Below are positions 1-64,000 of a stretch of 64,000 nt of DNA, one piece after another. Location of the stretch: assembly GCA_000004985.1 (NCBI GenBank), contig GG738850.1. One strand, written 5' to 3'. The notes under the pieces were generated by a model, which was given only the letters and a program-made list of their open reading frames with translations, did not search any database and was not told the DNA's origin. Numbering within the stretch: position 1 is the first letter of the stretch; the number at the start of each line of letters is the position of its first letter. Position numbers and translations under genes: made by a program. The stretch is from Naegleria gruberi (Eukaryota).

Positions 1-186
1 CCAGAAAAGAATACATCTCCAGCTGCTTCAATATTCTCCGAATTCATACCCACCAACATTTTAAAAGCAAAACTCCACAAACGAAACACAGGTGCAATAA
101 TCACAAAAATTCTTGCGATCACATTAGAGTACTACGAAAAAAACTCAACATTTAAATTACTAGATACTTGGAAGGGAAAATTACTA

Positions 187-3100
187 ATGTATGAAGAAAT
201 ACCTTTCCTTATTACAAAGGATTTGAAAAGGCTATTTGAAACTATGAGGAGGTTTATGATGAGCAGAAATAATGGTTCAAATGGTGTGAAAGAAAAAGTA
301 TCCAAGACAGCCATGAAATATCTTTACAATTTATTTGACAGAAACTTACTCAATTTGAATTGGATGAAATTATCTGAGGCTAATGACCAAATACTGAACT
401 ATATTACATCAAATGGTATTCCAGATGAACTGCCCCATATGTTAACATTAGATTTCCTTATTGTAAAAGAAGGAGAGGCTGCTTCTATAATGAATTTAAA
501 ACGAATTTTCTCAGAGAGAACTGATAAGGAAGAAGACATCAAACACTCCGTGTCTTCAGCTGCTCAGTATTTTTTACGTATTATGCATTTTTATCACTGC
601 TGGATTGATAGAAACCACGATGTAAACAATTTCGTTCGTCATCATAACTTGAGTAGATTTAATTTCATCAAAGATTTCTTTATTTTGTCAACAGAAATGG
701 TTCAGAATTTGAATTCAAAAAATTTATCTTTGGCTTTTATTGTACATGATCTGCGTTATTTTGAATGCTTGAAAGTCATACCACAGGTTCTGGAACGTTA
801 TAGAACTACATATTATAATGACATTGAATCAGACTTATGGGTTGAAATGGAGAACTCTACACGTGCTTATATGGAAAAAGTTTCATCAGTGCATGAGGAT
901 TTGATTTCGCATATGCAACCTGTTCAAATTAATATCGCTTTTGGTTTATTGAACAGTCCAATTCAATTACCAGCAGACTGGAAATTTAGGTCAATGAGCC
1001 TTCATTTGGGAAAGGTTAAAAAAAGTATTCAAGATATTGACACCAGCAGCACAAGTGAATTATTCGAGAAGATGAGCATTTCAGATTGTTCTGATTCAAA
1101 AGATAGTTTTTGTTCTAGCTTTCAGGAAGATCCATCTACAATGTTTTCAAGAATCTTCCCAGAAGACACACGAACTATTGAGCATATTGATCAAATTTAT
1201 TTTGAAATGTTTCTACACGACTACTACAGAGAAGAAAAGTATCCTTGGATTGAAAATCTTTGCAATGATCATGGCAAGAGACAAATCATTCTCTTTTCAT
1301 TGTGCTCTGTTTTGAGGATTTTATTCTTGCACTGTAGCCCAACTTCTACAGATACATTGCGTAGAATACATCAAGAAGTAGAAAACACAATTTCATACAA
1401 GAAAAATACTAACGACTACAACTCAGTCAGCCCTAAGGATTTGAAGAACCTTTTGAAAGATGTTTTACAACACACAGACCAATTAATGCAAATTTCTACA
1501 CTTAACGGCTACTACAAAACAATAGAAGAGGGACATACAATAGAGTATTACGCCCAGGAGAATGATGTATTCGAGGCCATTTTCCAAAAGAAAAATCATT
1601 TTACCGAAATGTTTAGACTTACGAGTTTGGCTCATTCATTTTCAAGACATCTCGATTATCTGTTGGATGAAAATATTAGAACAATTAACGCTCATGTTTT
1701 TTTAGGGTTTCCCCACAGAGACGTTTCGTTGGTGTTCAACTTAGAGTCTTGTGGTATTGAGGTTTTCCAGAGTATTATTTTCAAGCTTTTGAACATTCAT
1801 GCCAGATATACAAATGCTCACACAGAAAACAAGATTAGAGAGATAATTCAAAAATTGAATAGCCCATATTATAGAAACATTGTGATGAGGTGTGTAATGG
1901 AGGCTGCTGTACGAATTTATTTTGATAGAATGACTGGTGACCAAGAGATGTTTAAAAATAGTATGACAAGTCTGTCTAAATCCCAAGACAGCATGCTATG
2001 GTTTTATGAAGATATTTTAAATACTGGCCTCAAGGATTCTAGCATGACTAGTGCATTAATATCCCATGCAATAACAACTTTAAAGAGCTATTTTACAGAG
2101 CCAGGTAGAAGACTATCTTTTGACAGTAGATTGATTATTCTCTCAAACCCTAGTATATTTTCTTCCAAAGAGTGTGCAAAAGTAATAGCAAGTAGGCCTG
2201 ATATTATGGAGCTACTACTTCATCACAAGGTTGATTATTCCTCAGATTCTTTATTATATTACATGTTCAGATCTAGTATCCTCAAGTTGGCATATGAGCA
2301 TTCATTGGTTAATCCAGATATTTTAATTAATAATACTGATTATAGTACTACATTCAAGATGATTTTGGAACAGGGGCTTCGACAATTCAACCCAAATGAT
2401 ACTCAAGATTTCAACTCGTACTATGATGTCATTGCAACTTACTTTAGATCAGCAGCCAAGCAATCAGCACAAGAAATTCTATGGGGTAATATTATTGAAA
2501 GTACAGACAATATGTTGCTTTACCTTGCAAGATACTGGATTCTGCAAAAGCACCCAGAAATTTTAATAAGGAAAGAATTAAGAGAATTTACACTACCTTT
2601 ATCTGAAGTTATTGTTTACAAAGCTGATTACTACAGAAGGGATGTATTAAGTCCTCATTTGGGCAGTATAGTATTAGAGCTCATTAGTGACTTGTCGTCA
2701 GACAAGAATCTACCTCTAAAACCTACCACTTGGTTAATTGGTGCCGTAGAGGGTCTTTCTGAAAATTCAAATATTAATCAAGAGATTTTCTTTGATTTGT
2801 TTAAAGCTAGTATTAACAGATTGGCTAACAATGAAACCTATGTTGATTTGTTAGTATTGCTGTGCAGATTTTTAATCAAACGCTCAAACACTTGGGAGAC
2901 ATACCTTGGGCAAGTTGCTCAACAATTACAAAACTCACAACTTCAACATGATTTAGATAGGTTACGCCAAAAACTAGAAAATTCAAACATCAAAAACACA
3001 AGTATTACTCTGCACAAGTATTGCTTTGATCTATTCCAAATGGTTTGCATAGCCACAAGGAAAGTTACATTTTCAGATGCAGTTGATCTCTTGAATCAAA

Positions 3101-4368
3101 ATAGCCTCTCATTATCATCATCAAATTTATTTGATAGTAATGGAGAAACTACATTTTTCAAGACCTTTAATATGTTAATCCAAATCCTTAAATCTAACCT
3201 GAATTCCAGTTCTTCCATCTCTACCTTCTCCGAAACCTATTCAAATGTTCTTAAATATCCTTCTTCAGTAGCAATGAGGAATTTAAACACCTCTTCCCTG
3301 ATGCCATATTGTAAATATATACAACTCTTACTTGAATCTCCACTAGCATCATCAATCATAAGAAATACCAACTTTTCCCTTTTCTATTGTTCCAACTCCA
3401 ACTCTAAATTATTGCTAACTCCATGCATTAAGAATACTATTCCACTTGGCGAAAAGAAAAAAGCTTTGGTGGCTGAATTGAACATTTTTGCTGGTAAAAA
3501 TCAAGGAATCAGTTGCACTTCTGGCTCTCTATTCTTGTCTAAACCAGTTGTGACCAAGAGAACAGTTCCTTTAAATTACCAACAATTCCTAAGTAATCCT
3601 ATCACTGTATTTAGACAAAACATTAGCAATATGAAGTATACTCATACAGATGACTATTCCTACATGTTAGAAGTTGAAGGACTGTTTGATGATAACACTA
3701 GACACGGTATAGCGAATATTATTATTTTCAACCAAGTATGTGAACGTCTTCAACGTATTCTTCCAACTCTTGTCCTTCAATCAGATATAACTTCTTGTTA
3801 CTTTGTTATGGGTTGTTTACTTGGATCAAGTCTTCTTTGCAAATATTATTTGGGTCCACTCAATATAGACCAAGAAATACTGCAGTCATTTGTTGATGGA
3901 GTTAGTATTCCACAAGGATCACCCAAGTTTGAGATGGCTAACAGTTTTGTAACAGGTTTGAGAAGTGTGTTAGGAGATGATTTGGCTAATTTCCTTAAAG
4001 TATTTACAGCACAAGAGCTTATTTCTCTTACTTGTGATTGTAACACTATTTCATCCTTGGTTAATGAACTTCTTCATCAATATGTCGAAAGAGATGGAGA
4101 TGTCAATGAGGAAACATCAAAGCAATTTTTAAACTTGTTGGGAACTCTTTTGAAAGAAGATATATTTGTGGCAACATTATTATTAAATTATTTGGACGCT
4201 ATTGTTGCAGGTATGGAGGGCAGAAGATCATTCTCTTTGAATATTATCCCTCATGATTACAAAACTCTTCAAATCAATAGATCACACAAAACTGTTGACA
4301 TTTCAGTTTGCTATACAAAGGAAGAATTGAAACATATGATATTGACTGGTGTAAGAATTCAAAAATAA
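187..4368 (+). CDS. Large hypothetical protein (1393 aa) with no recognisable domain. The 5' end may continue upstream of the window.
   Basis: Uninterrupted 4.2-kb ORF starting at a real ATG (atgtatgaagaa). Composition is not low-complexity. Codon bias matches the other genes here. tRNA-Phe lies 120 bp downstream. Confidence 0.5.
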   Translation: MYEEIPFLITKDLKRLFETMRRFMMSRNNGSNGVKEKVSKTAMKYLYNLFDRNLLNLNWMKLSEANDQILNYITSNGIPDELPHMLTLDFLIVKEGEAASIMNLKRIFSERTDKEEDIKHSVSSAAQYFLRIMHFYHCWIDRNHDVNNFVRHHNLSRFNFIKDFFILSTEMVQNLNSKNLSLAFIVHDLRYFECLKVIPQVLERYRTTYYNDIESDLWVEMENSTRAYMEKVSSVHEDLISHMQPVQINIAFGLLNSPIQLPADWKFRSMSLHLGKVKKSIQDIDTSSTSELFEKMSISDCSDSKDSFCSSFQEDPSTMFSRIFPEDTRTIEHIDQIYFEMFLHDYYREEKYPWIENLCNDHGKRQIILFSLCSVLRILFLHCSPTSTDTLRRIHQEVENTISYKKNTNDYNSVSPKDLKNLLKDVLQHTDQLMQISTLNGYYKTIEEGHTIEYYAQENDVFEAIFQKKNHFTEMFRLTSLAHSFSRHLDYLLDENIRTINAHVFLGFPHRDVSLVFNLESCGIEVFQSIIFKLLNIHARYTNAHTENKIREIIQKLNSPYYRNIVMRCVMEAAVRIYFDRMTGDQEMFKNSMTSLSKSQDSMLWFYEDILNTGLKDSSMTSALISHAITTLKSYFTEPGRRLSFDSRLIILSNPSIFSSKECAKVIASRPDIMELLLHHKVDYSSDSLLYYMFRSSILKLAYEHSLVNPDILINNTDYSTTFKMILEQGLRQFNPNDTQDFNSYYDVIATYFRSAAKQSAQEILWGNIIESTDNMLLYLARYWILQKHPEILIRKELREFTLPLSEVIVYKADYYRRDVLSPHLGSIVLELISDLSSDKNLPLKPTTWLIGAVEGLSENSNINQEIFFDLFKASINRLANNETYVDLLVLLCRFLIKRSNTWETYLGQVAQQLQNSQLQHDLDRLRQKLENSNIKNTSITLHKYCFDLFQMVCIATRKVTFSDAVDLLNQNSLSLSSSNLFDSNGETTFFKTFNMLIQILKSNLNSSSSISTFSETYSNVLKYPSSVAMRNLNTSSLMPYCKYIQLLLESPLASSIIRNTNFSLFYCSNSNSKLLLTPCIKNTIPLGEKKKALVAELNIFAGKNQGISCTSGSLFLSKPVVTKRTVPLNYQQFLSNPITVFRQNISNMKYTHTDDYSYMLEVEGLFDDNTRHGIANIIIFNQVCERLQRILPTLVLQSDITSCYFVMGCLLGSSLLCKYYLGPLNIDQEILQSFVDGVSIPQGSPKFEMANSFVTGLRSVLGDDLANFLKVFTAQELISLTCDCNTISSLVNELLHQYVERDGDVNEETSKQFLNLLGTLLKEDIFVATLLLNYLDAIVAGMEGRRSFSLNIIPHDYKTLQINRSHKTVDISVCYTKEELKHMILTGVRIQK

Positions 4369-4489
4369 ATTACTACAAATCCAAACAAGATGGAATCATG
4401 GTAAATGACACATTAGGTGCATATTTGATTGGAAAAAGGAGTGTTGCAAATTAGTGTTATGTATGAATCTCGAAAGGTAGTGCCAAGAA

Positions 4490-4562
4490 GCCGACATAGC
4501 TCAGTTGGGAGAGCGTAAGACTGAAGATCTTAAGGTCCCTGGTTCGATCCCTGGTGTCGGCA
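4490..4562 (+). tRNA. tRNA-Phe (anticodon GAA)
   Basis: 73-nt cloverleaf GCCGACATAGCTCAGTTGGGAGAGCGTAAGACTGAAGATCTTAAGGTCCCTGGTTCGATCCCTGGTGTCGGCA. The acceptor GCCGACA pairs with TGTCGGC. Anticodon loop is CTGAAGA, T-loop is GGTTCGATCC, there is no encoded CCA, and a T-run follows. Confidence 0.9.
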
Positions 4563-4583
4563 AATTTTTATTTTTACAGTTTA

Positions 4584-5444
4584 TTATTGGTACTTGTGCT
4601 TTCTGTTTCTAACAAAATGAAAGAAATCAATACTAAATATCGAAATTCTCCAAGCATGTTGTCTATAAAACTTTTCCACGTTCTTATTTTCCTTAAACAA
4701 CTTTCTGTAATCTTCCCTTTCCAGCACTAATCGATATGATTTTTCATTAGGATATTGACTTTCGAATAATGGACAGAAGTAATTAAATACCTCATCTCTA
4801 TTACAGAATACTTTGAGAATGACATATTCTTTTGATCTCCATGAGACTTTGAACTCTTCCCAGTTGCCAGTCACTACTCCTCGATATTTGTGTAGAAAAT
4901 CATTTTGTGAGATTAGGCTGAATGTAGTTGAGCTGTGGTTGGTATGTTGTGCCTTCTCTTTCTTTTTAGGTGGGTTTAATTGATCGTTATCTGCAGTTGA
5001 AAGGATTTCGAATTTACGTTTCTTCAATGTTTGATTTTCCTCAACTAATTGACGTAACATTGTACTTTGAGTATTTAGTTTGGTTTCTAATAAACCAATC
5101 CTAGAGTTTAAAATGTCAATATGTGAATCATTTGCATTTCTATCATGTTGTTGTGCATTCGATAATGTACAGTTAGTTTGGTAAAATATTGGTGCAACGT
5201 TATTATATGCATGCAACATTTCGTTTCTTCCTTCGTATCCACTTGACATGCAAGCTCCATTGTGACACATGTTGAAAGTTGAATTAGGAACCACATGCTG
5301 AGCATGTCCATAATTGTGGCTATTCGAAACTGAATTATTTCCAATAAATTCACTAAAGCTTGGCAAAGTAAAGTTTTGCATTCGAATTCCTCCAACAAAA
5401 TCGTAATATACTAAACCCTCTTGTGTGTATTGTTTCGTTTGCAT
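4584..5444 (-). CDS. Hypothetical protein (286 aa) with a central coiled-coil segment
   Basis: ORF with an ATG start. It has a heptad-like stretch LNSRIGLLETKLNTQSTMLRQLVEENQTLKKRK. It is divergent from the 5963 gene across a ~520-bp intergenic region. Confidence 0.4.
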   Translation of the reverse strand: MQTKQYTQEGLVYYDFVGGIRMQNFTLPSFSEFIGNNSVSNSHNYGHAQHVVPNSTFNMCHNGACMSSGYEGRNEMLHAYNNVAPIFYQTNCTLSNAQQHDRNANDSHIDILNSRIGLLETKLNTQSTMLRQLVEENQTLKKRKFEILSTADNDQLNPPKKKEKAQHTNHSSTTFSLISQNDFLHKYRGVVTGNWEEFKVSWRSKEYVILKVFCNRDEVFNYFCPLFESQYPNEKSYRLVLEREDYRKLFKENKNVEKFYRQHAWRISIFSIDFFHFVRNRKHKYQ

Positions 5445-5962
5445 GGTTTGATTTTTTTAAAAGGTTTTTGATATTTGTAAAATTGACAAAAACAGTTTCT
5501 GATAACTTTGCTTTCGGTCAGTCGGCAACACTGTGCGAAAACACGAAGGAATTTGCTTCATGATTTACTGGGCAACTACTTGTCAACAACATTCTTCATT
5601 AGGATTGTGTAAATTCTTGCAAGTTAATCAATTAGGAAATATAAACTTGTTATGTTAGTTTTGAGAGAATTGGAGGAATTCCTCCAATATTTAACATTTC
5701 CATTTCTAAGATATGAGACAGTGGTTAAGCAGGTAGCAATTTCATGAAGAAATTGTTGTTTTCATTCGATTCGCAACATTGTGTGAGACACAGAGCTGTA
5801 GTTGATTGCAACAGAATGTCTCAGAGTCAAGTTGCTGCCTTATTAATGCATGTCTTAATCATGTGGTTTATAATCTTTTTTTAATATATGGAGCTTAATA
5901 AAGTAGACGAATATGCATGGAAAAGGAAATGAAAAACTATTAAATTTAATTTATAAAAAAAA

Positions 5963-6784
5963 ATGTCAATGTTTATACAGAGTTTCCTCGTTCAGAGTCT
6001 TCTTTATCCACTCCGAAGAACACAATGGATTGAGCAATCGAATATTGATCATGATCAATTAAATAATTTAAATAATTTAAATAAGAATGATGAAATTCCA
6101 ATGATGGTCATTCTCTTGCAAAAACTAGGATCATCTGCATCACCATCACCACGATCATCATTATCAGTACTACCTGATGAAGCTGCTGAATTATTTAATT
6201 TATATCATGGTTATACAATGTTTGCTGTTGGACATGGATTGAAAGCCTTGTTGATGAAATTCTCGATGGGTCATCAGATGGCAACAATTATTACTCATCC
6301 GATCATGGTGGGTATTCATAGGGTTGGATGTGATCTTTCCAATACTAGAGAATGGAAAGAAGAATTGGGAAAGGTTATTACTTTGAATGGAATGTTTGGA
6401 GGATTATTTAGAGGAATTATTCCACAATTAATTGCTAATTATTTGGTGAATATTGTGAATAGAAGTAATGTTTTTAATGGATTGGTGATTCCTGGAATTT
6501 CTTATTATCCTTTTCTTGGGGAAATTTTCCCATTTGTGAAGAGAGTAATGATTGGAGTGGCTGCTGGTTTAGTTAGCTATCCATTTACAACTTTATCTTT
6601 GAGAATGCAAATGAATCCTGAAGTGGCAATGGGTGATATTATTTCAGAAATGACCAATGAAGGAATATCTGGAATATATGCTGGATTTTCCACTCATCTT
6701 GTTGCTAATATTCTCACTGCAGTTTTACACAAATTCTTGGATTTGGTTATTAGAAAACCACTCAAGACACAGAGATACTATTAA
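5963..6784 (+). CDS. Hypothetical protein (273 aa), possibly a degenerate mitochondrial-carrier-like fold
   Basis: Real ATG (aaaaaaatgtcaatg). Weak P-x-x-x-x-x-R-x-Q-like motifs (HPIMVGIHRV, YPFTTLSLRMQM) resemble decayed SLC25 signatures. Weak call. Confidence 0.3.
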   Translation: MSMFIQSFLVQSLLYPLRRTQWIEQSNIDHDQLNNLNNLNKNDEIPMMVILLQKLGSSASPSPRSSLSVLPDEAAELFNLYHGYTMFAVGHGLKALLMKFSMGHQMATIITHPIMVGIHRVGCDLSNTREWKEELGKVITLNGMFGGLFRGIIPQLIANYLVNIVNRSNVFNGLVIPGISYYPFLGEIFPFVKRVMIGVAAGLVSYPFTTLSLRMQMNPEVAMGDIISEMTNEGISGIYAGFSTHLVANILTAVLHKFLDLVIRKPLKTQRYY

Positions 6785-6959
6785 TTATTAGTATTATTAG
6801 TTTTGTATGAATTGTAATCCATTAAACGAAAGCATTTCACTATTGGATCGTTTGATGGATACGAGGTGCCAGTTTTTCTTTTTCAGCACCAAGTTTTGAA
6901 TTAATAGAGTATTGTAACTACTTGCCAAATTAAGGTGAAATACAGTATTTACTGTATTA

Positions 6960-8141
6960 ATGAAACAGGAAATATTGATTCAATTAATATATATTATTAA
7001 CAAACACAAAAGAAATAGGCCCTCCAATAGCTCACTGTACAAACCTTCTTCATACAGCATTCACATGACGAATCAAGCTGCATCAACTTCCCTTAATAAG
7101 TCTGCAATGTTGAACACAAATTCCATCATGTCAATAATGAATCAAACACAACATTATCATTCATTGGCCGATCAGACTCTTGCTGGGAATGCTGCTTCTG
7201 AATTATTGACCAATAATAATAATATTCAACATTCCCAACAACAGAATGAAATCATGTCCGATGATGAATATAAACTCTTCATGTTGGAAATGAAGGATCT
7301 TCATCATATCATGAAGGATATGAATACCATTGGTGATGAGAGGGAGAATGCTAGTGAAGAGTGGTGGAATTCATTGGCTCTTAATATTCCTGGACCTTCC
7401 GAATCATCAATATCTTCATCTCCTAAGCAATCTTCCAATACTAACAATAATACAAGTATTAGTAGCAATAATAGTAATACTAATGAGGGTTTAAATATGA
7501 GCCTAATTAAAGCCTTTAACGATGAAAACCTTAATTTAAATAATAGCAATGATATTAATAATAGTAGTAAACGTGATGACGATTCCGATGATGAAGATGA
7601 TGAAGAGAACGAGGATGAATTATTAACTTTATCATCATTGGCAAAATTAAGGAAATTAATTCCCAGAATTCCAAAACTTATTCCACCCGATGAACATGGT
7701 GCAGAAAGATCGTCTTCCACCTTAAACATGCTCAATTTAACTTCTCCAAAGAAATCAAGTAATAATAGTAGAGGAATAGTCTCATTAACATCCGAAACTG
7801 AAAACTTGTTAAAATCTCCAAAACAGCAATTAGATTCTAAGAGGACAGATTTGTCTATACTTTTAGATAATGAACCTGGTGATCATTTTAATGTGTTTAG
7901 TTTATCAAATTCGCCCAAAAAGAGCACAACCTCGAAACGAAACTTTGACAATACATTAGAAACTTTGAGTAAGGTGTATAGTCCAAAGCAGAATAATATC
8001 AACTTGGAAACTATAACAATACCCAAGAAGGAATATGAGGATTTAAAAACTGAAAATGTTATCCTTCAGGGAAGATTAATTCAAATGGAACTAGTTCATG
8101 AAAAACTGTTACAAATGATATTAAACAATAAATCGAATTAG
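6960..8141 (+). CDS. Low-complexity N/S/D-rich hypothetical protein (~393 aa). True start uncertain.
   Basis: Long ORF with poly-N/S tracts, an acidic run DDDSDDEDDEENEDE, and a coiled-coil-like C-terminus. tRNA-Ser lies immediately downstream on the opposite strand. Confidence 0.35.
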   Translation: MKQEILIQLIYIINKHKRNRPSNSSLYKPSSYSIHMTNQAASTSLNKSAMLNTNSIMSIMNQTQHYHSLADQTLAGNAASELLTNNNNIQHSQQQNEIMSDDEYKLFMLEMKDLHHIMKDMNTIGDERENASEEWWNSLALNIPGPSESSISSSPKQSSNTNNNTSISSNNSNTNEGLNMSLIKAFNDENLNLNNSNDINNSSKRDDDSDDEDDEENEDELLTLSSLAKLRKLIPRIPKLIPPDEHGAERSSSTLNMLNLTSPKKSSNNSRGIVSLTSETENLLKSPKQQLDSKRTDLSILLDNEPGDHFNVFSLSNSPKKSTTSKRNFDNTLETLSKVYSPKQNNINLETITIPKKEYEDLKTENVILQGRLIQMELVHEKLLQMILNNKSN

Positions 8142-8227
8142 TTAACATTTGAATAGGTTGAAACAATAACAACCATAAATACTACTGTTAAATGATATTG
8201 GCAACTTGATTTTGAATGTAAAATGAT

Positions 8228-8308
8228 CGCGGTCTACAGGACTCGAACCTGTGCGGGTCTCCCCAATTGATTTCTAGTCAATCACCTTAACCACTCGGTC
8301 AAGACCGC
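8228..8308 (-). tRNA. tRNA-Ser (anticodon AGA), long variable arm
   Basis: The reverse complement reads GCGGTCTTGACCGAGTGGTTAAGGTGATTGACTAGAAATCAATTGGGGAGACCCGCACAGGTTCGAGTCCTGTAGACCGCG (81 nt). It aligns position-for-position with canonical eukaryotic tRNA-Ser(AGA): D-arm GCCGAGTGGTTAAGG, anticodon stem-loop ATTGA-CTAGAAA-TCAAT, long variable arm. Confidence 0.85.
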
Positions 8309-8640
8309 TTCTCCTTAATGGAGAGCTTTACAAAAAATTGCATAATTCCCTCTTTTAACAGTACATTCTATAAATTCAATTCCAATATCACCAATAGGAT
8401 TGCGATTAATGTTGAGAATTTTCAATTTGGCAAGCTTACTCAATACTCGCCCTTCAAACTTGTTAAACTTTGTAAAGTGTTAATATTAATGACTCCACCA
8501 TTAACATTAGTATTTATATCAATAATCTATAGAAGGCAACAACAAAATATAAATCATTCATTGTATAAAATATACAACTCGTAATAGCAATATTGTAATG
8601 AAGAATATTTTTCCTCAGATTCACATAAGTTTCATAATTT

Positions 8641-9057
8641 TCAGAATTGGACACTGACTCGAATTCTGTCAAACTGTGTTGCCTTGTGAGAATACCCAGG
8701 ATCAATTCCAACGTTATATTTCATGGGTTGATAGTGTGCAACAAGTACCAACCTAATTTCATTAAGAACTACATGAGTAAGATGTGAACATTCTAACTCG
8801 AAAGAAAAATTAAACTTTCCCTGATTGACCAGTTCTGGAATTTCCTTGTTCACCCTTTCCACAATCTTTAATATTAATTCCGAGTGTTTTTCGAATAAAC
8901 TGCGAATTGTTTCTTGATGTGCAACTGAGCCATCAAATGGTGGTTTAGGTAAATTCAATTCCTCAATTTTTTGAACATCCAATTCTTTTGATTTTTTAAA
9001 ATTATTCAAAACAGCGAGTTGAATAATAATAATAATTGACAGAAGTAAATCTTTCAT
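8641..9057 (-). CDS. Small secreted hypothetical protein (138 aa)
   Basis: Real ATG at 9057. N-terminal hydrophobic signal-like segment LLLSIIIIIQLAVL. Head-to-head with the BTB gene. Confidence 0.4.
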   Translation of the reverse strand: MKDLLLSIIIIIQLAVLNNFKKSKELDVQKIEELNLPKPPFDGSVAHQETIRSLFEKHSELILKIVERVNKEIPELVNQGKFNFSFELECSHLTHVVLNEIRLVLVAHYQPMKYNVGIDPGYSHKATQFDRIRVSVQF

Positions 9058-9073
9058 GTTTTTTAATTATTAA

Positions 9074-12000
9074 ATGATTGTTACAAAAAACCAACTTTCT
9101 TGTGGAAAGTGGAAATTTTTTAAATTAAAAAAAATGTTAACAACATCAGAGAGCAAGCGCAAGAGAGTTTCCGAATCGACAATAGATGCTCATCAAGCTA
9201 ATGATGAAAATATTGATGATGAAGAAATTTCCGTCCATGCCATCGATCCATCCAATGTAGTCGATAAGAAGGAAAAGATTGAAAGAGCAAAAATTTCGAA
9301 ACTCTTGCAATTGAAGAAGGAGAAGGAAGAAATTGATCGTCAGAGGAGGGAATTAGATTATTTGGAAAAGTTTATTCTGAACAAGCCTATGAGCATTTCC
9401 GAACCTAATTCTGCTGTTACTCCATCATCGTCTGCTACTCATGTTGAAGAAATTGATTATCAAATCTTTTTCCGACAAAAAGCAGTGATTGATTTACTTC
9501 AAGAACAGGGAAAGCAAAATATGATTAGATTTAATGTGAGAGGTAAAATATTCGTCACTTCGAGAGCAACTATTGAAAAGAGAGAAAATATGCTAAAGAC
9601 CATGTTATCTTCCAATTTTGGTATTGATACCGATTCTACAGGTGCCATCACACTTGATTGTAATCCAGATTATTTTCAAATTATTTTGGAACATATTAGA
9701 ACAGGTTCTACTACTCATATTGGTGTGTTTGAGGAAAGAACTGAGGATTATCTTGACAAGTTTAATGAATTGTTGGAGATGGCTGACTTTTTTGGTTTGT
9801 CTAAATTAGCAAGTGCTGTAAAGACAATTGTAAAGGATATTGAATCAGATAAAAGAAGTGAAAACAAGAAACTAACCTCATTGGATTCTAGTATGGTTTC
9901 AATCGATAAAGAACAGAAAGAACAGGAATACATTGAGAATTTCATGTCTCTTACTATAACTGAGAAGGAAAATGCAGATTCATACTTTTCAGATGTGGAA
10001 ACAAAACTTGAAAAGGAAAGAAAAGAATTGTTACAAAGAGAGAAGGATTTATTGTCCTCATGCTCCAATCCAGAATTGGTGTTCAATGTAAGAGGCGTCA
10101 GGCATGTTGTTTCCATTCAGAAAATTGTTGCTCATCCCGATTGTATTCTCAATGATTTATTAGCTAGAGTGGATTCTGGTGAATTGGATAATAATGAAAT
10201 TTTAATAGATAGAGATCCAGAAGTTTATCAGTACATATTCTCATTCTTACAAAATGGATCATTTTCAATTCCAAGTGAAGAACACAAGAAGAAGCAAATA
10301 TATCGTGAAGCCAAATCACTCAACTTGAGAAAAATGATTGACTATTTCGATCCACTACGTTGGCCAATAGAAACAATAGGTAAAGAGAATATCAAAATGA
10401 GAGAGGAGGAGGATTACATTAGAGAATTATTTGCAACTGACAGAGAAAATCCATTATTGAAAGATCCTTACCTATTTTTGATCAATATTTTCGAAAATCA
10501 AACTATTAGAGATGGTTTTAAAAAGGAAACAACCAATCCGAATATTCCATTAATTTTTAACTTTGAAGATCAAATAGAATGCTCAGAATTAACTTGGAAG
10601 GGAAATGTAGCTGAACCAAGAATTCCAGAAATTATTTCTAGTAAGGATGAATTTATTGCTCAATTCAATGCAGTTACCTATGGTATTTTCAAAGATGCTG
10701 ACTTTTCAAATATGGCTGTAGCTGGAGGTTAGTATTTGCTTTTATTTTAAACAAACACACAATTCGATATATATAGGAAGTATTTGTGCATGCCTTTTGA
10801 ACCATTCTGATTCACCTGAAAAGACTTCCAATCCAGGTAGACACAATTGGGATGAAGATGATGCATCTGATGAAGAGGTACCTGAAGCATCTAACGCAGA
10901 TAATTGCTTTACCGATTCAGATAATGAATCCTACAATGCAGGTTACAGTGGAACTAGTTATAATAGAACGTGGGGTGCCTCAAGTTTTGCTGACAATAGA
11001 ACAGAAAATCAAAAGATGGCCGACAAACTTGGAAGTACAGCATGGAAAGACAGTGATATTGATATTTTCTTGTATGGGCTTACTGAACAACAAGCAGAAG
11101 AAAAACTCACATACCTCTTCACTCTATTCAAGAAGAATTTGAATAGTCACACTGCAAGAACATACCAGAATGGGATATCTGATGATATTATGATTGTCAG
11201 AACTCAACATGCTGTGACCTTTTATTTCTCCTATCCTATCAGACCTGTTCAAATTATTTTAAGAATTTACAAATCAATTACTGAGATATTGTGTGGTTTT
11301 GACATTGATAGTGTAACTGTTGCATTCGATGGCAATCAAGTGTTTGCCCTACCAAGATTCAAAAGGGCTATCAAGTATAGAATGAATTTAGTAGATCCAG
11401 ATCGTCAGTCCACGTAAGTTTATTTATTAACCTTTTTGCTAACTGATCATCAATTCAGAACATATGAAAGTAAGTCATGATCCTTCAATTTTAATTTATA
11501 ACATTTATAGCTCGCTTAGTAAAGTACGCTAAAAGAGGTTTCAGAATAGGAATTCCAGGGTTTGATCCATCACTGATTAAAAATGAATATTTAACCCAGG
11601 GTAAAAACCCATTTTATTATCGTAGAAAATACAGATATTATAGGTTTAGCAATCATAAGGCTGATGTTTCAAGAGTTACAGGATTGGCAAGGATTTTATT
11701 GTACAAACAAGCTCACAAATATGCAAAAAATGTTAGAAAATCGATTGTGGAAGAAAATATTGAAAATCAGGAGAATGACCACGATTATAAACAGCTTTGC
11801 CTTCCATACAGTTCAACAGCAACCCCATCCCATAACTATCAAACAACCCAGTCTGTTATTGCTTATTTTATGGAAAAATTGGGAAAGAAACCTCATTTCG
11901 AATGTGCTTTGAATGATGTATTCTCGGTTTTGCACACCTCTGGTGACAATTCCACCCTTGAAGCTGAAGTTAAATGGATGGTTATTGAGCCAACCACACA

Positions 12001-12377
12001 AAAAATTGGAAGTTTCAAGTAAGTAGTTGTGCAATAATTGCCATATTAATCTTGGTTTTAGCCCAACAACAAATAACTTTTACAAGGATGCTTATTCTTC
12101 TATTAATGCAACAGGTCTTACGCCTGTTAAACGTAAGAAATTGAAATCAATCTACACATGGTCTTGGCAAAATAGGAACACTTTTATTAGTTATGATGAA
12201 GCAACTTGTGGCGTTATTGAAAAAGCATACAGAGAATATAGGGATAATGCTTCTAAAGACAGAGTCAATGTTTCTGATACTCACTACATTGATTTTAGAA
12301 GAATGAAACAAGTAGCAAAAGCAGATTCCACAAGACAAAGAGCAGTCAAAAGAACAAAATCTGTTGTTGTGGATTGA
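9074..12377 (+). CDS. Multi-exon gene for a tandem BTB (T1/K-channel-tetramerisation type) x2 - middle region - C-terminal WWE domain protein. Exons are approximately 9074(or ATG 9134)..10727, 10777..11413, 11459..11469 (11-nt micro-exon), 11511..12019 and 12087..12377.
   Basis: Two BTB_2-like blocks (IRFNVRGKIFVTSRATIEKRENMLKTML and LVFNVRGVRHVVSIQKIVAHPDCILNDLL). Introns are GTTAGT..ATAG (49 nt), GTAAGT..ctaac..TTCAG (45 nt), GTAAGT..TTATAG (41 nt) and GTAAGT..aataac..ACAAG (67 nt). All phases are consistent, and I checked the joins by hand translation. The track's TAA 'stops' at 11417 and 12022 lie inside GTAAGT donors. The C-terminal exon has a WWE signature (YTWSWQNRNTFISYDEATCGVIEKAYREY...YIDFRRM). 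The micro-exon is the least certain element. Confidence 0.6.
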
Positions 12378-12595
12378 AATAAATAATTTTGCAAATTTTT
12401 TCGAAAACCACAATTAGTTGAAAATTATTATGTTTAGTAATGTGATAACCAGCTTTTTTCTAAATAAGACTGCTGATGATAAAGATAAGCCATATTTGGC
12501 TGAATCACTTTGATGAAATACCTTATCAACCCCTAGACTCTGCTGACCAAAAATAATGATTATTGTATTTGTATTACAATAGGAGACAATTTTAT

Positions 12596-15500
12596 TTAAT
12601 TTTCCTCAGAATTGTCAGACAAGAGGGAACCACCAACAACCTTCATAAAGGCAGAAAGTAATTCTGGTTCCTTTTGATTCTTAACTGGTGGATTTTTGAC
12701 AATTCTTGTATTCTTCAAGTTTGGTTCACCAGTACATTCAATCTTTTCGAGAGGTCCATTTACAATGAGAGAGAATGTTTGTGGCCCTTTAGGAACTTGT
12801 GTGCCTTCAACGACAACACGGAAAACAGTCTTGTCAGCAATGTGCTTGGAATATCCATTAATTTTAACTTGTTCCACATTATTGATATAATCTCTTCCAC
12901 CATTTCCATAATGTTCTTGACCATTATTTTCAATTTTAACAACCAAGTCAAGGTTATTGACAAGTTGAATTCTTGCATTAGGTGAACCAGGATAATCAGT
13001 CCAAACAAGTGTTGCCTTCAATGCTTGATCCAATTCCTTGAATGCTTGATCCTTAGTGCTTTTAACTGGAACAGCTCTGAAACAATATTGCTTATAACTG
13101 TCTGTTGTTACTGAATCTTGTTGTGAAACGAACATGTTAAAATCAGACTCTCCAGCAAAAGGCAAGACATGTCTGAGACGAACCAATCCGAAACCTTGAG
13201 TGAATGAAGGAGTACCGTGAAGTTTCTTCCACAATCCTGCACCATTAGCTTCAACCATTCCAGTCAATTCTTGACCACTGTTAACAAGAATAGCCTTCAA
13301 AGTGGCACCTGTTGGATCCACAGAGTTTTGTGAATTTTCTTTAGCAGTTGGATAAAATCCCTTGGTAAAGTATTGATGAACCATTGAGGCATAACCAGCT
13401 ACGATTGGTGTGGAAAAACTAGTACCTTGATTGGCGATAGGAACTGGACAATAACCCTTATTAGAGAATGAATCAGCCATCTCTTCAGAATCATCAGCTG
13501 AGGAAGTACCCAATGAACGAGATCCGAAAATAAGTTGACCAGGAGCAACAATATCTGGTTTGATTCTACCATCAGTAGTTGGTCCTCTTGAGGAAAAGGT
13601 ACCCATATTGTTTGGACTGAAATGTTCTGGGTGTTCAATCATGTCATTCAAGTACTTCTTTCCACAACAAACCTTCTTGAAAATATGACTGGAACAAGCA
13701 AATTTTTCACCAGTAATATCAATACTATCACAGAAAGATTGTTTGTGATCAAAACATGGAGATCTCTTGGCACCAATTGATTTACAGAAGGTTGGAGTAG
13801 CAAAGAGCATTCTTCCATGACCTCCCTTGAGACACATTTGAGTTTCCATCATTTCGTGTCTAATAATATCACCATAGAGTGGATAACCAAGTTCGAAACT
13901 CTTTCTAGTCCATTGAGAAGAACCAACAGTGATACAATTCTTGCAGGTACCTGGACTTGTGATACTTCTAGTACCACTTCTGCCACTGTTACCAGCAGCA
14001 TACAATTGAATAGTATTTGGATTCTTATAGGCCCATTCGTCAACATCTTGGGAGGCAATTGTGTACATGCCTCTCTTTGGACTACCCCAACTGTTTGTTG
14101 AAATCTTGGCATTACACTTGTTGTGCATGTATGGGAAGTAATCTCCACTCAAATCATGAGGAACACTGAGACGACGAGTTGGTAAACCAAGATCAAAGAA
14201 ACACAACTTGGCATCTTTAACAACTCCATCAAATAAATCCTTCATTTCTTCTCCATCATCGAATTGGTCTCCCTTGATAGAGCATGACAAGATTGAGGAA
14301 ACAAAAGAGCCGTGACCTCTAACAATGTCTCTATCATCAGCAAAACTCTTGTAAGAAATAAACTTATCGTGAGTGTCAGTTTCAATCTTGTTATAAGGAA
14401 CCTTTTGTCCTCTTCTATAGAAACAACAATTGTTAATATCAACACCAGTATCACCAATACCAATAACTTGGTCTCTTCCAGTGAATCCCTTTTCCCACAT
14501 CCATTTAACATCAGGCATAGCAGAGTGGCCAATCTTGTCATGTTCAACAAAATTGAGAGTAGTATTGGCAATTTGATGGAATTTTTCACCCAAATAAGTT
14601 TTAGATGTTGCTGACTTGGTTGATCCGTATTTGAAGAGAACTGACTTGTAGGAATCACTCAATGGATTAACAGCAGATAACAATTGGAAGGTTTCTTCAT
14701 CATCCAAAGAATATTCTTGTTCGCTTAACAATTTGTTAAAAGCAGTGGCAGCTTCACTGTCAGAATCAGCTTGTTCAAAAGATTTTTCCTTGACATAGTT
14801 TTGATAAAATTGGCTGAAAGGAATGTCAGCTTCTTCTTCTTCATCATCCTCAAAATCAGATTCAAGACCAAAGCTTTCTTCCTTTTGAATGTGACGAGAA
14901 AGTGGACTCTTTGAAAGAATTTCAATAATACTATCCTTAATAATTTGTGGAATGGTAACAGCAATTGTCAAATCCTTCTTCTTGTAAATAATAACATTTC
15001 TCTTAGCTTCAGTTTTGATGAGTTGTTCAACATTGGTTTTATCAATGAGATCAAAAGCAATATTTCTCCACTCTCTAATAAGACCTTCCATATCAGTATT
15101 GTAAAATAATTGAACTTCAAGACTGACTGTGGCGAGTGGCTTTTTCTTATTTGCTTGCAATTCATGACTAACCTTGTAAGATGGATCAGCAAGACCAACC
15201 CACAATATATCATCAGCAAGATTGTCATCCTCAGTCTTTTGTTGTTCCTTACTCAATCTCTTTTGATCAATCTTTTTCAATTTATCCAAAACAGAAACAA
15301 TTGAAGGAGCAACCAAAACGAAACTATTGTGTGGATGATAATTGACTTCAGAATTACTTTCAAAGTAACGTTTCAAAAAGTCTCCAAAGCCTGTCTTTAC
15401 AGGTGATTTGACTGTTACATAGATTTCTGTTGGTGTAACCTTTTCTTTGAGAACTTGTTTGAACTCATCAAAAGCCTTGTCAGCCAACTCTGTGTTATCC

Positions 15501-15961
15501 TCCTCTACTTCTTCTTGTTGATTTTCAGCTCTTTTCAAGGTAACAAGCTTTTGCAAGAGTGAAGGAGTATTCTCTGTATCAATGTATCGCTCTCCATTGA
15601 ACAAAATCTTTCTTCCATGAAGAAAACTATTCATCAATTCATCATCAGCAAATTTCTTTCCCAATATAAAGACATCCCTCAGTTTGTTGTTACTATTATT
15701 ACTAACTTCGGATGGATCTTCTTCACTCTCCTCATTGATGATTATATCATTGGCGCCTCTCTGAGTATTTTGCTTTTTTCTCGGTAAAGTTTTAAAATTA
15801 CTCTCCAGCTGTGTTTGTAATTTTACGAGTAAATCTTCGTGGCGGGAAAGTTTGGCTTGTTGTTCTACTGTTGCTTGTTGGGAGAGGGTAACAAGTAGAA
15901 GGCAAGCTGTCAACAGCAACAAGACTATTGCGAAAACTCTTGAAACTGCTTTGTTAGCCAT
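12596..15961 (-). CDS. Subtilisin-like serine protease (peptidase S8 family), 1121 aa, with signal/anchor and a long N-terminal extension
   Basis: Real ATG. N-terminal hydrophobic MANKAVSRVFAIVLLLLTACLLLVTLS. Catalytic triad motifs are in the right order: Asp VIGIGDTGVD, His HGSFVSSIL, oxyanion Asn YAAGNSG, Ser GTSFSTPIVAG. There are ~490 aa before the Asp and an insertion between the Asn and Ser. Confidence 0.8.
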   Translation of the reverse strand: MANKAVSRVFAIVLLLLTACLLLVTLSQQATVEQQAKLSRHEDLLVKLQTQLESNFKTLPRKKQNTQRGANDIIINEESEEDPSEVSNNSNNKLRDVFILGKKFADDELMNSFLHGRKILFNGERYIDTENTPSLLQKLVTLKRAENQQEEVEEDNTELADKAFDEFKQVLKEKVTPTEIYVTVKSPVKTGFGDFLKRYFESNSEVNYHPHNSFVLVAPSIVSVLDKLKKIDQKRLSKEQQKTEDDNLADDILWVGLADPSYKVSHELQANKKKPLATVSLEVQLFYNTDMEGLIREWRNIAFDLIDKTNVEQLIKTEAKRNVIIYKKKDLTIAVTIPQIIKDSIIEILSKSPLSRHIQKEESFGLESDFEDDEEEEADIPFSQFYQNYVKEKSFEQADSDSEAATAFNKLLSEQEYSLDDEETFQLLSAVNPLSDSYKSVLFKYGSTKSATSKTYLGEKFHQIANTTLNFVEHDKIGHSAMPDVKWMWEKGFTGRDQVIGIGDTGVDINNCCFYRRGQKVPYNKIETDTHDKFISYKSFADDRDIVRGHGSFVSSILSCSIKGDQFDDGEEMKDLFDGVVKDAKLCFFDLGLPTRRLSVPHDLSGDYFPYMHNKCNAKISTNSWGSPKRGMYTIASQDVDEWAYKNPNTIQLYAAGNSGRSGTRSITSPGTCKNCITVGSSQWTRKSFELGYPLYGDIIRHEMMETQMCLKGGHGRMLFATPTFCKSIGAKRSPCFDHKQSFCDSIDITGEKFACSSHIFKKVCCGKKYLNDMIEHPEHFSPNNMGTFSSRGPTTDGRIKPDIVAPGQLIFGSRSLGTSSADDSEEMADSFSNKGYCPVPIANQGTSFSTPIVAGYASMVHQYFTKGFYPTAKENSQNSVDPTGATLKAILVNSGQELTGMVEANGAGLWKKLHGTPSFTQGFGLVRLRHVLPFAGESDFNMFVSQQDSVTTDSYKQYCFRAVPVKSTKDQAFKELDQALKATLVWTDYPGSPNARIQLVNNLDLVVKIENNGQEHYGNGGRDYINNVEQVKINGYSKHIADKTVFRVVVEGTQVPKGPQTFSLIVNGPLEKIECTGEPNLKNTRIVKNPPVKNQKEPELLSAFMKVVGGSLLSDNSEEN

Positions 15962-16116
15962 TTGTTTGGCTTGGTGTTGTTGGTTTGAATTTTTTTTGTG
16001 GATATTTTTGAATTGATTATTTGATTATAATTGTTTTTGGCAACTGACAGGTCCTTATCATAACCAAAATAACTATCTTTGAGATTTTTGTGAATATTAA
16101 TCACAAAGTTTAAGGT

Positions 16117-18174
16117 TTATTTGTTGGGTTGATTCTTCTTGAGTTTAAGCCAAGAATCATAATAAGAAACATTTAGTTCCCTATTACATTGTAAAATCTT
16201 GTTGTAATTCAGAGAATCATTGTGGGAAGTAGTTGAACTCGAAAGGCTAAGCGATTTGATTAACTTGTAGAAAAGTTTGTACTGTTTGACCAAAAACTTC
16301 TTACGCGACGTCAGAATCAATTTAAGATCAGAATATTGGCATCCTTCAACTCTCGTCTGTTTTGTTTCTTTCAAATTTGTAAAAAGATAAAAGAAGTACT
16401 CTTTTGAAAAGGTTGCTGTTTCTGACTCTTTCTCGACAGATTCATCCTGCAACGAGTGCCCTATTACGAATATTGCATCAATTGAAGGCTCTTCTATAGC
16501 TGTATAAATGTATCGGGATTTTCTTGTCGCCATGAATGGTAATTTCGACACTGTTTCACAAACTCCAAAAGCAAATGGATTGGTAGCATTATGAGTGGAT
16601 ACATTAGTGTTACATTCCTTAACCTGTATTTCAGAATTAATGTCCAGTTTCTGCTGATTTTCAATATTGGTGAAAATATTCCAAAATTTTTCCAGTGGGC
16701 AATCAATAGTTGTTGAAAATTTGGTCAATTTCATTCTACTAGCTAGAGCCTTATCGAAAGTATAGACTTGCTTGGATGCTAATACTTTCAAGCCACGTTT
16801 ATCTCGTATGACTTTCCAATCCTTAGTGTCCTCCAATAATAGGGAGAAACCAAAATAAAAATGTTCTCGCTTAATTACCTTGTCTTTGATGTCACTCTCC
16901 TTAATTCTCCAGTCCAAAATGTTGAATGAATAATTCTTCACAGCTACGGATCTAGTATATTCCTCACCCTTTCTCTTCAAAAAATATAAAACGTCTGGGT
17001 GTTTACAAAACCATGGAAACGAGTCAACTTGTAAATCTAAATGGACACTATTGTACAAATCCCTAAATATTACATTTGGATCCAACTTGTTGCCGATTTC
17101 CTGAACAATTGTATTCTTTGATTTTAGCTCGGTTATGGAATACTTCTTGGTCTCCTCTTTGATCAAGTCCTTATGCATTTCAGAAATGATAAGCCAACTC
17201 TTTAATAGGTCTGTTTTGAGAGGACCTCTGTGTAATTCTTTTTCTGCCTGTTCTATGATAAACCTTTCAATTATTTCCTTTTTGACCTTGTTCATCAATT
17301 TGTATATCTGTTCCTTACTGGTCTTTAGTTGCTTTGAAAGTAAATCGAAGGAAGTCTGATCTCTACTCTCATCCACATTTGTATTTGGGCTTGTTTCGAT
17401 TGTTGGTGTGGAAATATTTGAATGATCTTTTTCAACAACTTTAGAAGGATCATCCTTATTATTCTCCTGATGATTAAGATCATCCCTAGATGTACTTGAG
17501 GAGATACTTTTTTCAGTAACAACACTGATCTTATCCATTGTCTTCATTGGCTGATTATCTAGTGAGTCATCTGTATAATCGTGGCTCGAAGAACTTGTGG
17601 TTGTTGTGATCTTAGTGGCATTCATCTCCATATTGTTCTCTCGCCACTTGGAATAAACCTTCTTATACTCATCACAAGCAATAATGAATTCAAAAGGCTC
17701 CTCAGCTTTTGAAACTTTCAAAAAGGTAAGGAATAATTCTGAACATTCTCTATCTTTCAATACTTGTTCAAAGACAAGTGAATAGTCTTTTGGATTGAAA
17801 TCAGGATTGTCATCACTTCCATCACCAAGATAACTATCAACATTAGGGCAACCTGATGACCTCGAACTAGATGATACAAATCGCATAATATTAAAATTAT
17901 TTCCTTTACTATTACTTCGCCACTTTCTTTTATGTTCCTCCCAATAGTCTACATCTGTTGCCGTTGTTCCACTTGCTGATGATTCAGTGGCTGATGAGCC
18001 ACCTGTATTGCTTCCGTTACGACCTCCTCCATTAGGTTCCTCCACTGAAAAGATATCATCATCCGCATCGTGAGGAAATATCGAAATAATTTGTTGTTGT
18101 TGATATTGATGTTGTTGAGGTTGTTGTTGCTTATTAGCTGATGCGTCTGGTGATGAAGGTGAAGAAGCTATCAT
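16117..18174 (-). CDS. RGS (regulator of G-protein signalling) domain protein, 685 aa, with a poly-Q N-terminus
   Basis: Real ATG at 18174. RGS-box signature SLVFEQVLKDRECSELFLTFLKVSKAEEPFEFIIACDEYKK matches the RGS consensus (...LF..FL..E.S.ENLEFW.ACE.YK). Confidence 0.6.
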   Translation of the reverse strand: MIASSPSSPDASANKQQQPQQHQYQQQQIISIFPHDADDDIFSVEEPNGGGRNGSNTGGSSATESSASGTTATDVDYWEEHKRKWRSNSKGNNFNIMRFVSSSSRSSGCPNVDSYLGDGSDDNPDFNPKDYSLVFEQVLKDRECSELFLTFLKVSKAEEPFEFIIACDEYKKVYSKWRENNMEMNATKITTTTSSSSHDYTDDSLDNQPMKTMDKISVVTEKSISSSTSRDDLNHQENNKDDPSKVVEKDHSNISTPTIETSPNTNVDESRDQTSFDLLSKQLKTSKEQIYKLMNKVKKEIIERFIIEQAEKELHRGPLKTDLLKSWLIISEMHKDLIKEETKKYSITELKSKNTIVQEIGNKLDPNVIFRDLYNSVHLDLQVDSFPWFCKHPDVLYFLKRKGEEYTRSVAVKNYSFNILDWRIKESDIKDKVIKREHFYFGFSLLLEDTKDWKVIRDKRGLKVLASKQVYTFDKALASRMKLTKFSTTIDCPLEKFWNIFTNIENQQKLDINSEIQVKECNTNVSTHNATNPFAFGVCETVSKLPFMATRKSRYIYTAIEEPSIDAIFVIGHSLQDESVEKESETATFSKEYFFYLFTNLKETKQTRVEGCQYSDLKLILTSRKKFLVKQYKLFYKLIKSLSLSSSTTSHNDSLNYNKILQCNRELNVSYYDSWLKLKKNQPNK

Positions 18175-18706
18175 ATTATTTCCTCTCTCAATTCTAATCT
18201 ATCCAAACACTCTCTTCAAATACTGTCTAACTTGTATCAACAAAACAAAACTTTTGCGGCCAGGCACTGAGAAAAGCCAGGCACTTGTTTTTTTGAGGGT
18301 TTGAATTTAGCAAGGTCTATATTTCAAAAAATCCAAAATCAGCGCTTCTTGCCTTTCTCACAAATAGTGTTGGGGTATTGACCACCTAACATTGTGTTAA
18401 AAGAATGTTGTGGTCAACCAAAGGCGCACATTGTTTGGCACGAAATGATATTTTGGAAATTTTTGTGTGATGACAACACCTTCAATACCCTAATTCTTGT
18501 TGGAGTTTCCAATTAACTCTTCATTGTGAGGTTTTTTACTTGTTTCTAATCTATCTCTCAGGTAGTAAATAATATGAATTCAGTCAGAGAGCCATCAAGA
18601 GCCGGCATTGGGATATTTAATGAAAATACTGAAAAAAACTAATGAAAAGACATTTAAACCTACAACAACAATAGTCATTTCAAAACACCTTTAAAAACAA
18701 ACATTA

Positions 18707-21700
18707 ATGTTGTCACTTCTTCCAACTGAAGCAGCCAGTAGTAATACTCATCATCATCACCTTCATCATACTCAATCATCTTTGGAAATAAGGGAAGACG
18801 ATTATTCTATTCATTCCGATTATGATCCTCTTTCAACCGGAAGGGAATCATTTGTAAATAACATCAACAATATTGAGGAAGAAATTGGAGAATCCTTAGA
18901 CACTATCAGTAGTAACAGTGGTAGTGAGGAATTATTCTTTGGAATGGAACCAACCTCAACACAGAATAATCAGCATCATCATGATCCTTCTAGTCATGGA
19001 TCGTTTCCAGCTGATGTTGAGGAGGAAATTGAAGTATTGCCGGGGGAGGAGGATGACGATGATTCAGATAAAGATTTGAATTCGTCTGAAGAAAGAGGAA
19101 GGAGATCAAATATGAGAATCAAAACACATGACATGAATTATTCAGTAGATGATTACTTCAAATCATTAAATGGCAAGCTTCCTTCTCCAACATCACTTCC
19201 GAATCTAAACGATACAATTGAGGAATCTCTTGCTAGTGATGATTCCAATGAAAATACTCCAAAGAAAGCAACATCATCAATTATATACAAGAAGAGATTT
19301 CCAGTGCCAATTTCTGAACCAGTCTTTTCTCCTCGAAAGGATCGTCTTCTCAAACATTGTTCAACTTTCTACTTTCATCCAGAAACAGCTCAATGTTCCC
19401 ATGATTCCCAGCTCGTTTCACCAAAGGAGTACTCTTCATTCCTCTCTCGTCATTCAGATTTCAACTCTTCACCGAGTAGTTATAACATCAATAGTCCCCA
19501 ACAGCAACAATCAGCTGCTCTAATCACACACAGTAGTGTCTACACAACTTGGAGTGACGGTAGCAATAGCATCGGGAGCTTTAAAACCAACTCTGCCACT
19601 ACTGCAATGAACAACACTACAGTGAAAGACTCAACGATCGAACCATCAGAGGAAAACCCCAACCGAACAATTTCTCATCTTCCTTCAGTGAGCCTTTCCA
19701 ATGTTAAGAACCTCACGGAACGACAAAAAAATTTACTATACTCTATAAAGGTTGCTAAGGTTGTTAAGGAGAGTAATCATCACTCGACCACTAACAACAA
19801 TTGTAACAAGGACCTTAATCATCAACATCATCATTCTCAACAATCAACGGTTAATAGTAATAGTGAAAAGTCTCCTGTTACCGTATCAAAAAAATTAGGT
19901 TTATCAGAATTTACAGTTGCTAATAATAATAATAGCAACAATAAGAATCCATCATCAAATTATCGCATTAAGGAGGAAATTCTAGCACAATTATCATCTC
20001 CTTTGAAGAGGAAGTTGAAAAAGGAGGATATATTTGATTCTACTGTGCAACCATTAACATCATTTAGAAGTGACGAAGGAAGAGAAGTATCTGCTGTTGA
20101 GGAGTGGATTGCCTTTCAAAAGCAGAGAATTACTGAGGACGATAATATTGAGGATACAACTGGAGAAGGAATTTTTGAATTTACACAAGTGAAGGATTCA
20201 TCATTGCGAACATCAACAATTATTGGAGAGGACGAGCAAGAAAACAACAACATGACTAGTAATTCACTGAGTCCCCCATTTCACTTGATCAAGAGGAGTT
20301 CCAACAAGACAATGCAATTAATTTCATCAGATATTCCTATTGTACATAATGCTTCATCTACTGCCTTGTTTGCTAACATTCCACCAATCTTGAAACCACT
20401 TCAACTCTCACAGGCTAGTTCGGCCCAATTAGAAAAGAAACAACATCAAGTGGTGAGGAATTCCATTCAACAATTTCGTTCAAATAAGCATGCTCTCCAC
20501 ACTGTTCCGAAACCAACAGTTTCAAAGAGTCAAATTGTTCCACCAAGTGCCAAAACATCAGCACGACCCATGGTGGCACAACCATCCCCCAATCTAGTAA
20601 TACCAAATCAGCACGTCGAAGATGTTAAACCAGTGAGAAGAAAGAATGTACCTGTAATTAATGTTCCTCAAATTAAGATTACCGAAAAGATGCAAACCTA
20701 TGCTTCGTTGCATCAACTCAAATCACCATCGAATCACAAACAACAAGATTATGAACTGGCAGCTGATTCAGTATTTGTCGTCGTGTCTGGTGATGTTCTC
20801 AATGAAATTCGAGAAAAGAATGAAAAAGTTGAGAGAAAGAGACCTTACGAGATTATATACTTTGATAAGAGTTTATCAAGAGTGAAACAAGTTGTTCCAT
20901 GTGGATCATTTACAATTTTTGTTGCGGAAGGTAAAGAAACTGAAAGAGTGTTTGTAATATATAAGGAAAACCCACTCCTTCATCCAACCAAAAAGGTTGA
21001 AAATGTATATAACAAGTACTTTACCTTTTGCAATTCAAATTTTCATCCACAACTGAGAGAAGTTGACTACAAAACTCTTATCAGGACTGAGTTTGAGAAG
21101 AATAACGTAAATCTAGATCCATATGTATTGCAAGATCCAAAAAGTTTGGAATTGACTGAGGTTTATGGAACACAAGATGCATTCATGCTCAAAATGAGGA
21201 ATAATTTCTGTATCTTTATACATTTTGCAGAAACTGCGGAAAAGGTTAAAATATCCTTCTTTGAAGAGTATGCAGGAGGAACCATTGATTGGATTGAAAC
21301 AAATCCCTGCTCCAATACCTTACTCTTGTACGGTCACGCAAGAGGGAGAACCAATTACCTGTTGGATATAATGGTATTGGATCCAGAGCCGAGGAGAAGA
21401 AAGTTGCAACTTCCACCAGAAATATCTCAAAACAATATAAGGATTATTCGAGTAGGATTACACAGAATTATTATAGTGACCAATGACAATCAATTGTACA
21501 TACATAGAAGCGAGAAGAAAGGATCTGAAACATCTGAAAATTTTGAACTGTTTGATAAGGTTTGGGAAGCTCCTATCAGGCAAGTGAGATGTGGAGGCTA
21601 TCACAATGTGGTTCTGCTCCAGAATGGTAATATTTATGCGTGGGGTTTCAATAACCACTACCAATGTGGAATTTATGAAAATGTTAAAAACAAGATCCCT

Positions 21701-22051
21701 ATGGTACCTATCACTCTCTTAAATCAACCCAAGACGATGGATGGAGAAATAACAGATATTCAAGCATCTTATCTCACTACGAGTGTGATAACAACAAATG
21801 GAGTGTGGACAATAGGAGACATGACCGCAAAATTGAATACCTATGTCAAATCAACAGATGGTTTAAAGTATAGCATCATTCCATTTGCCAAGTTTAACTT
21901 TTTACTGAATGCCATGTGGAGCTCGGGAGACCATCTTGTCTTGTTCAATCACAGTGAAAATCATGAAGGTATACAGGGCTACTTCTCTAAGAATTTGAGT
22001 AAGATGCTACACATCGAATCTAGTCAAGATGAAAAGAGTAAAAGACAATGA
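18707..22051 (+). CDS. Large low-complexity protein (1114 aa) with C-terminal RCC1-like repeats
   Basis: Real ATG. His/Ser/Asn/Gln-rich N-terminal two thirds. The C-terminus has RCC1-type repeat sequence CGGYHNVVLLQNGNIYAWGFNNHYQCG. Confidence 0.5.
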   Translation: MLSLLPTEAASSNTHHHHLHHTQSSLEIREDDYSIHSDYDPLSTGRESFVNNINNIEEEIGESLDTISSNSGSEELFFGMEPTSTQNNQHHHDPSSHGSFPADVEEEIEVLPGEEDDDDSDKDLNSSEERGRRSNMRIKTHDMNYSVDDYFKSLNGKLPSPTSLPNLNDTIEESLASDDSNENTPKKATSSIIYKKRFPVPISEPVFSPRKDRLLKHCSTFYFHPETAQCSHDSQLVSPKEYSSFLSRHSDFNSSPSSYNINSPQQQQSAALITHSSVYTTWSDGSNSIGSFKTNSATTAMNNTTVKDSTIEPSEENPNRTISHLPSVSLSNVKNLTERQKNLLYSIKVAKVVKESNHHSTTNNNCNKDLNHQHHHSQQSTVNSNSEKSPVTVSKKLGLSEFTVANNNNSNNKNPSSNYRIKEEILAQLSSPLKRKLKKEDIFDSTVQPLTSFRSDEGREVSAVEEWIAFQKQRITEDDNIEDTTGEGIFEFTQVKDSSLRTSTIIGEDEQENNNMTSNSLSPPFHLIKRSSNKTMQLISSDIPIVHNASSTALFANIPPILKPLQLSQASSAQLEKKQHQVVRNSIQQFRSNKHALHTVPKPTVSKSQIVPPSAKTSARPMVAQPSPNLVIPNQHVEDVKPVRRKNVPVINVPQIKITEKMQTYASLHQLKSPSNHKQQDYELAADSVFVVVSGDVLNEIREKNEKVERKRPYEIIYFDKSLSRVKQVVPCGSFTIFVAEGKETERVFVIYKENPLLHPTKKVENVYNKYFTFCNSNFHPQLREVDYKTLIRTEFEKNNVNLDPYVLQDPKSLELTEVYGTQDAFMLKMRNNFCIFIHFAETAEKVKISFFEEYAGGTIDWIETNPCSNTLLLYGHARGRTNYLLDIMVLDPEPRRRKLQLPPEISQNNIRIIRVGLHRIIIVTNDNQLYIHRSEKKGSETSENFELFDKVWEAPIRQVRCGGYHNVVLLQNGNIYAWGFNNHYQCGIYENVKNKIPMVPITLLNQPKTMDGEITDIQASYLTTSVITTNGVWTIGDMTAKLNTYVKSTDGLKYSIIPFAKFNFLLNAMWSSGDHLVLFNHSENHEGIQGYFSKNLSKMLHIESSQDEKSKRQ

Positions 22052-22199
22052 TCAACTTCTTTGAAAAACTAGTCTAAATGACAAACTCCTTTCATTAATA
22101 CCTTAATATCAAGCGCCCTTATTTATAGAAACCATCCTTAAAAAAATAAAATAACGCCATCACAGTGTGGGAGGACAATTTTACAGCAGTTTGTAGAGA

Positions 22200-23009
22200 A
22201 TGAATTTATCGAAGACTATTCTTTTGATTGTCTTGTTGGGAATTGTTGTCTTTCTTGCAACCACTACATTCGCACAAAAAGTTCCAACCAACAAAAAATT
22301 GGTTTCTAAGGCACAAAAACCAAAACCTTCATCTGTTCCAACCCAAAAGAAGAAGAATATTGTTAAGTCATCTTCTCCAGCAACAGGGAAGATAAAGAAG
22401 GCTACTAAGCAAGTAAAAAAGCCAACCTCCGATAAAAAGAAGAACCTAATAACAAGTTTGACAACATCAAAAGTTTCAACAAAACCTAGAAGTGAAGCAC
22501 AAAAGACATCTCCAACTATTGATCGCAGTGTACTCAAATTATTCAATGCTCAAGCAATACCTCCTGTCGCCCAACAACAACCTCCTAAATCAAGAACTAT
22601 TGCAGAAACTCTCAAATTATTAAATGGAGAATCTCAAAAATCAGTTGCCAAACCTGTACCAAAGCTCAGTACTCAATCAACTTCAAATACATCCATCACT
22701 CCATCCACTTCTAATCAAGTTGGTTTAGCTAAACCTCAACCAAAACCAGTCACCAAACCAAAACCTCAAGAAAAGAAGAACAAGTCGAAGAAGCCAGTAA
22801 AGAAACATCAAGAAAAGAAGGCATCTGGATCTAGAGTCAACATTTCCAATCTTATCAATGTTAATCAAGATAGACCACATCACGACCATCATCATAAAAG
22901 ACACAGAAGACATCCAAAGAGAAGACTCAGTCGTAATGAGAAAGAAAAGAAATTGTTCTTTAGAGACCTTGTCACCCTTTTGAAGAAAATTAAAAAAAAT
23001 AATCAATAA
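22200..23009 (+). CDS. Secreted Lys/Pro/Ser/Thr-rich protein with a His-rich C-terminus (269 aa)
   Basis: Real ATG. Signal peptide MNLSKTILLIVLLGIVVFLATTTFA. Repetitive KPKP/KK tracts. C-terminal HHDHHHKRHRRHPKRR. Confidence 0.45.
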   Translation: MNLSKTILLIVLLGIVVFLATTTFAQKVPTNKKLVSKAQKPKPSSVPTQKKKNIVKSSSPATGKIKKATKQVKKPTSDKKKNLITSLTTSKVSTKPRSEAQKTSPTIDRSVLKLFNAQAIPPVAQQQPPKSRTIAETLKLLNGESQKSVAKPVPKLSTQSTSNTSITPSTSNQVGLAKPQPKPVTKPKPQEKKNKSKKPVKKHQEKKASGSRVNISNLINVNQDRPHHDHHHKRHRRHPKRRLSRNEKEKKLFFRDLVTLLKKIKKNNQ

Positions 23010-23126
23010 ACTTTATTCCCTGTCTACTGAGTATGCAATATACCATGAAATAGCTGTCAAGTCAGCTAATTGTTTTGTGAGTTGTTTTAAGAAAATTTAT
23101 TTTAAATAATTTTTTAATTCAAAAAA

Positions 23127-24125
23127 ATGAGCGAACAAATAAGTCTTCCCTCTGCAACAACATCTGAAGCAAATAACAAGAGTAATAGTACCACTACTAT
23201 TAAAATCAATGCTGCTGGTCAACAACAAGTAAAAACTTCATCATCAAATCCGGCACCAATAACAACACAACCTAATAGTAAAATCATACTGAATAACGAT
23301 GAACATAAACAATTATCTAAACAAAAGTGTGAAAAGTGGACGATATATTATGCCAAAGAGGATGGATTCCGATTGGAAAAGGAAGATTTAAAGAATAATA
23401 GATTTTTAAATAATACAGTCACTAGTTATTTGATGCCACAGGAAAAGTTGGTGTCGAAAGATTATGTTCTGGGACGTAAACAACAATATGTAATCTCTAA
23501 GAGGAGGGAACCAGTTAAATCATTCAAGAGAAAGGATTTGGAATTGGAAAAGAAAGCAGAGGCCTTAATTGCCAAGCAAATTGAAAGATATAATGCTGTT
23601 TATGTAGTATCAAACAAGACATTGAAATATAGTATGGAGGAAGATTTTTCAAAGGAGGATATTTCATCATGGCCATCAACAACTGAAAAGGTTAGATTAT
23701 TCAAATCTAGTAAGAGTAATTTGGATGCTAAATTGATAAAAAAGGAACATGATGAAAAAATGAAAGCATATGAAGAATCACTGCTCCATCAAGAAGTTAA
23801 AGAGGAAGATACCAAACCAAAATACGAGATTAAGAAGAGAATTAGATTTTCAAATTTTGCAAATGTAGCACGAGATCGAGTTGAAAAAGTTGACAAGATT
23901 GTCTTTAACAAATCTAAAAAGGTGAAAACAGATAATGCAATTGTTGTTGAGAAAATCAATGAAGATAATAGTAGTGACGAAGATGAGGACTATGATGTTA
24001 GTGAGCTAAGTTCATGTGTTGTCTCTTACGATTCCATAATACAGTTTGCCAAAGATGCAAAAGAAAGAGCTGAAAAACGATACAATGAGGAATTGAAAGA
24101 TGGAATTCCACTCTATGATTTATAG
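23127..24125 (+). CDS. Hypothetical charged (K/E-rich) protein, 332 aa
   Basis: ORF with a real ATG, no recognisable domain, and an acidic SSDEDEDYD tract. Confidence 0.4.
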   Translation: MSEQISLPSATTSEANNKSNSTTTIKINAAGQQQVKTSSSNPAPITTQPNSKIILNNDEHKQLSKQKCEKWTIYYAKEDGFRLEKEDLKNNRFLNNTVTSYLMPQEKLVSKDYVLGRKQQYVISKRREPVKSFKRKDLELEKKAEALIAKQIERYNAVYVVSNKTLKYSMEEDFSKEDISSWPSTTEKVRLFKSSKSNLDAKLIKKEHDEKMKAYEESLLHQEVKEEDTKPKYEIKKRIRFSNFANVARDRVEKVDKIVFNKSKKVKTDNAIVVEKINEDNSSDEDEDYDVSELSSCVVSYDSIIQFAKDAKERAEKRYNEELKDGIPLYDL

Positions 24126-24162
24126 ACAGTTAGCATTAGTTTATTAAACTTGAATTGTACAA

Positions 24163-25895
24163 TCATTTTCTCTTTGGTTGGGTCGAGTACTTGGTTGCTG
24201 TTGGCAGATGTGAGCTCGTCCTCACACCTCCTGTTGAAGTATATTGTATAGGTGAGGTGAGACCAGAAGTGTAACCAGAAGTGTATCCAGAATTATAAGC
24301 TGGAGATGCACCCATATTTCTCCCTCCAGAAAGATAACCTCTAGAAACAGCTGGAGCATAGGCAACATTTCTGGACCTAATTGCTCCAGAGCTTGTTTGA
24401 ACATTTTCAGTGTGTTGAGACGGTTTCGTGTATGAGTTTGAAACAATTACTCTTTCCCTTTCTCTTTCTCTTTGATTGCTTACTTCAATATTATTGTGAG
24501 AGTTGGAATGATAGTTAGAACTACTTGGTGTGTCTTGATAGGATTGATTGGTTTGATAAAGGAGTACATTACTAGATCCTTGTTGTGTTAGTACAGCTTT
24601 TTGATTTTCAATTTGCTGTTGTTGTTGCTCTTCAAGCCAAGTTTGAGCATTAGTACTTATTGGCATTTCAGGTTTCATATTATTCTGTAATTATCCAATA
24701 CATTAAATAATTCATATAGGAATGAAAGGAGTAATATTAATATTTCTTCTAATCCATTGATAAAACTTACAATTCTCTTAATTGTCCAATCGAAAACATA
24801 ATCCATTTGATATCCTTCTCGTGTAAACAAGTCACGGAAAAGTTTACGGAGATAGGCATAGTCTGGTTTATCTTCAAATCGGAGCGACCTTACATATTTG
24901 AGATATGTAGCAAATTCTGATGAATAGCCCTTACAAAGAGCTTCAACAGTTGTTGACATCTTCTTTTCACTAATTAAATCGTACTTTTGTTGCTTTGACT
25001 GGGCTTTTAATCCTTGCCAAGGTAAGCTTCCTCTAAGGAAATACATGAAAACGTATCCTAAACTTTCCAAATCATCTCTTCTCGACTGCTCAATACCAAG
25101 GTGAGCATTGACTGATGCATAACGGGCTGTGCCTGTTAAGCTCTTATTGTCTTTGAACACAATATGTGCATGAGTTTTACTGTCTCTGTATTTTTTGGCC
25201 AATCCAAAATCTAACAAGTTCGATTAGATCAACAATGTTGAACGAAAAAACCACTTACCGATTATGTAGACGTGGTGACCTTTTTTGCCTGTTCCCATCA
25301 AGAAGTTATCCGGTTTAACTGACCTAGTTAGATTTCAAATAAAAAACAAAATAAAACTTACTATCTCTGTGAATAAAATTCTTAGAGTGAAGGAATTCTA
25401 CTCGTGAAATCATCTGATCAGCTAACATGAGAACTGTTTTAAGTGAAAATTTTCTTCCACAAAAATTGAATAAGTCTTCCATGCTTGGACCAAGAAGATC
25501 AATAACCATCACGTTATAGTCACCTTCAACACCATACCATTTAACGGAAGGAACACCAATTGCAGGTCCTCCGAGGTTTAATAATTTGTATAACCTAGAT
25601 TCATATAAAAGTTGTTGATGGCGAGTCTTGACAGACTCTAATTTGATAGCAACCTTTTCTCCGGTCTGAATATTTGTTCCTGTTGTTTGTATTGATGATA
25701 AAAAGTTGTTGTTGTTGTAGTAACATAAAATCGATTTGATGAATAAATGCAGCAAAATAATCATCATCACAAAGTAATACATTAAATTGGTCATGATGAT
25801 GAAATGCTTGCAAACAAACCTTGGTAAATTTCTCCAAAACTACCACTTCCAACCTTACGTCCTAATTTCCACTTTCCACCTACTCTGAGATCCAT
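24163..25895 (-). CDS. Casein kinase I (CK1/HRR25-like), 5 exons on the minus strand. Approximately 25895..25820, 25679..25363, 25319..25260, ~25210..24735 and ~24690..24163. Junctions are +/-2 nt.
   Basis: Exon 1 is [25 protein letters not shown]|G (donor GTTTGT). Exon 2 is [31 protein letters not shown]...FIHRD| (donor GTAAGT, 43-nt intron with TCTAAC branch). Exon 3 is [20 protein letters not shown]. Exon 4 is [11 protein letters not shown]...SLPWQGLKA...[11 protein letters not shown]. Exon 5 is a Q/N/S/G/Y-rich tail ending PKRK*. Near-identical to CK1 consensus throughout. Confidence 0.85.
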
Positions 25896-26519
25896 ATTGT
25901 TGTTTCTGTCGCTAGCTAATATTAAATTTTTTTTTTAATTTTGGAAGGGAAATCCAAACACTGATAATATCAAAAATGAATCGTTGATACCAATCAAGAA
26001 TTATGCTACAAAACGATTCTCTCCAAGTATTCGTTGTTGTTATTATTATGGTCTTGAATCAAAATCTCGTTTCAGCAGCACACAAGTAGTACACGGAGAG
26101 ATGGCCTTAATGTGCCGTTATTTTTTTCGTATTGGAAATGTAAAATATCGTGGCGCCAAGTCGTAAATTTGCCAGTCGTTACGAAATTTTTATCTGTAAA
26201 AATATTTTGCCAAGTAATAAAAATCCAAAGTTTTTCATCACCCGATTTAGCAATTTTTACTATTTGTGTTTTTTGATGAAAGAAGCAGCAATTATCAATC
26301 ACTTGGTTTCTAGTTTTTTAAAGAATATATTATTATTACTATTTTATTTACAATTATTGAAAGGTTGTGGAGCATCTCTATGTGTGTGTTTTAAAGTCGC
26401 AGGTCAAAATTGATATGAATACATGATATTACTAAAGTGGAAATTTAAATAATTATTCATGAAGAAGGGAACTACTAATCGTAGTGAAGTGATAGAAGTG
26501 AATTGTTAATCTTGTTAGA

Positions 26520-28283
26520 TTACAAATCATACATGACAACATCTTCATCTTCATCAACTTCTCTAGTAACAAAGGAAATATCGGAAAAGTAATTCTTATT
26601 GCTTTCATCTTGATCATAGAGTGCTTGGTAGAGGTGGCAGAACATTTCATTCTGATTTCTACTTCTCTTTTCCTTCGAAAAGAGATAGATACTACATGTT
26701 CTAAATCCTGCCGAAACACAATAATCTAGTTGTGGATATTGCTTCAATTTTGCAGATAGGAACGTTTCATGTTGTGGTTTGATATTGTATACTGGCTGAT
26801 CTTTGGTAGTTAACTGTTTGCAAGAATTATTTCCACACACGTAGACATCTCTAGATTCAGAAACAGCAATCATTGAGTAGAAACCAACAATTTCCTTGAT
26901 TGATTTTCCACTAAGGAAATCACATTGAATGAATCCCTCAGTGACATAGTTTGCATTTCCATTCACATATTGTTCATCTAAGAAGAGAGCTCTATCATTG
27001 GCAGTTCCACAAACATAGACCTTATCATCTCTTGTTTGAATGAAGGTTGATAAACTTCCACACCATACATTGGTGATATACTTGTGTGGCACAATCTGCT
27101 TTGAATCTTTCAAGGATTCAGTGGATGTTCTCTGATTATTACTGTAGAATGGTTCGAGTGGAGCAAAAACTGGATACTTTTTACCAATGGCATTGAATTG
27201 ATTGTCACCAGCAGCATACACAATTCCATCTTCAGTTAAAAAGAGTGAATGATGACTTCCTGCAACAATTTTAACAATCTTGAGTCCTTTTCCACCATCA
27301 TTACTCAATCCACCTTCTTTCAGAACAGTGACAGGTCTGAATCCACTTGAAACATTGACATGATTAGGCACACATCCTATTTGATTTTGTACATTTCTTC
27401 CACAGGCATAGACTATACCAGTCTCTGTCAAGACAAGTGTATGATAATATCCACAGGCAATTTCCTTAATTTTCTCACCTCCAAATGTCGAGGAAGGAAT
27501 GAGTTTTGGCACTGGTTCTCCAACACTCTTTTCAATACCAAGTTGACCATCTCCATTCTTACCAAACACTACAATTTCACCAGTGGACATTAACACAACA
27601 GTGTGGCCTTCTCCACTGACCAATTTCTTGACAAAGTAGCTTGGAGTAAGAGGAAGTTTTGGTAAGGCAACCGCCTCCACATGATCTCTTACTTCATTGG
27701 AATGACCAACACCTAATTCACCCACAGAATTGGAACCAGTTGCATAAAGTCCAGTCTTGGTCAAGTAAAATGTGACATTGTAACCACAGTCAATTGAAAT
27801 GAGTTCCTTAGGATCACATGGAAAGAGTGTATTATTCGATTTGCAATTATTCATTTGAGCTGCATCTGAGAATGGAATTGAACTATTTGAAGAATTGGAA
27901 GGGGAAGTTGCCACTGGCTTTGGTCTCTTTGATTCAATATCTGTCTTGACATGTTCTACTAAATCCTTAGGAGAAATCCAACCAGTACAATTCATTGAAG
28001 GAACACTATATCTACTTGTAGAACCACTGATAAATATTCTATCAGGCAATTGTTCCAATGTTGTGGTTGAGCAGGGAAGTTGTTGAGAATAATTGTGATA
28101 ATCATTTGAGGAGCTACATCCCTCTGCAAAACTAATCAAACTTCTCAATCCATATTTCAATGAGAAGGAATCACGATAGGAAAGTTTGGCATAGTCCAAA
28201 TCTTGAGAAGAGGAAGCACCACTCGATCTTCTCTGATAATTATATGATGATGAAGGCGAAGTTTTATCAAAATCTTGACTCAT
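26520..28283 (-). CDS. RCC1-repeat (regulator of chromosome condensation-like beta-propeller) protein, 587 aa
   Basis: Real ATG. Multiple RCC1 blades (GYYHTLVLTETGIVYACGRN, GSHHSLFLTEDGIVYAAGDNQFN, GEGHTVVLMSTGEIVVFGKNGDGQLG). Confidence 0.75.
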   Translation of the reverse strand: MSQDFDKTSPSSSYNYQRRSSGASSSQDLDYAKLSYRDSFSLKYGLRSLISFAEGCSSSNDYHNYSQQLPCSTTTLEQLPDRIFISGSTSRYSVPSMNCTGWISPKDLVEHVKTDIESKRPKPVATSPSNSSNSSIPFSDAAQMNNCKSNNTLFPCDPKELISIDCGYNVTFYLTKTGLYATGSNSVGELGVGHSNEVRDHVEAVALPKLPLTPSYFVKKLVSGEGHTVVLMSTGEIVVFGKNGDGQLGIEKSVGEPVPKLIPSSTFGGEKIKEIACGYYHTLVLTETGIVYACGRNVQNQIGCVPNHVNVSSGFRPVTVLKEGGLSNDGGKGLKIVKIVAGSHHSLFLTEDGIVYAAGDNQFNAIGKKYPVFAPLEPFYSNNQRTSTESLKDSKQIVPHKYITNVWCGSLSTFIQTRDDKVYVCGTANDRALFLDEQYVNGNANYVTEGFIQCDFLSGKSIKEIVGFYSMIAVSESRDVYVCGNNSCKQLTTKDQPVYNIKPQHETFLSAKLKQYPQLDYCVSAGFRTCSIYLFSKEKRSRNQNEMFCHLYQALYDQDESNKNYFSDISFVTREVDEDEDVVMYDL

Positions 28284-29243
28284 TTTCCACTATATATTAA
28301 TGGTTTTCAATTGTGTATGATAATTAATTGCCGAAATGTTTCTTCTGCTTAGAGAGTTTGTTGAGGTTTGACGAAACTCTTTTTTTTTAATGTTTGAAAT
28401 CTCTCTCGCTGGTTATTCTGTACGGGAATCAAATGGAAAATTTGATGCACGTCAATTTGGTTTAGTTTGATGTGTGTTGTACGAATGTTCTTGAGTTGTA
28501 CAACAAAAAGGTAAAACTGGTTTCGGTTTCTTTCTGCTAAGTGTATGATGGTTTGTGAGGAAGGTATTTTACGAGTCAGTTATGATACAACGTAGATTTT
28601 TGAGGGATATCGAATGAGTTCTACGGCTTCGGATATTGTTGTAGTTTCGAATAGAAGAGAATCAATGAGAGATGAGACAATACTTGACGGGTTGAGCAAG
28701 TATTGTGTTTCAAAATATTGATTGTAAAATATTATCAATGTTATTGGGGTTCTTTTTTCTATTTAAAAATCAAGAGAAAATAAATTGGTTTCGAATTGGG
28801 GACTTTCTATCATTAGATGAAGCATTTCTAGTGAATTGACCTCTTTTGATAAAATTCTATTAAAGTGCATTGAATAACGGAACTCTATTGTCGTGTATTT
28901 ATTAGGTAATAGGCCACCGATCCATAACATTCCTTAATTGGGAATTATTTGAATTCGAAAATTTCTAAAACTAGTCCAAATAGCAAACTTTGAATAATTG
29001 AATTAGTATTTAGCTTTGATGTACATGTTCAAATTGAGACATTGACGACTCTTGTCAATATTCTTCCTCAAATGAAAGTCAAGGATGTATCACAATTAGA
29101 GGTAAATTTAGTATTGTTGTAATCTTGGGCAATAACTGATGATCCACAAGGAATTTAACTTGTGCCAACAACGTTTAAAAAATTTATGGTGGTATTCGCA
29201 TATCAAGCAAGAATTCACAAGTTGCTATAATCAAATCAACACT

Positions 29244-32200
29244 TTAACAAATGAAATTCTTAAAGAAATTGGCTAATTCCTCAGCAAGTGGTCGATCTTC
29301 TGGTTCTTTTGATAACATTCTCATGATAATATCAATGATGTCCTCTCTGATACCTGTGTCTTTCAATTCCTTTCTAATTCTATCAAACACCTTTTCTTCA
29401 CCTTCTCCAAGCAATTGTTGTGTAATTGATGCTTGATTCAAACACTTAAACTTGTCACAAATAATTAAATATAAAGTCACACCAAATGAAAATATATCTG
29501 TTGGATAAGAAGTTTGCTTTCCCAAATATAATTCAGGTGAAACATAATAAAGCGTTCCTGTGAAAGTGTGAGCTGTAGCTGCTTGTTTTGAAACACCAAA
29601 ATCTCCAATGGCAACTGAAATCTTTGAGCTTTCTTCATCAAATTCATCAACCATGATATTATTTGCCTTGATGTCACGATGAATGACTTTTTGATTTCTA
29701 TGTAAATAATCAAGACCTTCACCCACTTGATTAATGATTGAAATTAGTAATTGATCAGAAGGAGGTTTTCCATGTTTAAACAAATGATCCAAATCTCCAC
29801 ATTTGTAATATTTCATTGCAAGACAAATGACTTTTTGCTCACTGGCTTGTAAATATTCATAGGATCTTACAAGATTTGGATGTTGGAAGGACAGACATTT
29901 GGAGAATTCACTGCAAATTGCCATGAAATTGTCTTGTGTGGCTGAAATTGCCTTTACAGCAATCAAATCATTCGTATTGACATCAGCGCACAAATAACAT
30001 ATACCAAATCCACCTCTTCCCAATTCCTTTATAATCTTGTAAGTGTGATCCTTTGAGGAGAAGGTATTGTCATCGTTCTTACTAGATTGTTCGCTACCCT
30101 TACTTGATACAATCGTTGGAGGAGGCATGAATGAATTGTCTTGATTCTGATTCAAAAATGCAGTATACGAAAGCTCTGTATTTTGCATAGAAGATCCATT
30201 ATTACTACTGGTTTGTGTTGACCCGCTCTTTTCATTACTAAGGTAATTGGTATATGAAGGCATTGATGAAAATGTTGATAATTGGCCTTGATTCATAGTA
30301 TTTTCAGAACCGTTACTTGTAAAAGTGACAGTGATTAGCTCTTGATTTTGATTCAACTTGATAGCTTGCTCTTTCTTAGATTGTTCCTCCTTAATCTTTA
30401 CCTGTTCTTCCTTTAATCTTGCTTCTTCTTTCGCCTTTCGTTCCATTTCTTCCTGCTTCCTTGCCTTCTCCTCCCTTAATCTGACTTCATCCTTAATCTT
30501 TCTTTCTTCTTCATCCCTCTTTCTTCTTTCTTTATATTCAAACTCCACATCTTTTCTTATTTTTTCTCTTCGTTTTTCTTCCTCATTCTTTTCTTTTCTT
30601 TCTTCCTGATACTTGGCAAACCTCTTTCTGTACATTGAATTTCCAATATACGCGACAGGAACAAAACAAATAATGATAATGGTCAAAAGACTAAAACCTC
30701 CAATCACCCCACCAATGATAGCAGTCATTTGATTTGATGTACTTTCACCAATAACAGTATCACAATATTGGCCACTGGTGCTAGAATTTCTGCAGGAACA
30801 GATGTTGTTTCCTAGACATTTACCACCACCACTACAAACTGTTGGATCATCTGGAGCTAGGCCTTTACAAGTGAATGTATAATTGCAAAATATGCCAACA
30901 TAACCAACAGTACATGAACACTTATCTTGAGAGAGGCAGGAACCATGGCCAGAGCAAACATTTGCATCCACTGGAATCAATCCACCACAAGTATAATTAT
31001 ATTGACACATGTTTCCAGCATAACCTTGATTACATTTACAGGTGTTGTAAGAAGTGCAATCTCCTTTTCCTGAACAAACACTGGTGTCTTCTGCACTTTT
31101 TTCATAGCAAACCGGTTTACCAATTGATTTGCAAATATTTCCAAATAGAAAGAAACCATTCTCATAATCACAGTATGGTTCAAGAACTCGTATCAAGTAG
31201 TGTTCTGAATCGGTAAAGTATAATTTACCATTTTCACCAACAGTTAGCCCATATGGCTCACCAAGCGTAGCCACAGTGGCATCTGATTGATCTCCATTAA
31301 ATTCAAAATTTGAATTTGCACCACAGCGTCCAGCAATTGTTGAAATAGTTCCATTAACGTCAATCCTTCTAATACAATGATTTCCACTATCTGTGAAATA
31401 AATGAAGGATCCATAATATAAAACATTGGATGGTGAGTTAACTTGAGAAGCATCAACTAAAACACTTGCAACACCATCTTCAATTTGAACAATACGATTA
31501 TTACCCGTATCAGCAATCAAATACTTTGTGTCAGAATAGAAATATAAACCCCTAGGTTCTCTAACTTGCATTGCAAAATTATAGGAAGGATCAGTAACAT
31601 AAAACGTTGCAGAAACATTCATTAAGGTCCCAACAATGGTCACAATTTTGGCTGCATTTAAATTTTGCATATTTCTAATATTTTGCCATTCAGAGTAGTA
31701 CAAATTACTGCCAACCATTGCCAATTTCTTTGGGCTACTCAATTGAGTTGGTAAAGTATTATCAGGACTGCTTGTGTCCATTCCATTGCCAGCAAGAGTT
31801 GAAACAACCCCACTTGTGTACTTTCTAATTCTATTATTCTTGGTGTCTGCAATGTAATAAACTCCTCCCTTAGCTACCCAGACATCACTCGGACTGTCGA
31901 ACAATGCTTCATTTCCATCTCTGAATCCAGACTCCCTATAACTTCCAACCACTAACAACCATCAGCACCATCAAGCAATTATTTAAATTAAGAGTTCCTG
32001 TCTAAATCAAACACATACCAATCTCCACTTCATTCTTTGCCAAATTACATTTACTAATAACATGTCCTTGTTCCTCAGCAAAATACAAAGAACCCGAATA
32101 ATAGAACAATCCTCTGGGTGTGCTAACATATCTTGGAGCATTACAAATTGTTGTTAGTTTATATTTTACATTAGCTATATCATCTGCAATACAAAAATCC

Positions 32201-32286
32201 ATCACCATGACGGCGACGAGGGATATGACAATAAGGAAGGAAAAAATTGCCTTACTGTTTGTGTGGGAGGATCTTGGCGTCCTCAT
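29244..32286 (-). CDS. Receptor-like Ser/Thr protein kinase: signal peptide, NHL-repeat beta-propeller, 3 EGF-like modules, TM, ER/K-rich single alpha helix, S/T/N-rich linker, kinase domain. Two exons, approximately 32286..32019 and 31952..29244.
   Basis: Real ATG at 32286 (MRTPRSSHTNSKAIFSFLIVISLVAVMVMDFCIA). 66-nt intron GTATGT...GTTGTTAG joining EIG|VVGSY in phase. NHL-like repeats (YIADTKNNRIRKY, LIADTGNNRIVQI, YFTDSGNHCIRRI, YFTDSEHYLIRVL). EGF-like Cys patterns (CSGKGDCTSYNTCKCNQGYAGNMCQ x3). TM IIGGVIGGFSLLTIIIICFVPVAYIG. A ~90-aa E/R/K block. Kinase motifs GRGGFGICY, VAVK-like AVKAI, HRDIKANNIMV, DFGVSK, SPE. Confidence 0.75.
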
Positions 32287-32957
32287 ATTGAACAATTTTT
32301 ATCAAGTTTTGTGAAGAAAGTTCATTTTGTAGTTTTTGGAAAAGAAACCAAGACACAAGTTGTTCACCTCAAAACCTATCATTTTTTCATCATCTCATGA
32401 CCTTGTCATGACCGATTAAAATCCATCGAATCATTGTCAGGTTTTGAGATAATGGTGTTGTTAGAAAAAAAATAGTTGTTGTTTCGTTAATTTCTCCACG
32501 ATTAAACAATGGAATCTATTGCAGTGGATTATCTTCTTCCTTTTTTGAGGATATTTACTCCTCAATTCTGTAGCTAGTCACTTGTAAAATGAAGAATCTC
32601 TTACCAATCTAACCAAACAGCAACAGTCCTGTTGTTGCAATCCATCCAGACAACACCAAGATTCAGAGCACCAACATTACAATAGAACATCCACCCAAAC
32701 CCCCTCGACAACAGTTTCACAATTACCATCATTTGATCACTGAAAATACCAAAAAGGTGATTGTCAAGGAACTCGGTAATGTTTCAATAGGTAACAGAAA
32801 CAATTCAATTAAGGAAATCTTTGACTCTAAAGATACCTTAATAAAGCTCAGTGCAATACTATTCGAATGTTCGTCTTACCAAAAAATTTATTTCCAAATT
32901 ATTATGTTGTCTATTTAACGGAATGTATTTAGTGATCAACTTTTGATTACTAATATT

Positions 32958-34241
32958 TTATTCTAAACCTGAAATAATGTACTGAATCTTATCAATCTTA
33001 TTCTGATATTCCTCTTGCATTTTGTTTGACCTATCAAAAAATACCTGTTTCTCATCATTACTCATCCTGTTCCAACAATTTGCAACGATCGTTGCTTGGT
33101 TTGATAATGAAATATTTGGATTTTCTGACACCACCTCCATTCTTTTCTGTTGAGAGAACAACATGTATGGAGAGGGAACTCTTTTCACTGTACGCTTCTT
33201 AAAGAATAGCAAGATTGAGGGCAAGAGTCCACACAGAACCTCTTCAAATGTTTTCCTCTCTGCAGAGGTACTACATGGAGGAAGGAAGATGGAAACTCTG
33301 CTTGAGGTGCTGAAGGAATTATCAATGACATTGAATAGAAATGTGCTTCCCAGACAAACTATTGTGTGAATAGATGAGAGAATGTAAGGTAAACCAGAAT
33401 CATGGAAGATTACAATTCTTCCCGAGTTAATTTTGATGGAATTGGTTAATAATTTGGAAAATTTCAATTTTTTCAAAATGGAATTCAATTTTTCAATTTG
33501 TGATCGAGTTAAAGGTTCCAATAATTTTTCAATAATTTCAAAAAGTGGTACTGTATCAGATGAATTGGTGTGTGGGAAATGGGTTCTCCTTTCCATTAGT
33601 GCAGTAAGTATCAGAAACTTTCGATGAAAATTATTCTTCCAGAGCAGATTAGTTTTGATTCTAATTTCATTTTCAAAACATTTCACACAACTTAGTGCCT
33701 CTAAAGGTTTAACCTCCTCAATACCTTTTTTCCATTGCTCAACATCATTTTCAATAGTTTGTGAAAAATTAAATTTCATCGAGTCAAGCTCTTCAAATTC
33801 ATGACCATTTACATCATTGATGAAAGGAGTAGAAACACAAAACGAATGTTCGAAATAAAACTTGGCAAATTCTGTACCAGATATAAACCGATACCAACCC
33901 TTACAAACCATCATCAAACAAGCACAACTGTTACAATAATTCGGATGAAAAACTTCCATCGGTCTTAAATAGAGGAAAATATTTGCCAATATTAAATCTT
34001 GATCAAACCATTCGCAAGTTATTGTTATTTGATTAGCATTATCAACTTTCTGAAAATCATCATGTTGATCATGATCGGAAGAATTGCCCAAGTTTCGAAT
34101 AATTTCCTTCGTATTTTCACGTTGTTTGGAAATAAAGTTTTGATGAGAGGTGATTTGCTTCTTGTCAAGTGGTTTCGGTAATTGATTCGTAATTTGCTTG
34201 AGAGAATGTGGATGGATTTGGTGGCGATGATTTTGTGACAT
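32958..34241 (-). CDS. HMG-box DNA-binding protein (SOX/MATA-HMG-like box at the C-terminus), ~427 aa
   Basis: C-terminal box KRVPSPYMLFSQQKRMEVVSENPNISLSNQATIVANCWNRMSNDEKQVFFDRSNKMQEEYQ fits the HMG-box consensus (KRP.NAFMLF...R......P.....IS..LG..W..LS..EK.PY...A). The first real ATG is a few codons inside the track ORF. Confidence 0.7.
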   Translation of the reverse strand: MSQNHRHQIHPHSLKQITNQLPKPLDKKQITSHQNFISKQRENTKEIIRNLGNSSDHDQHDDFQKVDNANQITITCEWFDQDLILANIFLYLRPMEVFHPNYCNSCACLMMVCKGWYRFISGTEFAKFYFEHSFCVSTPFINDVNGHEFEELDSMKFNFSQTIENDVEQWKKGIEEVKPLEALSCVKCFENEIRIKTNLLWKNNFHRKFLILTALMERRTHFPHTNSSDTVPLFEIIEKLLEPLTRSQIEKLNSILKKLKFSKLLTNSIKINSGRIVIFHDSGLPYILSSIHTIVCLGSTFLFNVIDNSFSTSSRVSIFLPPCSTSAERKTFEEVLCGLLPSILLFFKKRTVKRVPSPYMLFSQQKRMEVVSENPNISLSNQATIVANCWNRMSNDEKQVFFDRSNKMQEEYQNKIDKIQYIISGLE

Positions 34242-35059
34242 ATTTTTCAACTTTAAATATTCTATTTTCTGATTACAACGATTGAATTTCCATGAAACTC
34301 TTGACTATTATCGCATTGTTAGTGATAGGTTTCCATTGGAATAGTTTCGTTTCTCATTGAACCAGTTACAACATTTTTCAAATTGATTTACAAATTAATG
34401 ATAAACTTTTGGTTCTATTAAAAAGTTTCGAATAAGGTAAATGAGATGGAACTCTTGTAACTCTCCCTTAAAGAAATTTAAAGTTTCGTTCAACCTAATT
34501 GAACTGTACTTCTTGAATGTAAACTTCCAGAATTGAATTCAAATATCAAACGTTCATTTTCTGAACGATTACTTGATCTGCTTAAGGATAAAGCCATACT
34601 ATTTATTTCCTTCTTTCGTCTCTTTTATTAGAAATGGTATTGATGTAAGAAGGTAATTACTCTTAAAAACCTGCAATTTTACACGTTTTTTCATTTAATA
34701 AAAAAGTGCATTTCCTATTCGAAAGGGTTTCCATCTCTGTTCATTTAGACATTTATTGTAAAATTCCAGAATTATGAACCGAAACTTTTAAAGTAAGGAA
34801 GAAAGGAAAAAGACGAAACTCCTCTCGAATTGAACGTTCTAACGAGGTACTTTTTTATACTTCTTTCTTATTGGGACCCCCTGAAATTATCTATCATTCC
34901 AAATGGATCTAATTAGGTTTGTGTGTTTCAACATCTTTTTTCTAAATTGATCCAAACTTCATTCGTTTCGTTTCGAATATTAAAAACTTTCGTTTTAAAT
35001 ATAAACAGACTTTGAATTAAAAAAAGAGAACAAACAGCCACCGTTTCGTGTTTTTAGAA

Positions 35060-35938
35060 ATGAAAAAGTCCAACAGTAAAGCTAATTCTTCATCTTCTTC
35101 TTCAACCATCACCATGATCAATTCAAATATTTCATCTTCTCCTTCAAGTAGTAGCAACAAATCTAGTCAACCAGGAAATAATTTTATAGCTAGACCAATT
35201 TTTAGAGGAGAATTCAAAAATTACAAAGTTGATAAACCAAAAAAGATGAGCAAATCAATTAAATCAAATCAAAGAAAGGAGAAGAAACCAATGGAAACTC
35301 AAGTCAACTTGCAAAAGACAGTTCCGATTACTAATCAAAAGAAGGAATCAATAATGAGCCAACTCACATTCCATGAAAGCTATTCCAAAGATTTGTGTCC
35401 ATTCGGAAAGGTTAAAGTTAAGAATAATCCTGTCAGAAATCATCCCTATGTTCAACAATTTGTTTTGAATACTTGTCAATCTACATCTACAGTAATGGAT
35501 AGTGGAAGTTGCAGTTCATTTTCATCACCATCTAATAGATCTCCTAAATTAACAATTTCAAAAACTCCAATTGAAACTTTACAACCTCCAAAAAAGGAAA
35601 ATTTCATATTTCACTTTAAGGTAAATGAAGGAAATCCACAACAAATAACCAATTTACAAAGATCTTCACCATTCCAAACATCATTCAATTCTTCATCAAG
35701 TTGTTCTTCCATGAGTTCTTCCCAAAATAGCAATAATAGTCAATTGACATTTCCAAATCAAGATACAAGTTGTGTGAATGCAAAGCCAATCATGATGGAA
35801 AGTGCCATTGTGCATGAACCAGAATTAATCATCTTGCCACCTTTCAGACAAGTTGATAAATCAGAGAATATCAAAATTCCTTCCATTAAATATATTGAGA
35901 GCATGATACATCATCCAACAAGAATTCATTCACAATAA
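35060..35938 (+). CDS. S/N-rich low-complexity hypothetical protein (~292 aa)
   Basis: ORF with an ATG at ~35060 (the track starts at a GTG). Poly-S tracts and no domain. Weak. Confidence 0.35.
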   Translation: MKKSNSKANSSSSSSTITMINSNISSSPSSSSNKSSQPGNNFIARPIFRGEFKNYKVDKPKKMSKSIKSNQRKEKKPMETQVNLQKTVPITNQKKESIMSQLTFHESYSKDLCPFGKVKVKNNPVRNHPYVQQFVLNTCQSTSTVMDSGSCSSFSSPSNRSPKLTISKTPIETLQPPKKENFIFHFKVNEGNPQQITNLQRSSPFQTSFNSSSSCSSMSSSQNSNNSQLTFPNQDTSCVNAKPIMMESAIVHEPELIILPPFRQVDKSENIKIPSIKYIESMIHHPTRIHSQ

Positions 35939-36078
35939 ATATTGTCCTTCAAAATTAAACTGTATTATTAAGCCAGAGAAAATCTCTTTGAATGTTCTAA
36001 TCGAAACAAATCCCAAATGTCAGCCAATGTGGAATAGCTTCTAGGTACATTAATTACCTTAACCTTAATCATTCATCA

Positions 36079-36167
36079 GGGTGGTTAGCTCAGCGGTAGA
36101 GCACCGGATTGCAAAGTTAATTGCAGCAGACATCCGATGGTCACGTGTTCGATCCACGTACCACCCT
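36079..36167 (+). tRNA. tRNA-Cys (anticodon GCA) with a ~17-nt intron 3' of the anticodon
   Basis: GGGTGGT-TA-GCTCAGCGGTAGAGC-A-CCGGA-TTGCAA[AGTTAATTGCAGCAGAC]A-TCCGA-TGGTC-ACGTG-TTCGATC-CACGT-ACCACCC-T. The acceptor and T arms are perfect. The anticodon loop TTGCAAA gives GCA. The insert at canonical position 37/38 contains TGC complementary to the anticodon, which is typical of nuclear tRNA introns. An oligo-T terminator follows. One C:A mismatch in the anticodon stem. Confidence 0.7.
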
Positions 36168-36570
36168 ACCTTTTACCTTCTTTTGAGTTATAAGAAATTG
36201 TTAATTCTTCTTTTGAGTGTTCTTTTAACTTGTATTGAAAAAAAGCTCGTTCAAGATAAAGAGTGAATGATCTTCATTAAATTCTTATTGATAAATTAAC
36301 TGTGAGAATGGTATTATTTGGGTTAGCTTGGTGATTAATCAGAAAGGTGGCATTTCATGAATGTTTACAATATTACAAAGACAGTCTCAGAATTCTAAAA
36401 TAGAACTCAAATTGTTGTTTGTTACAAAAGACACTAATCTCTTGATTGGTTCTTCGGTGAGAAAACAAGGATTTTTGTGTCTCTTGGCAGACACAACCTT
36501 TATAAATATCCAACCTTGTAGCATAGCAATTTTAAAAAACAAAGCGAAACCTTTCCATCAATAACAAAGA

Positions 36571-37314
36571 ATGGTAAAATCAGATCAACCTACCGCACCA
36601 ACTGGCACACGTTGTAAAACATGTGTTTGTGGAGAAACAGGGTGCGAACATATCAAGCAATTGAGAAAAATGACTGGTAAAGGGAAACCATATATCAAAA
36701 GCTTTAATGAAAAGATCCAACGTTTAATAACATTAGAAATGAAGGACGAATTTGAGAAGTTTTTAAAGGGAGAATTGACAAAAATCAACTTGGATTCTCT
36801 CAAGCCAAAGACTGGAAAAGAATACGAACTTGGTATTAAAGTTGAATTTTATGATGTCATTGAAGTGAAGTGGAAGAAAACTATTCAAACATGTGACAAC
36901 TCTAACTCAAGTATTGGATCAAGTGCTAATCCACTCCGTTCTCCACAAACAGGTAATGATATCTTAAATTTTTTTGAAGAAGCCAATGAAGACAACATGT
37001 CAGATTCATCAGTCAACCTTGATGAAATGAATGAATCTCAAACAATCCATTCACAGCCTAAATATAAGTGTATGGTAGATACTCCAGAAAGTTTGCAAAT
37101 GATCTGTCTATCTGATATTGAATTGAGAAGCTATTCCAATTTAAAAACACGTTTGAGTGAAAAGTTCTCATGTACTGTTGGTAGCATCTATTTCAAATAT
37201 CAACAGGATCGTAAAAAGTGCCTGTTGGAAGATGATAGAGATTTAATGGATTTATTTAGTCGTGAATTAATAAAGAGTCAAAAGGATTGGGAAAACTTTA
37301 TAATTTCCATTTGA
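36571..37314 (+). CDS. Hypothetical protein (247 aa) with an N-terminal Cys cluster (CKTCVCGETGCEH) and a possible PB1-like C-terminus. It lies between the two tRNA-Cys copies.
   Basis: Real ATG at 36571. The weak C-terminal acidic/basic pattern KYKCMVDTPESLQMICLSDIELRSYSNLKTRLSEKF...YFKYQQDRKKCLLEDDRDLMDLF recalls a PB1 fold. Weak. Confidence 0.4.
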   Translation: MVKSDQPTAPTGTRCKTCVCGETGCEHIKQLRKMTGKGKPYIKSFNEKIQRLITLEMKDEFEKFLKGELTKINLDSLKPKTGKEYELGIKVEFYDVIEVKWKKTIQTCDNSNSSIGSSANPLRSPQTGNDILNFFEEANEDNMSDSSVNLDEMNESQTIHSQPKYKCMVDTPESLQMICLSDIELRSYSNLKTRLSEKFSCTVGSIYFKYQQDRKKCLLEDDRDLMDLFSRELIKSQKDWENFIISI

Positions 37315-37365
37315 TTTTGGATTAAAAATTAATAATTTCTTATAACTCAAAAGAAGGTAAAAGGA

Positions 37366-37454
37366 AGGGTGGTACGTGGATCGAACACGTGACCATCGGA
37401 TGTCTGCTGCAAATATCTTTGCAATCCGGTGCTCTACCGCTGAGCTAACCACCC
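37366..37454 (-). tRNA. tRNA-Cys (anticodon GCA), second intron-containing copy in inverted orientation
   Basis: Its reverse complement is identical to the 36079 copy except in the intron (AGATATTTGCAGCAGAC versus AGTTAATTGCAGCAGAC). Confidence 0.7.
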
Positions 37455-37529
37455 TGTTGTGGTGTTAAGAATTAAGACGATCACTGCAGTACCCTACATA
37501 CTAAGGCTATACAAAACTCCACCATAATA

Positions 37530-38378
37530 ATGAGTGCTTTGTTTTGGGTTGAGTTCAAACAAACTTTACAAAAAAATGAAGCAACACACAATGATGAACA
37601 ATCTAAACAACATTCCAACGAGTTGAGAATGGATCATGACGATGCACTAAAGAGACTCAATGTTCAATCATTAGAAAAGTTAAAAATTGCCAATCAGCAA
37701 CATTCCGATCAGCAAATTAATGATGAAAATTCTTCATCGTTTATGATGGAAATTAATTCTGATCCTCATCAGGACGGAATTAAATTACAAATAATTAAAG
37801 GGAGTATTGTCGATCTGCCAATATATATCGATACTATTGTGAATGCTGCTAATGAAAGTTTGATGGGAGGAGGTGGAATTGATCAAATTATTCATGCTAG
37901 AGCTGGTGATGAGCTCAAATTGGAATGTAAAACTAAATATTCTCCATCTTGTCTGAAAATGAAAGGTTCCATTACCTATGGAAATGATGAATTGGAATAT
38001 AGATGTGCCACTGGAGAGGCTGTCATTACTCAAGCACATAATTTGAGTGAGAAATGTCAATATATTATTCATACAGTTGGACCATATTTGGATGAAAATG
38101 GAAATACTCAACCAGAACTATTATCAAACTGTTACAATTCATGTTTACAGTTAGCTATGGAAAATAATCTGAAATCTATTGCATTTCCTTGCATTAGTAC
38201 TGGATATTATGGTTATCCAATCGAAGAAGCTTGTAGACTAGCTCTAAAAATAGTCAAAAACTTTCTTCATTCACATCTGAATAAGCAATCATCTTTGAGG
38301 CATATCATTTTTGTAATTTTCAATGATTTGGAGTTTGAAATTTACAAAATTTTATTTCAAACCATTTCGTCTTTGTGA
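37530..38378 (+). CDS. Macro domain protein (MacroD/ADP-ribose-binding or -hydrolase type), 282 aa
   Basis: Real ATG. Macro signature IVNAANESLMGGGGIDQIIHARAG...GEAVITQAHNL...IIHTVGPY...SIAFPCISTGYYGYP matches the Macro consensus (NAAN..L.GGGGV..AIH..AG.....G.A..T.......VIHTVGP.....S.AFP.ISTG..G.P). Confidence 0.75.
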   Translation: MSALFWVEFKQTLQKNEATHNDEQSKQHSNELRMDHDDALKRLNVQSLEKLKIANQQHSDQQINDENSSSFMMEINSDPHQDGIKLQIIKGSIVDLPIYIDTIVNAANESLMGGGGIDQIIHARAGDELKLECKTKYSPSCLKMKGSITYGNDELEYRCATGEAVITQAHNLSEKCQYIIHTVGPYLDENGNTQPELLSNCYNSCLQLAMENNLKSIAFPCISTGYYGYPIEEACRLALKIVKNFLHSHLNKQSSLRHIIFVIFNDLEFEIYKILFQTISSL

Positions 38379-38697
38379 ACACACCAAAAACAGTAGCTGA
38401 GCATAACCAAATCAATTTAATTCAGAACAACTTCAAATGTAAGCCACAGATTGACACAGTCAAGTTAGATATTGGCTCAGACGATAAAAAAGAGGATGAA
38501 GAAATCATACTAGAAATAGCAATGTGGATATTTCCAAAAGTTTTTAAGAGAGTTACTTCTGGAATGTATTAAAATCGCTTATCCTGAGCTAGAACATATT
38601 GCCAAGTTCATTGAAAGTATTTCCAGTTTTCTGAAAGGAGGAAAAGGACATCTACCTGTTTGGTAAATTGAGGAGAAGAACAATACTGAATAATAAT

Positions 38698-39258
38698 TTA
38701 CAAATTGCTCAATCGAATTGTTCTAATCTTCTTTGTTTCCTCACTCTTGTTAATGATAATTCTCAAAACACCATTCTCCAATTGAGCTTTAACTTGTTCA
38801 AGGTTTGCTTGTTTTGGGAGATAGATACTCCTTTTGAATGATCCACTATTTCTTTCTCTAACAAGAATCTTGTCCCCACTGTTCTCCTGTTCAACCTTTC
38901 CACTTATTATCAATACCCGAACTTCCTCATCAATATTAATCTTTAAATTTTCCCTTTCCAACCCAGGAACATTACAAATTACTTTAAATTCCTTTGAATT
39001 CTCCACCACACCAAGAGCAGGTTTAAAGTAATGTTTCTCTTCTTGTGGTGTGCCTCCATTGAGAGAAGATGATTTGCTTACTCTCGGATCGAACAAGAGA
39101 AAATCAGAAAACAAGCCAGGAATACCATGAATTAAAATTCTTCTTTTCGGAGATGCTGATGTTCCTGTACTACAATCAGTGTTGTTAGAACAATTCTTTT
39201 CAGGAGTACTCTTGTTATTGTCTTGAGAAAAAGCCTTTCTTTCTTCTGCTTGGGTCAT
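38698..39258 (-). CDS. Small heat-shock protein (HSP20/alpha-crystallin domain), 186 aa
   Basis: Real ATG. The alpha-crystallin domain runs from FKVICNVPGLERENLKINIDEEVRVLIISGK...SGSFKRSIYLP to LENGVLRIII. Confidence 0.75.
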   Translation of the reverse strand: MTQAEERKAFSQDNNKSTPEKNCSNNTDCSTGTSASPKRRILIHGIPGLFSDFLLFDPRVSKSSSLNGGTPQEEKHYFKPALGVVENSKEFKVICNVPGLERENLKINIDEEVRVLIISGKVEQENSGDKILVRERNSGSFKRSIYLPKQANLEQVKAQLENGVLRIIINKSEETKKIRTIRLSNL

Positions 39259-39547
39259 TTCGGTTTTTTTTAATCTTGTGCTTGGAAATTCCGAAACTCT
39301 ATTATGAAGAGAAATGTTGATGTGGAAATGTAGTAACTATCCATCTTTTAACAATTTCCATTAACATTTTAAAAATGTAACGGTTTTCCTACGCGTTTAT
39401 CTTCATATCTTGTTCATCCATCTCCGAAAATAATAATAATATTAAATTCAAAAAGGCTTAAATACATAAATTACAAACTCATATCGCTGCTATTGACTTC
39501 TTCCACTTTAGATAAGAGAATCATCAATAATCAAAGATTAGAAAAAA

Positions 39548-41149
39548 ATGCAAAACTCCAAGTCGAGGAGTTTCATCTCCGTCTTTGCTTTCATCTTGGT
39601 GATGACATTATTTACCAGCAGCAACAATCAAGTATTAGCCAATAATAATAATATTAAACTTGCTGGCTCACCAAAGCACGTCTATCAAGTTGGAGAACCT
39701 GAATTTTGGTTCCATCAACGTATCGATCACTTTAATGCATTGAACACTGATACTTTCCCACAACGTTATTACAAGTTTGTTCCGGAGGGAGTTTCAGCAT
39801 CATCACCTAATCACTTGTTGTACATTTGTCCTGAGGCTACTTGTGGAGGAACACCAAATAATTATGTGAAAAATTATGCTATGGAATTGAAGGCTACAAT
39901 TTATACTTTGGAACATCGTTTTTATGGTAAATCAGGTATGTTTTTCAATGATGATGATGATGATATATTAATTTATAATGTTGAATATTTATTAATTTAT
40001 TGGATAATATTGGAAATTTGATGAATGAATTAATGTGGAATAATGTGTGAAATTGTATGAATAATTGGAATAGTTCCTTACAAATCAATGAAGACTGTTA
40101 ATATGGCCAATTATTTAAAGACAGAAATGGCATTGGCTGACTTGTCAGTCTTTATTGAATATATTGCAACATTGCCATCAGATAATAATACTCCTCATCA
40201 ATTTATTATTGTTGGATGTAGTTATCCAGGTGCATTGAGTGCATTCTTCTCTATGAAATATCCACATCTTGTCAAGGGTGCCTTGTCATCATCTGGTGTT
40301 GTCAACTCTATTTTGGACTTTTATACTTTTGATATGCATGTTCAACAAGCTGCTGGTCCTGAATGTACTGCTCTCTTGACTCGTGCTACTTCTATTATGG
40401 AAAAGATGAATCCAACCAATTTGTTGAGAGATTTCCAAGCTCCAGCAGATATGGATATTAGAGATTTGTTCCTTCTTTTTGGTGATATTGCTGGTGAAAG
40501 CGTTCAATATGGATATCATTATGAATTGTGTAATGCCATGAAGAGTGGTAACACTAATTTGGATGAAGTTATTTATCAAAATTTCCACAATTATTCTCTT
40601 AATTTTTTCTACAAGGTATTCGAAACCTCACCATTGGATTATTACAATGGAGCTATTGGTAATGATAATTATGATCCTTCACAAGGAGCTAATGGTGGCA
40701 GATCTTGGTGGTTGCAAACCTGTTCTGAACTCTCCTATTTCAATACTGCCCCACCAAAGAATTTGCCATCCATTAGAAGTAGATGGTTGGATTTGGACTA
40801 TTTCTATGACAAGTGCAAAAAGATCTTTGGATATCCAATTAAACCAAACACTGACTTTGTCAATAACCAATATGGTGCCAAGCAATTGTTGAATACCACT
40901 ACAGGAAGAACTGTCTTTGTCAATGGTAGCCAAGATCCTTGGCTTAGAGCTGGTGTTGATATTGATCCAAAGAAATTCAGTTTCTTGATTGAATGCAACA
41001 ATTGTGGACATTGTGTTGACTTGAGAGGTTGTCCAAGTTGGGCTCAAAATCAAGAAATCAATTATAAGTGTGTTGAAAATGGTAATGAACAAGTTGCAAA
41101 GATTAGACAACAAACTTTAGCAATTATGAAAGTTTGGTTCCACATGTAA
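39548..41149 (+). CDS. Serine carboxypeptidase of family S28 (lysosomal Pro-X carboxypeptidase/PRCP-like), secreted. Two exons, approximately 39548..39935 and 40074..41149.
   Basis: Signal peptide MQNSKSRSFISVFAFILVMTLFTSS. S28 motifs FHQRIDHFN, FPQRYYKF, LEHRFYGKS|VPY (138-nt intron GTATGT...AATAG, phase 1), YLKTEMALADLSVFIEY, and the catalytic-Ser motif GCSYPGALSAFFSMKYPHLV. Confidence 0.75.
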
Positions 41150-41188
41150 CATTGAATGAAAAAAACTATTTATGTAAATTCTTTGTTT

Positions 41189-42417
41189 TTAAAAAAGTTC
41201 CTCACTAGCATAGGGTACAAAGCTTAGCTCTGTAGAAATCTTTCTCAAATGTTGGATCTTTTCGTAGGGAATTCTACTTTCGTAAGTAATGGCATCGTTT
41301 AATTGTCCCATAGATACGGCAGGGTGGAAAGCCAAATTTCCACTCAAATATTCTGCATACCTATTGTGAATGAGATCTGAAATGTCCAATTGTTGTTTTA
41401 TGAAAATTCCATCTCTAGAGAATGCCAATCGCATATTCTTTGAATCAAAATAAACACCAATAACGTATTCACAATTAGTAGTATCACATGGATAAGTGAA
41501 AATATTTTGATCAACACCGAAATCATATGTCTTGATTGAGGTATTTCTATAATCATGTTACAACTCTATTAATACTAGTAGAAAACAAACCTCAAATAAA
41601 CGTGATGTCCTTCATCATAATATCCAATTCCAAGAGAATTTCCTGATCCAACATAATCCAAAAATGGTACGTCCAATGATTTTGTCTTGATTTCAAATCT
41701 CTCTGATAAACGATCAAAACTCATTGGATCTTCCACTTTACATTCCGATAATATATCTATCAATATCAAACCCATCAAGAGATTATCAAAGGTTCCACTT
41801 TTGTGAACTCTAAACTCGAAAAAGTGAATTCCACTATCATAAAGAATTGGATTATTCACAATACACATTCCAGCATTTGAAGATTTGTAATCTTGATTCA
41901 TCCTCACAGTTCTTCCAATCGTGCAACTGGTACTACTACTACTAGATACATCCTGTCCAACTGAACTGAGATAGCAATCCTCCTTCTCAAAGATGGTCAT
42001 CTCCTTATAACACATCTCCATTCTAAAACATTTCTCCAATGGAAGAGATAATCCCATCACTCCACTACGAATAAAGGCCATTCTAAAACTGGTAAATTGA
42101 TTCAATACTTGTGAAGAAGCAAAATTTGTATTCAACGAATAGGAACGTAATAAATGTTCATACAATCCATCATTCATTAAATTTCCTTCATCCCTATCAT
42201 GATGAATATTTAATTTCTTCAATTGATCGGAAAGTAATTGATCATCGGAAGATTTTGCAAAATCATCGTGTTCAATTTTCGGAGGATCAATCAACTTGTA
42301 AAATCGCTCACAAACACTCGGCAGTGTAATCATGATTGTTTTCAATGATTCGGTCAGGTAGATGAAAATTTCGATTAGAATTTCATCTGGAATTTCATCC
42401 AGCAAATTTCTTTTCAT
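41189..42417 (-). CDS. F-box / SPRY domain protein (FBXO45-like architecture). Two exons, approximately 42417..41591 and 41546..41189.
   Basis: Real ATG. F-box LLDEIPDEILIEIFIYLTESLKTIMITLPSVCERFYKL. SPRY-like core SGIHFFEFRVHKSG...LMGLILID...SLGIGYYDEGHHVYL|RNTSIKTYDFGVD...CEYVIGVYFDSKNMRLAFSRDG. 44-nt intron GTTTGT...ATTATAG in phase 2. Confidence 0.65.
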
Positions 42418-42880
42418 TTTTTTTTAAAGTTTTTTTAATTTTTTAGTTTTTTTTAGATTTTGATTTTTGAGGATTTTGTGTGAAATGCAAAATCAAAGAA
42501 CTGCTTACTGATTTTTGAGGAGGATTTTCAAGGAAAATTATTCAATTTCACAAAACGAGTGTTCCTTACTGAGGAGAATTGTAAAGTGGTGAGAGAAATG
42601 GATTTGAATTAGTAACACGGTGGAAGCAGTACTCCCAATGATGGTCTTTGATGTCATGGTGAATATTAATCTGCTAAACGTGTGATGATTTCTGTCTTTG
42701 TAAGGTTGGTTGACCAATCAAACCAATCAAACGAAGGTTAGGAACCTAAAAAATAATATAAATAGAACAAGCAGTTTCTCTTGAACGTGACGAAAATCAA
42801 AAAAAAACAACAATTTTCTCTGATCATCATCACACTTTAAAAGATTCTAATAATCCTCATCAAATTAATAATACTTGACA

Positions 42881-43957
42881 ATGATTCTTTCTACTACCTC
42901 TGATAATAATAGTACCATCAACACTGCTGTTGAAACTAATCAACAACAAAAAGAAGAAGAAGAGGCCAATCTATTCGAATTGTTTAACCTTTCTCCAAAT
43001 GTTTACACTTTCTCTCCTTCTGAAATGGATGATGCTTTCCGTTACATTTTCGGTGATGATTTGAGTGTTGTTACAGAAAGTACAAACTCCTCAGCAGAAG
43101 AGGAACAACTTTCTACAGAAAATGTTGACATTTCCAAGTCAACTTCTTTAAATGATAAGAAAGAAATGAATGAATCCATGGTGAGTGAAGAGGTGGATCA
43201 ACAGTCATTGATACGTGAGTCTGGTATGGGAATTGGTGTTAGTAAACCTCCACCATTGACAAGTAGAGAGAATATTCCACAATTTCAATATTTGATCCCA
43301 AACCAAGGTATTGACATTCATCCTTTACAACATGTGAATGAATGCATGACACAAGTCAACCAAGAATCCAATGCTAAAAAGAGAAAAAATAACACTTCCG
43401 TTGGTGATAATGCAAAGAAACTGAAATGTACTTTACCATATTTAGAATTAAGTTCTCTAGAACTAAAGGAATCAGCTCCTTCAAATTCAGATGACATAAT
43501 GTACGATTTTACTACCAATCATCCCAAGATCCGTGAGAAACTTTATATTAAGGTTTCATCTCCATGTGAATTGGTTCTGGATACATACTGGTCAATGAAT
43601 ATTACTGAAAACCCAAAAGAACTTGGGAAATTTACTCTTTCATTTGAGAAAGTGGGTACTTATAATGCGACAACATTGAAATCACATTTAGTTTCTGAAA
43701 TGCCTAAATTAGAAAGTGAATCGACTAAGAAAAATGCACATGTCTTATTCCATTTGAAGATTGGTTCACATGTATTTCATATTCATTCCAAAGGAAAAAT
43801 GAAAAAGAAAGGAAATACTTCATTACCAAGTGTAATTGTATTAGATGTCAATAATCAAAGTGCCACTCTTGAATTAGCTCCACAATCTAAAACTGGAAAG
43901 AGAGGCAATTTTCAAAGTGGGAATTATCCTTCCATCAAATTCAAATCAGCTCAATGA
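42881..43957 (+). CDS. Hypothetical protein (~358 aa)
   Basis: ORF with an ATG at ~42881. Acidic N-terminal region and no recognisable domain. Confidence 0.35.
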   Translation: MILSTTSDNNSTINTAVETNQQQKEEEEANLFELFNLSPNVYTFSPSEMDDAFRYIFGDDLSVVTESTNSSAEEEQLSTENVDISKSTSLNDKKEMNESMVSEEVDQQSLIRESGMGIGVSKPPPLTSRENIPQFQYLIPNQGIDIHPLQHVNECMTQVNQESNAKKRKNNTSVGDNAKKLKCTLPYLELSSLELKESAPSNSDDIMYDFTTNHPKIREKLYIKVSSPCELVLDTYWSMNITENPKELGKFTLSFEKVGTYNATTLKSHLVSEMPKLESESTKKNAHVLFHLKIGSHVFHIHSKGKMKKKGNTSLPSVIVLDVNNQSATLELAPQSKTGKRGNFQSGNYPSIKFKSAQ

Positions 43958-44213
43958 GAGCTGTTTGATATTAATGGTGCAACTCTAACTGATCATTTTA
44001 CAGTTGAGTGCAAACAACTAACTTCAAAGTTCCAAAATTCAAAGTAATTCAGGTCCCTAATCTAGAACTAAGGTCCATAGCTCAAGCTCACTACTCGAGA
44101 AATAGTTTATTCTTTCGTACTGATTTGTGTATAGTATACGAAACTGGCAGAAAAGTTGCAAAGTCAGTGGTGCTCTAGTTTTTGCGTGCTTGCTTTAGAA
44201 ATATCTGTGGTCC

Positions 44214-44415
44214 CATTTCGGTTTGTTAGATTTTTATTTTTTATTTTTACTTTTTATTTTTTATTTTTATTATTTTTATGATTTGATATTGGGNNNNNNN
44301 NNNNNNNNNNNNNNNNNNNNNNNNNNNNNNNNNNNNNNNNNNNTATAAATGGGCATGTGCCGTGCCAATATCAAATCATAAAAATCATAAAAATATAAAA
44401 ATAAAAAATAAAAAT
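44214..44415. repeat. Imperfect palindrome / inverted AT-rich minisatellite (ATTTTTATTTTT units) flanking the gap
   Basis: The left arm ...ggtttgttagatttttattttttatttttactttttattttttatttttattatttttatgatttgatattggg is the near reverse complement of the right arm ccaatatcaaatcataaaaatcataaaaatataaaaataaaaaataaaaatctgg..caaacc. Confidence 0.7.
44294..44343. other. Assembly gap (50 N)
   Basis: A run of exactly 50 N. It sits at the centre of a palindromic minisatellite (see the next repeat feature). Confidence 0.95.
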
Positions 44416-44619
44416 CTGGTTACAGATTGGCAAACCCCCATCAGTCAGAGAAAGAAGCCTCAGCTTGGCGAGAGTCTCCACCAGCAGAAACACTACTCAG
44501 CCATTGTTTCCAAATATGAACATTCCTAATTCAAAAGAATCAGAACTAAAGTATCAAAAGTGAGCTCAATAATCCAGGCCAACTCGTTTATTACCTGCCT
44601 GAATACTACTTTCAATAAA

Positions 44620-45327
44620 TTACAACTTTGAATTAATCGACATTACTCCAATATAGGAACACAAGTGTCCAATAATTGGATTCTTAATATTCACCTCCAC
44701 GTACCATGAATTTGTTGGACGTGAATTCTTATCAAAAACACAAATGGAGTGACCACTAGGATCAATGGAAAGTAAGCGAGGTAATGGAATGAATCCAAAG
44801 AGATACATCTTTTTGAATTGATGTTCAAATCCAACAATTTCATATGGTGCATTTTCATAACCTTCCAAATCATTCCTATAAATGGGAACTAATTTAAATC
44901 CAAATGAAAATATTCCAAAACTTTCAATGACCAAATCATCCTTTATCGACCATTTTGAAGTCAATGCTTCTCCATCAAATGTTCTCTTCCAATAATTATC
45001 TTCAATTTTCACAATCACTTGAGCTCCTTCATTCTCCTTTGGAAGACCTCCAAGAGTGGCAAATAATTGTGAAATAAATGTTTCACCTCTGATGACTTGT
45101 AAACTACCTGTGGCAATACTCTTCTCCGGATCATTTGCTATTCCTCTGTGAAAATCTACAAAGTAAGGAGGAAGCTTTTCAATCACTTCCTTTCCGAGAC
45201 CAAATTGCAATGGATCATCATTCTTTGATTGTTGTTGGAGGAGTGATGAAGTGGAAAAGAATCTTTTTGTTGATAAAAGATTACACGATTGTTTAATGAA
45301 CTGTGGGCCAGTTACAAGTTTTCTCAT
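44620..45327 (-). CDS. Hypothetical protein (235 aa) with an N-terminus resembling a mitochondrial presequence
   Basis: Real ATG. MRKLVTGPQFIKQSCNLLSTKRFFSTSSLL is basic, hydroxylated and lacks acidic residues. Confidence 0.35.
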   Translation of the reverse strand: MRKLVTGPQFIKQSCNLLSTKRFFSTSSLLQQQSKNDDPLQFGLGKEVIEKLPPYFVDFHRGIANDPEKSIATGSLQVIRGETFISQLFATLGGLPKENEGAQVIVKIEDNYWKRTFDGEALTSKWSIKDDLVIESFGIFSFGFKLVPIYRNDLEGYENAPYEIVGFEHQFKKMYLFGFIPLPRLLSIDPSGHSICVFDKNSRPTNSWYVEVNIKNPIIGHLCSYIGVMSINSKL

Positions 45328-45384
45328 TTTTTTTGGAATTGATTGACTGAATTTCCTAAATTAGAAGATTGGATCTTGATTGAC

Positions 45385-47091
45385 TTAGTTTCCTTTACAA
45401 TTTTCCATGAGCAAATGCATGATGTGAGAGGCTGTATAGAATCGAATGCACATCAGAAGAAACATGGCAAGAGGTCGAGTAATGAAGAGTTTTACATTGT
45501 CCTTCCATTGAATCATGGCTTGTTCCTTCTTTCTCTGTTTTTGCACGTATTTGCCTCGTTCTGGATTTGAACTACTATAATGGATGGTAATATTGTTTGT
45601 GAGAATATAGGAACGAACAATGTCGAATAATTCCACAGATGAAATTAAGAGTGAAATGTTCAATATTAAAAATCCAATCACGTGTAATGCTTCCTCTCCC
45701 AAAAAGCTCTTTAGAGATGAATTGGCAATCCATAGACAGATAGAAACCATTGGAATTATATCTAAAACAGTGAAGAGAAATCTTGTGGATAAAATGTCAT
45801 CTGTTAAATCATTCAAATCATTCCACCAAGATTCATTACAAATATTCTCGAATCGAACCATGAATTCTTCTCGAATTCCATTATGCACACAAATTTCTCG
45901 GACCATTCTCTTCACTTGAGTTCTCATTAATATGTGATAGTAATAAATAAAGTAGGATCTTGCGTATCTAAAGTGCCCAATAAGAGCCCTTGCATGTTGA
46001 CTAATAATTGGATCAAATGTTGGAATTTTGTCCTGAATGGGTGTTGTAAACAAGTTATTGCAAACACTGTCAATTCTAGAAATATCCCTCGATCCCTTAT
46101 AAATCCAATACAGCATTGAGAATAAATAAAAGTGACCTGAAATTGAGCTCAATGTAAAAGTGACGCCCATTGTTACACAAAACAGAAAAAGCAAAGTCAT
46201 GGATTCTAAAACTTGATTGGGAAACAATAGAAATACAATGATGGCTATTAGGGTGATAATGTACAACCCGTACAATGTCTTGATGAGCAAATCTTGAATA
46301 ATCAGATTGGAAGTTGATAATCCCCACCTTCTATCGAGTTCAAACTTTGATGAATAGCTCTGAAATTGAACTAAATTCTTCATAAAGTTTCTGAATGCAC
46401 AATACAATTTCTCATTGTCCTTTTCATCATTTTTACAATTTCGAGCCAAATCAATTACTGATCTCCAATAACTATCAAATACCTCCACATACACCAACTT
46501 GTATGGATTCTTCTTTACATTATTCAAATAATTCAATAGCAAACTATCAATACAAGTATTCAATAAATCAGCTTGCTCTTCAGAGTCTACCCTCGTTATC
46601 GTGGACGTTGAACAATTGGCAATACAACTGCCAAATATCTGTTCGTCTGCCTTTATCAAACTCAAATCATTCACTTTACCCTTCTCAGTTGTGACATGTT
46701 TCAAAATGACTTGTCTAATATACAATTGATTATTTACAGAATGGAGAAGCATATTAGCCAAAAGTCCCTGATCAATGAACAATCTCTCCACAGCCAAATA
46801 TCGGAAATGTTTACAACTCATTGAAACTTTAATCAATGAAGCAATGTCATTGGAAAGGAATGCAAAGATGTAACACAATTCATCATCGGCCAATCCTTGC
46901 TCTCCATCATCATCATCTGCTCTTCTCCCCACAGAGAATTGTTTATAAACAAGCAATTGAGCAGTTGAATGACTCGAATAGCCTTCCGATGCAAGGGAAG
47001 AGTCATTGTCTAACACCACTTCATAAGGCTTGTGATGATCATCATTTGGTTGTTGTTCTTTGTCTTCGAGAATCATCTCAACTACTGCCAT
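45385..47091 (-). CDS. Hypothetical membrane protein (~568 aa) with an F-box-like motif and 2-3 TM segments
   Basis: F-box-like LADDELCYIFAFLSNDIASLIKVSMSCKHFRYLA. Hydrophobic segments LYIITLIAIIVFLLF and LLFLFCVTMGVTFTLSSI. The first real ATG is at ~47091; the track start is a TTG. Confidence 0.4.
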   Translation of the reverse strand: MAVVEMILEDKEQQPNDDHHKPYEVVLDNDSSLASEGYSSHSTAQLLVYKQFSVGRRADDDDGEQGLADDELCYIFAFLSNDIASLIKVSMSCKHFRYLAVERLFIDQGLLANMLLHSVNNQLYIRQVILKHVTTEKGKVNDLSLIKADEQIFGSCIANCSTSTITRVDSEEQADLLNTCIDSLLLNYLNNVKKNPYKLVYVEVFDSYWRSVIDLARNCKNDEKDNEKLYCAFRNFMKNLVQFQSYSSKFELDRRWGLSTSNLIIQDLLIKTLYGLYIITLIAIIVFLLFPNQVLESMTLLFLFCVTMGVTFTLSSISGHFYLFSMLYWIYKGSRDISRIDSVCNNLFTTPIQDKIPTFDPIISQHARALIGHFRYARSYFIYYYHILMRTQVKRMVREICVHNGIREEFMVRFENICNESWWNDLNDLTDDILSTRFLFTVLDIIPMVSICLWIANSSLKSFLGEEALHVIGFLILNISLLISSVELFDIVRSYILTNNITIHYSSSNPERGKYVQKQRKKEQAMIQWKDNVKLFITRPLAMFLLMCIRFYTASHIMHLLMENCKGN

Positions 47092-47857
47092 GGATCCTTC
47101 TTTCAATTATAATAAAAGAAGTTGTAGTATCTCGCTACAAGTAACTAGCGGTGAAATACTAAAGGAGTATGTTGTATTTCTTTTGATTTTGATTAATCAC
47201 GAGAATAGGCTTTTATGGCTCCAAGCAAGATGATCTGGTGATAATAATTATTGTGGAGGACTTCATCATTGTGCGACGTTAAAATCCCTCTCAATCCGTT
47301 CGTTAGGACTTTTTTTTTCAAATTATTAAAAATATTAATATTTCGAATTAAAATTCAAAAAAACAATGGCATGATGAGAAAGCATCTGCCATGTCTCGAT
47401 ACCATTGATCTTTGTTTTTGATGGAATTGTGTAGGAATTAATTTTTGGTCATGATGAACAAGTGAACTTTATTTCAAAAGCAAAAAATGTCATCAACAAG
47501 TTTATTTCTACCACAAGATGTGATCGGAGAGGTTTTTAAATTTCTAGAATTGAAAGATAAATTGGTGTGAGTACTCTTTGAAGAAAAACATATTCAAACC
47601 GAACATGTTTTCCATGTAAATTCAAATAATGATCATGATCATGATGATGGAATTTTAGTTTATCACTTGTTTCGGAGGATTGTAATAGAGCATCACTGAA
47701 TGAAAAATCATTTTGGAGAGCAGAATGTTTAAAACAAGTGGAAATCTTTCAAAGAAACTATTATATTGGTATGATTATTAGTTTAATTTTACAATAATTA
47801 TTTACAATATATTAAATAGCCTATCCAAACAAGAAGAGACCTAATCTGAAAGAGACA

Positions 47858-48772
47858 ATGCCTCTAGATTCAAAGCACGATTTTAGTCAACTCAAAAAGA
47901 AAATATATTATTTGAATGGGAAAATCAACAGAAGGAAATATTGGAGTAAAATTCGGACCACTCACATTAGGAACAATACATCTCAATATCGACGTTATAT
48001 GGTTGGTTTTACACTGTGCATGACTGTTCTGCTGGGAATCTTTTTCATCATGTTTGCAATGGCAGATTTGGCCTTAACGAAAATTTCAAACTGGTACAAC
48101 TTTACCTTCGTTCCTGTATGGTTGTTTTTCGTCTTTTTACTTGGTTGGATATTCTTCTATTCTGTGAGTGCTAACATATTGAAACAAAAGAGTGTATTGA
48201 TGATGATTGGACAGATTATGTTATATCTATTCATGCATGGTGCAGTTCTCTATTCAGCAGTGTTGTGTTTTCTTAATTTGGGCGTTCTACCAATCAAGTA
48301 CAATGAAATTAGTCAATCCTACATGTATACAATACCATGGGCTGCAATTCTTGCTCCATATTATATTGGATATTTAGTTGTGGTAGTGATATTTATCGCA
48401 TTATTATTTGAGAATAGAGATAAGTGGTTTAAGAATGGCCTGGCTATTGCCGTATTCTCAATACCTCAACTTGCCATCAGCTCAATAATCATGCTTAATT
48501 TTACATTGGAATATACCAGTTATTTTCCTGCCTATTATTCAATGATTCCCTCACTCATCCTCATTCTGTTATTGATGGGTGGTTTATTTATGGTGAAGAA
48601 TAAGCAATTGAGGATTGTTGGATGGACGGTTTTTTCGAGTTATTTTGTTAACATTTTTGTTGTGGGATTGTATAATTTGTTTGGGAGTTATGTCTGGTTT
48701 AGCTCACTGATTCCTCTCGTAATAGCTCAATCTTCCATAATATTTGTTTCTTCCAGAGAGTTCGATATCTAA
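47858..48772 (+). CDS. Multipass integral membrane protein (304 aa, ~7-8 predicted TM helices), function unknown
   Basis: Real ATG. Successive ~20-aa hydrophobic segments (MVGFTLCMTVLLGIFFIMFAMA, FVPVWLFFVFLLGWIFFYSV, and others). Confidence 0.45.
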   Translation: MPLDSKHDFSQLKKKIYYLNGKINRRKYWSKIRTTHIRNNTSQYRRYMVGFTLCMTVLLGIFFIMFAMADLALTKISNWYNFTFVPVWLFFVFLLGWIFFYSVSANILKQKSVLMMIGQIMLYLFMHGAVLYSAVLCFLNLGVLPIKYNEISQSYMYTIPWAAILAPYYIGYLVVVVIFIALLFENRDKWFKNGLAIAVFSIPQLAISSIIMLNFTLEYTSYFPAYYSMIPSLILILLLMGGLFMVKNKQLRIVGWTVFSSYFVNIFVVGLYNLFGSYVWFSSLIPLVIAQSSIIFVSSREFDI

Positions 48773-49254
48773 TTTAACGCATCTGTGATATAGTTGGATA
48801 AATTTAACAAACACTATGTAAGGAATAGATGCGTCTAATATAGGGAAGCACCATATTGACTCTCATAAATGGTCAATGTATTATCATTTTGAGGGAATTG
48901 ATCACGGATGGTACCAATTCATGATTTATTACTGCATGATTCTCACTCAATAATGCGAAAAGAGGAGTGCAACGATCCAACACATCCGGCAGACATTAAG
49001 GATTTCCTAACTCGTTACTATTATCCAAATCAAGATTTCTTAATGGGTATTGCGCACCATTCTAAGATTTAATACGTACTTATAATGTGACTACTTTTCC
49101 TTAATACTCAAACATCACCATATTCAGCGAGTGAGTTTTCCCTACTGAAGAGGCATTATACACATCTCTGCTCAATATTCATCAACAGTGGGTTCATATA
49201 CTACTGCACACAACGAATACCTGAATACACACTCACATACGTAGAGAAAAAACA

Positions 49255-50163
49255 ATGAAAGTATTGCCAATCAATGATTCTTTAATCATTCAACAAGGTT
49301 CCCTCGAGAAGGAATCATCAACAAACGTGCAAAAACATTCAGCCAGTGTTCGTAAGGCCATTAACAATAACAATACCTCCTCATACAAGCTGGAAGATAA
49401 TGAGTTGGAATTTAACTTGTTTCGCTCGGGGAGAGGATGCTGTCTTGATGGATTGTGTTCTATTAAGAGTGTTATTCTCTCATTCTTAATTGTCTCTCTA
49501 CTCTTGACATGTGCTGTGATTTGGGCTGTACTGATGGTGCTCATCTCACAGGAGGTGAATATAACGATGGGCATTGCTTCGCTGGTTGTTTGGTGCACGT
49601 GTATTGTTTCGGTAATTGTCTTTGGTGTGGTATCCTCTGTGGTGGTCTATTATTTGATAAGGAAACCTATGAGAGAGCTAACCAGACAACTCTTCACAAT
49701 GAAATCATTGAGATTCGACTCGGTTATCCAGCTCTCCTCCATAATGTATGAATTTATTCCCCTCTTCAGGATCTTCTTAGAGATGAACAATTTAATGAAG
49801 GAGATTAGACCATTCATTCCAGAATCTATTACCAGATCTTCAGAGTATGAAACTGAGAGTAATAACAGTTCAGACAATCAGGAGCAACAGAAGGAAATTC
49901 AAATGATGGCCATGAGAATGTCACTTAAAACATCAAATTCTATTGCTCAATTGGGTAAAGCTCCATCAACAGCTCTGATCCAAAATTCCCTCAAGTCTGT
50001 AAATTCTGTGGCCAAATTGAAGAGAGCCATGTCGAAAATGAGGAAATCAATGGAAGGAACTGGATCAGAAGGAGCAAGTTTCCAATCCAAAGACGGCGTG
50101 GAGCAACAGCAACATCTGCAGGTTTCACACCTCAAATCACAACCAATTTGGGTCTTGGATTGA
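49255..50163 (+). CDS. N-terminal part of a membrane-anchored signalling protein: 2 TM helices plus a cytoplasmic helical region. It is probably the same gene as the next feature.
   Basis: Real ATG. TM1 is VILSFLIVSLLLTCAVIWAVLMVL and TM2 is MGIASLVVWCTCIVSVIVFGVVSSVVVYYLI. The frame ends 15 nt inside the start of the next ORF, which is in another frame. Confidence 0.45.
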   Translation: MKVLPINDSLIIQQGSLEKESSTNVQKHSASVRKAINNNNTSSYKLEDNELEFNLFRSGRGCCLDGLCSIKSVILSFLIVSLLLTCAVIWAVLMVLISQEVNITMGIASLVVWCTCIVSVIVFGVVSSVVVYYLIRKPMRELTRQLFTMKSLRFDSVIQLSSIMYEFIPLFRIFLEMNNLMKEIRPFIPESITRSSEYETESNNSSDNQEQQKEIQMMAMRMSLKTSNSIAQLGKAPSTALIQNSLKSVNSVAKLKRAMSKMRKSMEGTGSEGASFQSKDGVEQQQHLQVSHLKSQPIWVLD

Positions 50164-51065
50164 ATTCACACATTACCACCATTATTGTCATTCAATTCAG
50201 AAACTTTGATGGCAAGTGTTATCCAAACACATCCGATCTCGTCTCTGTATTCACCCTCTTGTTCCAGAAGGTTCAGAGTGCCAGTAGACAATTCAAAGGA
50301 AGATGCTCTATCATTACTCCAAAGGTTTTGATGATTAGTTTTGAGGTGGGAAAGAATGTCGAGAGAAATGCCCTATTATGTGCACTTCAATTGGAGAAAC
50401 AAATGCAAGCAATTAATTCACAACTTTGTGAACAAGTTAATCTCCCACCTATTCAGTTTGGTATTGGAATTTCAAGATCTGAATGTTTGATTGGTAATAT
50501 TGGAACGGCTGCTGTTAGATTTTCTGCTCTGATTGGAGCTTGTTCCAGTAATGCATTGAGATTATCATGTTTGTGTGCCTATTTGGGAACTTCCATCTTG
50601 ACAGATGAATCTCTCATGTTGGCACTTCAGAGAGGATTCATAACGAGACCTGTACATTTTATTAGAAAGACATCGATATTTGATGGTGAGGTGTTGAGCT
50701 TGGAAGATGGTGATGACGACAATAAGCAAACCATTTATCAACTACTCGGAGAATCCAAACTTCAAGATGATGAATGGCTCTACGAATTGCAGCAACACGA
50801 AAACAATAACAAGTACAAGGAATTCGATAGAGCTTTTGATTTACTTCGAGTTGGAAGTGTAGATTCTAAATTGTTGGCAGAAATTTGTGATGTATTTGGT
50901 TCTTATCTGAGTAAATATCCTGAAGACAGAGTTGTCTCACTCCTATACACGCAACTGACAGAATTATCCAAGCTAGATGCCAAAGACGTGGAGAAGGCAG
51001 TTAGATCTTTCAGTTTGGAAAAGACAGACGTTCCACTCCATACTGATCCTTCTTTTATATTGTAA
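50148..51065 (+). CDS. Class III nucleotidyl-cyclase homology domain (adenylyl/guanylyl cyclase-like), apparently catalytically degenerate. In a different frame from the upstream TM exon.
   Basis: ITTIIVIQFRNFDG aligns with the VTILFSDIVGFT block. KGRCSIITPKVLMISFEV aligns with HCLRIKILGDCYYCV. IQFGIGISRSECLIGNIGTAAVRFSALIGACSSNALRLS aligns with LRIGIHSGPVVAGVVG..PRY.LFGDTVNTASRM. Several metal- and substrate-binding residues are substituted. There is no in-frame ATG before the domain, and no phase-compatible GT..AG joins the two frames without deleting conserved domain sequence. Confidence 0.4.
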   Translation: MGLGLNSHITTIIVIQFRNFDGKCYPNTSDLVSVFTLLFQKVQSASRQFKGRCSIITPKVLMISFEVGKNVERNALLCALQLEKQMQAINSQLCEQVNLPPIQFGIGISRSECLIGNIGTAAVRFSALIGACSSNALRLSCLCAYLGTSILTDESLMLALQRGFITRPVHFIRKTSIFDGEVLSLEDGDDDNKQTIYQLLGESKLQDDEWLYELQQHENNNKYKEFDRAFDLLRVGSVDSKLLAEICDVFGSYLSKYPEDRVVSLLYTQLTELSKLDAKDVEKAVRSFSLEKTDVPLHTDPSFIL

Positions 51066-51444
51066 ATAAACCATGTGTACATAGTATTTTCAGAGTGGAT
51101 GTGTGAGAAGTGCGTATTTACTCTCCTTTTTTAATTATGTCTCATAATGTGAAAACTTCTAAAATTGAAGTTTATGGCTATTAAAAAGTTAATAAGTTTG
51201 GATAATAGTTCATCATGGATATCACTGCTTTATATGGCTCCACACTGTTTAAGCTCATGTCAAAAGTTGGGGTATTATGTCATTTATTTTATCAGTAACT
51301 TGGATTTTTGGATTTTTGGAATGTGAGAATACTGCTCATTGTAATCTACAATTCACTTAGACAGGGTGCGTGAAACAATGAATTACCTTCAACGTGGATA
51401 AAGCGTGATTGTTGAAGTTTAAAAGTTTAAAAAAACAAATCAAA

Positions 51445-52969
51445 ATGAAACTGATCCAATTGGTGATTGCTGTCTGTATGATAGCTTGTATAGTTCTTTC
51501 CTCTCACACTGTTTCACCACAAGAAGTGAGAGACAAACACTTGAAGGTATGCTTTTGTCAATTATTGTATATTGAATAACGAACTTTGGTTTCAATACTA
51601 ATAGGGTGTTGTTATCCATCAACCACCATTCGTATTTATCGATAGAAACACAACAGATCCCTCTCAAAGATACACTGGTTTTTCAATTGACTTGATTCAA
51701 ACTCTAGTTTCCAAAATGTCAAATGTTTCCATTGAATTTTATGAAGTTCCTGATGGTACCTTTGGCAGTCCATCAACAACAAGTGGAAACTGGACAGGAA
51801 CTATTGGTGAATTAATGACTGGTCGTGCAGATGTCATGGTCGGCCCTTTGACAATTACTCAACTAAGACATCAAGTCATTGATTTCACAACTAGTTTCTT
51901 TGATGTTGGTCTTTCCATTTTAACAACTAAACAAGGAGAAGAATCCAACCTATTCTCCTTCTTGTTACCATTCTCATGGGAGGTTTGGATTTTGATATTT
52001 GCCAGTGCCTTGATTGTTGCCTTATTGACTTGGTTTTTTGATCATGTTTCTCCATATGGACATTCGAAACAAGATGATGATTCAAAGAATGAATTGGATT
52101 TTAGTGGTTCTTTAATCAATGCTTGTATGACCATTTCTGGTCAAGATGGTAATCCAGGTAAAAGTTGGTCAACCAGAGTAATGCTACTCGGTTACTTTCT
52201 CTTCGTCATGATTATCCTCTCCACATACACAGCCAACTTGGCAGCTGTCCTCACCACAAAAGTTCAATCCACAAGAGTAACTGGTCTCTCTGATATCAGA
52301 ACTTATGGTTTCAAGTTTGCTGTGGCCAAGAATTCAGCACCTGCATCCTTCATCTCCTCTAGTGAGGAAATGGCAGATATCAAAAAGAACATGGTTCTAT
52401 ACGATTCTCTGGACGATTGTATCAAGGCACTCAGAGAAGGTCAAGTCGATGCTCTGATATGGGTTTCTTCCATTCTCGAATATATGGCCAACCAGCCACC
52501 TTGTGATACCTTAATCGTTGGTGATTTGTTTAATCCTGGTAATTATGGACTGCCATTTGCGAAGGGAAATTGGATGATCGGACATTTCTCTTCAATTCTC
52601 TTGTCGATGAGAGAAAGTGGACTTGTGGAAAAGTTAAAGAAAAAGTGGTGGATTGAGAAGGGAAGTTGTTCATTGGTTGCCTCATCACAGGAAGCATCTG
52701 GAGTGAAGATTCAAGACTTGGGAGGTATCTTTTTGATTTTGGCTGGTTTTATATTTGTTGGTGGTTTGATTTTGATATTCGAATTGGTGTATAGAGCTAT
52801 CTATGATAAGACGAAAAATAGAACTAAACATTTAAAGTATTTAAATAGATTCTTGGGAGGTGAGAAACATCAAGAAAGTGATAAAGAAGAACAAGAATTA
52901 AAGACAACCAATATTGCTGCTTCCACTCAATCTCTGCAAACAGATGAAAACAAAATTATCAATCAATAA
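51445..52969 (+). CDS. Ionotropic glutamate receptor (iGluR)-like ligand-gated channel lacking an amino-terminal domain: signal peptide, S1, M1, pore loop, M3 (SYTANLAA), S2, M4. Two exons, approximately 51445..51546 and 51605..52969.
   Basis: Exon 1 is MKLIQLVIAVCMIACIVLSSHTVSPQEVRDKHLK (donor GTATGC, 58-nt intron, ACTAATAG). S1 is GNWTGTIGELMTGRADVMVGPLTITQLRHQVIDFTTSFFDVGLSIL. M1 is WEVWILIFASALIVALLTWFF. The M3 gate motif is ILSTYTANLAAVLTT. M4 is IFLILAGFIFVGGLILIF. Confidence 0.75.
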
Positions 52970-52994
52970 AAAACAACAAGTGTTTATTAGAAAT

Positions 52995-55900
52995 CTACCA
53001 GAAAAGGAAACTGAAATTAAGCTTTCTAATAACCCACTTTCTCATTTCATCATAAAAAATCATCAAAAACATCCAAGGAATTGGATACAACCAAAAGTCA
53101 ATAATCATAAATCTCGTATTGAAAATATAATCTCCAATGAATGGAACATAAATTAAAATCACCAACAAGCAAGCAGAATAGATTAATCCAAAATAGGTCA
53201 TTAAATTACCCAATAATCCATGTGTGAAAATGCTCAATCGACGAGTTTTGCAACTGAATAGAGTGGCCCATTGACAAATGACAATTGTCATGAAAAATGC
53301 TGTTTGTGCAGTGCATAGAACGTTATGTTGATACATCTTATCCAAATACATTCCAGTTTCTTCAATGTAAAGCTTTTTATCCGAATTGATATCGAAATAA
53401 TCCTTGCTAGTTGCTTCCCAAAGATATTTTGGTGGAATTCCATAATAAGCAAAGACTAGGAAGTAATTTGTAAAGCATGCAAGAGTTTCAATTACTCCCA
53501 TTTGGAGATAGGAAAAGATTAATAAGGAAGAGCTTACTAGTGGTTGATTCTTGGTACGAGGTGGAATGCTCATAATGTCAGATTCGGCTGTTTCGTAGGC
53601 GAGACTGACTGCACTGATGAGCTCCTTTTTAAGATTTTAAATTTGATATATTTGGATAATATAAAAATTGATAAATTAAGAATTTTCCAAATAAGTAAAA
53701 CTTACAGTTCCCAAATCAACACACAAAATCAATAAACCTGTAATTGGAAGAGGCATGCTAAATACAATAAAAACTAAATAAGGGAAAATTTCTGCAGATA
53801 AATGTGAAACAGTATAAGCAATTGACTTTTTCAAATTGTCAAAAATCAATCTGCCTTCCTTAATACCATTCACAATCGAAGCAAAGTTATCATCCAACAA
53901 GATTATAGCAGCTGCTTCTTTAGAAACAGCACTTCCTGAAATATTCATAGCCACACCTACATCTGCCTTCTTTAGAGCAGGTGAATCATTAGTTCCATCT
54001 CCTGTCACAGCGACACAATGCCCCAATTCTTGGAATTTTGTAACGATAATCAATTTTTGTTGAGGTGAAGTTCTGGCAAAGACAATTTGCTTCTTTTTAA
54101 GAATTTGTTTCCATTCCTTAGATGTCAACTTGTCAATTTCTTCTCCGTGTAAAACAATGGCATCAGCTCTACTGTATGGAATGGTTTTTGGATCACAACT
54201 TTCTTCCTCTGCGATATCGTCAATGGTTCTGGCGTCTGATTCGATAATTCCAACTTGTTTGGCTATGGCTTTGGCTGTGGCTGGGTGATCTCCTGTGACC
54301 ATGACTACTTGAATTCCTGCTTTCTTACATTGTCCAATACATTCAGGAACTCCTACTTTTGGAGGATCAGTCAATCCAGCCATTCCCAAAAAGCAAAGAC
54401 CTTCCATTGGAATGGATTGAGCAATTTGATCAGAAGTTTGTCCAGATTTCTCAATTCTTAATTGTTCCTCAACCAAATGTTCATCAATGAAAAGTTGGGC
54501 AAAACCCAAAACTCTCTCACCCTTAGAAGCAAAGAAATCATAGGCGTCCTTAAAATTTTGTTTCCAATTATCGTCCAATGGTAAAGTTTGTGAGCCAACT
54601 CTGATGTGTGAACAACGTTGAATGATTCTCTCTGGGGCTCCTTTCATGAGCAACAAAACTTTGGAATCAGTACTGGCACTGTCAGTGGTATTGGTAGTCC
54701 ACTGAGGGAGGTGATTATTCTTTCTAATACTTAACATCCACTTGTTTTTAGAATTGAATGGAATGGAATAAAGTTCAGTATAATCAGAACGAAACTCTTC
54801 AATGGTAGCACAATCAGTTCTTGTCTGAATGAATTTAACTAAAGCTGTCTCACTAGCATCTCCTTCACATTCTCTGTCCAAAATTGGTTTTCTCAAATTG
54901 TCTTCCTCTGGCACGAAATAAGTTTTCGAGCAGAGAGCTGAACATCTTCTCAACATTTGATCAGTTGTCAATTGTTCTTCACCTTCTTTTGAGTAACTTG
55001 TTAATGGAGTTAAGGTGCTTGGCTTTTGGGTCATGTATCTGTCTTGGTAATCTACAGAAGAAACTCTTCCATCTACCCATAGCTCAACAACTGTCATTCT
55101 GTTTTGTGTCAAAGTTCCTGTCTTGTCACTACAAATAACTGATGTACTGCCAAGTGTCTCAACATGCTCAAGCTTTTTAACGAGGACATTCACTGCCTTT
55201 AGACGTTTAGCACTGACTGTTAAGCAGACAGTTACTGTAGGAATCAATCCTTGTGGAATGTTAGAAATGATTATACCAATAGCAAATAAAAAATTAGTGA
55301 ACCAACTGTTTCCAATAGCAAATCCTAAACAGAAGAAAATAATGGCCATTGTGAAGGCCAGAACAGCAATCTTTCTAACAAAACTGTCAATTTCTCTTCT
55401 GAGTGGAGTTTTCTTTTCAGTTGAAGCTCCTGCCAATAAAGCAATTTGACCAATGACAGTTTGATTTCCACATCTAATTACGATACCATAACCACTTCCT
55501 TCCAAAGCCAAAGTTCCAAAGAATACCAAATTATTTGTTTCCAAAGGATTCTTTGAAGTCATTTCCACACTCCTTGATTGAGGTTCAGTTTCTCCTGTCA
55601 AGGAAGCATTATCAAGTTTTAGTTGTGAACAAGAAACCACACGTAAATCAGCTGGAATTTTATCACCACCCTCAATTCTAACCAAATCACCCAAAACCAA
55701 TTCTTCAACTGGAATTTTTTGTGGAATTCCATCACGAATCACCATACAGCTGTCACTTTGCATTTGTTGAAAACTCTGCAAAACCTTCTCACTCGATCTT
55801 TCCTGAACCAATGTAATGGTAGCATTCATAATCACAATAAACCACAAGATGACACCCAGAAATATATTCGGATAGGATTCAGTTGTTCTCTCAATGGCAA

Positions 55901-56531
55901 CGTTTAGGAAGGAAAGGAGACCAGCAACGATGAGAAGAAGGGCAAAGAGAGAGGTGAATTGTTCGATGATTTTAAAGATGAAAGGACGTTTTTTGGGTGG
56001 TGTGAGTTGATTGGGACCGTTTACTTTAAGTCTTTCGCTGGCTACTTGTTGGGTGAGACCCTATAATTATATATTCGAATGTACAAAAATATATTAGAAA
56101 GTCCAATACATGAATACATCAATATTCGAAATACTTACTGTTGATTTCTCTGGTTTGTCTTGATTAAAGCTCGTTCCATAAGTTTCGCACACTCTCTCAA
56201 CACTCAACTCGTGTTCAGAAATATCGATTGCTTTCTTCTTTGATTTCTTGATGAATTTCACTTCCTTGGCACTTTTTTGTTTCATGAGTTGAGGGTTTTC
56301 TTGGGCAGTTCGAATAATATCAATCGATTGACGAGCTTCTTCAAAGTACCTTGGAATATCATTCGACAACATTCCACTACTATTCGAAACATTATTCGAA
56401 ACAGCTCCAGTGAGTGTATGACCAATAATATCCAAAGAAGCAGATGATGTAGTTGTACTAGTTTCAATTCTATTGTCCATTTGATGTTTTCCAACATCAA
56501 TAATAATCTCTTCAGTATTGGCAGATGACAT
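52995..56531 (-). CDS. P-type ATPase, type IIC (Na+/K+- or H+/K+-ATPase alpha-subunit-like), ~1120 aa. Three exons, approximately 56531..56139, 56060..53706 and 53621..52995.
   Basis: Motifs ICSDKTGTLTQNRM (phosphorylation site), VVMVTGDHPATAKAIAKQVGII (IIC-specific), VAVTGDGTNDSPALKKADVGVAM, TGE (SLTGETEP). The N-terminus LSVERVCETYGT and the C-terminus YDEMRKWVIRK are like the Na,K-ATPase alpha subunit. Introns are GTAAGT...AATTATAG (78 nt) and GTAAGT...AAGGAG (84 nt, after DLGT), both phase 0. The first ATG taken is MSSANTEE; an upstream exon is possible. Confidence 0.85.
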
Positions 56532-56882
56532 TTTGCATCTTTTTTTTGATTGGTAATAATCAAAACTACAAACTACAAACTTCAAAGTTATTCAAATTTT
56601 TGAAACCTCCCACCTACATGAACCTGCCTCTCACTGCCTCATGACCTTTGTACAAGTCGAAATCCATTGCCTTTACTAATTTGGAAGGAGCGAGGATGAT
56701 GCATCATATGTTGAAATTCGTCTTGTTGGTTTGGTACTGTGGACTTGAAGAGTATGCATCTCCTTGGAACATGCATGACATGGTGGAACTTGATAGCAAC
56801 GTGTCATTATGAAGTTTCGAATAATAATATTCGATTATTATTTATGATGACTTCAAAATTAATATGTGGTAATTATAAGGGG

Positions 56883-59800
56883 TTAGAAACTTAATTTATC
56901 TCTTAATTGAATGAGTTGTTTGGAAATATCGGAAAATTCTGGTCTATTACTTGGATCCATATCCCAACACTGTTGCATGAGTTTCGTATAATCTTCAGTG
57001 ACCGATTTGAGTACTGAAAATGGAGCGCTAGTTTCTTGTCCATACACATTCATCCACTCATGCAACTCCTCGTCATTTCTAAATGGTATAATTGGTCTTT
57101 CATTATTTAAAACTTTCATTGGAACTGTATATGGTTGATCTTCACAAGTTGCCTTTCTGAAATGGTGAATTTTAGAGCTAGCTGCATTCAGATATGGATT
57201 TTCCAAAAAGTATAATTCATACATGACAATTCCAAATGAGTAGACATCAACTTTGTGTGTAATCTTTGTAGATGATCCCTGTAGACCTTCATTTCCAATA
57301 TAAAACAAAGTTCCAACATTGACAGTCATTGAAGTTTGTAATTGATTGTTTCCAATGATTTTGACCAAACCAAAATCACACACCTTACAATTATTGGATT
57401 CATCCAAAAGAATATTAGCTGGTTTCAAATCTCTGTGAATCACTGAGGGTTGAAGGGAGTGTAAATAATTCATTCCATTACTCACTCCAATTAAAATATT
57501 AATCTTTTCCTTCAATGATAAAAATTCAATATTTTGCTTGCATTTGTAAATAATCTTGTCCAAGCTTCCCTTCTTTACAAACTCTGTAATCATATACTTT
57601 GAGGTCTCGGTAATACAGACACCATAGAATGAGACAATATTTGGATGTCTGAGTCTTGAAAGAATGGCAGCTTCCTTTTCAAATTCAAAACTTCCTTCTG
57701 CAGTTTTCAATGATTTAATGGCAACTTCAGTATTGACCCAGAGTCCTTTATAGACATTTCCGTAACCTCCCTCACCAATACGTTTGGTAATTTCAATATC
57801 CTGAACTGGAATAACTACAGAACTTTTAACTGTGTTTTGGTTCATGTGATCGTTTTCCAAAAGTGGAGAATCATAATCTGAATTATGTTTTGATTTGTAA
57901 TAACTTGTTGATCTTGAATGAGTATAATTTGTTTCACTATCACTCATTTCAAAGACAATTTTGTTGTCTAAAATTGTTTTTTCCAAATTCTTTTCTGCAT
58001 TTTCCTTCCTTTTAAGTAATCTTAATTTGGAAATAATTTTAGAAGTGCAATAGAATATTAAAAATCCCAAAATAGTTCCACCCAACAACATGAGAATACC
58101 CACAGGCACTGTGATTGAAATAATGAGAGTTTCCAAATCAATTACATTTTTGCAAACAAAAATTTGTTGTTCATTAACAAATTCTGCAACCATTCGTAAT
58201 GGCATTGGACAAGGCAGCAATGTAATATTAAAATTGGTAGTTACCAACGATTCTGAGATTATTTTCACATTGGCAGTTGTGTTTTCATAGATTGCCTTTG
58301 TGAAATAGACACTTGCAATAAATCGCTTATTTCCAGCAATGGATGAATTAATTTGTAAATAGTCTGAAATTATTTTGAAATTCTCAGATTGGAGTGGTAA
58401 TTCTAAACCCAGGTTTCCCAAAAATCCCATTTCTATTGTAATATTCTGTCCAGATTCCACAGAAGGGCTCACATAGTCAATTGTTAAATTTCTGCCAATT
58501 GATGAAAAGTCATCTCCAAACATGGAAGCTCTATTACCTCTGAATGTATTACCTGGTCCAATTATACTATTATTTACACTTGATACTAAAATTGATTGTT
58601 CAAAAAAGTAGAAGGCACCTCCTGTCATATTTGCAAAATTGTCAATCAGTGTGAAATCTTTAAATAAGTATGGAGATCTATTCCAATACGTGAAATACCC
58701 TACACACAAAGCTCCTCCTCTAATAGCTCTATTTCCAATAAACTCAGCTCCCCCATAAGATCCAGGACCATGTCCAATAGAATGGATGGTTAGAGCTCCA
58801 CCACAACCCAGCAACATTCCAGCGATTGCATTTCCAACCTCTCTCTTGATATAATTTCCAATAAATTTGGTATTTTCAAATTGGGTTACCAACATGTCTT
58901 GACGAATGAATAAGGCACCTCCAGATTGTAAAGATAAATTTTCCTTAAATAGGCAATTAATAAATTTCATGATAAAGCTATTGGTTAAGAAAATAGCACC
59001 ACCAAAAGTATTAGCTCCATTTCTAATAAAAGTTGAATTGGCAATAAAACTTTCAGTAAAATAGGCGTTTTCTATCGAATATTACAAAATTAGAAATATT
59101 TTAGAAATGAACTTACCTGAAAACGAAGCAATACTAATTGCACCACCAAAAGCAATAGCACGATTGTCTGCGAATGTGCAATTATCCATATTTAGTGAAA
59201 CAATATCACGGAATCCCAAAACTCCTCCTTCATTACCAATATTTCTATAAAACTCACTGTGATTAATAATAGTTTCAGAAACGGATGTAATCTCAACCAC
59301 ACTCTTAACATTCTTATAAGTGTCCAATACATTACAATCAAATATCGTTGTATATTCTATCATTAAATTTAGTATAGCTCCCAATTGTGCAAACAAATCC
59401 AAATTCTGAGCTACACAATTTGTAATTTTAACCTTATCAACAAATTCCACAGCAAGTGCAGGTAAGTAATATTTTGAAATTTGAAACTTGGTGTTAGAAA
59501 ATAGAGTTGAATCAGCTTTTGTGATTACAATATTCGATCCAATACAAATCGAGTCCTTAATCTCCAATGTCTTTAATCCAACAGCTCTAAAAGATAAAAA
59601 ATCAAAGTAGGTTTCGGATACCTCAACATGTCCACAATTTGCAAAGGTAAAAGTAAATCCAATTGCACCTACAAAGACAACATTCTTAAATTTGACAGTT
59701 TTCACATTTGAAAAATCCAAACTGTAAGCTTCTTTAGTACAGTAGACTTCTTCGAATATGACATCTCCAGAGGAAAAGTTGTAAACTTGATAATTAGCTA

Positions 59801-60600
59801 CAGAAATTCTGGAAAATGTCATTATGGAATTGTAAATGCCAAAATTGTAATTTAGTGAACTTGTCATGGCAGCATTTAATCTCAAATCATGAAAATAAAA
59901 CCTTGTCATGTCGTTTCTGATAAGAAACAATGATGTACCAAACTGATTACATGAAAGAACATTGAAATAACTCTCTGAATAAATCTCAAATAAATAATTA
60001 ATATTACTATATATAGGTGTGACCATTTCATTGTTACAGAAACCTGTCAATTTTCCTGTAAACTCCAATTGTACATGAATATTGAACTGTTGCTGATTGA
60101 ATATCGATTCATTCATTGATCGTGTCCAATTCATCACCAGCACATCCAATCGGGCAAGAGCTTGTGAAATCGATGGACATGGATACTGTGAATTTTCACA
60201 TGTGGCATTATCCACACCCAACTGACTCGACAAGTACAGTGTAAATGTTTGATAGGGTCTCGATTCTAACTCTACTCTAAAGTATTTGAGTGCTTCATTT
60301 TCCGAATCAGTTGTCGAACGTGTTCTACTCTTCCTTGTTGATGCCAAATATTCATCAAAATTATTTATGCTATATTCATCATGGTTATTGACATGTTGTT
60401 GTGTCCACTGATGTGATGGTTCGTTGCTGTTGCTGTTCGGCACCTGGTTTGATGAATGCAGTTAAATCCACATTATGTAAATCATGAAAAGTCACATCAT
60501 GATATTGTTGTACTGTTCCTAGGACAACAGTAATGAGAAGCAACAGAAGAAGGAAATAATGATGAACTGTAGAATGGCCGAGCAGAGGATTTGCTGCCAT
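56883..60600 (-). CDS. Receptor-like tyrosine-kinase-like (TKL) kinase with a Pmp-repeat / right-handed beta-helix ectodomain, TM and C-terminal kinase. Three exons, approximately 60600..60514 (signal peptide), 60443..59117 and 59071..56883.
   Basis: Ectodomain GGA/FxxN repeats (NCTFADNRAIAFGGAISIAS, SGGALFIRQDM, GGALCVGYF, TGGAFYFFEQS). TM VPVGILMLLGGTILGFLIFYC. Kinase motifs GEGGYGNVYKG, VAIKSL, HRDLKPANILLDESNNCKVCDFGLVK. The second intron GTAAGT...TTCGATAG (45 nt, phase 1) is firm. The first intron (GTACAA...CCAG, 70 nt) joining the signal-peptide exon MAANPLLGHSTVHHYFLLLLLLITVVLGT is tentative. Confidence 0.65.
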
Positions 60601-60909
60601 TTTTTGTTGTTCTTTGAGCTGTCAACAAGGAAATGCCTTGATGATCAATACCCATAGTAGCGGACAAAAAAAGTAATCTTGATTATAATGCATGGACTGT
60701 AACACTCAGGAGTGATTTGGTTGCATCATATCTGATTTTACTGATTCTCAATATTCTCATTTCCCCCGAGGAGTGTTACCTTCTCTTCCCTTAATCAGCA
60801 TTCTCATGAACCTCCAACTACAACACCAAAGTCATCCTCAGTTTCATCCTCTGAGAATATCATCTCTTTGAATAAATAAGTTATTTTATCAAATATACAA
60901 TATGTACAA

Positions 60910-62151
60910 TTACAGTTTAAGGTTCTCTGACAATGCTTCAGAATAGTCCAATTTGAGTTTTCTAACTTGTTCTGGATTTTGTGTAATTAAATTGTTGCCA
61001 TGAGCCATAATTATATGCTCCCAATTCCAAGTGAAGATTTTGGTAAAATCCTGAACTGCTTGATTCTTGTCAGTAATTAAAGCTCTAAATGATTTTGGTA
61101 TTGTTGGTCCTTTTCCGTACAAATCCAATAATTTTCCATAATGTACACTGACTGGTGTATGATTTGGATCATCAACTTTGATAGTTATTGGTTCCTTCCA
61201 ATCCATTACAGTATCGCAAGCTATCAAGGTCTTTGTTGGCTTGTGACACATTACAACTTCATTCAAATTCAATCCAGTCACAACTTGTAAATCAAATTGT
61301 GTTTGCCAATCACGAGGCCATTCTCTTGGAGTTGTGCTATTGTCTGAAGGGAGTGTGTAAATGCATTTGGCAACATCTTCTTTCTTCAATTCTGGATATT
61401 CGGCCGATAATTTGGAATATAAATTATCAATCACTGTTTGCTTGTTTGGATATGGACAATAGATGAATGGTTTTTCCAACTTTCCATCCTTATTTTCCAA
61501 TATAAAGTATTTCAAGTATTGACTAGCATACTTGAGATGTGAACTGTTTGGTAAAATAATTAATTTCACCTTTCCCAATCTCTTCAATTCATTCTTTACA
61601 ATATCTGTCAATTCAACTGGATTATATATCATCAATTCCGATTTTCCCAAATCAACCACACACATATTGCTACTCATTGCAATAGGTGGCATGCTCATTT
61701 GAAAGTGATGTCTATAGGTAGAGAGTATTTCCTTCTTGGTCTTTCCATCCCTATGAACACAAGTAAACGACTTGTCATTAAACTTTTCATGAGAAACCTT
61801 CTCTGTTACTTTGGCATAATAATACCCTACAGTGAGTAAGCCACCAATCACTCCACCAATCATTAATAATTTCCCAAAGAATGATTTCTTCTTCTTATTG
61901 CCATTATTATTATTAGTAGAATTTTGTTTTTCTTGTTGTTTCTCTTGTTGTTGATGATTATTCAATGTATTGGCCACTGATGATCGGATTGGAGAAATCT
62001 TCATTGAAAATCCTCTTTCCATCATTCTATTCTGTAATGATAAAGATGATTTAGTTGCAACACCATTCATCATCAATTGTTGCACCACTTGTTTAATTTG
62101 ACTTGAATTCATCAAACTCTCCACGAGTTTCAAATTATTTCTTCTCATCAT
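60910..62151 (-). CDS. Hypothetical single-pass membrane-anchored protein (413 aa)
   Basis: Real ATG (ATGATGAGAAGA). N-terminal Q/N-rich segment, then the TM FFGKLLMIGGVIGGLLTVGYYYA, then a ~300-aa globular region of unknown family. Confidence 0.45.
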   Translation of the reverse strand: MMRRNNLKLVESLMNSSQIKQVVQQLMMNGVATKSSLSLQNRMMERGFSMKISPIRSSVANTLNNHQQQEKQQEKQNSTNNNNGNKKKKSFFGKLLMIGGVIGGLLTVGYYYAKVTEKVSHEKFNDKSFTCVHRDGKTKKEILSTYRHHFQMSMPPIAMSSNMCVVDLGKSELMIYNPVELTDIVKNELKRLGKVKLIILPNSSHLKYASQYLKYFILENKDGKLEKPFIYCPYPNKQTVIDNLYSKLSAEYPELKKEDVAKCIYTLPSDNSTTPREWPRDWQTQFDLQVVTGLNLNEVVMCHKPTKTLIACDTVMDWKEPITIKVDDPNHTPVSVHYGKLLDLYGKGPTIPKSFRALITDKNQAVQDFTKIFTWNWEHIIMAHGNNLITQNPEQVRKLKLDYSEALSENLKL

Positions 62152-64000
62152 GATTTGTATTCTTTTTCTTCTTCAATTACTCAACCCGAACTTAGAAAAT
62201 GATCATCAAACAGGTCCTATACTTGATGAAAAGTACTTCTATGAGTTTGCTTGTTTTTTTTCGTTGTATTTCAAGCACATTAGACTTCATCTATTCATAA
62301 CCCATTGGACGATCCTTAATGATGAAGAAAGGATCGGAGAGTTTTTTTATTTCGGCGGGATTTGGGTTATTTAAAAAAGGTAAGGCTGCGCCAAAGCAAA
62401 AGGGTTTTACAAAATTCAATCTATTTGCTTGGTGTGGAATTGATTGTACAAATTTTTTGTCCATGTACGAAAGTCATCTGTGAATTGATTTATTATGTTT
62501 TGGTGTTTTTGTTTGGTATTATTAATGTTGATATGTCAACAAGAAATGAAAGCACACATTACTGGTGCTTGATTGATTATTGTTCACTGACGTTTTCTTT
62601 TCCTTGTTGTGATGGAAATTTATTTGAACACACTTCTCAAATATTTGGCAATTGACTTGGAATTTAACATTGGAAGGTATATAAATTGGAAATATTGTTC
62701 GAAACTTGATATTTGTTGAATTTTGAATATTCCCCTTTGAAGAACATCTTCCAACAATTCTCCATTCTTTACTTTTGGGGACATCCATTGTTATTCTCAT
62801 ATAATCTTCCTAATTCTTCTAATGAAAGATCATTGTAAACCTCAACCACATTTCTTAAGAAAAAGACATGAAACATCATCAGTTTGATGATACATTTTTT
62901 TCCTCCAAGATTTTGCGCATCTGAATTCATCATTCTTATCATATGGATTGGCTAACATTGGAAATTGTTTGATATTGCATGTTTGCTTTCTAATTGTTGA
63001 TTCTTAAATACCATCGATGACATTACATATTCCCAGGTCAAACATAGAGACCCAGAACAGACAGCTTTGGAAGAAATTAGCAAAAGATCCATTTGAAGAT
63101 ACTGCATTTCAAATAACTTCAATATATAAAATAAAGTTTATTTCATTACTTGTAAAGTAGTTGTCTTGTAAATAATCGTGGAACTCACCTCAATTGTTGT
63201 AAGATCATTGAAACTGGTTCGGATTTTTGAATTTAATTATTTGAGAAATAGATGTGTTGCAGATAAATATGTAAAACTGATGGAACTTTGGTACCAGTTT
63301 TCATGCATTCAAAAACAGTTATTAAAACCAAATATCTCTCTAAAAATAACACGATTCAAATTTACAAACTTTAATTTCAAACAACATTACAAAAAAACGC
63401 ATTTAGAATGTTGTTCTTTTTAATACGCCTCTCTTTCTAAATATCCAATTAGAAGAAGGATACCAGATAGTGTTCGTTAGTTAAAGTCGGTGCATAACGA
63501 CTCTAATCACATCACAAACATCAATTCTTTCAAAAAAAATTCTGTCTAACCAATTTACCGTTTAGACAGCTGACAGATAAGAGACCATCGTCTAAACACA
63601 TTTCTCTTCTTCTGTAAAAATATGGATTTTCTCAATGGAAGCACATCGAGTGTGCCTAACTTGGTACTCATTGCTTGTATAGCAATCATTCCCATTGTTC
63701 TTTTTGTTGGTGCTGTTCTCTTTATTATTTTCTTCTCAAGTCCAGCCGATAGGTTCCAAGGAATATTCCCCAAAATTATATGTGTAAGTTTATATTGGTC
63801 ATTAGCAATTTTATTCTTATCTGTTTCTTCTGTTGCTTCTTTGTATATACAAAATTTGGTGATGATGAAAAAATTGTTTAATTAATATTCGGGTGATGAA
63901 ATTTTCCCTCCAAAATTAAAATTTACGATACAAAATTAACAACAATAACAAAATGACTGTATGATGATGACCACTGTATTGGTGCTTTTATAATATTTGG

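What the first reader, a model, noticed from the sequence alone, without database searches (positions are those of the whole stretch)
29244..32286. Receptor kinase with an NHL beta-propeller + triple-EGF ectodomain and an ER/K single-alpha-helix spacer before the kinase
The deduced architecture is signal peptide, ~4-5 NHL repeats, three EGF-like Cys modules, a TM helix, ~90 residues of near-pure E/R/K (KEKNEEEKRREKIRKDVEFEYKERRKRDEEERKIKDEVRLREEKARKQEEMERKAKEEARLKEE), an S/T/N linker and a Ser/Thr kinase. An NHL-EGF ectodomain fused to a kinase is not a described receptor class. The ER/K block looks like a rigid single alpha helix, which would hold the kinase a fixed distance from the membrane.
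Basis: partly seen in the sequence, partly recalled or inferred. Interest (0 to 1): 0.65.

Follow-up and report, generated by a model that had tools for sequence, protein, structure and literature searches.

The report
Naegleria NHL-EGF receptor-like Ser/Thr kinase
This is a real, already annotated but unstudied gene of the amoeba Naegleria gruberi encoding a single-pass membrane kinase with a propeller-plus-EGF outer part; it belongs to a small Naegleria gene family, and only this copy has the long charged helix.

Summary
On the minus strand, 32286..29244, two exons and a 67-nt GTATGT..TAG intron encode 991 aa. This is identical to N. gruberi XP_002681451.1 (NAEGRDRAFT_63212, "predicted protein").

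The parts, in order:
- signal peptide
- six-bladed NHL beta-propeller (not 4-5 blades)
- Cys hairpin plus three 6-Cys EGF modules
- one TM helix
- a ~96-100-residue ER/K helix
- a ~90-residue disordered S/T/N/Q linker
- a Ser/Thr kinase with all catalytic residues present

Pfam, two AlphaFold models and a fold search support each part. NHL blade 2 through the kinase lies in one 904-codon ORF, so it is one gene.

NHL-EGF-TM-kinase is a family: at least five N. gruberi members, one in N. lovaniensis, plus metagenomic ones. An unrelated TKL kinase carries the same ectodomain in another protist. Bacterial PknD already pairs an NHL propeller sensor with a kinase.

The ER/K block has a genuine single-alpha-helix charge pattern. 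However, none of ten relatives has it, including the 73%-identical paralog, and a floppy linker follows it. It cannot hold the kinase at a fixed distance.

Verdict: an uncharacterised lineage-specific receptor-like kinase, a new variant of a known kind, of moderate interest.

The parts
29244..32286 (-). Whole coding region of the gene (N. gruberi NAEGRDRAFT_63212, XP_002681451.1), 991 codons plus the TAA stop
   Evidence: Splice model. Exact match to the public protein. Coordinates verified.
32019..32286 (-). Exon 1 (residues 1-89 and the first base of codon 90)
31952..32018 (-). Intron, 67 nt, GTATGT...TTGTTAG, phase 1
   Evidence: The annotated protein requires the same splice.
29244..31951 (-). 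Exon 2. It lies within a single uninterrupted 904-codon ORF that runs from NHL blade 2 to the end of the kinase.
   Evidence: ORF 29244..31958.
32185..32286 (-). Signal peptide region, residues 1 to about 34: a basic N-terminus followed by the hydrophobic core AIFSFLIVISLVAVMVM
   Evidence: Hydropathy peak of KD 2.59. The cleavage site is inferred, not predicted with a dedicated tool.
31176..32169 (-). Six-bladed NHL beta-propeller, residues about 40-348; this span includes the intron
   Evidence: Pfam NHL E=1e-13. PDB sequence hits to teneurin-like protein, SOQ1, NHLRC2, Pizza6 and PknD. About 30% identity across the whole propeller to many NHL proteins. AlphaFold gives six blades at pLDDT above 90. 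Foldseek E=6e-19.
30762..31172 (-). Cys hairpin (C350, C363) and three 6-Cys EGF-like modules: residues 371-405, 411-445 and 451-486
   Evidence: Pfam EGF_2 with three stretches, E=6e-10, plus weaker teneurin/Jagged EGF models. Spacing C-x10-C-x5-C-x5-C-x-C-x8/9-C. AlphaFold pLDDT 75-90.
30639..30728 (-). Single transmembrane helix, residues 498-527, followed by basic residues (RKR), which fits an N-out/C-in orientation
   Evidence: Hydropathy peak of KD 2.56, the only internal one.
30342..30635 (-). ER/K charged helix, residues 529-626; predicted as one continuous alpha-helix, about 14-15 nm long if it is straight
   Evidence: Composition and heptad test. Charge-pattern test against shuffles. 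AlphaFold helix 527-626 at pLDDT 84-96 and 529-624 at pLDDT 88-97. No DNA tandem repeat beneath it.
30060..30341 (-). Disordered S/T/N/Q-rich linker, residues 627-720. It carries short motifs shared with the paralog: SYTxYL, QNTELSY, DNSFxPPPTI.
   Evidence: 56% S/T/N/Q. pLDDT 29-46. Motif conservation in the alignment.
29271..30041 (-). Protein kinase domain, residues 727-983, of Ser/Thr type (HRDIKANN, DFG, SPE)
   Evidence: Pfam Pkinase E=7e-49. Catalytic K, E, HRD, N, DFG, E and R are invariant in alignment A2. AlphaFold pLDDT 85-98. The nearest solved kinases are SNRK, CDPK, MARK and TAO.

Best explanation
The gene encodes a type I, single-pass, receptor-like Ser/Thr kinase of Naegleria gruberi.

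Shown:
- Outside the cell, a six-bladed NHL beta-propeller sits on a short stalk of three EGF modules.
- One TM helix crosses the membrane.
- Inside, there is a ~96-100-residue ER/K helix, then a ~90-residue disordered linker, then a kinase domain with all catalytic residues intact.
- The kinase belongs to a Naegleria-specific subfamily. Most of its members are also single-pass transmembrane proteins, and several carry NHL-EGF ectodomains.

Inferred:
- The propeller is the ligand- or surface-binding module.
- Binding clusters or reorients receptors, so that the kinase domains trans-phosphorylate their activation loops (TFTGT) and linker sites, and then signal downstream.
- The ER/K segment behaves as a semi-rigid single alpha-helix. 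It moves the start of the flexible tether about 14 nm from the membrane, which enlarges the kinase's reach rather than fixing its position.
- It arose recently by expansion of a short charged juxtamembrane stretch that the paralog also has.
For: - Gene model: identical to the public annotation. NHL blade 2 through the kinase is one ORF.
- Domains: Pfam scores are above the curated cutoffs for NHL, EGF_2 and Pkinase.
- Structure: AlphaFold gives a six-bladed propeller, EGFs, a long helix, a disordered linker and a folded kinase. Foldseek matches NHL propellers.
- Topology: there are only two hydrophobic segments, and basic residues follow the TM. Five N-x-S/T sequons and 25 Cys lie in the N-terminal part.
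- Catalytic residues are all present and invariant in the family alignment.
- Family: in a full-library HMMER search, the nearest kinases are TM proteins with NHL and/or teneurin-type EGF ectodomains from N. gruberi, N. lovaniensis and metagenomes.
- ER/K block: 68% charged, no Pro or Gly, best heptad a/d hydrophobic occupancy 22% (33% if Ala is counted), and i/i+4 opposite-charge pairs twice the shuffle expectation.
Against: - There are no transcript, protein, localisation or activity data.
- No ligand is known.
- The signal-peptide cleavage site and the membrane orientation are inferred from simple rules.
- AlphaFold cannot tell a monomeric single alpha-helix from one strand of a coiled coil.
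- The ER/K block is missing from all relatives, so it may be functionally neutral.
- Activation by clustering is an analogy with other single-pass receptor kinases. It was not tested.
Confidence: 0.72

Rival explanations
1. The ER/K block is a neutral low-complexity expansion, a purine-rich GAA/AAG/AGA coding tract in an AT-rich genome. It has no spacing function, and the receptor works like its paralogs that lack the block.
For: The block is absent from all ten relatives. The 73%-identical paralog P0153 and the N. lovaniensis homolog P0154 have only about 35 charged residues at that position. The coding strand is a polypurine tract with weak low-complexity repeats. The disordered linker that follows would blur any ruler effect.
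Against: The charge arrangement is far from random given its composition: 0 of 5000 shuffles reach the observed number of E->K/R i+4 pairs, and like-charge pairs are depleted. There is no recent tandem duplication. The frame is kept open for about 100 codons.
Confidence: 0.4
2. The ER/K segment is a coiled coil. It holds the receptor as a constitutive dimer or oligomer, as in pre-formed receptor dimers, rather than acting as a monomeric spacer.
For: It is a long uninterrupted helix adjacent to the membrane. Receptor kinases often signal as dimers (general knowledge).
Against: The best heptad register has only 22% LIVMFYW at the a/d positions (33% if Ala is counted). A recalled tropomyosin segment gives 56%, and a recalled myosin VI ER/K helix gives 14%. 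Attractive i/i+3-4 ion pairs are dense, at 0.70 per residue.
Confidence: 0.1
3. The protein is mainly an adhesion or prey-recognition molecule of the large Naegleria NHL-EGF-TM surface family. In this reading the kinase is a regulatory add-on that tunes adhesion or phagocytosis, and the protein is not a receptor for a soluble ligand.
For: The closest ectodomain relatives are Naegleria NHL-EGF-TM proteins with short tails and no kinase: P0005, P0017, P0022 and P0026, at about 30% identity across the NHL and EGF regions. The propeller of PknD binds host matrix and mediates adhesion (PMC3322341).
Against: The kinase is intact and its subfamily is conserved across several ectodomain types. That argues that signalling is the selected function. 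Adhesion and signalling are also not mutually exclusive.
Confidence: 0.3
4. The single gene is an annotation artefact, and the NHL/EGF part and the kinase are separate genes.
For: No transcript data were available here.
Against: One 904-codon ORF with no stop spans blade 2 to the kinase C-terminus, in DNA of about 35% G+C. The same order, ectodomain then TM then linker then kinase, recurs in at least six independent genes from three sources. The TM lies between the two halves, as a receptor requires.
Confidence: 0.03

Closest known systems
Naegleria NHL-EGF-TM-kinase paralogs and orthologs (all uncharacterised): N. gruberi XP_002674840.1 and XP_002676275.1, N. lovaniensis XP_044549156.1; also N. 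gruberi XP_002674300.1 and XP_002678153.1, which have NHL, TM and kinase but no Pfam EGF hit
   Same: Same kinase subfamily, at 73%, 42%, 58%, 33% and 32% identity. Same order of NHL propeller(s), teneurin-type EGFs where present, one TM, an S/T-rich linker and a C-terminal kinase.
   Different: They have different numbers of NHL blades and EGF modules. None has the ~95-residue ER/K helix; their juxtamembrane segments are short basic or charged stretches.
Mycobacterium tuberculosis PknD (receptor Ser/Thr kinase with a six-bladed NHL beta-propeller sensor; PDB 1RWI/1RWL)
   Same: An extracellular six-bladed NHL propeller is coupled through one TM helix to a Hanks-type Ser/Thr kinase (PDB hit; PMC3322341).
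   Different: PknD is bacterial and has the opposite polarity: kinase at the N-terminus inside, propeller at the C-terminus outside. It has no EGF stalk and no ER/K helix. The sensor similarity is weak (E=0.005). There is no evidence of common descent of the fusion.
Teneurins and the 'teneurin-like protein' (PDB 9ifo/9pt5)
   Same: These are the best solved-structure sequence match to the ectodomain (E=1.6e-21; Foldseek E=9e-19). Teneurin-type EGF and NHL Pfam models hit weakly. In both, the EGF modules lie nearer the membrane and the NHL propeller lies further out.
   Different: Teneurins are type II proteins with eight EGFs, a YD-repeat shell and a toxin-like C-terminus, and they have no kinase. 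None of those extra parts is present here.
NHL-EGF-TM-TKL kinase of an uncultured protist (P0016, assembly GCA_041825655.1)
   Same: Multiple NHL propellers, four teneurin-type EGFs, one TM and a C-terminal kinase. The ectodomain is 31% identical across the NHL and EGF regions.
   Different: Its kinase is a TKL of the Raf/CTR1/EDR1 type, closest to amoebozoan and plant kinases. It is only 26% identical to the window kinase over 175 residues. This is an independent fusion.
ER/K single alpha-helices (myosin VI, myosin X, caldesmon and similar proteins)
   Same: High E/K/R content, i to i+4 opposite-charge pairing, no hydrophobic seam and no Pro or Gly.
   Different: The block is less purely charged (68% against about 84% in a myosin VI ER/K sequence recalled from memory). 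It is juxtamembrane in a receptor kinase, a location I could not find described. Its monomeric state is untested.

Membership tests
Eukaryotic protein kinase superfamily, active Ser/Thr kinases | Match to the Pkinase profile above the curated cutoff | tested here: met
   167.1 bits against a cutoff of 31.7, over residues 727-983 and covering profile positions 1-258 of 263.
Eukaryotic protein kinase superfamily, active Ser/Thr kinases | Catalytic residues: Gly-rich loop, beta3 Lys, alphaC Glu, HRD Asp, catalytic Asn, DFG Asp, APE Glu, subdomain XI Arg. Also HRDxKxxN, which marks Ser/Thr rather than Tyr specificity. | tested here: met
   GRGGFG, AVK, E, HRDIKANN, DFG, SPE and DRP are all present. 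K, E, H-R-D, K, N, D-x-G, E, D and R are invariant across 31 sequences.
Eukaryotic protein kinase superfamily, active Ser/Thr kinases | Phosphotransfer activity | not testable with these tools
   Needs a recombinant kinase assay.
NHL-repeat six-bladed beta-propeller | NHL repeat profile above the cutoff, and six blades closing into a propeller | tested here: met
   NHL 50.8 bits against 20. Six four-stranded blades in the AlphaFold model, pLDDT mostly above 90. Foldseek probability 1.00 to the SOQ1, NHLRC2 and Pizza6 propellers, with TM-score normalised to the target of 0.71-0.84.
EGF-like domain | Six-cysteine spacing, and a profile match above the cutoff | tested here: met
   EGF_2 39.8 bits against 22.1, with three stretches. 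Three C-x10-C-x5-C-x5-C-x-C-x8/9-C units. Disulfide bonding itself was not tested.
ER/K single alpha-helix (SAH) | Long stretch rich in E, K and R with i to i+4 (and i+3) opposite-charge pairing, no helix breakers and no heptad hydrophobic seam | tested here: met
   94 residues, 68% charged, no Pro or Gly. There are 38 i+4 and 28 i+3 opposite-charge pairs; E->K/R at i+4 occurs 21 times against 10.5 +/- 2.2 in shuffles. The best a/d occupancy is 22-33%.
ER/K single alpha-helix (SAH) | Stable, monomeric, extended helix in solution | not testable with these tools
   AlphaFold predicts one helix in two runs, but that does not establish monomeric stability. CD, SAXS or AUC is needed.
Teneurins | Type II topology, eight EGFs, YD-repeat shell, FN-plug/TTR, toxin-like C-terminal domain | tested here: not met
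   The topology is type I: an N-terminal signal peptide with the TM at 498-527. There are only three EGFs and no YD/Rhs or Tox-GHH hits. Only the NHL and EGF modules are shared.
PknD-type bacterial receptor Ser/Thr kinases | N-terminal cytoplasmic kinase, one TM, C-terminal extracytoplasmic NHL propeller | tested here: not met
   The domain order is reversed here and EGF modules are interposed. It works alike but is not a member.
TKL-group receptor Ser/Thr kinases (plant RLK/Pelle, TGF-beta receptors) or receptor tyrosine kinases | Kinase domain groups with TKL or TK kinases | tested here: not met
   All 38 PDB hits at E<=1e-20 are CAMK-type (SNRK, MARK, CDPK) or STE20/TAO. Database neighbours outside Naegleria are labelled NEK-like, at about 29% identity. 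The HRDIKANN motif is of Ser/Thr type. This is a best-hit test, not a phylogeny.
Naegleria NHL-EGF-TM-kinase family (defined here) | Shared kinase subfamily, together with NHL propeller(s), teneurin-type EGFs and a single TM in the same order | tested here: met

The most novel reading that the evidence does not exclude
The ER/K segment is a functional, monomeric single alpha-helix acting as a natural intracellular 'stand-off'. It places the tethered kinase about 14 nm or more below the membrane, for example beyond the cortical actin or membrane-proximal layer. That would change which substrates this receptor reaches compared with its ER/K-less paralog. It would be a naturally occurring counterpart of the engineered ER/K linkers used to tune effective concentration, and, as far as my searches show, the first in a receptor kinase.
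Probability: 0.2. Interest if true: 0.6.

Novelty: new variant of a known kind. Interest (0 to 1): 0.4.

Why it matters
Receptor kinases outside animals and plants are poorly known. This gene shows that Naegleria, a member of the distant Discoba lineage, built its own single-pass receptor Ser/Thr kinases. It joined a teneurin-like NHL-EGF surface module to a lineage-specific kinase that is neither TKL nor TK.

Another protist made the same ectodomain fusion with a TKL kinase, and bacteria did something similar in PknD. Pairing an NHL propeller sensor with a kinase therefore looks like a recurrent solution.

The window gene and its paralog XP_002674840 differ mainly by a ~60-residue ER/K insertion. 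They offer a natural experiment on what a rigid juxtamembrane helix does to receptor-kinase signalling. The family may also matter for prey or host recognition in Naegleria, but that is speculation.

Tried and rejected
- **Homolog searches with the full protein and the kinase.** Neither returned the gene's own database entry. An exact look-up showed why: its 90% cluster is represented by a 68-aa fragment. My early suspicion that the organism was not Naegleria was therefore wrong.
- **phmmer of the ectodomain against the hits.** The result broke into 1011 repeat-sized pieces and was useless for an alignment. BLASTP segments were used instead.
- **DNA tandem and direct repeats under the ER/K block.** Only weak polypyrimidine matches appeared, so there is no evidence of a recent duplication.
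- **phmmer of the ER/K block against the PDB.** Nothing was significant. Composition correction removes such hits, so this says nothing either way.
- **Literature searches.** I searched for the locus tag and accessions, for Naegleria with NHL and kinase, for the Naegleria kinome and receptor kinases, for NHL/EGF receptor kinases in protists, for teneurin-like proteins in amoebae, and for charged single helices in receptors. Nothing relevant turned up. Two papers I opened were irrelevant. The 2010 N. gruberi genome paper was not in the searchable library, so I cannot say whether its supplements list these kinases.
- **The UniRef name "mitogen-activated protein kinase kinase".** I rejected it. 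The protein is a transmembrane receptor-like kinase whose nearest solved relatives are CAMK-type and TAO kinases.
- **Local paralog cluster.** Rejected. tblastn of the protein against the window finds only an unrelated kinase at 56883-58970, at 32% identity.
Full report
**Source and gene model**

The window is a Naegleria gruberi scaffold. Two neighbouring intron-less ORFs are exact matches to N. gruberi proteins on a 707,703-bp contig: 26520-28283 is XP_002681450 and 18707-22051 is XP_002681303.

The finding lies on the minus strand. An ATG at 32286 opens an 89-codon exon. A 67-nt intron (32018..31952, GTATGT...TTGTTAG) is the only canonical splice that keeps the frame open. Exon 2 then runs to a TAA at 29246-29244.

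The 991-aa product is identical to the public model XP_002681451.1 / EFC48707.1 / D2V333 (NAEGRDRAFT_63212). That entry is named only "predicted protein", and UniRef names it "mitogen-activated protein kinase kinase". The intron is 67 nt, not 66.

Exon 2 lies within one 904-codon ORF that already contains NHL blade 2 through the end of the kinase. The ectodomain and the kinase are therefore one gene at the level of the reading frame. No transcript data could be consulted.

**Domains**

Pfam scores exceed the curated cutoffs for three families:
- Pkinase: residues 727-983, 167 bits against 31.7
- NHL: 50.8 bits against 20
- EGF_2: three stretches, 39.8 bits against 22.1

Weaker hits go to teneurin-type NHL and EGF models.

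The ectodomain's best solved relatives by sequence are a "teneurin-like protein" (9ifo/9pt5, E=2e-21), SOQ1, NHLRC2, the designed Pizza propellers, teneurins and, weakly, the PknD sensor. BLASTP aligns residues about 55-348 end to end, at about 30% identity, with many six-bladed NHL propellers.

I ran AlphaFold on residues 31-640 with 24 homologous segments. The model has mean pLDDT 81. It shows six four-stranded blades, mostly above 90, so the count is six rather than "4-5". It also shows a Cys hairpin and three EGF modules at 75-90. Foldseek against the PDB returned only NHL propellers at the top: SOQ1, teneurin-like protein, NHLRC2, Pizza6, teneurins and TRIM71.

Each EGF has the spacing C-x10-C-x5-C-x5-C-x-C-x8/9-C.

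Hydropathy finds only two hydrophobic segments: the N-terminal signal sequence and residues 498-527. Basic residues follow the second one. This fits a type I orientation, but that orientation is inferred. The ectodomain has five N-glycosylation sequons.

**The ER/K block**

Residues 532-625 are 28% E, 22% K and 15% R. They contain no Pro or Gly and have a net charge of +6.

The arrangement is not just a matter of composition. E->K/R pairs at i+4 number 21, against 10.5 +/- 2.2 in 5000 shuffles, and none of the shuffles reached 21. Like-charge i+3/i+4 pairs number 25, against 41.5 +/- 4.7.

The best heptad register places LIVMFYW at only 22% of the a/d positions, or 33% if Ala is counted. For comparison, a tropomyosin segment gives 56% and a myosin VI ER/K helix gives 14%. 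Both comparison sequences were recalled from memory, so they serve as orientation only.

Two independent AlphaFold runs give a single unbroken helix. One spans residues 527-626 at pLDDT 84-96. The other spans 529-624 at pLDDT 88-97. At 1.5 Å per residue that is about 14-15 nm.

It is the only such block in ORFs of at least 100 aa in the window. No DNA tandem repeat underlies it. The sequence signature of an ER/K single alpha-helix is therefore present. Its monomeric stability cannot be tested here.

**What follows the helix**

Residues 626-715 have pLDDT 29-46 and are 56% S/T/N/Q. This is a flexible tether of about 90 residues.

The kinase domain models at pLDDT 85-98. Only the activation loop is uncertain. 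All catalytic residues are present and invariant in a 31-sequence alignment. HRDIKANN and GT..YVSPE indicate Ser/Thr specificity.

Because a floppy tether separates the helix from the kinase, the helix cannot "hold the kinase a fixed distance from the membrane". At most it offsets the tether's anchor point.

**Relatives**

The word-indexed searches missed the gene's own entry, because its cluster is represented by a 68-aa fragment.

A full HMMER scan of 1.84 billion representatives with the kinase domain found a distinct subfamily. I characterised its members with Pfam, by source names, by sequence and by BLASTP identity to the window kinase:

| Protein | Source | Kinase identity | Layout |
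|---|---|---|---|
| P0153 | N. gruberi XP_002674840 | 73% | NHL, EGF x4, TM, kinase |
| P0154 | N. lovaniensis XP_044549156 | 58% | signal peptide, six NHL, EGF x2, TM, kinase |
| P0121 / L002 | metagenome fragment | 61% | TM, S/T linker, kinase |
| P0162 | N. gruberi XP_002676275 | 42% | many NHL, EGF x3, TM, kinase |
| P0172 | metagenome | 36% | NHL, about ten EGF, TM, kinase |
| P0243 | N. gruberi XP_002674300 | 33% | NHL ... TM, kinase (no Pfam EGF hit) |
| P0253 | N. gruberi XP_002678153 | 32% | NHL ... TM, kinase (no Pfam EGF hit) |
| P0280 | source not looked up | 33% | teneurin-type EGFs ... TM, kinase |
| P0158 (cluster includes N. fowleri FDP41_008832) and P0169 | metagenomes | 40% and 37% | same kinase behind a Pfam-less ectodomain |

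All of these have one TM followed by a short basic or charged juxtamembrane stretch. None has a long ER/K block.

The alignment with P0153 and P0154 places a net insertion of about 55-60 residues in the window protein. It also shows linker motifs shared with P0153: SYTxYL, QNTELSY and DNSFxPPPTI.

The architecture is therefore a Naegleria gene family, and the ER/K helix is a private, recent feature of this one gene.

**Outside the family**

P0016 comes from an uncultured eukaryote (GCA_041825655.1, locus L001). It has about 14 NHL repeats, four teneurin-type EGFs and a TM. Its kinase is TKL, of the Raf/CTR1/EDR1 type, and is only 26% identical to the window kinase. This is an independent fusion of the same ectodomain module to a different kinase class.

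The window kinase's best solved relatives are CAMK-type (SNRK, CDPK, MARK) and TAO kinases, at E of about 1e-24 to 1e-21. Outside Naegleria its neighbours are about 29% identical and are labelled NEK-like. It is neither TKL nor TK. This rests on best hits, not on a tree.

M. tuberculosis PknD is an established receptor Ser/Thr kinase whose extracellular sensor is a six-bladed NHL propeller (1rwi hit; PMC3322341). Its polarity is the reverse of the protein described here.

Teneurins share the NHL and EGF modules, and they share the geometry of EGF near the membrane with NHL further out. However, they are type II proteins with a YD shell and no kinase.

**Likely mechanism**

Shown: the parts list, their order, the intact catalytic machinery and the family membership.

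Inferred: type I insertion; the propeller as the binding module; clustering-driven trans-autophosphorylation, as in other single-pass receptor kinases; and the ER/K helix as a semi-rigid extension that increases reach.

The main rival for the helix is a neutral low-complexity expansion, to which I give about 0.4. It is favoured by the block's absence from all relatives and by the purine-rich coding tract. It is disfavoured by the strongly non-random charge pattern. A coiled-coil dimer is unlikely given the lack of a hydrophobic seam. A gene-fusion artefact is very unlikely.

**Novelty and verdict**

No paper in the searchable library mentions the locus, its accessions or a Naegleria NHL kinase. 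None describes a juxtamembrane charged single helix in a receptor kinase either. The 2010 genome paper could not be searched.

The gene is already annotated, and automated pipelines can see its domains. What is undescribed is the family as a receptor class, and the ER/K-bearing member in particular.

I rate it a new variant of a known kind: a single-pass receptor Ser/Thr kinase with a propeller sensor. Interest is 0.4. It is solid and tidy, and mildly surprising for Discoba, but it opens no long-standing question.

The context genes show no functional clustering with it. They are an RCC1-like protein, an HMG-box protein, a subtilase, an RGS-like protein, a BTB protein, a P-type ATPase and a TKL-like kinase.

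Noticed in passing
window 29244-32286 (database entry D2V333): UniRef names this protein "mitogen-activated protein kinase kinase". The same name is given to the paralog D2VLP5 and to the N. lovaniensis homolog. This looks like an automated misnomer: these are transmembrane receptor-like kinases whose nearest solved relatives are CAMK-type and TAO kinases.
   Followed up: partly
window 29244-32286 (protein cluster): In the 90%-identity protein collection, the 991-aa N. gruberi protein sits in a cluster whose representative is a 68-aa ENA fragment (P0148). As a result, homology searches did not return the protein itself, which briefly suggested the wrong organism.
   Followed up: yes
window 30060-30341 (residues 627-720): The otherwise low-complexity linker contains short motifs conserved with the paralog P0153: SYT(N/S)YL, QNTELSY and DNSF(M/R)PPPTI. 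These are candidate docking or phosphorylation sites.
   Followed up: no
P0153 (N. gruberi XP_002674840.1): The public model of the closest paralog starts inside NHL blade 3 (MTTLAGDG...) and has no signal peptide. It is probably truncated at the N-terminus by a missed 5' exon.
   Followed up: no
L002:3-1245 (ENA metagenome ERZ4903137): This is a 61%-identical relative from an environmental sample. It has a TM, a short basic stretch and an S/T linker. An intron of about 80 nt interrupts the Gly-rich loop of the kinase, at a point where the N. gruberi gene has none.
   Followed up: partly
L001:3849-7961 (P0016, GCA_041825655.1): An intron-less 1370-aa gene from an uncultured eukaryote. It encodes about 14 NHL repeats, a mid-protein EGF, four teneurin-type EGFs, a TM and a Raf/CTR1-like TKL kinase. 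It is an independent NHL-EGF receptor kinase. Relatives in metagenomes (for example P0309) also pair EGF_TEN with this kinase.
   Followed up: partly
P0158/P0302 (N. fowleri FDP41_008832) and P0169: These have the same kinase subfamily behind a different ectodomain of about 300-400 residues that has no Pfam match. It may be a second, unrecognised sensor module in Naegleria receptor kinases.
   Followed up: no
P0300 (2251 aa; from the kinase search): A giant protein combining several Kelch propellers, an adenylate/guanylate cyclase domain and two kinase domains. Its organism was not determined.
   Followed up: no
window 56883-58970 (-): A second, unrelated protein kinase gene: a 695-aa ORF whose kinase domain (392-684) scores best with the PK_Tyr_Ser-Thr model. 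It is 32% identical to the target kinase. It has no recognisable N-terminal domain.
   Followed up: partly
window 26520-28283 (-) and 18707-22051 (+): Two RCC1-repeat proteins lie within about 10 kb of each other. The gene at 26520-28283 is the target's immediate downstream neighbour. An HMG-box protein gene (32958-34250, minus strand) is the upstream neighbour.
   Followed up: partly
window 187-4368 (+) and 45385-47106 (-): Two long ORFs, of 1393 aa and 573 aa, have no Pfam match at E<=1e-4.
   Followed up: no

What the first reader, a model, noticed from the sequence alone, without database searches (positions are those of the whole stretch)
36079..37454. Convergent inverted pair of intron-containing tRNA-Cys(GCA) genes bracketing a 1.1-kb gene-bearing segment
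Two near-identical tRNA-Cys genes sit in inverted orientation with ~135-bp identical arms (tRNA plus 45-nt trailer). Each has a 17-nt insert at the canonical 37/38 intron position that contains TGC complementary to the anticodon. The two intron copies have diverged (AGTTAATTGCAGCAGAC versus AGATATTTGCAGCAGAC), while the exons and trailers have not. Between them lies a 247-aa Cys-cluster ORF. This is either a palindromic segmental duplication of a pol III unit or a tRNA-bounded cassette. Introns in tRNA-Cys are uncommon in most eukaryotes.
Basis: seen in the sequence. Interest (0 to 1): 0.55.

Follow-up and report, generated by a model that had tools for sequence, protein, structure and literature searches.

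The report
Inverted tRNA-Cys gene pair in Naegleria
Two working copies of an intron-containing cysteine tRNA gene of the amoeba Naegleria gruberi face each other across an ordinary-looking orphan protein gene; this is a small local gene duplication in a tRNA-gene-rich genome, with no sign of a mobile cassette.

Summary
The window is Naegleria gruberi nuclear DNA. Two tRNA-Cys(GCA) genes lie convergently at 36079-36167 (+) and 37366-37454 (-). Each scores 54.7 bits on Rfam tRNA, and ARAGORN in intron mode places a 17-nt intron at 37/38 in both. They sit in 136-nt inverted arms that are 96% complementary, the only long repeat in the 64 kb.

The arms are not identical. Exons match 72/72, introns 15/17 and trailers 39/42, and similarity stops at about -5 and +42. 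Both intron differences fall in the loop of the anticodon-intron helix.

The enclosed 247-aa ORF has host-like codon usage. It has no homologue among 1.84 billion representative proteins, no Pfam domain and no transposase. There are no target-site duplications and no further copies in the window.

Best reading: a short DNA-level inverted duplication of one Pol III tRNA unit, with both copies kept functional. The genome is reported to carry 924 tDNAs with an excess of same-type pairs. The mobile or invertible cassette idea is unsupported. Orthology could not be tested: the N. lovaniensis locus of the neighbouring Macro gene shows no synteny and no tRNA. Low interest.

The parts
36074..36209 (+). 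Left arm of the inverted repeat: 5-nt leader, tRNA gene and 42-nt trailer
   Evidence: the repeat finder pair I1, 136 nt, 96% complementary. Alignment A1 and the per-segment identity counts define the boundaries.
36079..36167 (+). tRNA-Cys(GCA) copy 1. Exon 1 is 36079-36114, the intron 36115-36131 (AGTTAATTGCAGCAGAC), exon 2 36132-36167 ending in discriminator U73.
   Evidence: Rfam tRNA 54.7 bits. ARAGORN -i calls Cys(gca) i(38,17). Cloverleaf with anticodon-intron helix, MFE -29.7 kcal/mol. A-box-like TAGCTCAGCGGTA and B-box-like GTTCGATCC are read directly from the sequence.
36171..36184 (+). Two T4 runs (36171-36174 and 36181-36184) just after copy 1, the likely Pol III terminators
   Evidence: Read from the sequence. 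The intron-less tRNA-Ser in the same window is followed by only a T4 run. Terminator function is inferred.
36210..36570 (+). Unique 361-bp spacer upstream of the ORF, the presumed promoter and 5' UTR. It begins with a second direct copy of CTTCTTTTGAGT (36207-36218).
   Evidence: No similarity to the other arm's flank. The in-frame uORF 36361-36564 has a weak coding score of 0.07.
36571..37314 (+). 247-aa orphan protein-coding gene, annotated as predicted protein of Naegleria gruberi
   Evidence: 100% identity to an NCBI N. gruberi predicted protein, the only hit. phmmer against 1.84 billion representatives finds itself plus one low-complexity hit. No Pfam hit even at E<=10. Codon-usage score is 0.308 per codon in frame, against -0.67 and -0.90 off frame and a host mean of 0.300.
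37324..37459 (-). Right arm of the inverted repeat. Its trailer starts 10 nt after the ORF's stop codon.
37366..37454 (-). tRNA-Cys(GCA) copy 2. Exon 1 is 37454-37419, the intron 37418-37402 (AGATATTTGCAGCAGAC), exon 2 37401-37366.
   Evidence: Rfam tRNA 54.7 bits. ARAGORN -i calls Cys(gca) i(38,17). MFE -31.3 kcal/mol.

Best explanation
These are two functional nuclear tRNA-Cys(GCA) genes of Naegleria gruberi.

**How each gene works.** Each is an autonomous Pol III unit with internal A and B boxes and T4 runs 4-17 nt after the 3' end. Each pre-tRNA carries a 17-nt intron at the canonical 37/38 position. The intron pairs with the anticodon, and would be removed by the tRNA splicing endonuclease and ligase.

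**How the pair arose.** A short DNA-level duplication copied about 136 bp in inverted orientation: the tRNA, about 5 nt of leader and 42 nt of trailer. The copy landed about 1.2 kb away, on the far side of a native orphan protein gene. Since then the non-exon positions have drifted (5 differences in 59 nt). The exons have stayed identical under purifying selection, possibly helped by occasional gene conversion between the arms.

**Relation to the enclosed gene.** The gene between the arms is a bystander, not cargo.

**Shown:** the tRNA identity, the intron position, the extent of the arms, the divergence pattern, and the orphan and native character of the ORF.

**Inferred:** expression, splicing, the duplication mechanism, and the absence of any functional link to the ORF.
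For: - **Organism.** N. gruberi, from a 100% protein match.
- **tRNA calls.** Infernal/Rfam and ARAGORN -i, Cys(gca) i(38,17).
- **Sequence features.** U73 discriminator and box A/B-like motifs, read from the sequence.
- **Intron folding.** The intron can pair with the anticodon in two registers. One is the MFE register at -29.7 kcal/mol. The other has a U32.G(-3) anticodon-intron pair and a 3-nt bulge at the 3' splice site, at -27.2 kcal/mol. The cloverleaf alone is -23.3 kcal/mol. Both intron differences (i3 and i6) lie in the loop in either register.
- **Divergence pattern.** Exons 0/72 differences against intron plus trailer 5/59. Fisher p=0.017; P(0 exon differences at the non-exon rate)=0.0017.
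- **Sharp boundaries.** Identity falls to 24-42% outside -5 and +42. Local-alignment shuffles give p about 0.04 upstream and 0.25 downstream.
- **Genome context.** N. gruberi has 924 tDNAs. Clustered pairs number 77 against 39 expected. Same-isoacceptor pairs comprise 8 parallel and 4 '+ -', against 1.0 and 0.5 expected (PMC2888827, supplement 2).
- **ORF.** Native codon usage and no mobile-element domains.
Against: - No expression or splicing data were available.
- The rest of the N. gruberi genome could not be searched. I therefore cannot say whether the 136-bp unit, including its trailer, is dispersed elsewhere, which would favour a mobile or retroposed unit.
- The trailer is about as conserved as the intron over 42 nt and runs past two T4 runs. 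A plain duplication does not explain why the copied unit stops exactly there.
- A marginal shared upstream motif (TTAATT..CTTAAC, p about 0.04) could mean an older, larger duplication kept similar only in the arms by gene conversion.
Confidence: 0.8

Rival explanations
1. This is an older, larger inverted duplication whose arms are kept alike by gene conversion (concerted evolution), not a recent short duplication. The flanks have diverged beyond recognition, while the tRNA plus trailer is repeatedly homogenised.
For: A marginal shared motif lies upstream of both copies: CTTAA at -15..-11 in both, and a second CTTAA one nucleotide out of register. Local alignment gives p about 0.04. Exons are perfectly identical while non-exon positions differ.
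Against: Identity drops abruptly from about 93-100% to background at both ends. There is no residual similarity downstream or within the interior halves. Purifying selection alone explains the identical exons.
Confidence: 0.25
2. One copy is a retroposed or otherwise re-integrated Pol III read-through precursor, with leader, unspliced intron and trailer up to a downstream T-run. This is the kind of event that seeds tRNA-derived SINEs.
For: The repeated unit starts about 5 nt before the mature 5' end, a plausible transcription start. It contains the intron. In copy 2 it ends at a T5 run (AATTTTT).
Against: Two T4 runs lie at +4 and +14. A T4 run appears to suffice for the tRNA-Ser gene in the same window, so a transcript should end well before +42. 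No A-tail and no target-site duplications flank either arm.
Confidence: 0.08
3. The 1.39-kb unit is a tRNA-bounded mobile or invertible cassette. The tRNA arms would act as terminal inverted repeats for transposition, or as substrates for flip-flop recombination that inverts the orphan gene.
For: 136-nt inverted arms bracket one complete gene, with the right arm starting 10 nt after the stop codon. Inverted repeats of this size can recombine; this comes from general knowledge and was not tested.
Against: There are no target-site duplications. The ORF has no transposase or recombinase and no homologues at all. Its codon usage is native. It is a single copy in the window. Scans of viral and metagenome contigs for the tRNA found nothing.
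Confidence: 0.04
4. The convergent tDNA pair has a chromatin or replication role for the enclosed gene. It could act as a barrier or insulator, silence the gene through tRNA-gene-mediated silencing, or trap replication forks in a polar way.
For: The only support is analogy with yeast tDNA barrier and fork-pausing activity, from my own knowledge. Geometrically the gene lies within 400 bp of a tDNA on the left and 52 bp on the right.
Against: There are no data. Compact intergenic spacing is normal for this genome. The arrangement is not seen next to the N. lovaniensis Macro ortholog.
Confidence: 0.05
5. Assembly artefact: a single tRNA-Cys gene was mis-assembled as an inverted duplicate.
For: None, beyond the general risk that repeats pose for assemblies.
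Against: The arms differ at 5 positions within the tRNA-plus-trailer unit, and the leader adds one more. Both arms have unique flanks, and an intact annotated gene lies between them.
Confidence: 0.02

Closest known systems
Canonical eukaryotic nuclear intron-containing tRNA genes (for example S. cerevisiae pre-tRNA-Phe and pre-tRNA-Tyr, and human tRNA-Tyr)
   Same: A short intron lies one nucleotide 3' of the anticodon (37/38). Part of the intron is complementary to the anticodon. The 3' splice site can sit in a 3-nt bulge closed by a 32:(-3) pair. Promoter boxes are internal and a T-run terminator follows.
   Different: The isoacceptor is Cys. It is not among the intron-containing families of the standard model organisms, which I state from my own knowledge. 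Splicing was not demonstrated here.
Clustered same-isoacceptor, anti-parallel tDNA pairs catalogued genome-wide (Bermudez-Santana et al. 2010, PMC2888827)
   Same: Two tDNAs of the same amino-acid type lie in + then - order. That survey already counted 4 such pairs in N. gruberi, against 0.5 expected.
   Different: The gap here is 1199 nt, above the survey's 1000-nt cluster cut-off, and it contains a complete protein-coding gene.
tRNA-associated mobile elements: Dada DNA transposons that target small-RNA genes (PMC3706591), tRNA-targeting retrotransposons, and tRNA-derived SINEs or MITEs
   Same: tRNA sequence lies at the edges of a discrete DNA segment.
   Different: There is no transposase or reverse transcriptase, no target-site duplication, and no multiplicity. 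Whole intact tRNA genes form the arms, where those elements leave a split target or a degenerate tRNA-like head. I did not read the Dada paper beyond its abstract.
tDNA chromatin barriers (S. cerevisiae HMR tRNA-Thr, S. pombe centromeric tDNAs)
   Same: tDNAs flank a defined chromosomal segment.
   Different: This is an analogy from memory only. There is no evidence of heterochromatin or boundary activity here.

Membership tests
Eukaryotic nuclear tRNA-Cys(GCA) gene with canonical intron | Cloverleaf that passes a curated tRNA covariance model | tested here: met
   RF00005 at 54.7 bits against a gathering score of 29, model positions 1-71, for both copies
Eukaryotic nuclear tRNA-Cys(GCA) gene with canonical intron | GCA anticodon and U73 discriminator, the main CysRS identity elements | tested here: met
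   ARAGORN calls Cys(gca). T at 36167 and at the complement of 37366 follows the acceptor stem. That these are identity elements comes from established knowledge.
Eukaryotic nuclear tRNA-Cys(GCA) gene with canonical intron | Intron between positions 37 and 38, able to pair with the anticodon and to leave the 3' splice site in a bulge | tested here: met
   ARAGORN i(38,17). Two feasible registers, -29.7 and -27.2 kcal/mol, against -23.3 for the cloverleaf alone. This is in silico only.
Eukaryotic nuclear tRNA-Cys(GCA) gene with canonical intron | Internal A and B boxes and a downstream T-run terminator | tested here: met
   TAGCTCAGCGGTA and GTTCGATCC lie within the gene, and TTTT lies at +4..+7 and +14..+17. 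These are consensus matches read by eye.
Eukaryotic nuclear tRNA-Cys(GCA) gene with canonical intron | Transcribed, spliced and aminoacylated | not testable with these tools
   No RNA data were available. Exon identity of 72/72 against 5/59 differences elsewhere argues for selection on both copies.
TIR DNA transposon or mobile cassette | Target-site duplication flanking the terminal inverted repeats | tested here: not met
   The flanks are ...AATCATT(CATCA) and (TGTTG)TGGTGTT..., with no direct repeat.
TIR DNA transposon or mobile cassette | Encoded transposase or recombinase, or membership of a multi-copy non-autonomous family | tested here: not met
   The ORF has no Pfam or PDB hit and no homologues. 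There are no further copies in the window. The rest of the genome was not searchable.
Retroposed Pol III transcript or nascent tRNA-SINE | Unit bounded by the transcription start and terminator, with an A-rich tail or target-site duplications | tested here: inconclusive
   The 5' boundary at about -5 and, in copy 2, a T5 run at +38..+42 are compatible. But two earlier T4 runs should terminate transcription, and there is no A-tail or TSD.
Homogeneous anti-parallel tDNA cluster as defined in PMC2888827 | Same isoacceptor family, opposite strands, gap under 1000 nt | tested here: not met
   Same type and + then - order are met. The gap 37366-36167 = 1199 nt exceeds the cut-off.
tDNA insulator or barrier | TFIIIC/Pol III-dependent boundary of a chromatin or expression domain | not testable with these tools
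   No chromatin or expression data were available.

The most novel reading that the evidence does not exclude
The convergent tRNA-Cys pair may be a functional module, not a bystander duplication. The 136-bp arms could mediate flip-flop inversion of the orphan gene. A read-through transcript spanning both arms could fold into a long hairpin that feeds the RNAi machinery. Or the two head-on Pol III units could act as a polar replication or chromatin trap around the gene. Nothing observed requires any of these. They are merely not excluded, because the rest of the genome, population data and RNA data were out of reach.
Probability: 0.04. Interest if true: 0.6.

Novelty: new member of a known kind. 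Interest (0 to 1): 0.14.

Why it matters
It matters little. It documents that Naegleria gruberi tRNA-Cys(GCA) genes carry a canonical 17-nt intron, and that tRNA genes in this tDNA-rich genome duplicate as very short units of about 136 bp that can land in inverted orientation around a neighbouring gene. Two practical points follow. tRNA finders run without intron search miss both genes, as default ARAGORN did. And the exon versus non-exon divergence gives a small internal example of purifying selection on duplicated tDNAs. If the arms proved to drive inversion or small-RNA production, the locus would become a tidy model, but there is no evidence for that.

Tried and rejected
- **Orthologous locus.** The neighbouring Macro-domain gene has an N. 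lovaniensis ortholog, P0003, at 52% identity. Its 20.8-kb locus L001 has no tRNA and no other gene shared with the window by tblastn. Synteny is lost, so the single-versus-double question cannot be answered there.
- **N. gruberi proteins in the gene-position index.** P0001 and P0002 are not on record, so no more of this genome could be fetched.
- **Left-hand neighbour.** Searching the HMG-box neighbour returned only two hits, on contigs under 2 kb, which is no use for context.
- **Public DNA scans for the tRNA-Cys.** Exon patterns with a variable intron gap found nothing in two metagenome scans or one viral scan.
- **Function of the ORF.**
  - Pfam at E<=10 gave nothing.
  - PDB sequences gave only E about 0.5 noise.
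  - phmmer against 1.84 billion representatives gave only itself plus a low-complexity hit.
  - A single-sequence AlphaFold2 model had pLDDT 32 and was unusable, so no fold search was run.
- **Rfam at permissive E-value.** No extra RNA was found in or near the cassette.
- **Bacterial-type promoter and terminator scan.** Results were at shuffle level and are irrelevant for a eukaryote.
- **The 14-mer ACCTTCTTTTGAGT at 54981.** It lies inside a 723-aa coding ORF with E=0.044, and I judged it chance.
- **Dictyostelium genome paper.** I recalled a description of paired tRNA genes and tried to read the paper, but it is not held, so I make no claim from it.

Full report
**What is there**

The window is nuclear DNA of the amoeboflagellate Naegleria gruberi. 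The ORF at 36571-37314 is 100% identical over its full length to an NCBI 'predicted protein [Naegleria gruberi]' on a 707,703-bp contig. The region is 31-38% G+C with closely packed genes.

The repeat finder reports one inverted pair, 36074-36209 and 37324-37459. It is 136 nt long, 96% complementary, and the arms are 1114 nt apart. This is the only long repeat that is not low-complexity in the whole 64 kb. blastn-short gives E=9e-62 for it.

**The tRNA genes**

Rfam's tRNA model matches 36079-36167 (+) and 37366-37454 (-) at 54.7 bits each, against a gathering score of 29. The match spans the full model, with a 17-nt insertion in the anticodon loop.

The default ARAGORN run, which does not look for introns, missed both genes. 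Re-run with intron search, it calls both tRNA-Cys(gca) with a 17-nt intron at 37/38.

Several features can be read directly from the sequence:
- a 7-bp acceptor stem followed by U73, the cysteine discriminator;
- A-box-like TAGCTCAGCGGTA and B-box-like GTTCGATCC;
- T4 runs at +4..+7 and +14..+17 after the 3' end. The intron-less tRNA-Ser in the same window is followed by only a T4 run.

**The intron**

The minimum-free-energy folds keep the cloverleaf and add a helix between the anticodon loop and the intron. The intron contains UGCAGCAG, so it can pair with the anticodon in two registers.

| Structure | Energy (kcal/mol, copy 1) |
|---|---|
| Cloverleaf alone | -23.3 |
| MFE register | -29.7 |
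| Register with U32.G(-3) pair and 3-nt bulge at the 3' splice site | -27.2 |

The second register is the geometry classically needed by the eukaryotic splicing endonuclease. The two positions that differ between the copies, i3 and i6, lie in the loop in either register. The introns therefore look spliceable in both copies. Splicing itself is inferred.

**Anatomy of the duplication**

| Segment | Identity between the copies |
|---|---|
| Exons | 72/72 |
| Intron | 15/17 |
| Trailer +1..+42 | 39/42 |
| 5 nt before the tRNA | 4/5 |
| -30..-6 | 10/24 |
| -60..-31 | 7/29 |
| +43..+71 | 10/29 |

Local alignments with shuffling find only a marginal upstream motif (p about 0.04). They find nothing downstream, nothing in the interior, and nothing in the wider exterior. 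The repeated unit is thus about 136 bp, essentially one Pol III gene with a short tail.

Zero differences in 72 exon positions against five in 59 non-exon positions gives Fisher p=0.017. The probability of no exon change at the non-exon rate is 0.0017. This pattern is what purifying selection on two working genes would produce. It also argues against an assembly artefact.

**The enclosed gene**

The 247-aa ORF has a per-codon usage score of 0.308 in frame, against -0.67 and -0.90 in the other frames. Long ORFs of the window average 0.300. The signal is even along its length. It is therefore a native-looking coding sequence.

Its function is unknown:
- no Pfam match even at E<=10;
- no PDB relative;
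- no homologue in the 5.8-billion-sequence search;
- none in an exhaustive phmmer search of 1.84 billion representatives, apart from a low-complexity hit;
- a single-sequence structure model that was unusable, at pLDDT 32.

It is about twice as Cys-rich as its neighbours (9 Cys, 3.6% against 1.8%). It has a C-x2-C-x-C-x4-C-x-H cluster near the N-terminus. That is no basis for linking it to tRNA-Cys.

Nothing in it resembles a transposase or recombinase. No target-site duplication flanks the unit or either arm. The arm and trailer sequences occur nowhere else in the window.

**Context**

A published survey counted 924 tDNAs in N. gruberi. It found 77 adjacent pairs closer than 1 kb, against 39 expected. 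Same-type pairs comprised 8 parallel, 4 '+ -' and 0 '- +', against about 1.0, 0.5 and 0.5 expected (PMC2888827, supplement 2).

The present pair has the same '+ -' geometry. Its gap of 1199 nt exceeds that study's 1000-nt cut-off. The same paper concludes that tDNAs relocate on time-scales comparable to neutral sequence divergence. This fits what I found in N. lovaniensis. The ortholog of the adjacent Macro-domain gene (52% identity) sits in a locus with no tRNA within 10 kb either side and no other gene shared with the window.

More of the N. gruberi genome could not be fetched. Pattern scans of metagenome and viral contigs found no related tRNA-Cys.

**Explanation**

The best-supported reading is a short, DNA-level inverted duplication of one tRNA-Cys gene unit, with both copies kept functional. 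They happen to lie on either side of a native orphan gene (confidence about 0.8).

The alternatives are weaker:
- **Gene conversion.** It may contribute to the arm identity. The marginal upstream motif hints that the original duplication could have been slightly larger.
- **Retroposition of a read-through precursor.** The 5' boundary and the T5 run at the end of copy 2's trailer are compatible with it. The two earlier T4 runs and the lack of a tail or target-site duplications count against it.
- **A mobile or invertible cassette, an insulator role, or a hairpin-RNA source.** These remain formally possible but have no positive evidence.

**Comparison and verdict**

The genes meet every sequence-level criterion of canonical intron-containing eukaryotic tRNA genes. 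The only mildly unusual point is the isoacceptor. From my own knowledge, Cys is not among the intron-bearing families of yeast, human or Arabidopsis, but intron distribution varies widely in protists. I found no paper describing tRNA introns in Naegleria.

This is an ordinary instance of a known kind of feature. It is of low interest unless population or RNA data reveal inversion or small-RNA production.

Noticed in passing
window 44228-44417: An AT-rich near-palindrome, with arms 44244-44292 and 44365-44413 (49 nt, 86% complementary, 72 nt apart). It lies in the intergenic gap between ORF 42875-43957 (+) and a DUF4166 gene at 44620-45327 (-).
   Followed up: no
window 36177-36188, 36207-36218, 37345-37356 (-), 54981-54994: The 12-mer CTTCTTTTGAGT occurs twice in direct orientation after the left tRNA. 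The second copy starts essentially where identity between the arms ends. The right trailer has it once. A 14-mer ACCTTCTTTTGAGT also occurs inside a 723-aa minus-strand ORF, with E=0.044, probably by chance. The short direct repeat at the arm boundary is unexplained; it could be microhomology left by the duplication event.
   Followed up: partly
window 39548-41149: A serine carboxypeptidase S28 gene is split over two ORFs, 39548-40021 and 40088-41149. Pfam PF05577 matches profile positions 1-91 and 85-418 respectively. This implies a short spliceosomal intron of about 66 nt between them.
   Followed up: partly
window 4490-4562 (+) and 8228-8308 (-): tRNA-Phe(GAA) and tRNA-Ser(AGA) genes have no intron. 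With the Cys pair this gives 4 tDNAs in 64 kb, about three times the genome average implied by 924 tDNAs in 41 Mb.
   Followed up: no
window 36361-36564: A 67-codon ATG ORF lies in the same frame as the 247-aa ORF, separated from it by a single TAA and two codons. Its coding score is only 0.07, so it is probably 5' UTR and not a missed exon.
   Followed up: partly
window 37530-38378 and locus L001 10001-10846: The gene immediately right of the cassette encodes a Macro-domain protein (PF01661, E=6.6e-39). The NCBI N. gruberi model P0002 is a partial protein of 177 aa that covers 63% of the 282-aa ORF read from the window. The N. lovaniensis ortholog lies in a completely different gene neighbourhood.
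   Followed up: partly
window 32958-34250 (-): An HMG-box protein with a weak F-box-like N-terminal region. It has a 97%-identical relative on a 1.8-kb ENA contig and a 52%-identical relative on a Logan contig. This suggests that sequence from a close N. gruberi-complex relative exists in public data, though not for the orphan ORF.
   Followed up: no

Follow-up and report, generated by a model that had tools for sequence, protein, structure and literature searches.

We found that positions 49255 to 51065 of a 64,000-nucleotide stretch of Naegleria gruberi DNA (contig GG738850.1; the window) probably hold a single gene for a membrane-tethered pseudo-cyclase of about 603 residues, with a -1 nt frame break in its linker. 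The gene suggests that Naegleria and its relatives have a family of membrane-tethered dead cyclase-homology domains (CHDs) that is maintained by selection.

Gene structure and annotation of the locus

The present annotation splits the locus into two neighbouring "predicted proteins", XP_002681311.1 (302 aa) and XP_002681312.1 (220 aa), whose locus tags, NAEGRDRAFT_63221 and NAEGRDRAFT_63222, are adjacent. The first model corresponds to ORF1 and the second to the C-terminal part of ORF2, each with 100% identity. An earlier note on this DNA had described an N-terminal module with two transmembrane (TM) helices followed by a CHD in another frame, and both were found where it had placed them, in frames 1 and 3. 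The gene contains the following features.

49255-51065, + strand: whole gene, stop codon included
49255-50163, + strand: ORF1, frame 1, 302 aa
49255-49467, + strand: start codon and cytosolic N-terminal region, aa 1-71
49468-49545, + strand: TM1, aa 72-97 (Kyte-Doolittle scan)
49546-49566, + strand: outer loop of 7 residues, SQEVNIT
49567-49659, + strand: TM2, aa 105-135 (Kyte-Doolittle scan)
49660-49827, + strand: HAMP-like juxtamembrane segment (RKPMREL...IRPFIPES)
49828-50147, + strand: low-complexity, length-variable linker of about 107 residues, in frame 1 to about 50097 and in frame 3 from about 50100
49959 to the stop at 51063-51065, + strand: open stretch of frame 3 that contains the CHD
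50095-50100 (GGCGTGGA), + strand: best estimate of the frame break, net -1 nt (tblastn frames and codon-usage switch-point)
50148-50756, + strand: class III CHD (LGLGLNS...IYQLLGES), from profile searches, the AlphaFold model and Foldseek
50161-50163, + strand: frame-1 stop after the break
50757-51062, + strand: C-terminal helical domain, with the DDEWLYE motif from 50766 and then a TPR-like helix hairpin
51063-51065, + strand: stop codon TAA

When the two frames were combined, the reading ran through about 603 codons with no internal stop, in the order short cytosolic N-terminus, TM hairpin, HAMP-like segment, linker, CHD, and DDEWxYE motif with a TPR-like tail. The whole of this architecture was found in one unbroken frame in N. 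gruberi XP_002676245.1 (590 aa), in tandem genes of 637 aa and 574 aa in N. fowleri, in a 637-aa relative from N. lovaniensis, and in a metagenomic relative of 504 aa. The annotation, with its two models, would instead imply a small TM/HAMP-like protein beside an independent soluble CHD fragment. We consider this very unlikely, as ORF1 and frame 3 overlap by about 200 nt and each homologue is one polypeptide. Moreover, frame 3 opens at 49959 and reaches the CHD without an ATG. Its first ATG encodes the Met of VLMISF, 3' of strands β1-β3, so ORF2 alone cannot yield the whole domain. With its start at Met89 of ORF2, the annotated 220-aa model is missing β1-β3 together with most of α2. NAEGRDRAFT_63221 and NAEGRDRAFT_63222 should therefore be combined into one model or marked as a single frameshifted gene.

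The opening residues of the protein, MKVLPINDS, resemble the N-termini of its relatives (MRVVPLDES and MRVTPLPP). No extracellular sensor domain is present; some family members bear dCache, NIT or PnrA-like sensors, and others have only a TM hairpin, as here. The segment after TM2 agrees in position and motifs with a HAMP domain, a two-helix module of about 50 residues directly after the last TM helix. Across the superfamily, its starting Pro is near-invariant, and its Glu and the 'FhP' at its end are invariant. A profile of the segment matched the Af1503 HAMP end to end and in register at sub-significant values (E=0.1-1.6), and in-register matches to the Af1503 HAMP made up 11 of the 21 listed hits, all of them sub-significant. 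Pfam HAMP gave no match in the two ORFs or in the HAMP-like segment. The linker that follows is probably flexible.

Position and origin of the frame break

In tblastn, homology to intact relatives extended in frame 1 at least as far as 50019 and resumed in frame 3 at 50094-50121, which bounds the break to 50020-50118. At 50094-50140, the homology to the paralogue XP_002678099.1 was already in frame 3, and a scan for the switch point in codon usage had its maximum at about 50095. The site proposed in the earlier note, about 50120-50165, thus lies too far downstream.

Frames 1 and 3 could be joined by a short spliceosomal intron within the linker, which would leave the gene intact as assembled. 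The earlier note had argued that no phase-compatible GT..AG pair would do so without losing the start of the domain. This was incorrect. We found 154 GT..AG pairs with a length of 2 mod 3, and splicing at many linker-internal pairs would leave an open ORF with the CHD complete. Candidates include 49955-50121 (GTAAAG...TGCAG, 167 nt), 49999-50078, and 50031-50092. However, such pairs are to be expected by chance in AT-rich sequence, and the coding score of frame 1 was positive across 49950-50100. Frame 1 also aligned, weakly, to the linkers of relatives to at least 50019. Every intact relative has a continuous ORF in the linker, and the JGI gene models contain no such splice. An intron is therefore very improbable, and the note's view that splicing does not explain the break still holds, with none of the pairs supported as an intron.

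Two further mechanisms were rejected. For programmed -1 frameshifting, inspection of 50077-50118 revealed no X XXY YYZ slippery heptamer, and the relatives are read without any shift. Nuclear insertional RNA editing would be unprecedented and is unnecessary.

We then weighed whether the gene has been inactivated. The frame break was the only lesion found, and neither multiple lesions nor relaxed constraint was observed. At 104 sites that are otherwise invariant, the protein carries 5 private changes, all conservative; the paralogue XP_002678099.1 carries 4 at 101. An old pseudogene is excluded, because the 603 codons contain no stop and no sign of decay was found other than the break. A genuine and very recent unitary pseudogene, in which a real 1-nt deletion in the linker ends the protein early and the CHD is not made, is a possibility that we consider doubtful but substantial. 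The break is present in the assembly, the annotators built no single model, and loss of a single copy is plausible in a large paralogous family. Two other N. gruberi paralogue models, XP_002678099.1 and XP_002669460.1, are also incomplete, being N-terminally truncated at 516 aa and 218 aa, and these truncations could mean that decay is common in the subfamily. On the other side, no second lesion was found across the 603 codons, private changes at conserved sites are no more numerous and no less conservative than in the paralogue, and the lesion falls in the length-variable segment, where constraint is lowest. The one comparable break found elsewhere is in N. lovaniensis copy 2, of which C9374_000916 is an N-terminally truncated model. 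It falls in a C4 run, and the N. fowleri orthologue does not have it, which suggests that assembly slips occur in such genes. We judged a very recent inactivating mutation to be less likely than an assembly or base-call error or a haplotype-specific indel, and consider that the chances for such an artefact or indel are about even. A search of metagenomes for a second copy of the locus gave 158 pattern matches, of which 0 were confirmed, and a degenerate DNA pattern for VIQFRNFDG had 0 matches there.

A cyclase-homology domain without most of its catalytic residues

Homology of the domain to class III cyclases is visible only at the level of profiles or structure. Pfam Guanylate_cyc (PF00211) did not match the protein or its close relatives as single sequences, and only more distant superfamily members passed its threshold. 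With a profile of the close family, the top 12 matches in the PDB were all class III cyclases (2w01, E=4.5e-6), and a profile of 84 sequences matched CyaB (3r5g) over the full domain with E=5.5e-24. The AlphaFold model built with the 84 sequences had a pLDDT of 89.4 and a pTM of 0.86; it superseded a run with 5 sequences that was unusable (pLDDT 55.8). The predicted structure showed the cyclase-homology fold, a βαββαβ core with a β4-β5 arm, and its top Foldseek match was Cya2 (E=9.5e-12, TM 0.80).

In class III cyclases, the pair of metal-binding Asp residues sits in β1 and in the β2-β3 loop, and the base-specifying pair is Lys with Asp or Thr for ATP and Glu with Cys for GTP. The seven canonical catalytic positions were mapped by three concordant alignments. 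The roles of the residues were taken from PMC2576301.

Q34, 50193-50195, + strand: first metal-binding Asp position
I73, 50310-50312, + strand: base-specifying position
K77, 50322-50324, + strand: second metal-binding Asp position
G123, 50460-50462, + strand: β4 triphosphate Arg position, aligned to the Arg of CyaB 'EIRMGIN'
A145, 50526-50528, + strand: base-specifying position
S152, 50547-50549, + strand: ribose-orienting Asn position
R156, 50559-50561, + strand: transition-state Arg in α4, retained; Lys in two relatives

Six of the seven positions are replaced, as the earlier note had supposed for several of them, and the substitutes are conserved in the subfamily, where Gln34 and Lys77 are invariant. 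The catalytic residues, scored against class III cyclases as the note had proposed, were not intact, with only R156 kept. The note had also paired IQFRNFDG with FSDIVGFT in the first motif. The substitution was real, but the pairing was shifted by one residue; VIQFRNFD aligns with FSDIxGFT and places Gln at the metal Asp. Together with the fold, the profile homology and the constraint on the orthologues described below, these results strongly support a degenerate CHD, that is, a pseudo-cyclase.

Because these residues are missing, established class III enzymology would predict that the domain can synthesise neither cAMP nor cGMP, whether it pairs with itself or helps to complete a site in a heterodimer. 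Activity with non-canonical residues, as a competent cyclase or as the C2-like half of a heterodimer, would be compatible with the retained R156 and the GNxG turn, and a few distant superfamily members that keep D...GD (P0084, P0091, P0133) are potential partners. However, the domain lacks both the C1-like contribution (the two Asp and the β4 Arg) and the C2-like contribution (the base-specifying Lys/Asp and the Asn), so no composite site could be completed in any dimer, and we regard such an activity as extremely improbable.

The C-terminal domain contains an invariant Trp228 and a near-invariant Glu227 (84 superfamily sequences), and the AlphaFold model places helices at 228-304. The superfamily profile of this region identified a TPR-like helical repeat, with matches to the TPRs of YbgF (E=8.8e-6), CTPR3 (E=6.6e-5), and SRP72. 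Pfam TPR matched several superfamily members weakly and gave no match to the tail of this protein as a single sequence.

The receptor-like family and its meaning

The closest relatives, XP_002676245.1 (D2VHY8, 'Adenylate/Guanylate cyclase', 590 aa), FDP41_011864 of N. fowleri and C9374_000916 of N. lovaniensis, belong to the same subfamily and share 39-47% identity with the protein over its full length. They have the same architecture and the same dead-site signature, Q/I/K/G/A/S followed by R or K. Subfamily relatives are mostly single uninterrupted ORFs, whereas the window copy is split over two frames. FDP41_011864 and C9374_000916 are annotated as 'Guanylate cyclase domain-containing', and the names of the relatives are automatic or profile-based.

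A profile search at E<=1e-10 yielded 106 representatives. The receptor-type CHD-DEW/TPR family is discoban, with members in Naegleria, Willaertia, and Entosiphon, and the window protein carries its GLGL-β1, GNxG, F..RP, and DEWxYE blocks with a TM/HAMP-like segment upstream. The first metal site had no acidic residue in 79 of 87 full-domain relatives, a sample that is biased toward kin of the dead copy. Between the N. lovaniensis and N. fowleri orthologues, dN/dS of the CHD was 0.040, and the CHD was the most constrained part of the protein. The dead CHD is thus under strong purifying selection in the orthologues. Tentatively, and with slightly less than even confidence, we propose that in a receptor-like family of Discoba, mainly Heterolobosea (Naegleria and Willaertia), the class III CHD has become a non-catalytic signalling module with a DEW/TPR-like tail that is kept under strong purifying selection. 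Literature searches turned up no relevant work on pseudo-cyclases or on an analysis of catalytic residues in Naegleria.

Both bacteria and animals are already known to have pseudo-cyclase domains. The Rv3645 / Rv1319c type of Mycobacterium tuberculosis represents the bacterial membrane-anchored HAMP-CHD adenylyl cyclases. These enzymes, like P. aeruginosa CyaB (3r5g) and Synechocystis Cya2 (2w01), are active and keep all catalytic residues. In the bacterial HAMP-CHD cyclases, the HAMP is coupled directly to the CHD, whereas the window protein has the low-complexity linker of about 107 residues in between, no catalytic centre, and a DEW/TPR-like domain after the CHD. The non-catalytic CHD of 6yii, a P. 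aeruginosa 'class III adenylyl cyclase-like ATP-binding protein', is part of a bacterial transcription regulator that is soluble; the window protein is membrane-tethered and eukaryotic. Degenerate pseudo-sites also occur in C1/C2 of mammalian tmACs and in the α/β subunits of sGC. In these mammalian proteins the pseudo-site adjoins one intact site, whereas in the window protein no intact site is possible.

The CHD may act as a dimerising, membrane-held regulatory module that possibly binds nucleotides or partners, and the TPR-like tail may recruit partners. A dimer with a catalytically competent paralogue would be inactive, and the effect would be negative regulation.

Neither the merged annotation nor the dead-cyclase family overturns present understanding. 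The finding is mildly interesting rather than surprising, because the gene is a member of a large "dead cyclase" receptor family that selection maintains. Genome papers include proteins of this kind in their totals of cyclases, for example 'at least 81 cyclases' (PMC9928731). If the proposed reading is true, a sizeable share of the approximately 80-100 'adenylate/guanylate cyclases' in Naegleria genomes would make no cyclic nucleotides and would signal otherwise, for example by nucleotide sensing or partner recruitment. Should many of them be non-catalytic, the output mechanism of a large receptor family would still have to be discovered, and the capacity for cyclic-nucleotide signalling in these amoebae, among them the pathogen N. 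fowleri, would have been overestimated.

Gene structure and position of the frame break

The window is AT-rich (GC about 34%) and dense in long open reading frames (ORFs) with eukaryotic domains, including kinases, RCC1, RGS, a P-type ATPase and an iGluR-like channel. The features at the locus are as follows.

47858-48772, +, upstream neighbour ORF, 304 aa, looks multi-pass hydrophobic on reading
49255-50163, +, ORF1, frame 1, 302 aa
49468-49545, +, transmembrane (TM) segment 1, from hydrophobicity
49567-49659, +, TM segment 2, from hydrophobicity
49959 to TAA at 51063-51065, +, ORF2, open stretch in frame 3, from ORF scan
51692-52969, +, iGluR-domain ORF directly downstream (Lig_chan E=1.5e-25, Lig_chan-Glu_bd E=2.8e-20)

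The upstream neighbour had no Pfam match and, when its membership was checked, lay outside the cyclase-like family. The downstream ORF is listed with a TTG start, so its upstream exons or true start are probably missing.

One long hydrophobic stretch in ORF1 resolved into two TM segments joined by seven residues, SQEVNIT, and the cyclase-homology domain (CHD) lay in open frame 3, in agreement with an earlier note that described a two-TM module followed by a CHD in another frame. Frames 1 and 3 overlap by about 200 nt. ORF1 was 100% identical to N. gruberi XP_002681311.1 (NAEGRDRAFT_63221), and the last 220 residues of ORF2 were 100% identical to XP_002681312.1 (NAEGRDRAFT_63222); the published annotation thus consists of two adjacent 'predicted proteins'. 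However, two separate genes were ruled out. Starting from Met89 of ORF2, the 220-aa model omits β1-β3 and the greater part of α2, and frame 3 has no ATG ahead of the first strands of the CHD. Moreover, full-length relatives are encoded in a single frame: N. gruberi XP_002676245.1 (590 aa, annotated 'Adenylate/Guanylate cyclase'), an N. fowleri tandem pair (637 and 574 aa), an N. lovaniensis gene (637 aa) and a metagenomic protein (504 aa).

An intron in the low-complexity linker upstream of the CHD could also join frame 1 to frame 3. The earlier note had found no phase-compatible GT..AG that would spare the start of the domain, but we listed 154 phase-compatible pairs, many wholly inside the linker. 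However, the candidate introns would excise sequence that has a positive coding score and aligns weakly to the linkers of relatives, and every intact relative has a continuous ORF across this region. No pair was therefore credible, and an intron is very improbable.

In tblastn with four relatives, frame-1 homology reached at least 50019 and frame-3 homology ran onward from 50094-50121. A codon-usage log-odds model trained on 25 other ORFs of the window gave a positive frame-1 score throughout the linker and the best switch from frame 1 to frame 3 at about 50095. These results place the break within 50020-50118, upstream of the 50120-50165 proposed previously, and its net effect is one base lost (or two gained). 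The most likely site is 'GGCGTGGA' (50095-50102), and the reading after repair is ...SFQSKDG-x-GATATSAGFTPQITTNLGLGL.

Identity and catalytic residues of the cyclase-homology domain

Since Pfam PF00211 matched neither the window protein nor any close relative, the cyclase call made by eye needed testing. When a profile of six close relatives was searched against all PDB sequences, class III cyclases were the top 12 matches (Synechocystis Cya2, 2w01, E=4.5e-6). An 84-sequence profile matched P. aeruginosa CyaB over the whole domain (E=5.5e-24), and the class III assignment was thus upheld; the N-terminal part of this profile matched the dCache sensors found in chemoreceptors. When 1.84 billion representatives were searched exhaustively by profile, 1700 relatives passed E<=1e-3 and 106 passed the stricter E<=1e-10, with named relatives from N. 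gruberi, N. fowleri, N. lovaniensis, Willaertia magna and the euglenid Entosiphon. The structure model of 50094-51062 reached pLDDT 89.4 with 84 diverse relatives aligned, compared to an unusable 55.8 with a 5-sequence alignment, which shows that model quality for lineage-restricted families depends strongly on alignment depth.

Catalytic residues were mapped by three concordant alignments (HMMER to 2w01, HMMER to CyaB 3r5g, and hhalign to CyaB). The roles of the seven positions have been laid out for a eukaryotic guanylate cyclase (PMC2576301).

Residues at the catalytic positions (numbered in the translation of 50094-51062)
Metal Asp 1: Gln34
Base-specifying Lys/Glu: Ile73
Metal Asp 2: Lys77
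β4 triphosphate Arg: Gly123
Base-specifying Asp/Thr: Ala145
Ribose-orienting Asn: Ser152
Transition-state Arg: Arg156, retained

Six of the seven were replaced, which bears out the substitutions first read by eye. In a class III dimer, one subunit gives each active site its two Asp and its β4 Arg, and the other gives it the base-specifying residues, the Asn and the transition-state Arg. The window protein supplies neither set; from established enzymology, this predicts that the homodimer should be inactive and that a heterodimer site cannot be completed by it.

Conservation and state of this copy

The substituted residues were invariant across the subfamily. For the orthologue pair from N. lovaniensis and N. 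fowleri (dS ~1), dN/dS was 0.040 for the CHD, 0.067 for the C-terminal domain, 0.071 for the linker and 0.126 for the TM/HAMP-like part, so no other part of the protein is as constrained as the CHD. The window gene had no lesion besides the single frame break. At conserved sites, defined by agreement of four or more relatives, it had five private changes in 104 (R>K, V>I, V>I, A>S, D>E, all conservative), and the paralogue XP_002678099.1 had four in 101. These results indicate that the window gene was under constraint until very recently, if it is not still.

The sole analogous break open to inspection was in the second tandem copy of N. lovaniensis (L001:3601-5377, PYSW02000011.1), which is split over three frames and whose annotated model, C9374_000916 (458 aa), is consequently truncated at the N-terminus. 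One break, near L001:4124-4127, falls in a CCCC run within KEYIP/LFVIF, where a C is missing. Since the N. fowleri orthologue is intact (L003:7400-9124, 574 aa), this break appears to be an assembly error at the homopolymer, and genes of this family are thus subject to assembly slips. The region of the break in the window contains no long homopolymer but is richer in G+C than any other patch of the linker; Sanger band compression is a possible, speculative cause. We give an error or allele-specific indel about an even chance. A real, very young frameshift is plausible but somewhat doubtful, and other readings take the little that remains.

Two N. gruberi paralogue models are also N-terminally truncated: XP_002678099.1 (516 aa) begins right after TM2, and XP_002669460.1 (218 aa) shares its internal start Met with the window's 220-aa model. 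Similar frame breaks may be present at these two loci, or the models may simply be wrong.

The wider family and a proposed role

Conservation across the 84 sequences was highest at Gly134 and Gly137 of the GNxG turn and at Glu227 and Trp228 of the 'DEW' motif, which opens the C-terminal domain. The profile of this domain matched the TPR proteins YbgF (E=8.8e-6) and CTPR3 (E=6.6e-5). By position and motifs the juxtamembrane segment is tentatively a HAMP domain, as its end-to-end match to the Af1503 HAMP was weak (E ~0.1). In superfamily proteins P0010-P0152, the HAMP-like/CHD/DEW-TPR cassette is paired with varied extracellular sensors (dCache, NIT, PnrA-like binding protein, Ephrin-receptor-like Cys repeats). 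The first metal site was Asp in 4 and Glu in 4 of 87 full-domain relatives, counted among top matches and so biased towards relatives of the query. A few members keep D...GD, such as P0084 and P0091 (Logan-assembly proteins) and Entosiphon P0133, and these may be active.

The window protein is alike in layout to bacterial 2TM-HAMP-CHD adenylyl cyclases, but its catalytic residues place it outside them. It is a clear member of the Naegleria family annotated 'Adenylate/Guanylate cyclase', and its gene is a frame-broken copy of this annotated, expanded family, real but largely ordinary.

We propose that the protein would be a membrane-tethered pseudo-cyclase. Since the TM hairpin lacks a sensor loop and the low-complexity linker is long (about 107 residues) and variable in length, a membrane signal is unlikely to reach the CHD by rigid helix-to-helix transmission, and the N-terminal part is probably an anchor and dimerisation element. 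Head-to-tail dimerisation of the CHD is probably kept, and a nucleotide or a partner may occupy the remnant pocket, which has Arg156 kept and Lys77 in place of a metal ligand. Other proteins would be recruited through the TPR-like tail, and a competent paralogue paired with the window protein would form an inactive dimer.

Literature searches found no description of a catalytically dead yet conserved cyclase family in Naegleria. The modest addition made here is that the cyclase domain of this Naegleria family is predicted to be catalytically dead, yet is strongly conserved.

Follow-up and report, generated by a model that had tools for sequence, protein, structure and literature searches.

In animals, excitatory neurotransmission is mediated mainly by ionotropic glutamate receptors (iGluRs), whose origin is debated. 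Positions 51445-52969 of the Naegleria gruberi DNA analyzed here, a single stretch of 64,000 nucleotides hereafter called the window, raise the question of whether a free-living amoeboflagellate encodes a genuine receptor subunit of this family that lacks an amino-terminal domain (ATD), and, if so, which known receptors it resembles and what its gate, pore, and ligand pocket suggest about its use. As a whole, the observations are probably best explained by a genuine, intact, eukaryote-type, ATD-less iGluR subunit belonging to an Amoebozoa/Discoba clade.

The gene itself is not a new discovery, as NAEGRDRAFT_46318 is already present in public databases and in a published iGluR phylogeny. A literature search with Naegleria and iGluR, and with the accessions of the locus, returned no dedicated study, no mention of the locus by accession, and no reported function. 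The present analysis adds a revised N-terminus, reads the pocket residue by residue, and corrects the comparison with GluR0 and plant receptors.

Gene Structure and Domain Order

The gene occupies exactly 51445-52969 on the + strand, as do all features described below, and its two exons encode a protein of 488 aa. Exon 1 (51445-51546) opens with the ATG at 51445 and encodes residues 1-34, MKLIQLVIAVCMIACIVLSSHTVSPQEVRDKHLK, a signal-peptide-like segment whose hydrophobic core spans the 17 residues 3-19 (MKLIQLVIAVCMIACIVLSS...). The intron (51547-51604) is 58 nt long, GT..AG, in phase 0, with TACTAAT near its 3′ end, and is followed by exon 2 (51605-52969), which carries residues 35-488 and the TAA stop in an uninterrupted reading frame. 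The GC content of the gene is 0.375, compared with 0.31-0.38 across the window; in both composition and intron, the gene fits its host genome. The N-terminal signal peptide proposed from the sequence alone is supported insofar as a signal-peptide-like segment is present here and in relatives, and its cleavage from the 488-aa protein would be expected from the sequence.

The exon-2 product is 100% identical to a N. gruberi "predicted protein" (EFC48569.1 / XP_002681313.1 / D2V345 / NAEGRDRAFT_46318). The RefSeq model XP_002681313.1, however, is only 417 aa long and begins inside exon 2 at Met72, the first Met of that exon, so it is without the first 71 residues, which comprise the signal peptide and 37 residues at the start of S1. 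A start at this position would drop the first strand and helix of S1, and the truncated protein would probably not fold or traffic. Since the in-frame stop codons TAA TAG lie directly upstream of Gly35 in the exon-2 frame, S1 is complete only via splicing. The exon-1/intron model is therefore better than the RefSeq model starting at Met72.

The match of the 488-aa protein to the iGluR family is, on profile and sequence searches, far beyond chance. Pfam assigns Lig_chan-Glu_bd (PF10613) to residues 34-144 (E 2e-28) and Lig_chan (PF00060) to residues 158-415 (E 1.9e-25), in addition to SBP_bac_3 (PF00497, E 7.4e-15). A phmmer search against all PDB chains gave 395 matches, led by GluN1 (4.5e-56) and then GluA1/GluA2 (~1e-52), which span residues ~33-435 and thus the whole mature protein minus the C-terminal tail. 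Hydropathy analysis identifies an N-terminal hydrophobic segment (residues 1-26) and further segments at M1, M3, and M4. The AlphaFold2 (AF2) monomer model, built from a 40-sequence alignment, has a mean pLDDT of 84.6, and Foldseek aligns it over ~415 columns to AMPAR LBD-TMD chains (E~1e-30). The Foldseek TM-scores are modest, which we ascribe to the LBD/TMD orientation in the monomer model. The proposal, made in the sequence-only reading, of an iGluR homologue with a full S1-M1-P-M3-S2-M4 core at 51445-52969 is in agreement with Pfam, the PDB search, AF2, and Foldseek alike.

The S1 half of the LBD (51605..51943, residues 35-147, from PF10613 and alignments) includes F60 (GluA2 Y450/GluN1 F484) and P115, T117, and R122 (GluA2 P478/T480/R485), as well as N-glycosylation sequons at N49, N74, and N96. 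The channel module follows, with AF2 helices at residues 159-182 (M1, 51977..52048, also seen in hydropathy), 200-211 (pore helix), and 222-251 (M3, 52166..52255). The re-entrant pore loop between them (52100..52159) is made of the pore helix FSGSLINACMTI and the filter stretch SGQDGNPG (residues 212-219), and M3 carries the gate TYTANLAAV at residues 241-249 (52223-52249). The S2 half of the LBD (52256..52702, residues 252-400, from alignments) contains S278-A279-P280 (52334-52342), equivalent to GluA2 653-655; W320-V321 (52460-52465), equivalent to GluN1 W731-D732 and GluA2 704-705; and Y348, equivalent to GluA2 732. Cys334 and Cys389 align with GluN1 C744/C798 (GluA2 C718-C773) in columns that hold Cys in 173/195 and 169/195 homologues, which identifies them by alignment as the conserved S2 cysteine pair, with a predicted disulfide. 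The last AF2 helix, M4 (52709..52813, residues 403-437), is of the eukaryote type absent from GluR0 and aligns with GluN1 M4. The cytoplasmic C-terminal tail (52814..52966, residues 438-488) has low AF2 confidence and no recognizable motif. The protein thus combines the features of a eukaryote-type iGluR, namely a bipartite S1/S2 LBD split by a channel module, an M1-pore loop-M3 unit with a SYTANLAAF-type gate, M4, and the S2 Cys pair.

An ATD is absent from this arrangement. The 488-aa protein has no Pfam match to PF01094 (ANF_receptor), and tblastn of the whole 64-kb window, with the first 400 residues of receptors that carry an ATD as queries, returned nothing except their overlap with S1. 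The upstream gene stops at 51065, and the 379-nt spacer between this stop and the ATG holds 6-11 stops per frame. The upstream ORFs were considered as ATD exons and rejected, as they have no Pfam match even at E 0.1, ANF_receptor included, and pairwise BLAST shows just a weak cyclase-like stretch. In P0004, P0005, P0015, P0016, P0057, and P0059-P0064, a signal peptide leads directly into a "...IHQPPFVF"-type S1, and the uninterrupted ORF of P0003, a 50%-identical relative on contig L004, reads MSQWIAVLVFFACLTTVSILPMANGYTPVKDTVIRAVTIHQPPFVF..., passing from signal peptide straight to S1. An exhaustive search of representatives with the exon-2 translation found that the top ~20 are 407-487 aa long and match from residue ~25-40, whereas in long animal receptors the match does not begin until residue ~400. 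The lack of an ATD noted from the sequence alone therefore holds, both by Pfam and in the 64-kb window, and is typical of the protist clade.

Gate, Pore, and Ligand Pocket

The gate TYTANLAAV lies within L-S-T-Y-T-A-N-L-A-A-V-L-T and differs from SYTANLAAF at two positions. The sequence-only reading had given it as SYTANLAAVLT with Val in place of Phe; the Val is correct, but that string does not occur in the protein, the Ser being misplaced and position 1 being Thr. At position 9, Val (17) is second only to Phe (122) in 195 homologues. Motif matches in the 201 fetched homologues give a similar picture, with Thr before Tyr in 63/173 and Phe or Val at position 9 in 115 and 17, respectively. The string STYTANLAAV is shared with the fish GluN3A-like P0025 and nine further fetched homologues, mostly unnamed, and within the protist clade position 9 may be F, V, S, A, N, T, or M. 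After this survey, the idea that the Phe-to-Val change is special was rejected; both gate deviations are common and the variant is ordinary.

The pore-loop string singled out in the earlier reading as a possible indicator of ion selectivity is indeed present (MTISGQDGNPGKS, residues 209-221), and its filter stretch reads I211-S212-G213-Q214-D215-G216-N217-P218-G219. The TXVGYG signature of K+ channels does not occur in the stretch SGQDGNPG, which argues from sequence that the filter is not of the K+-channel type. The residue equivalent to the Q/R/N site depends on the method: HMMER against GluN1 gives I211, MAFFT with the "SL" of the pore helix as anchor gives G213, and an ungapped count in reverse from K220 gives S212. 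The three methods differ by up to two residues at this site and at the "+4" acid, and I211 is the last residue of the AF2 pore helix. Neither Q nor R nor N is found among these candidates. Because the Q/R/N-equivalent residue and the "+4" acid differ by alignment, ion selectivity, Ca2+ permeability, and polyamine block are not predictable from the string.

The ligand pocket was read at GluA2-numbered positions from pairwise and multiple alignments, using the rule summarized in PMC12226733. Among the backbone contacts, GluA2 450, 478, 480, and 654 correspond to F60, P115, T117, and A279, while GluA2 485 corresponds to R122 (Arg in 189/195 homologues) and GluA2 705 to V321. The side-chain determinants at GluA2 653, 655, 704, 708, and 732 are S278, P280, W320 (as in GluN1 W731), I324, and Y348. 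According to the rule, S653 together with a hydrophobic residue at 655, with Pro explicitly included, indicates Gly/D-Ser (PMC12226733). Thr655, which holds the glutamate gamma-carboxylate, is absent and replaced by Pro280, and this "NSAP"-type Pro is repeated across the protist clade. Ser278/Pro280/Trp320 is thus predicted to form a glycine/D-serine-type signature.

On the aligned sequences, a more notable deviation than the gate is Val321, which stands in place of the acid that binds the ligand alpha-amino group. Position 705 is D/E in 165/195 homologues (165/185 when only sequences that have a residue there are counted) and in 92% of 204 animal iGluRs, and Val occurs there in just two of the 195 homologues, one of which is the gene's own RefSeq entry (P0001). 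Clade members that retain the acid are XP_002676467.1, P0014, P0015, P0060-P0063, and P0070; others have V, A, N, T, F, or P instead, and the close paralogue of NAEGRDRAFT_46318 has Ala. The sequence-only reading had made its case depend in part on the S1/S2 ligand contacts, an expectation that holds by half: Arg (R122) and Thr (T117) are present, but the acidic residue is Val321.

The effect of changes at this position has been documented in GluN1, where D732V, D732I, and D732A cause a very large loss of glycine potency and D732L and D732F render the subunit constitutively active (Structure 2024, bioRxiv version). The Trichoplax receptor AKDF19383 naturally carries Tyr and is a leak channel that millimolar Gly, Ala, and D-Ser inhibit. 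By analogy, the Naegleria subunit should respond poorly to alpha-amino acids unless the change is compensated. Because Val321 removes a contact widely kept as D/E, classical amino-acid gating may be weak or absent.

Relatives, Proposed Function, and Alternative Explanations

NAEGRDRAFT_46318 is one of three N. gruberi paralogues, the others being XP_002677912.1 and XP_002676467.1; its close paralogue is 76-85% identical and keeps the same motifs. XP_002681313.1 and the two paralogues were included in a eukaryote-wide iGluR dataset in which an Amoebozoa/Discoba clade connects to animal iGluRs in clustering; the gene tree places this clade as a paralogue of NMDA receptors, and the reconciled tree puts it outside (Commun Biol 2025 8:994; PMC12226733). 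That study used the N-terminally truncated model, and the text consulted does not discuss the domain architecture, pocket residues, or pore of the protist receptors and contains no functional data (PMC12226733). An earlier network study had placed the root of the AMPA/kainate and NMDA families at the human-Discoba ancestor.

The searches made here recover the same Amoebozoa/Discoba clade, with Pyxidicula operculata (Arcellinida) and Pelomyxa schiedti (Archamoebae) as its named short-protein members. The clade is diverse, forming at least 20 clusters at 50% identity. The closest named animal representative is Lingula GluN1, and identity to any animal iGluR is 26-35%. In an NJ/Kimura tree of 373 columns with 100 bootstraps, rooted on bacterial GluR0-like proteins and serving as a rough check, the protist group joins animal iGluRs with 92% bootstrap to the exclusion of the plant GLR and the bacterial GluR0-like proteins. 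The protist group adjoins GluN1+GluN3A with 23% bootstrap, and the Naegleria-type subclade receives 97%. The tree agrees with the published association of this clade with animal iGluRs (PMC12226733). NAEGRDRAFT_46318 belongs to the published clade, and its short ATD-less architecture is common to its relatives. The view that the protein resembles GluR0-like, protist, or plant receptors rather than animal iGluRs is not supported by these results: GluN1 is the best match, the suggested phylogeny against GluR0, plant GLRs, and animal cores groups the protein with animal iGluRs, M4 and the S2 Cys pair are present and TXVGYG is not, and plant GLRs have an ATD.

The gene most likely encodes a ligand-gated cation channel for amoeba chemosensing. 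We infer a mechanism in which the signal peptide is removed and the subunit forms plasma-membrane tetramers, with copies of itself or together with its paralogues. A small carboxylate-bearing ligand would then be bound by the S1/S2 clamshell outside the cell, and closure of the clamshell would pull on the M3 bundle crossing (TYTANLAAV) and open a cation pore without K+ selectivity, by which the cell would be depolarized and/or Ca2+ would enter. Chemosensing of amino acids or related metabolites would be the most plausible use in a bacterivorous amoeboflagellate. Because the glycine-type pocket has lost its acid (Val321), the subunit is predicted to be a low-affinity amino-acid sensor, a sensor of other carboxylates, or an accessory partner of the Asp-bearing XP_002676467.1.

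The last of these roles can be extended to a more speculative proposal, to which we give a low probability, that the three N. gruberi paralogues represent an NMDA-like division of labor predating animals. The site of XP_002676467.1 is canonical glycine-type (Arg, Pro655, Trp-Asp), and this gene and XP_002677912.1, which have Val or Ala for the acid, would be accessory, low-affinity, or non-amino-acid-sensing in heteromers. If true, the amoeba would be the simplest system for the origin of obligate heteromeric, co-agonist-type iGluR gating.

Several other explanations were weighed against that of an intact ATD-less subunit. The loss of the acid could mean that Val at the D705/D732 position biases the LBD to the active state, giving a cation leak that ligand modulates or shuts. 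Hydrophobic residues at this position do make GluN1 (Leu, Phe) and a naturally occurring placozoan receptor (Tyr) constitutively active, and V321 is hydrophobic. However, the beta-branched D732V and D732I of GluN1 cut glycine potency without the glutamate-alone activation seen with Leu and Phe, the effect is subunit-dependent, and the close paralogue has Ala at this position, so a constitutively active or ligand-inhibited channel is unlikely. The same missing acid, together with the truncated RefSeq model, might be taken as a sign of a decaying or non-functional copy, a pseudogene in the making. On present evidence this is very unlikely: the 488-codon frame is intact with canonical splice sites, R122, T117, both cysteines, the YTANLAA core, and M4 are conserved, the 76-85%-identical paralogue has the same motifs, and AF2 folds the protein confidently.

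The affinity with animal receptors invites the reading that an NMDA-like gene was acquired horizontally from an animal, recently or in the distant past, lost its ATD after transfer, and spread among amoebae. The best matches are to animal GluN1, the distribution across Heterolobosea, Arcellinida, and Archamoebae is patchy, and the gene tree of PMC12226733 has the clade as a paralogue of NMDA receptors, as does our own tree, where the node has 23% support. The modest identity to any animal iGluR (26-35%), the host-like GC, the short GT-AG intron, which is plausible for the host, and the diversity of the clade make transfer quite unlikely. It is very unlikely on present evidence that an ATD is encoded on unrecognized upstream exons or that the gene encodes a prokaryote-type GluR0 K+ channel. 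Exons of this kind might escape recognition, and a likeness to GluR0 had been proposed earlier. However, the 64-kb window contains no ATD-like sequence, the gene that ends at 51065 has no ANF_receptor match, exon 1 already supplies Met and a signal peptide, and relatives, including the ORF on L004, run from signal peptide straight to S1. A GluR0 channel is likewise at odds with M4, the Cys pair, the lack of TXVGYG, and the position of bacterial GluR0-like proteins outside the clade.

Comparison With Known Receptors

Protist iGluRs outside animals have already been noted phylogenetically (PMC12226733, PMC7947827). A compact, ATD-less amoeboflagellate receptor with NMDA-type subunits as its best matches is relevant to the origin of iGluRs, as an LBD-TMD-M4 core with a predicted glycine-type pocket exists in a free-living organism that is not an animal and has no nervous system. 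In this paralogue, Val occurs naturally at the position where experiments show control of ligand potency and constitutive activity. The corrected coding sequence, the Val321 observation, and the residue-level comparison of the protist clade ease functional testing and leave the family picture unchanged.

GluN1 is the top match to the intact ATD-less subunit described here, sharing the residues F484, P516, T518, R523, W731, and C744/C798 and a very similar M3 and M4, and both have a residue other than Thr at the 655 position (V689 in GluN1, Pro in Naegleria). Unlike GluN1, the Naegleria protein lacks an ATD, has Val for D732 and Ala for S688, and has no Asn at the Q/R/N site, at an overall identity of ~30%. 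It does not qualify as an NMDA receptor, given the absence of this Asn, Val321 in place of the acid, and a sisterhood to GluN1+GluN3A with 23% bootstrap. The gate S-T-Y-T-A-N-L-A-A-V is identical in the fish GluN3A-like P0025; however, gate position 9 elsewhere in the Naegleria clade is Phe, Ser, Ala, Asn, Thr, or Met, and because of this variation the Val shared with GluN3A is most likely convergent.

Synechocystis-type GluR0 also lacks an ATD and has an LBD interrupted by the pore module. In contrast to the Naegleria protein, the GluR0-like proteins examined carry a TVGYGD filter, lack both M4 and the S2 Cys pair, and fall outside the eukaryotic group. Of the three GluR0-type hallmarks, a TXVGYG signature, no M4, and no ATD, only the last applies to Naegleria. 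Plant GLRs are likewise non-animal iGluR homologues with M4, but they have an ATD (PF01094 in P0011) and a SYTASL-type gate, and lie apart from the cluster of animals and amoebae; the full-length architecture of animal iGluRs and plant GLRs is not found in Naegleria, where the ATD is missing and the signal peptide abuts S1.

The short vertebrate "probable glutamate receptor"/U1-like proteins (kainate-binding-protein type) and short amphioxus receptors are similar in size and layout, with ~440-490 aa arranged as signal peptide-S1-M1-M3-S2-M4. However, the U1-like and "probable glutamate receptor" proteins fall inside the animal AMPA/kainate group in the neighbor-joining tree, which did not include the amphioxus proteins, and owing to this placement the loss or absence of their ATD is independent. 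Finally, the Trichoplax leak channel AKDF19383 (AKDF1) provides a natural parallel, as its pocket is likewise glycine-type apart from a hydrophobic residue in place of the D705/D732 acid. It differs in that it has Tyr-Tyr where Naegleria has Val-Ser and is a member of the animal AKDF branch, and the corresponding Val mutant of GluN1 is not reported as constitutive.

Public models of the three Naegleria gruberi receptors

The public models of all three N. gruberi ionotropic glutamate receptors (iGluRs) look mis-annotated, because N-terminal or M1 parts are missing from each of the predicted proteins. The RefSeq model of the receptor gene in the window, XP_002681313.1, starts at Met72 (window 51692-52969); exon 1 and the intron are left out of it, as are the 37 N-terminal residues of S1. 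The model of its paralogue XP_002677912.1 lacks, in addition, the greater part of M1 together with the M1-M2 linker: the alignment has a gap there, opposite residues ~168-205 of the iGluR gene product. The model of the third paralogue, XP_002676467.1, has the N-terminus MTIRGVAIHQPPF, without a signal peptide.

Relatives outside the window

An ATD-less relative with 39% identity to the iGluR gene product, P0016, is encoded at 4001-5374 of the 253-kb JGI contig L002, which also bears a PPR-DYW deaminase gene. P0016 has lost both the ligand-binding Arg, replaced by Leu, and the acid, replaced by Phe, and its gate reads AYIANLAAS. Within the clade, P0016 is a candidate for a receptor whose gating is independent of ligand or different in some other way. 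In the search of protein representatives, five separate stretches of the 2362-residue protein P0065 match the iGluR query (E 1.8e-72), which suggests that several iGluR cores have been fused, or mis-merged, into one predicted protein.

tRNA genes and other features of the window

Two near-identical 89-nt tRNA genes (Rfam 54.7 bits each) lie inverted ~1.2 kb apart, at 36079-36167 (+) and 37366-37454 (-), with an ORF at 36571-37314 between them. Both have GCA in the anticodon loop, with an insertion of ~17 nt on its 3′ side; the two sequences differ from each other at 2 nt, both of them within this insertion. ARAGORN detected neither gene; the pair look like intron-containing tRNA-Cys genes. The window also carries tRNA-Phe(GAA) at 4490-4562 (+), tRNA-Ser(AGA) at 8228-8308 (-), a DUF4166 protein gene at 44620-45327 (-), and a protein kinase gene with a long N-terminal extension at 56883-58970 (-).

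Neighbours of the receptor gene

Downstream, on the opposite strand and convergent with the iGluR gene, lies a multi-exon P-type cation ATPase gene (52995-55847 and beyond, (-); domains E1-E2_ATPase, Cation_ATPase, Hydrolase, and Cation_ATPase_C). Only 25 nt separate the stop codons of the two genes, and therefore their 3′ UTRs must either overlap or be extremely short.

A Pfam search of the upstream gene (49255-51065, (+)) returned zero matches. A stretch of its product, GIGISRSECLIGNIGT, weakly resembles (pairwise E 2e-5) the catalytic core encoded by a guanylate-cyclase-domain gene on the metagenomic contig L004 (2527-3666, (-)), where that gene adjoins an iGluR relative. Cyclase genes are numerous in Naegleria. 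The occurrence of this stretch in the window and of the cyclase-domain gene on L004, each beside an iGluR gene, may reflect a conserved neighbourhood or chance.

What the first reader, a model, noticed from the sequence alone, without database searches (positions are those of the whole stretch)
56883..60600. Second receptor-like kinase with a Pmp-repeat (GGA/FxxN) parallel beta-helix ectodomain and a non-canonical first intron
The extracellular part is built from chlamydial-Pmp-type repeats that form a right-handed beta-helix, followed by a TM and a TKL-type kinase. The only way I can attach the upstream signal peptide is a 70-nt intron with a GTACAA donor. Either the splice site is unusual or the gene model is wrong. 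Together with the NHL/EGF kinase this gives two structurally unrelated single-pass receptor kinases within 30 kb.
Basis: partly seen in the sequence, partly recalled or inferred. Interest (0 to 1): 0.55.

Follow-up and report, generated by a model that had tools for sequence, protein, structure and literature searches.

The report
Naegleria beta-helix receptor kinase, frameshifted start
This is a real but mis-annotated Naegleria gruberi gene for a cell-surface receptor kinase whose outer part is a bacterial-adhesin-like beta-helix, and the odd "first intron" is most likely a way of reading around a 5-base gap in this strain's sequence.

Summary
The window comes from Naegleria gruberi. On the minus strand, 60600-56883 holds one gene for a type I single-pass receptor-like kinase. 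From the N terminus it has a signal peptide, a linker, a right-handed parallel beta-helix of about 500 residues, a stalk, a Cys loop, a TM segment, a conserved juxtamembrane helix and a TKL-type Ser/Thr kinase. The last 7-8 coils of the helix carry FxxN/GGA(I,L) Pmp-type repeats. Fold, repeats, kinase class and the second (NHL/EGF) receptor kinase 25 kb away are all confirmed. The 45-nt second intron (GTAAGT..AG) is sound.

The 70-nt "GTACAA" first intron is not supported. A 99%-identical environmental contig has 5 extra bases (AGGAA) 21 nt after the proposed acceptor. There the ORF runs unbroken from the same ATG into the ectodomain, and splicing those 70 nt would give a stop after 56 codons. 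Every credible intron in this window and in a N. lovaniensis relative starts GTAAGT or GTATGT. That relative encodes signal peptide and ectodomain in one exon.

So the reference strain most likely carries a 5-bp frameshifting deletion, or an assembly error. The reference annotation keeps only a 320-aa kinase fragment. The family is small, restricted to Naegleria and Willaertia, and uncharacterised. Interest is modest.

The parts
60514..60600 (-). Start codon and signal peptide (MAANPLLGHSTVHHYFLLLLLLITVVLGT).
   Evidence: It is the first ATG after an in-frame stop 6 codons upstream. The hydrophobic peak at residues 12-30 is the second strongest in the protein. L001 has the same ATG.
60444..60513 (-). 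It is most likely coding sequence (QQYHDVTFHDLHNVDLTAFIKPG) of the intact allele.
   Evidence: It is open in the ATG frame. P0001/L001 translate it as part of a 507-aa ORF. GC is 31%. No GTA[AT]G donor lies anywhere in 60950-60100 on this strand.
60423..60424 (-). Site of the 5-nt indel (AGGAA is present in L001 and absent here). It shifts the ATG frame to a TAA whose last base is 60385.
   Evidence: Alignments. It is the only coding indel between the two sequences that is not a multiple of 3.
59117..60443 (-). It encodes the low-complexity linker, an N-cap with two Cys, and the N-terminal about 350 residues of the beta-helix, up to the first Pmp-type coils.
59072..59116 (-). Genuine 45-nt spliceosomal intron, phase 1, GTAAGT...ATAG.
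   Evidence: It joins two long ORFs in frame and has a consensus donor. It is conserved in L001 with one substitution. Read unspliced, it hits a stop after 11 codons.
58560..59071 (-). Pmp-type FxxN/GGA(I,L) coils that complete the beta-helix (about residues 472-640).
58128..58559 (-). Membrane-proximal stalk (beta-rich, modelled with low confidence), ending in a conserved C-P-x(17)-C loop at Cys759 and Cys778.
   Evidence: pLDDT 34-59. The C, P and C are invariant in alignment A2 and the two Cys are nearly invariant in alignment A6.
57954..58127 (-). Transmembrane helix (residues 787-812) and the conserved juxtamembrane helix KLRLLKRKENAEKNLEKTILDNKIVF.
   Evidence: Strongest Kyte-Doolittle peak. 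The A-E pair is nearly invariant across the family. The alignment with P0248 runs through it.
56886..57797 (-). TKL-type Ser/Thr protein kinase domain (residues 897-1200) with an insert before helix I. The stop codon is at 56883-56885.
   Evidence: Pfam E=2.6e-54. It is 100% identical to the N. gruberi 'predicted protein' P0017. The best single-domain PDB matches are CTR1, TAK1, TNNI3K and ZAK.

Best explanation
The locus is one Naegleria gruberi gene for a type I, single-pass receptor-like Ser/Thr kinase. The product is about 1225 aa in the intact allele.

Outer part: a signal peptide and a disordered linker lead into a right-handed parallel beta-helix of about 500 residues. Its membrane-proximal coils are Pmp-type FxxN/GGA repeats. 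A stalk with a disulfide-type Cys loop follows.

Inner part: a conserved juxtamembrane helix and an apparently active TKL-group kinase.

Shown:
- the domain order
- the fold
- the kinase class
- one genuine 45-nt intron
- membership of a small family specific to Naegleria and Willaertia

This reference-strain sequence lacks 5 bases (AGGAA) at 60423. That breaks the frame 21 nt after the supposed acceptor, counting to position 60423. The GT..AG pair is therefore a chance frame-fixer, not an intron.

Inferred:
- The 5-base gap is either a real null or hypomorphic allele of the NEG-M haplotype that was assembled, or an assembly error.
- The receptor works like other single-pass receptor kinases. 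A ligand, plausibly a surface glycan or protein of prey bacteria, substrate or other amoebae, binds the long beta-helix face. This clusters receptors, and the kinase domains trans-phosphorylate and signal inward.
For: Organism: the kinase part is 100% identical to 'predicted protein [Naegleria gruberi]'.

One gene:
- The Pmp coils, stalk, TM and kinase lie in a single 728-codon exon.
- That exon aligns collinearly with N. lovaniensis C9374_000528 over 791 columns (34% identity, E=4e-125).
- Exon 2 aligns to the preceding part of the same protein.

Repeats:
- TIGR01376 scores above its cut-off.
- The family profile finds PF02415/PF13229 proteins down to E=7e-52.
- 18 of 32 relatives match PF02415.

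Kinase:
- GxGxxG, VAIK, the alphaC Glu, HRDLKPAN and DFG are all present (sequence).
- CTR1, TAK1, TNNI3K and ZAK are the best single-domain PDB hits.

Against intron 1:
- L001 carries AGGAA at 60423 and reads through from the same ATG.
- Removing the 70 nt from L001 gives a stop after 56 aa.
- This is the only coding indel between the two sequences that is not a multiple of 3.
- All 7 joins between long ORFs in the window have a GTAAGT or GTATGT donor, although these hexamers occur only 32 times on both strands.
- All 6 annotated introns of the N. lovaniensis relative start GTAAGT (5) or GTATGT (1). Its residues 1-930, signal peptide included, are in one exon.
- No GTA[AT]G lies between 60950 and 60100.
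- Several other GT..AG pairs would also restore the frame.

Selection: 14 synonymous against 8 non-synonymous differences from L001.
Against: No transcript data could be consulted, so splicing of the 70 nt in strain NEG-M is not excluded directly.

The polarity of the 5-nt indel is unknown, because no outgroup was found.

Apart from this one site the NEG-M copy is fully open (442 + 728 codons). That is what one would expect if the gene is still expressed in some way, for example through a cryptic intron or from an intact second haplotype.

The single-sequence PF02415 score is below Pfam's gathering threshold.

Foldseek against the PDB gave no significant hit for the Pmp part.

Both AF2 models have a mean pLDDT of only about 65.

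The APE motif is degenerate (GNE), so full catalytic competence is assumed, not shown.

The ligand and the downstream pathway are pure inference.
Confidence: 0.8

Rival explanations
1. A real 70-nt intron with a non-consensus GTACAA donor is spliced in NEG-M and restores the frame. The L001 allele, with 5 more bases, makes the protein from unspliced mRNA, or is itself the broken one.
For: GT..AG ends, a 70-nt length within the local range of 43-151 nt, a possible TTAAC branch site about 22 nt from the acceptor, and correct frame restoration. The rest of the NEG-M gene has no other lesion. Differences from L001 are mostly synonymous.
Against: The donor differs from the local consensus at positions +4 to +6. 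All 13 other introns examined start GTAAGT or GTATGT. The stretch is stop-free in the ATG frame and is coding in L001. If the intron were ancestral, L001 would need a 5-nt insertion that by chance restores an open frame through an unspliced intron. The closest annotated relative has no intron there. Several other chance GT..AG pairs restore the frame equally well.
Confidence: 0.1
2. The 5-base gap is only an error of the reference assembly. The real NEG-M sequence equals L001 at this point, and the gene is intact and has no intron there.
For: This is a sub-case of the best explanation. The gene is otherwise intact and under purifying selection. The gap lies in a CAA/CAG/GAA-rich low-complexity stretch.
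Against: The two sequences differ by about a dozen other small indels in non-coding DNA, plus one in-frame 3-nt indel in the neighbouring gene, so real indel polymorphism is common between them. No independent NEG-M data could be found. Exact look-ups of the frameshift-specific 71-aa ORF and of the exon 2 ORF returned nothing, which neither supports nor refutes.
Confidence: 0.25
3. There are two separate genes, as the reference annotation implies: a stand-alone cytosolic kinase (the 320-aa model starting at Met881) and an unrelated or non-coding upstream region.
For: The only reference protein found for this locus is the 320-aa kinase model P0017. No reference protein covers the ectodomain.
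Against: The Pmp coils, stalk, TM segment and kinase lie in one uninterrupted 728-codon frame. The same order is found in N. lovaniensis, N. fowleri, N. gruberi and Willaertia proteins. Family gene models are often visibly truncated or fused, for example P0275.
Confidence: 0.03

Closest known systems
Naegleria/Willaertia uncharacterised Pmp-repeat receptor kinases: N. lovaniensis C9374_000528 (XP_044552356.1), N. gruberi NAEGRDRAFT_65139 (XP_002679420.1), N. fowleri FDP41_008148, Willaertia magna ABK040_013358 and others
   Same: Same order of parts: signal peptide, N-cap with two Cys, beta-helix with FxxN/GGA coils, stalk, CP...C loop, TM, K-E-x-AEK juxtamembrane helix, TKL kinase. Alignment is collinear at 34% identity over 791 columns.
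   Different: This gene's ectodomain is not in any protein set searched. Only 28 cluster representatives match its stalk/TM region, the best at 32-33% identity. Intron positions differ: here one intron lies in the beta-helix, while the N. lovaniensis gene has six in the kinase part. None of these proteins has been studied.
Chlamydial polymorphic membrane proteins (PmpD, Pmp21; PF02415, TIGR01376)
   Same: FxxN and GGA(I,L,V) tetrapeptides recur once per coil of a right-handed beta-helix (PMC11166332, PMC10715098). These are surface-exposed adhesins, and Pmp21 binds EGFR (PMC2997323, PMC3635982).
   Different: Pmps are bacterial type V autotransporters with a C-terminal beta-barrel and a Pmp middle domain. 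Neither is present here. Here the helix is anchored by one TM helix and joined to a eukaryotic kinase. Only about 7-8 of roughly 20 coils carry the motifs.
TKL-group kinases: plant Raf-like MAP3K CTR1/EDR1, TAK1, ZAK, TNNI3K
   Same: These are the best-scoring single-domain relatives among solved structures (E=1e-40 to 1e-31) and among named proteins. They share the HRDLKxxN catalytic loop and the CW...P..RP.F motif of the TK/TKL branch.
   Different: Those kinases are cytosolic. This one is a receptor, has an insert before helix I, and has GNE in place of APE.
Protist transmembrane kinases, such as the single-pass S/T/Y-kinases expanded in amoebae (PMC10463195)
   Same: Single-pass receptor S/T/Y kinases with lineage-specific ectodomains recombined onto conserved kinase domains.
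   Different: That survey does not mention Naegleria, Pmp repeats or beta-helix ectodomains.
Streptococcus pneumoniae PfbA and other beta-helix adhesins, lyases and tailspikes
   Different: About 10% sequence identity. No catalytic residues were identified. The membrane context is different.

Membership tests
Pmp-type repeat proteins (PF02415 Chlam_PMP / TIGR01376 POMP_repeat) | HMM match at or above the curated threshold | tested here: inconclusive
   PF02415 scores 16.8 bits against a gathering score of 20.6 (E=0.0079), so it fails. TIGR01376 scores 20.5 bits against a cut-off of 15, so it passes. A family profile reaches PF02415 proteins at E=7e-52, and 18 of 32 relatives match PF02415.
Pmp-type repeat proteins (PF02415 Chlam_PMP / TIGR01376 POMP_repeat) | Alternating FxxN and GGA(I,L,V) tetrapeptides at regular spacing | tested here: met
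   FxxN followed 8-9 residues later by GGA(I/L/F) at residues 453, 486, 513, 582 and 613. Weaker copies lie at 427 and 541. The period is 27-41 residues.
Pmp-type repeat proteins (PF02415 Chlam_PMP / TIGR01376 POMP_repeat) | Repeats form the coils of a right-handed parallel beta-helix | tested here: met
Chlamydial Pmp autotransporters (type V secretion) | C-terminal autotransporter beta-barrel and Pmp middle domain | tested here: not met
   There is no PF03797 or PF07548 match. The C-terminal half is a TM helix plus a protein kinase. The protein is therefore Pmp-repeat-like, not a Pmp.
TKL-group protein kinases | Closest to TKL kinases rather than TK or other groups | tested here: met
   CTR1 scores 142.6 bits, TAK1 124, TNNI3K 115 and ZAK 112. 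ABL and SRC score 110-116, and EGFR about 79 per domain. The named top hits are CTR1/EDR1-like. The margin over TK is small.
TKL-group protein kinases | Catalytic motifs intact, with a Ser/Thr-type catalytic loop | tested here: met
   GEGGYG, VAIK, the EKEAAIL Glu, HRDLKPAN (not HRDLAARN) and DFG are present. APE is replaced by GNE (sequence; alignment).
Type I single-pass receptor kinases | N-terminal signal peptide, one TM helix, extracellular domain N-terminal to the kinase | tested here: inconclusive
   The TM helix (787-812) and the domain order are clear. In this window the signal peptide is in frame with the ectodomain only if 70 nt are spliced out or 5 nt are restored. In L001 it is in frame directly.
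Spliceosomal intron (the 70-nt candidate, 60513-60444) | GT..AG ends and frame restoration | tested here: met
Spliceosomal intron (the 70-nt candidate, 60513-60444) | Donor matches the species consensus | tested here: not met
   The candidate donor is GTACAA. The donors are GTAAGT or GTATGT in 7 of 7 window introns and 6 of 6 N. lovaniensis introns.
Spliceosomal intron (the 70-nt candidate, 60513-60444) | Compatible with close relatives (an intron is needed or conserved) | tested here: not met
   L001 reads through the stretch and would be truncated by splicing. N. lovaniensis has no intron in residues 1-930.
Spliceosomal intron (the 70-nt candidate, 60513-60444) | Spliced reads in RNA | not testable with these tools
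   No transcript data are available. Exact look-ups found nothing.

The most novel reading that the evidence does not exclude
In strain NEG-M a real 5-bp frameshifting deletion is rescued by use of a cryptic, non-consensus GTACAA..AG intron that overlaps what is coding sequence in other strains. This would be a very recent 'intronisation' event caught as a polymorphism within one species. The gene involved belongs to an unstudied heterolobosean receptor family that couples a bacterial-adhesin-type beta-helix to a TKL kinase.
Probability: 0.07. Interest if true: 0.7.

Novelty: new member of a known kind. Interest (0 to 1): 0.3.

Why it matters
There are three practical points.

1. The N. gruberi reference annotation reduces a receptor of about 1200 residues to a 320-aa 'predicted protein'. 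Several sister gene models in Naegleria are truncated or fused. Counts of receptor kinases in Naegleria, and comparisons of sensing repertoires with the pathogen N. fowleri, therefore understate this family.

2. The family joins a beta-helix of the kind bacteria and phages use to grip surfaces and glycans to a eukaryotic kinase. That makes it a reasonable candidate sensor for prey, substrate or self-recognition in a bacterivorous amoeba. It is small enough (28 cluster representatives) to study.

3. The case is a caution for gene modelling. A GT..AG pair that repairs a frame is weak evidence for an intron when a small indel explains the same break.

Nothing here overturns current views. Receptor kinases with lineage-specific ectodomains are already known to be common in protists.

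Tried and rejected
- A scan of JGI metagenome contigs for relatives of exon 2 found no relative.
- Exact look-ups of four window ORFs all returned nothing, so there was no independent NEG-M evidence for or against the 5-bp gap. The ORFs were the DUF4336 neighbour, the exon 3 ORF, the frameshift-specific 71-aa ORF and the exon 2 ORF from its first Met.
- Exact look-ups of P0017 and P0024 were also not on record.
I folded the two exon-encoded halves separately instead.
- Literature searches for the ENA project accession, for Naegleria with Chlam_PMP, and for Naegleria with receptor kinase, Pmp or beta-helix found nothing specific. The 2010 genome paper is not held.
- I considered bacterial contamination or a bacterial Pmp gene. 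I rejected this because the Pmp coils share an exon with a eukaryotic kinase and the gene has a spliceosomal intron.
- I considered whether the indel showed microhomology or tandem duplication that would reveal its direction. It shows neither, so the polarity is left open.
Full report
**What is in the sequence**

On the minus strand there is an ATG at 60600. It is followed by a 29-codon hydrophobic N terminus, a 442-codon open frame (60443-59117) and a 728-codon open frame (59069-56886, stop codon at 56883-56885). The last two frames are joined by a 45-nt intron at 59116-59072. It has a textbook GTAAGT donor and an ATAG acceptor, and it is phase 1. Read unspliced, it runs into a stop after 11 codons.

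The first two pieces are in different frames.

**Organism and annotation**

The C-terminal 320 residues are 100% identical to a 'predicted protein [Naegleria gruberi]' from a 707-kb scaffold (P0017). The window is therefore N. gruberi reference sequence.

A search with the whole ectodomain found no N. gruberi reference protein. The reference proteome therefore holds only the kinase fragment of this gene.

**Domain architecture**

- Pfam finds the kinase at residues 897-1189 (E about 1e-54).
- The strongest hydrophobic segment is at 787-812, and the next strongest is the N-terminal signal peptide.
- The ectodomain has FxxN followed 8-9 residues later by GGA(I/L/F) at residues 453, 486, 513, 582 and 613, with weaker copies at 427 and 541.

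On the single sequence PF02415 scores 16.8 bits, below its gathering score of 20.6. TIGR01376 POMP_repeat passes at 20.5 bits against a cut-off of 15. A profile built from five family ectodomains retrieves 173 proteins, almost all carrying PF02415 and/or PF13229, down to E=7e-52. Of 32 relatives, 18 match PF02415 and 25 carry the kinase.

**Fold**

The spliced sequence could not be submitted, so the two exon-encoded halves were modelled with 48-49-sequence alignments.

The whole region from about residue 150 to 640 is thus one beta-helix, and only its last third shows Pmp motifs. This agrees with published work showing that Pmp tetrapeptides mark the coils of a beta-helix (PMC11166332, PMC10715098).

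**Kinase class**

The best single-domain matches among solved structures are CTR1 (E=1.3e-40), TAK1, TNNI3K and ZAK, all TKL group by the Manning classification (my own knowledge). ABL and SRC follow closely. Named database hits are dominated by plant CTR1/EDR1 Raf-like kinases.

The catalytic loop is HRDLKPAN, the Ser/Thr type. GxGxxG, VAIK, the alphaC Glu and DFG are present. APE is GNE, whereas relatives have APE or ANE. 'TKL-type' is supported, and the kinase is probably active.

**One gene, and its family**

The exon 3 product aligns collinearly with N. lovaniensis C9374_000528 (P0248, 1273 aa) from its Pmp coils to its C terminus (34% identity, E=4e-125). Exon 2 aligns to the part just before that (residues 120-503).

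A full HMMER scan of 1.84 billion representatives with the family-specific stalk, TM and juxtamembrane region found only 28 proteins. The named ones are from N. lovaniensis, N. fowleri, N. gruberi and Willaertia magna, all 'hypothetical'.

Shared hallmarks are a membrane-proximal C-P...C loop and a juxtamembrane K-E-x-A-E-K...I-x-D-K helix.

I found no paper describing this architecture. A survey of protist transmembrane kinases shows that single-pass S/T/Y kinases with lineage-specific ectodomains are common (PMC10463195).

**The first intron**

Five lines of evidence bear on it.

1. An environmental contig (L001, ENA ERZ929261) is 99% identical over 4.8 kb (34 substitutions). At window position 60423, 21 nt downstream of the proposed acceptor, it has five extra bases (AGGAA). 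With them, the ORF runs without interruption from the same ATG, through the '70-nt intron', into the ectodomain (P0001). If the same 70 nt are removed from L001, the frame breaks and stops after 56 codons.

2. Between the two sequences small indels are frequent in non-coding DNA. In coding DNA there is only an in-frame 3-nt indel in the neighbouring gene, plus this 5-nt one.

3. Naegleria donors are strongly constrained.
   - All seven joins between long ORFs in this window have a GTAAGT or GTATGT donor within 45 nt of the ORF end. These hexamers occur only 32 times on both strands of 64 kb.
   - All six annotated introns of the N. lovaniensis relative begin GTAAGT (5) or GTATGT (1).
   - GTACAA departs from this at three positions.
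   - No GTA[AT]G exists anywhere between 60950 and 60100 on the gene strand.

4. In the N. lovaniensis gene, residues 1-930, signal peptide included, are in one exon.

5. Seven GT..AG pairs of 50-125 nt downstream of the signal peptide's hydrophobic core restore the frame, and more do at greater lengths. Finding one is therefore expected by chance.

Taken together, the parsimonious reading is that the stretch is coding. This sequence has a 5-bp frameshifting gap that ends the ATG frame at a TAA (60385-60387) after 71 codons.

**What the gap means**

The gene is otherwise intact. It differs from L001 by 14 synonymous and 8 non-synonymous changes, which fits purifying selection until recently. 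Three possibilities remain.

- The gap is a real, recent null allele on the assembled haplotype. Naegleria is described as mainly a heterozygous diploid (PMC9928731), so an intact second allele is plausible.
- The gap is an assembly error.
- The gap is real and is rescued by cryptic splicing. This is the least likely option.

I could not find independent NEG-M data or an outgroup, so this stays open. RNA-seq and read mapping would settle it.

**Function (inferred)**

By analogy with beta-helix adhesins and glycan-binding proteins (PfbA, Pmp21, tailspikes, PMC2997323, PMC3635982) and with single-pass receptor kinases in general, I suggest the following. The long helix binds an extracellular polymer or surface protein. 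This clusters receptors, and the TKL domains trans-phosphorylate. None of this was tested.

**The second receptor kinase**

ORF 29244-31958(-) carries NHL repeats, an EGF_2 domain, a hydrophobic segment and a kinase. Its kinase is only 32% identical to this one. It is not surprising in a genome credited with 265 protein kinases (PMC9928731, citing Fritz-Laylin 2010).

**Verdict**

This is a real gene with a correctly recognised architecture. It is a new, unannotated member of a small uncharacterised heterolobosean receptor-kinase family. The 'non-canonical intron' is most likely an artefact of a 5-bp indel. Interest is modest (0.3).

Noticed in passing
window 56886-57845 (-): The only N. gruberi reference protein for this locus is a 320-aa 'predicted protein' starting at Met881 (P0017). 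The 880 residues upstream (signal peptide, beta-helix, TM) are not in any reference protein found, so the reference gene model is truncated.
   Followed up: yes
window 29244-32018 (-): The second receptor kinase (NHL repeats, EGF_2, hydrophobic segment, kinase). It has an upstream exon joined by a 67-nt GTATGT..TGTTAG intron at 32018-31952. Its kinase is only 32% identical to the Pmp-type one.
   Followed up: partly
window 53622-56585 (-): The neighbouring P-type cation ATPase gene (E1-E2_ATPase, Cation_ATPase, Hydrolase) is split by at least two GTAAGT introns, at 56138-56061 and at 53705-53625 or 53705-53622. These were used here only as examples of the local donor consensus.
   Followed up: partly
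L001 (ENA ERZ929261 contig k127_261555), equivalent to window 62819-58043: A contig labelled as a metagenome carries N. gruberi-like DNA 99% identical to the reference. It differs by 34 substitutions and about a dozen small indels, including an in-frame 3-nt indel in the DUF4336 gene at window position 61959. The sample's nature could not be traced.
   Followed up: partly
P0275 (N. fowleri FDP41_011633, 973 aa): This family member's gene model looks like a fusion. A truncated receptor kinase is followed by a mitochondrial branched-chain ketoacid dehydrogenase kinase (BCDHK_Adom3 plus HATPase_c). P0255 and P0021 end inside the kinase domain. Family gene models are often faulty.
   Followed up: partly
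window 57954-58200 (-); alignment A6: Two family hallmarks flank the TM helix: a C-P-x(n)-C loop just outside the membrane, and a K-E-x-A-E-K-x-[IL]-E-x-K-[IL]-x-D-K helix just inside it. The two Cys and the A-E pair are nearly invariant in 32 sequences. Their role is unknown.
   Followed up: no
window 57290-57320 (-), protein residues about 1060-1070: The APE motif of the activation segment reads GNE here (GTLFYIGNEGL). Relatives have MAPE or MANE. This may affect substrate binding or activity.
   Followed up: no
L002 (Logan SRR3322357 contig, P0004, 1320 aa): A distant protein (23% identity) from an unidentified organism has the same Pmp/Beta_helix, TM and kinase order. The architecture may therefore exist outside Naegleria and Willaertia, or may have arisen twice.
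   Followed up: no
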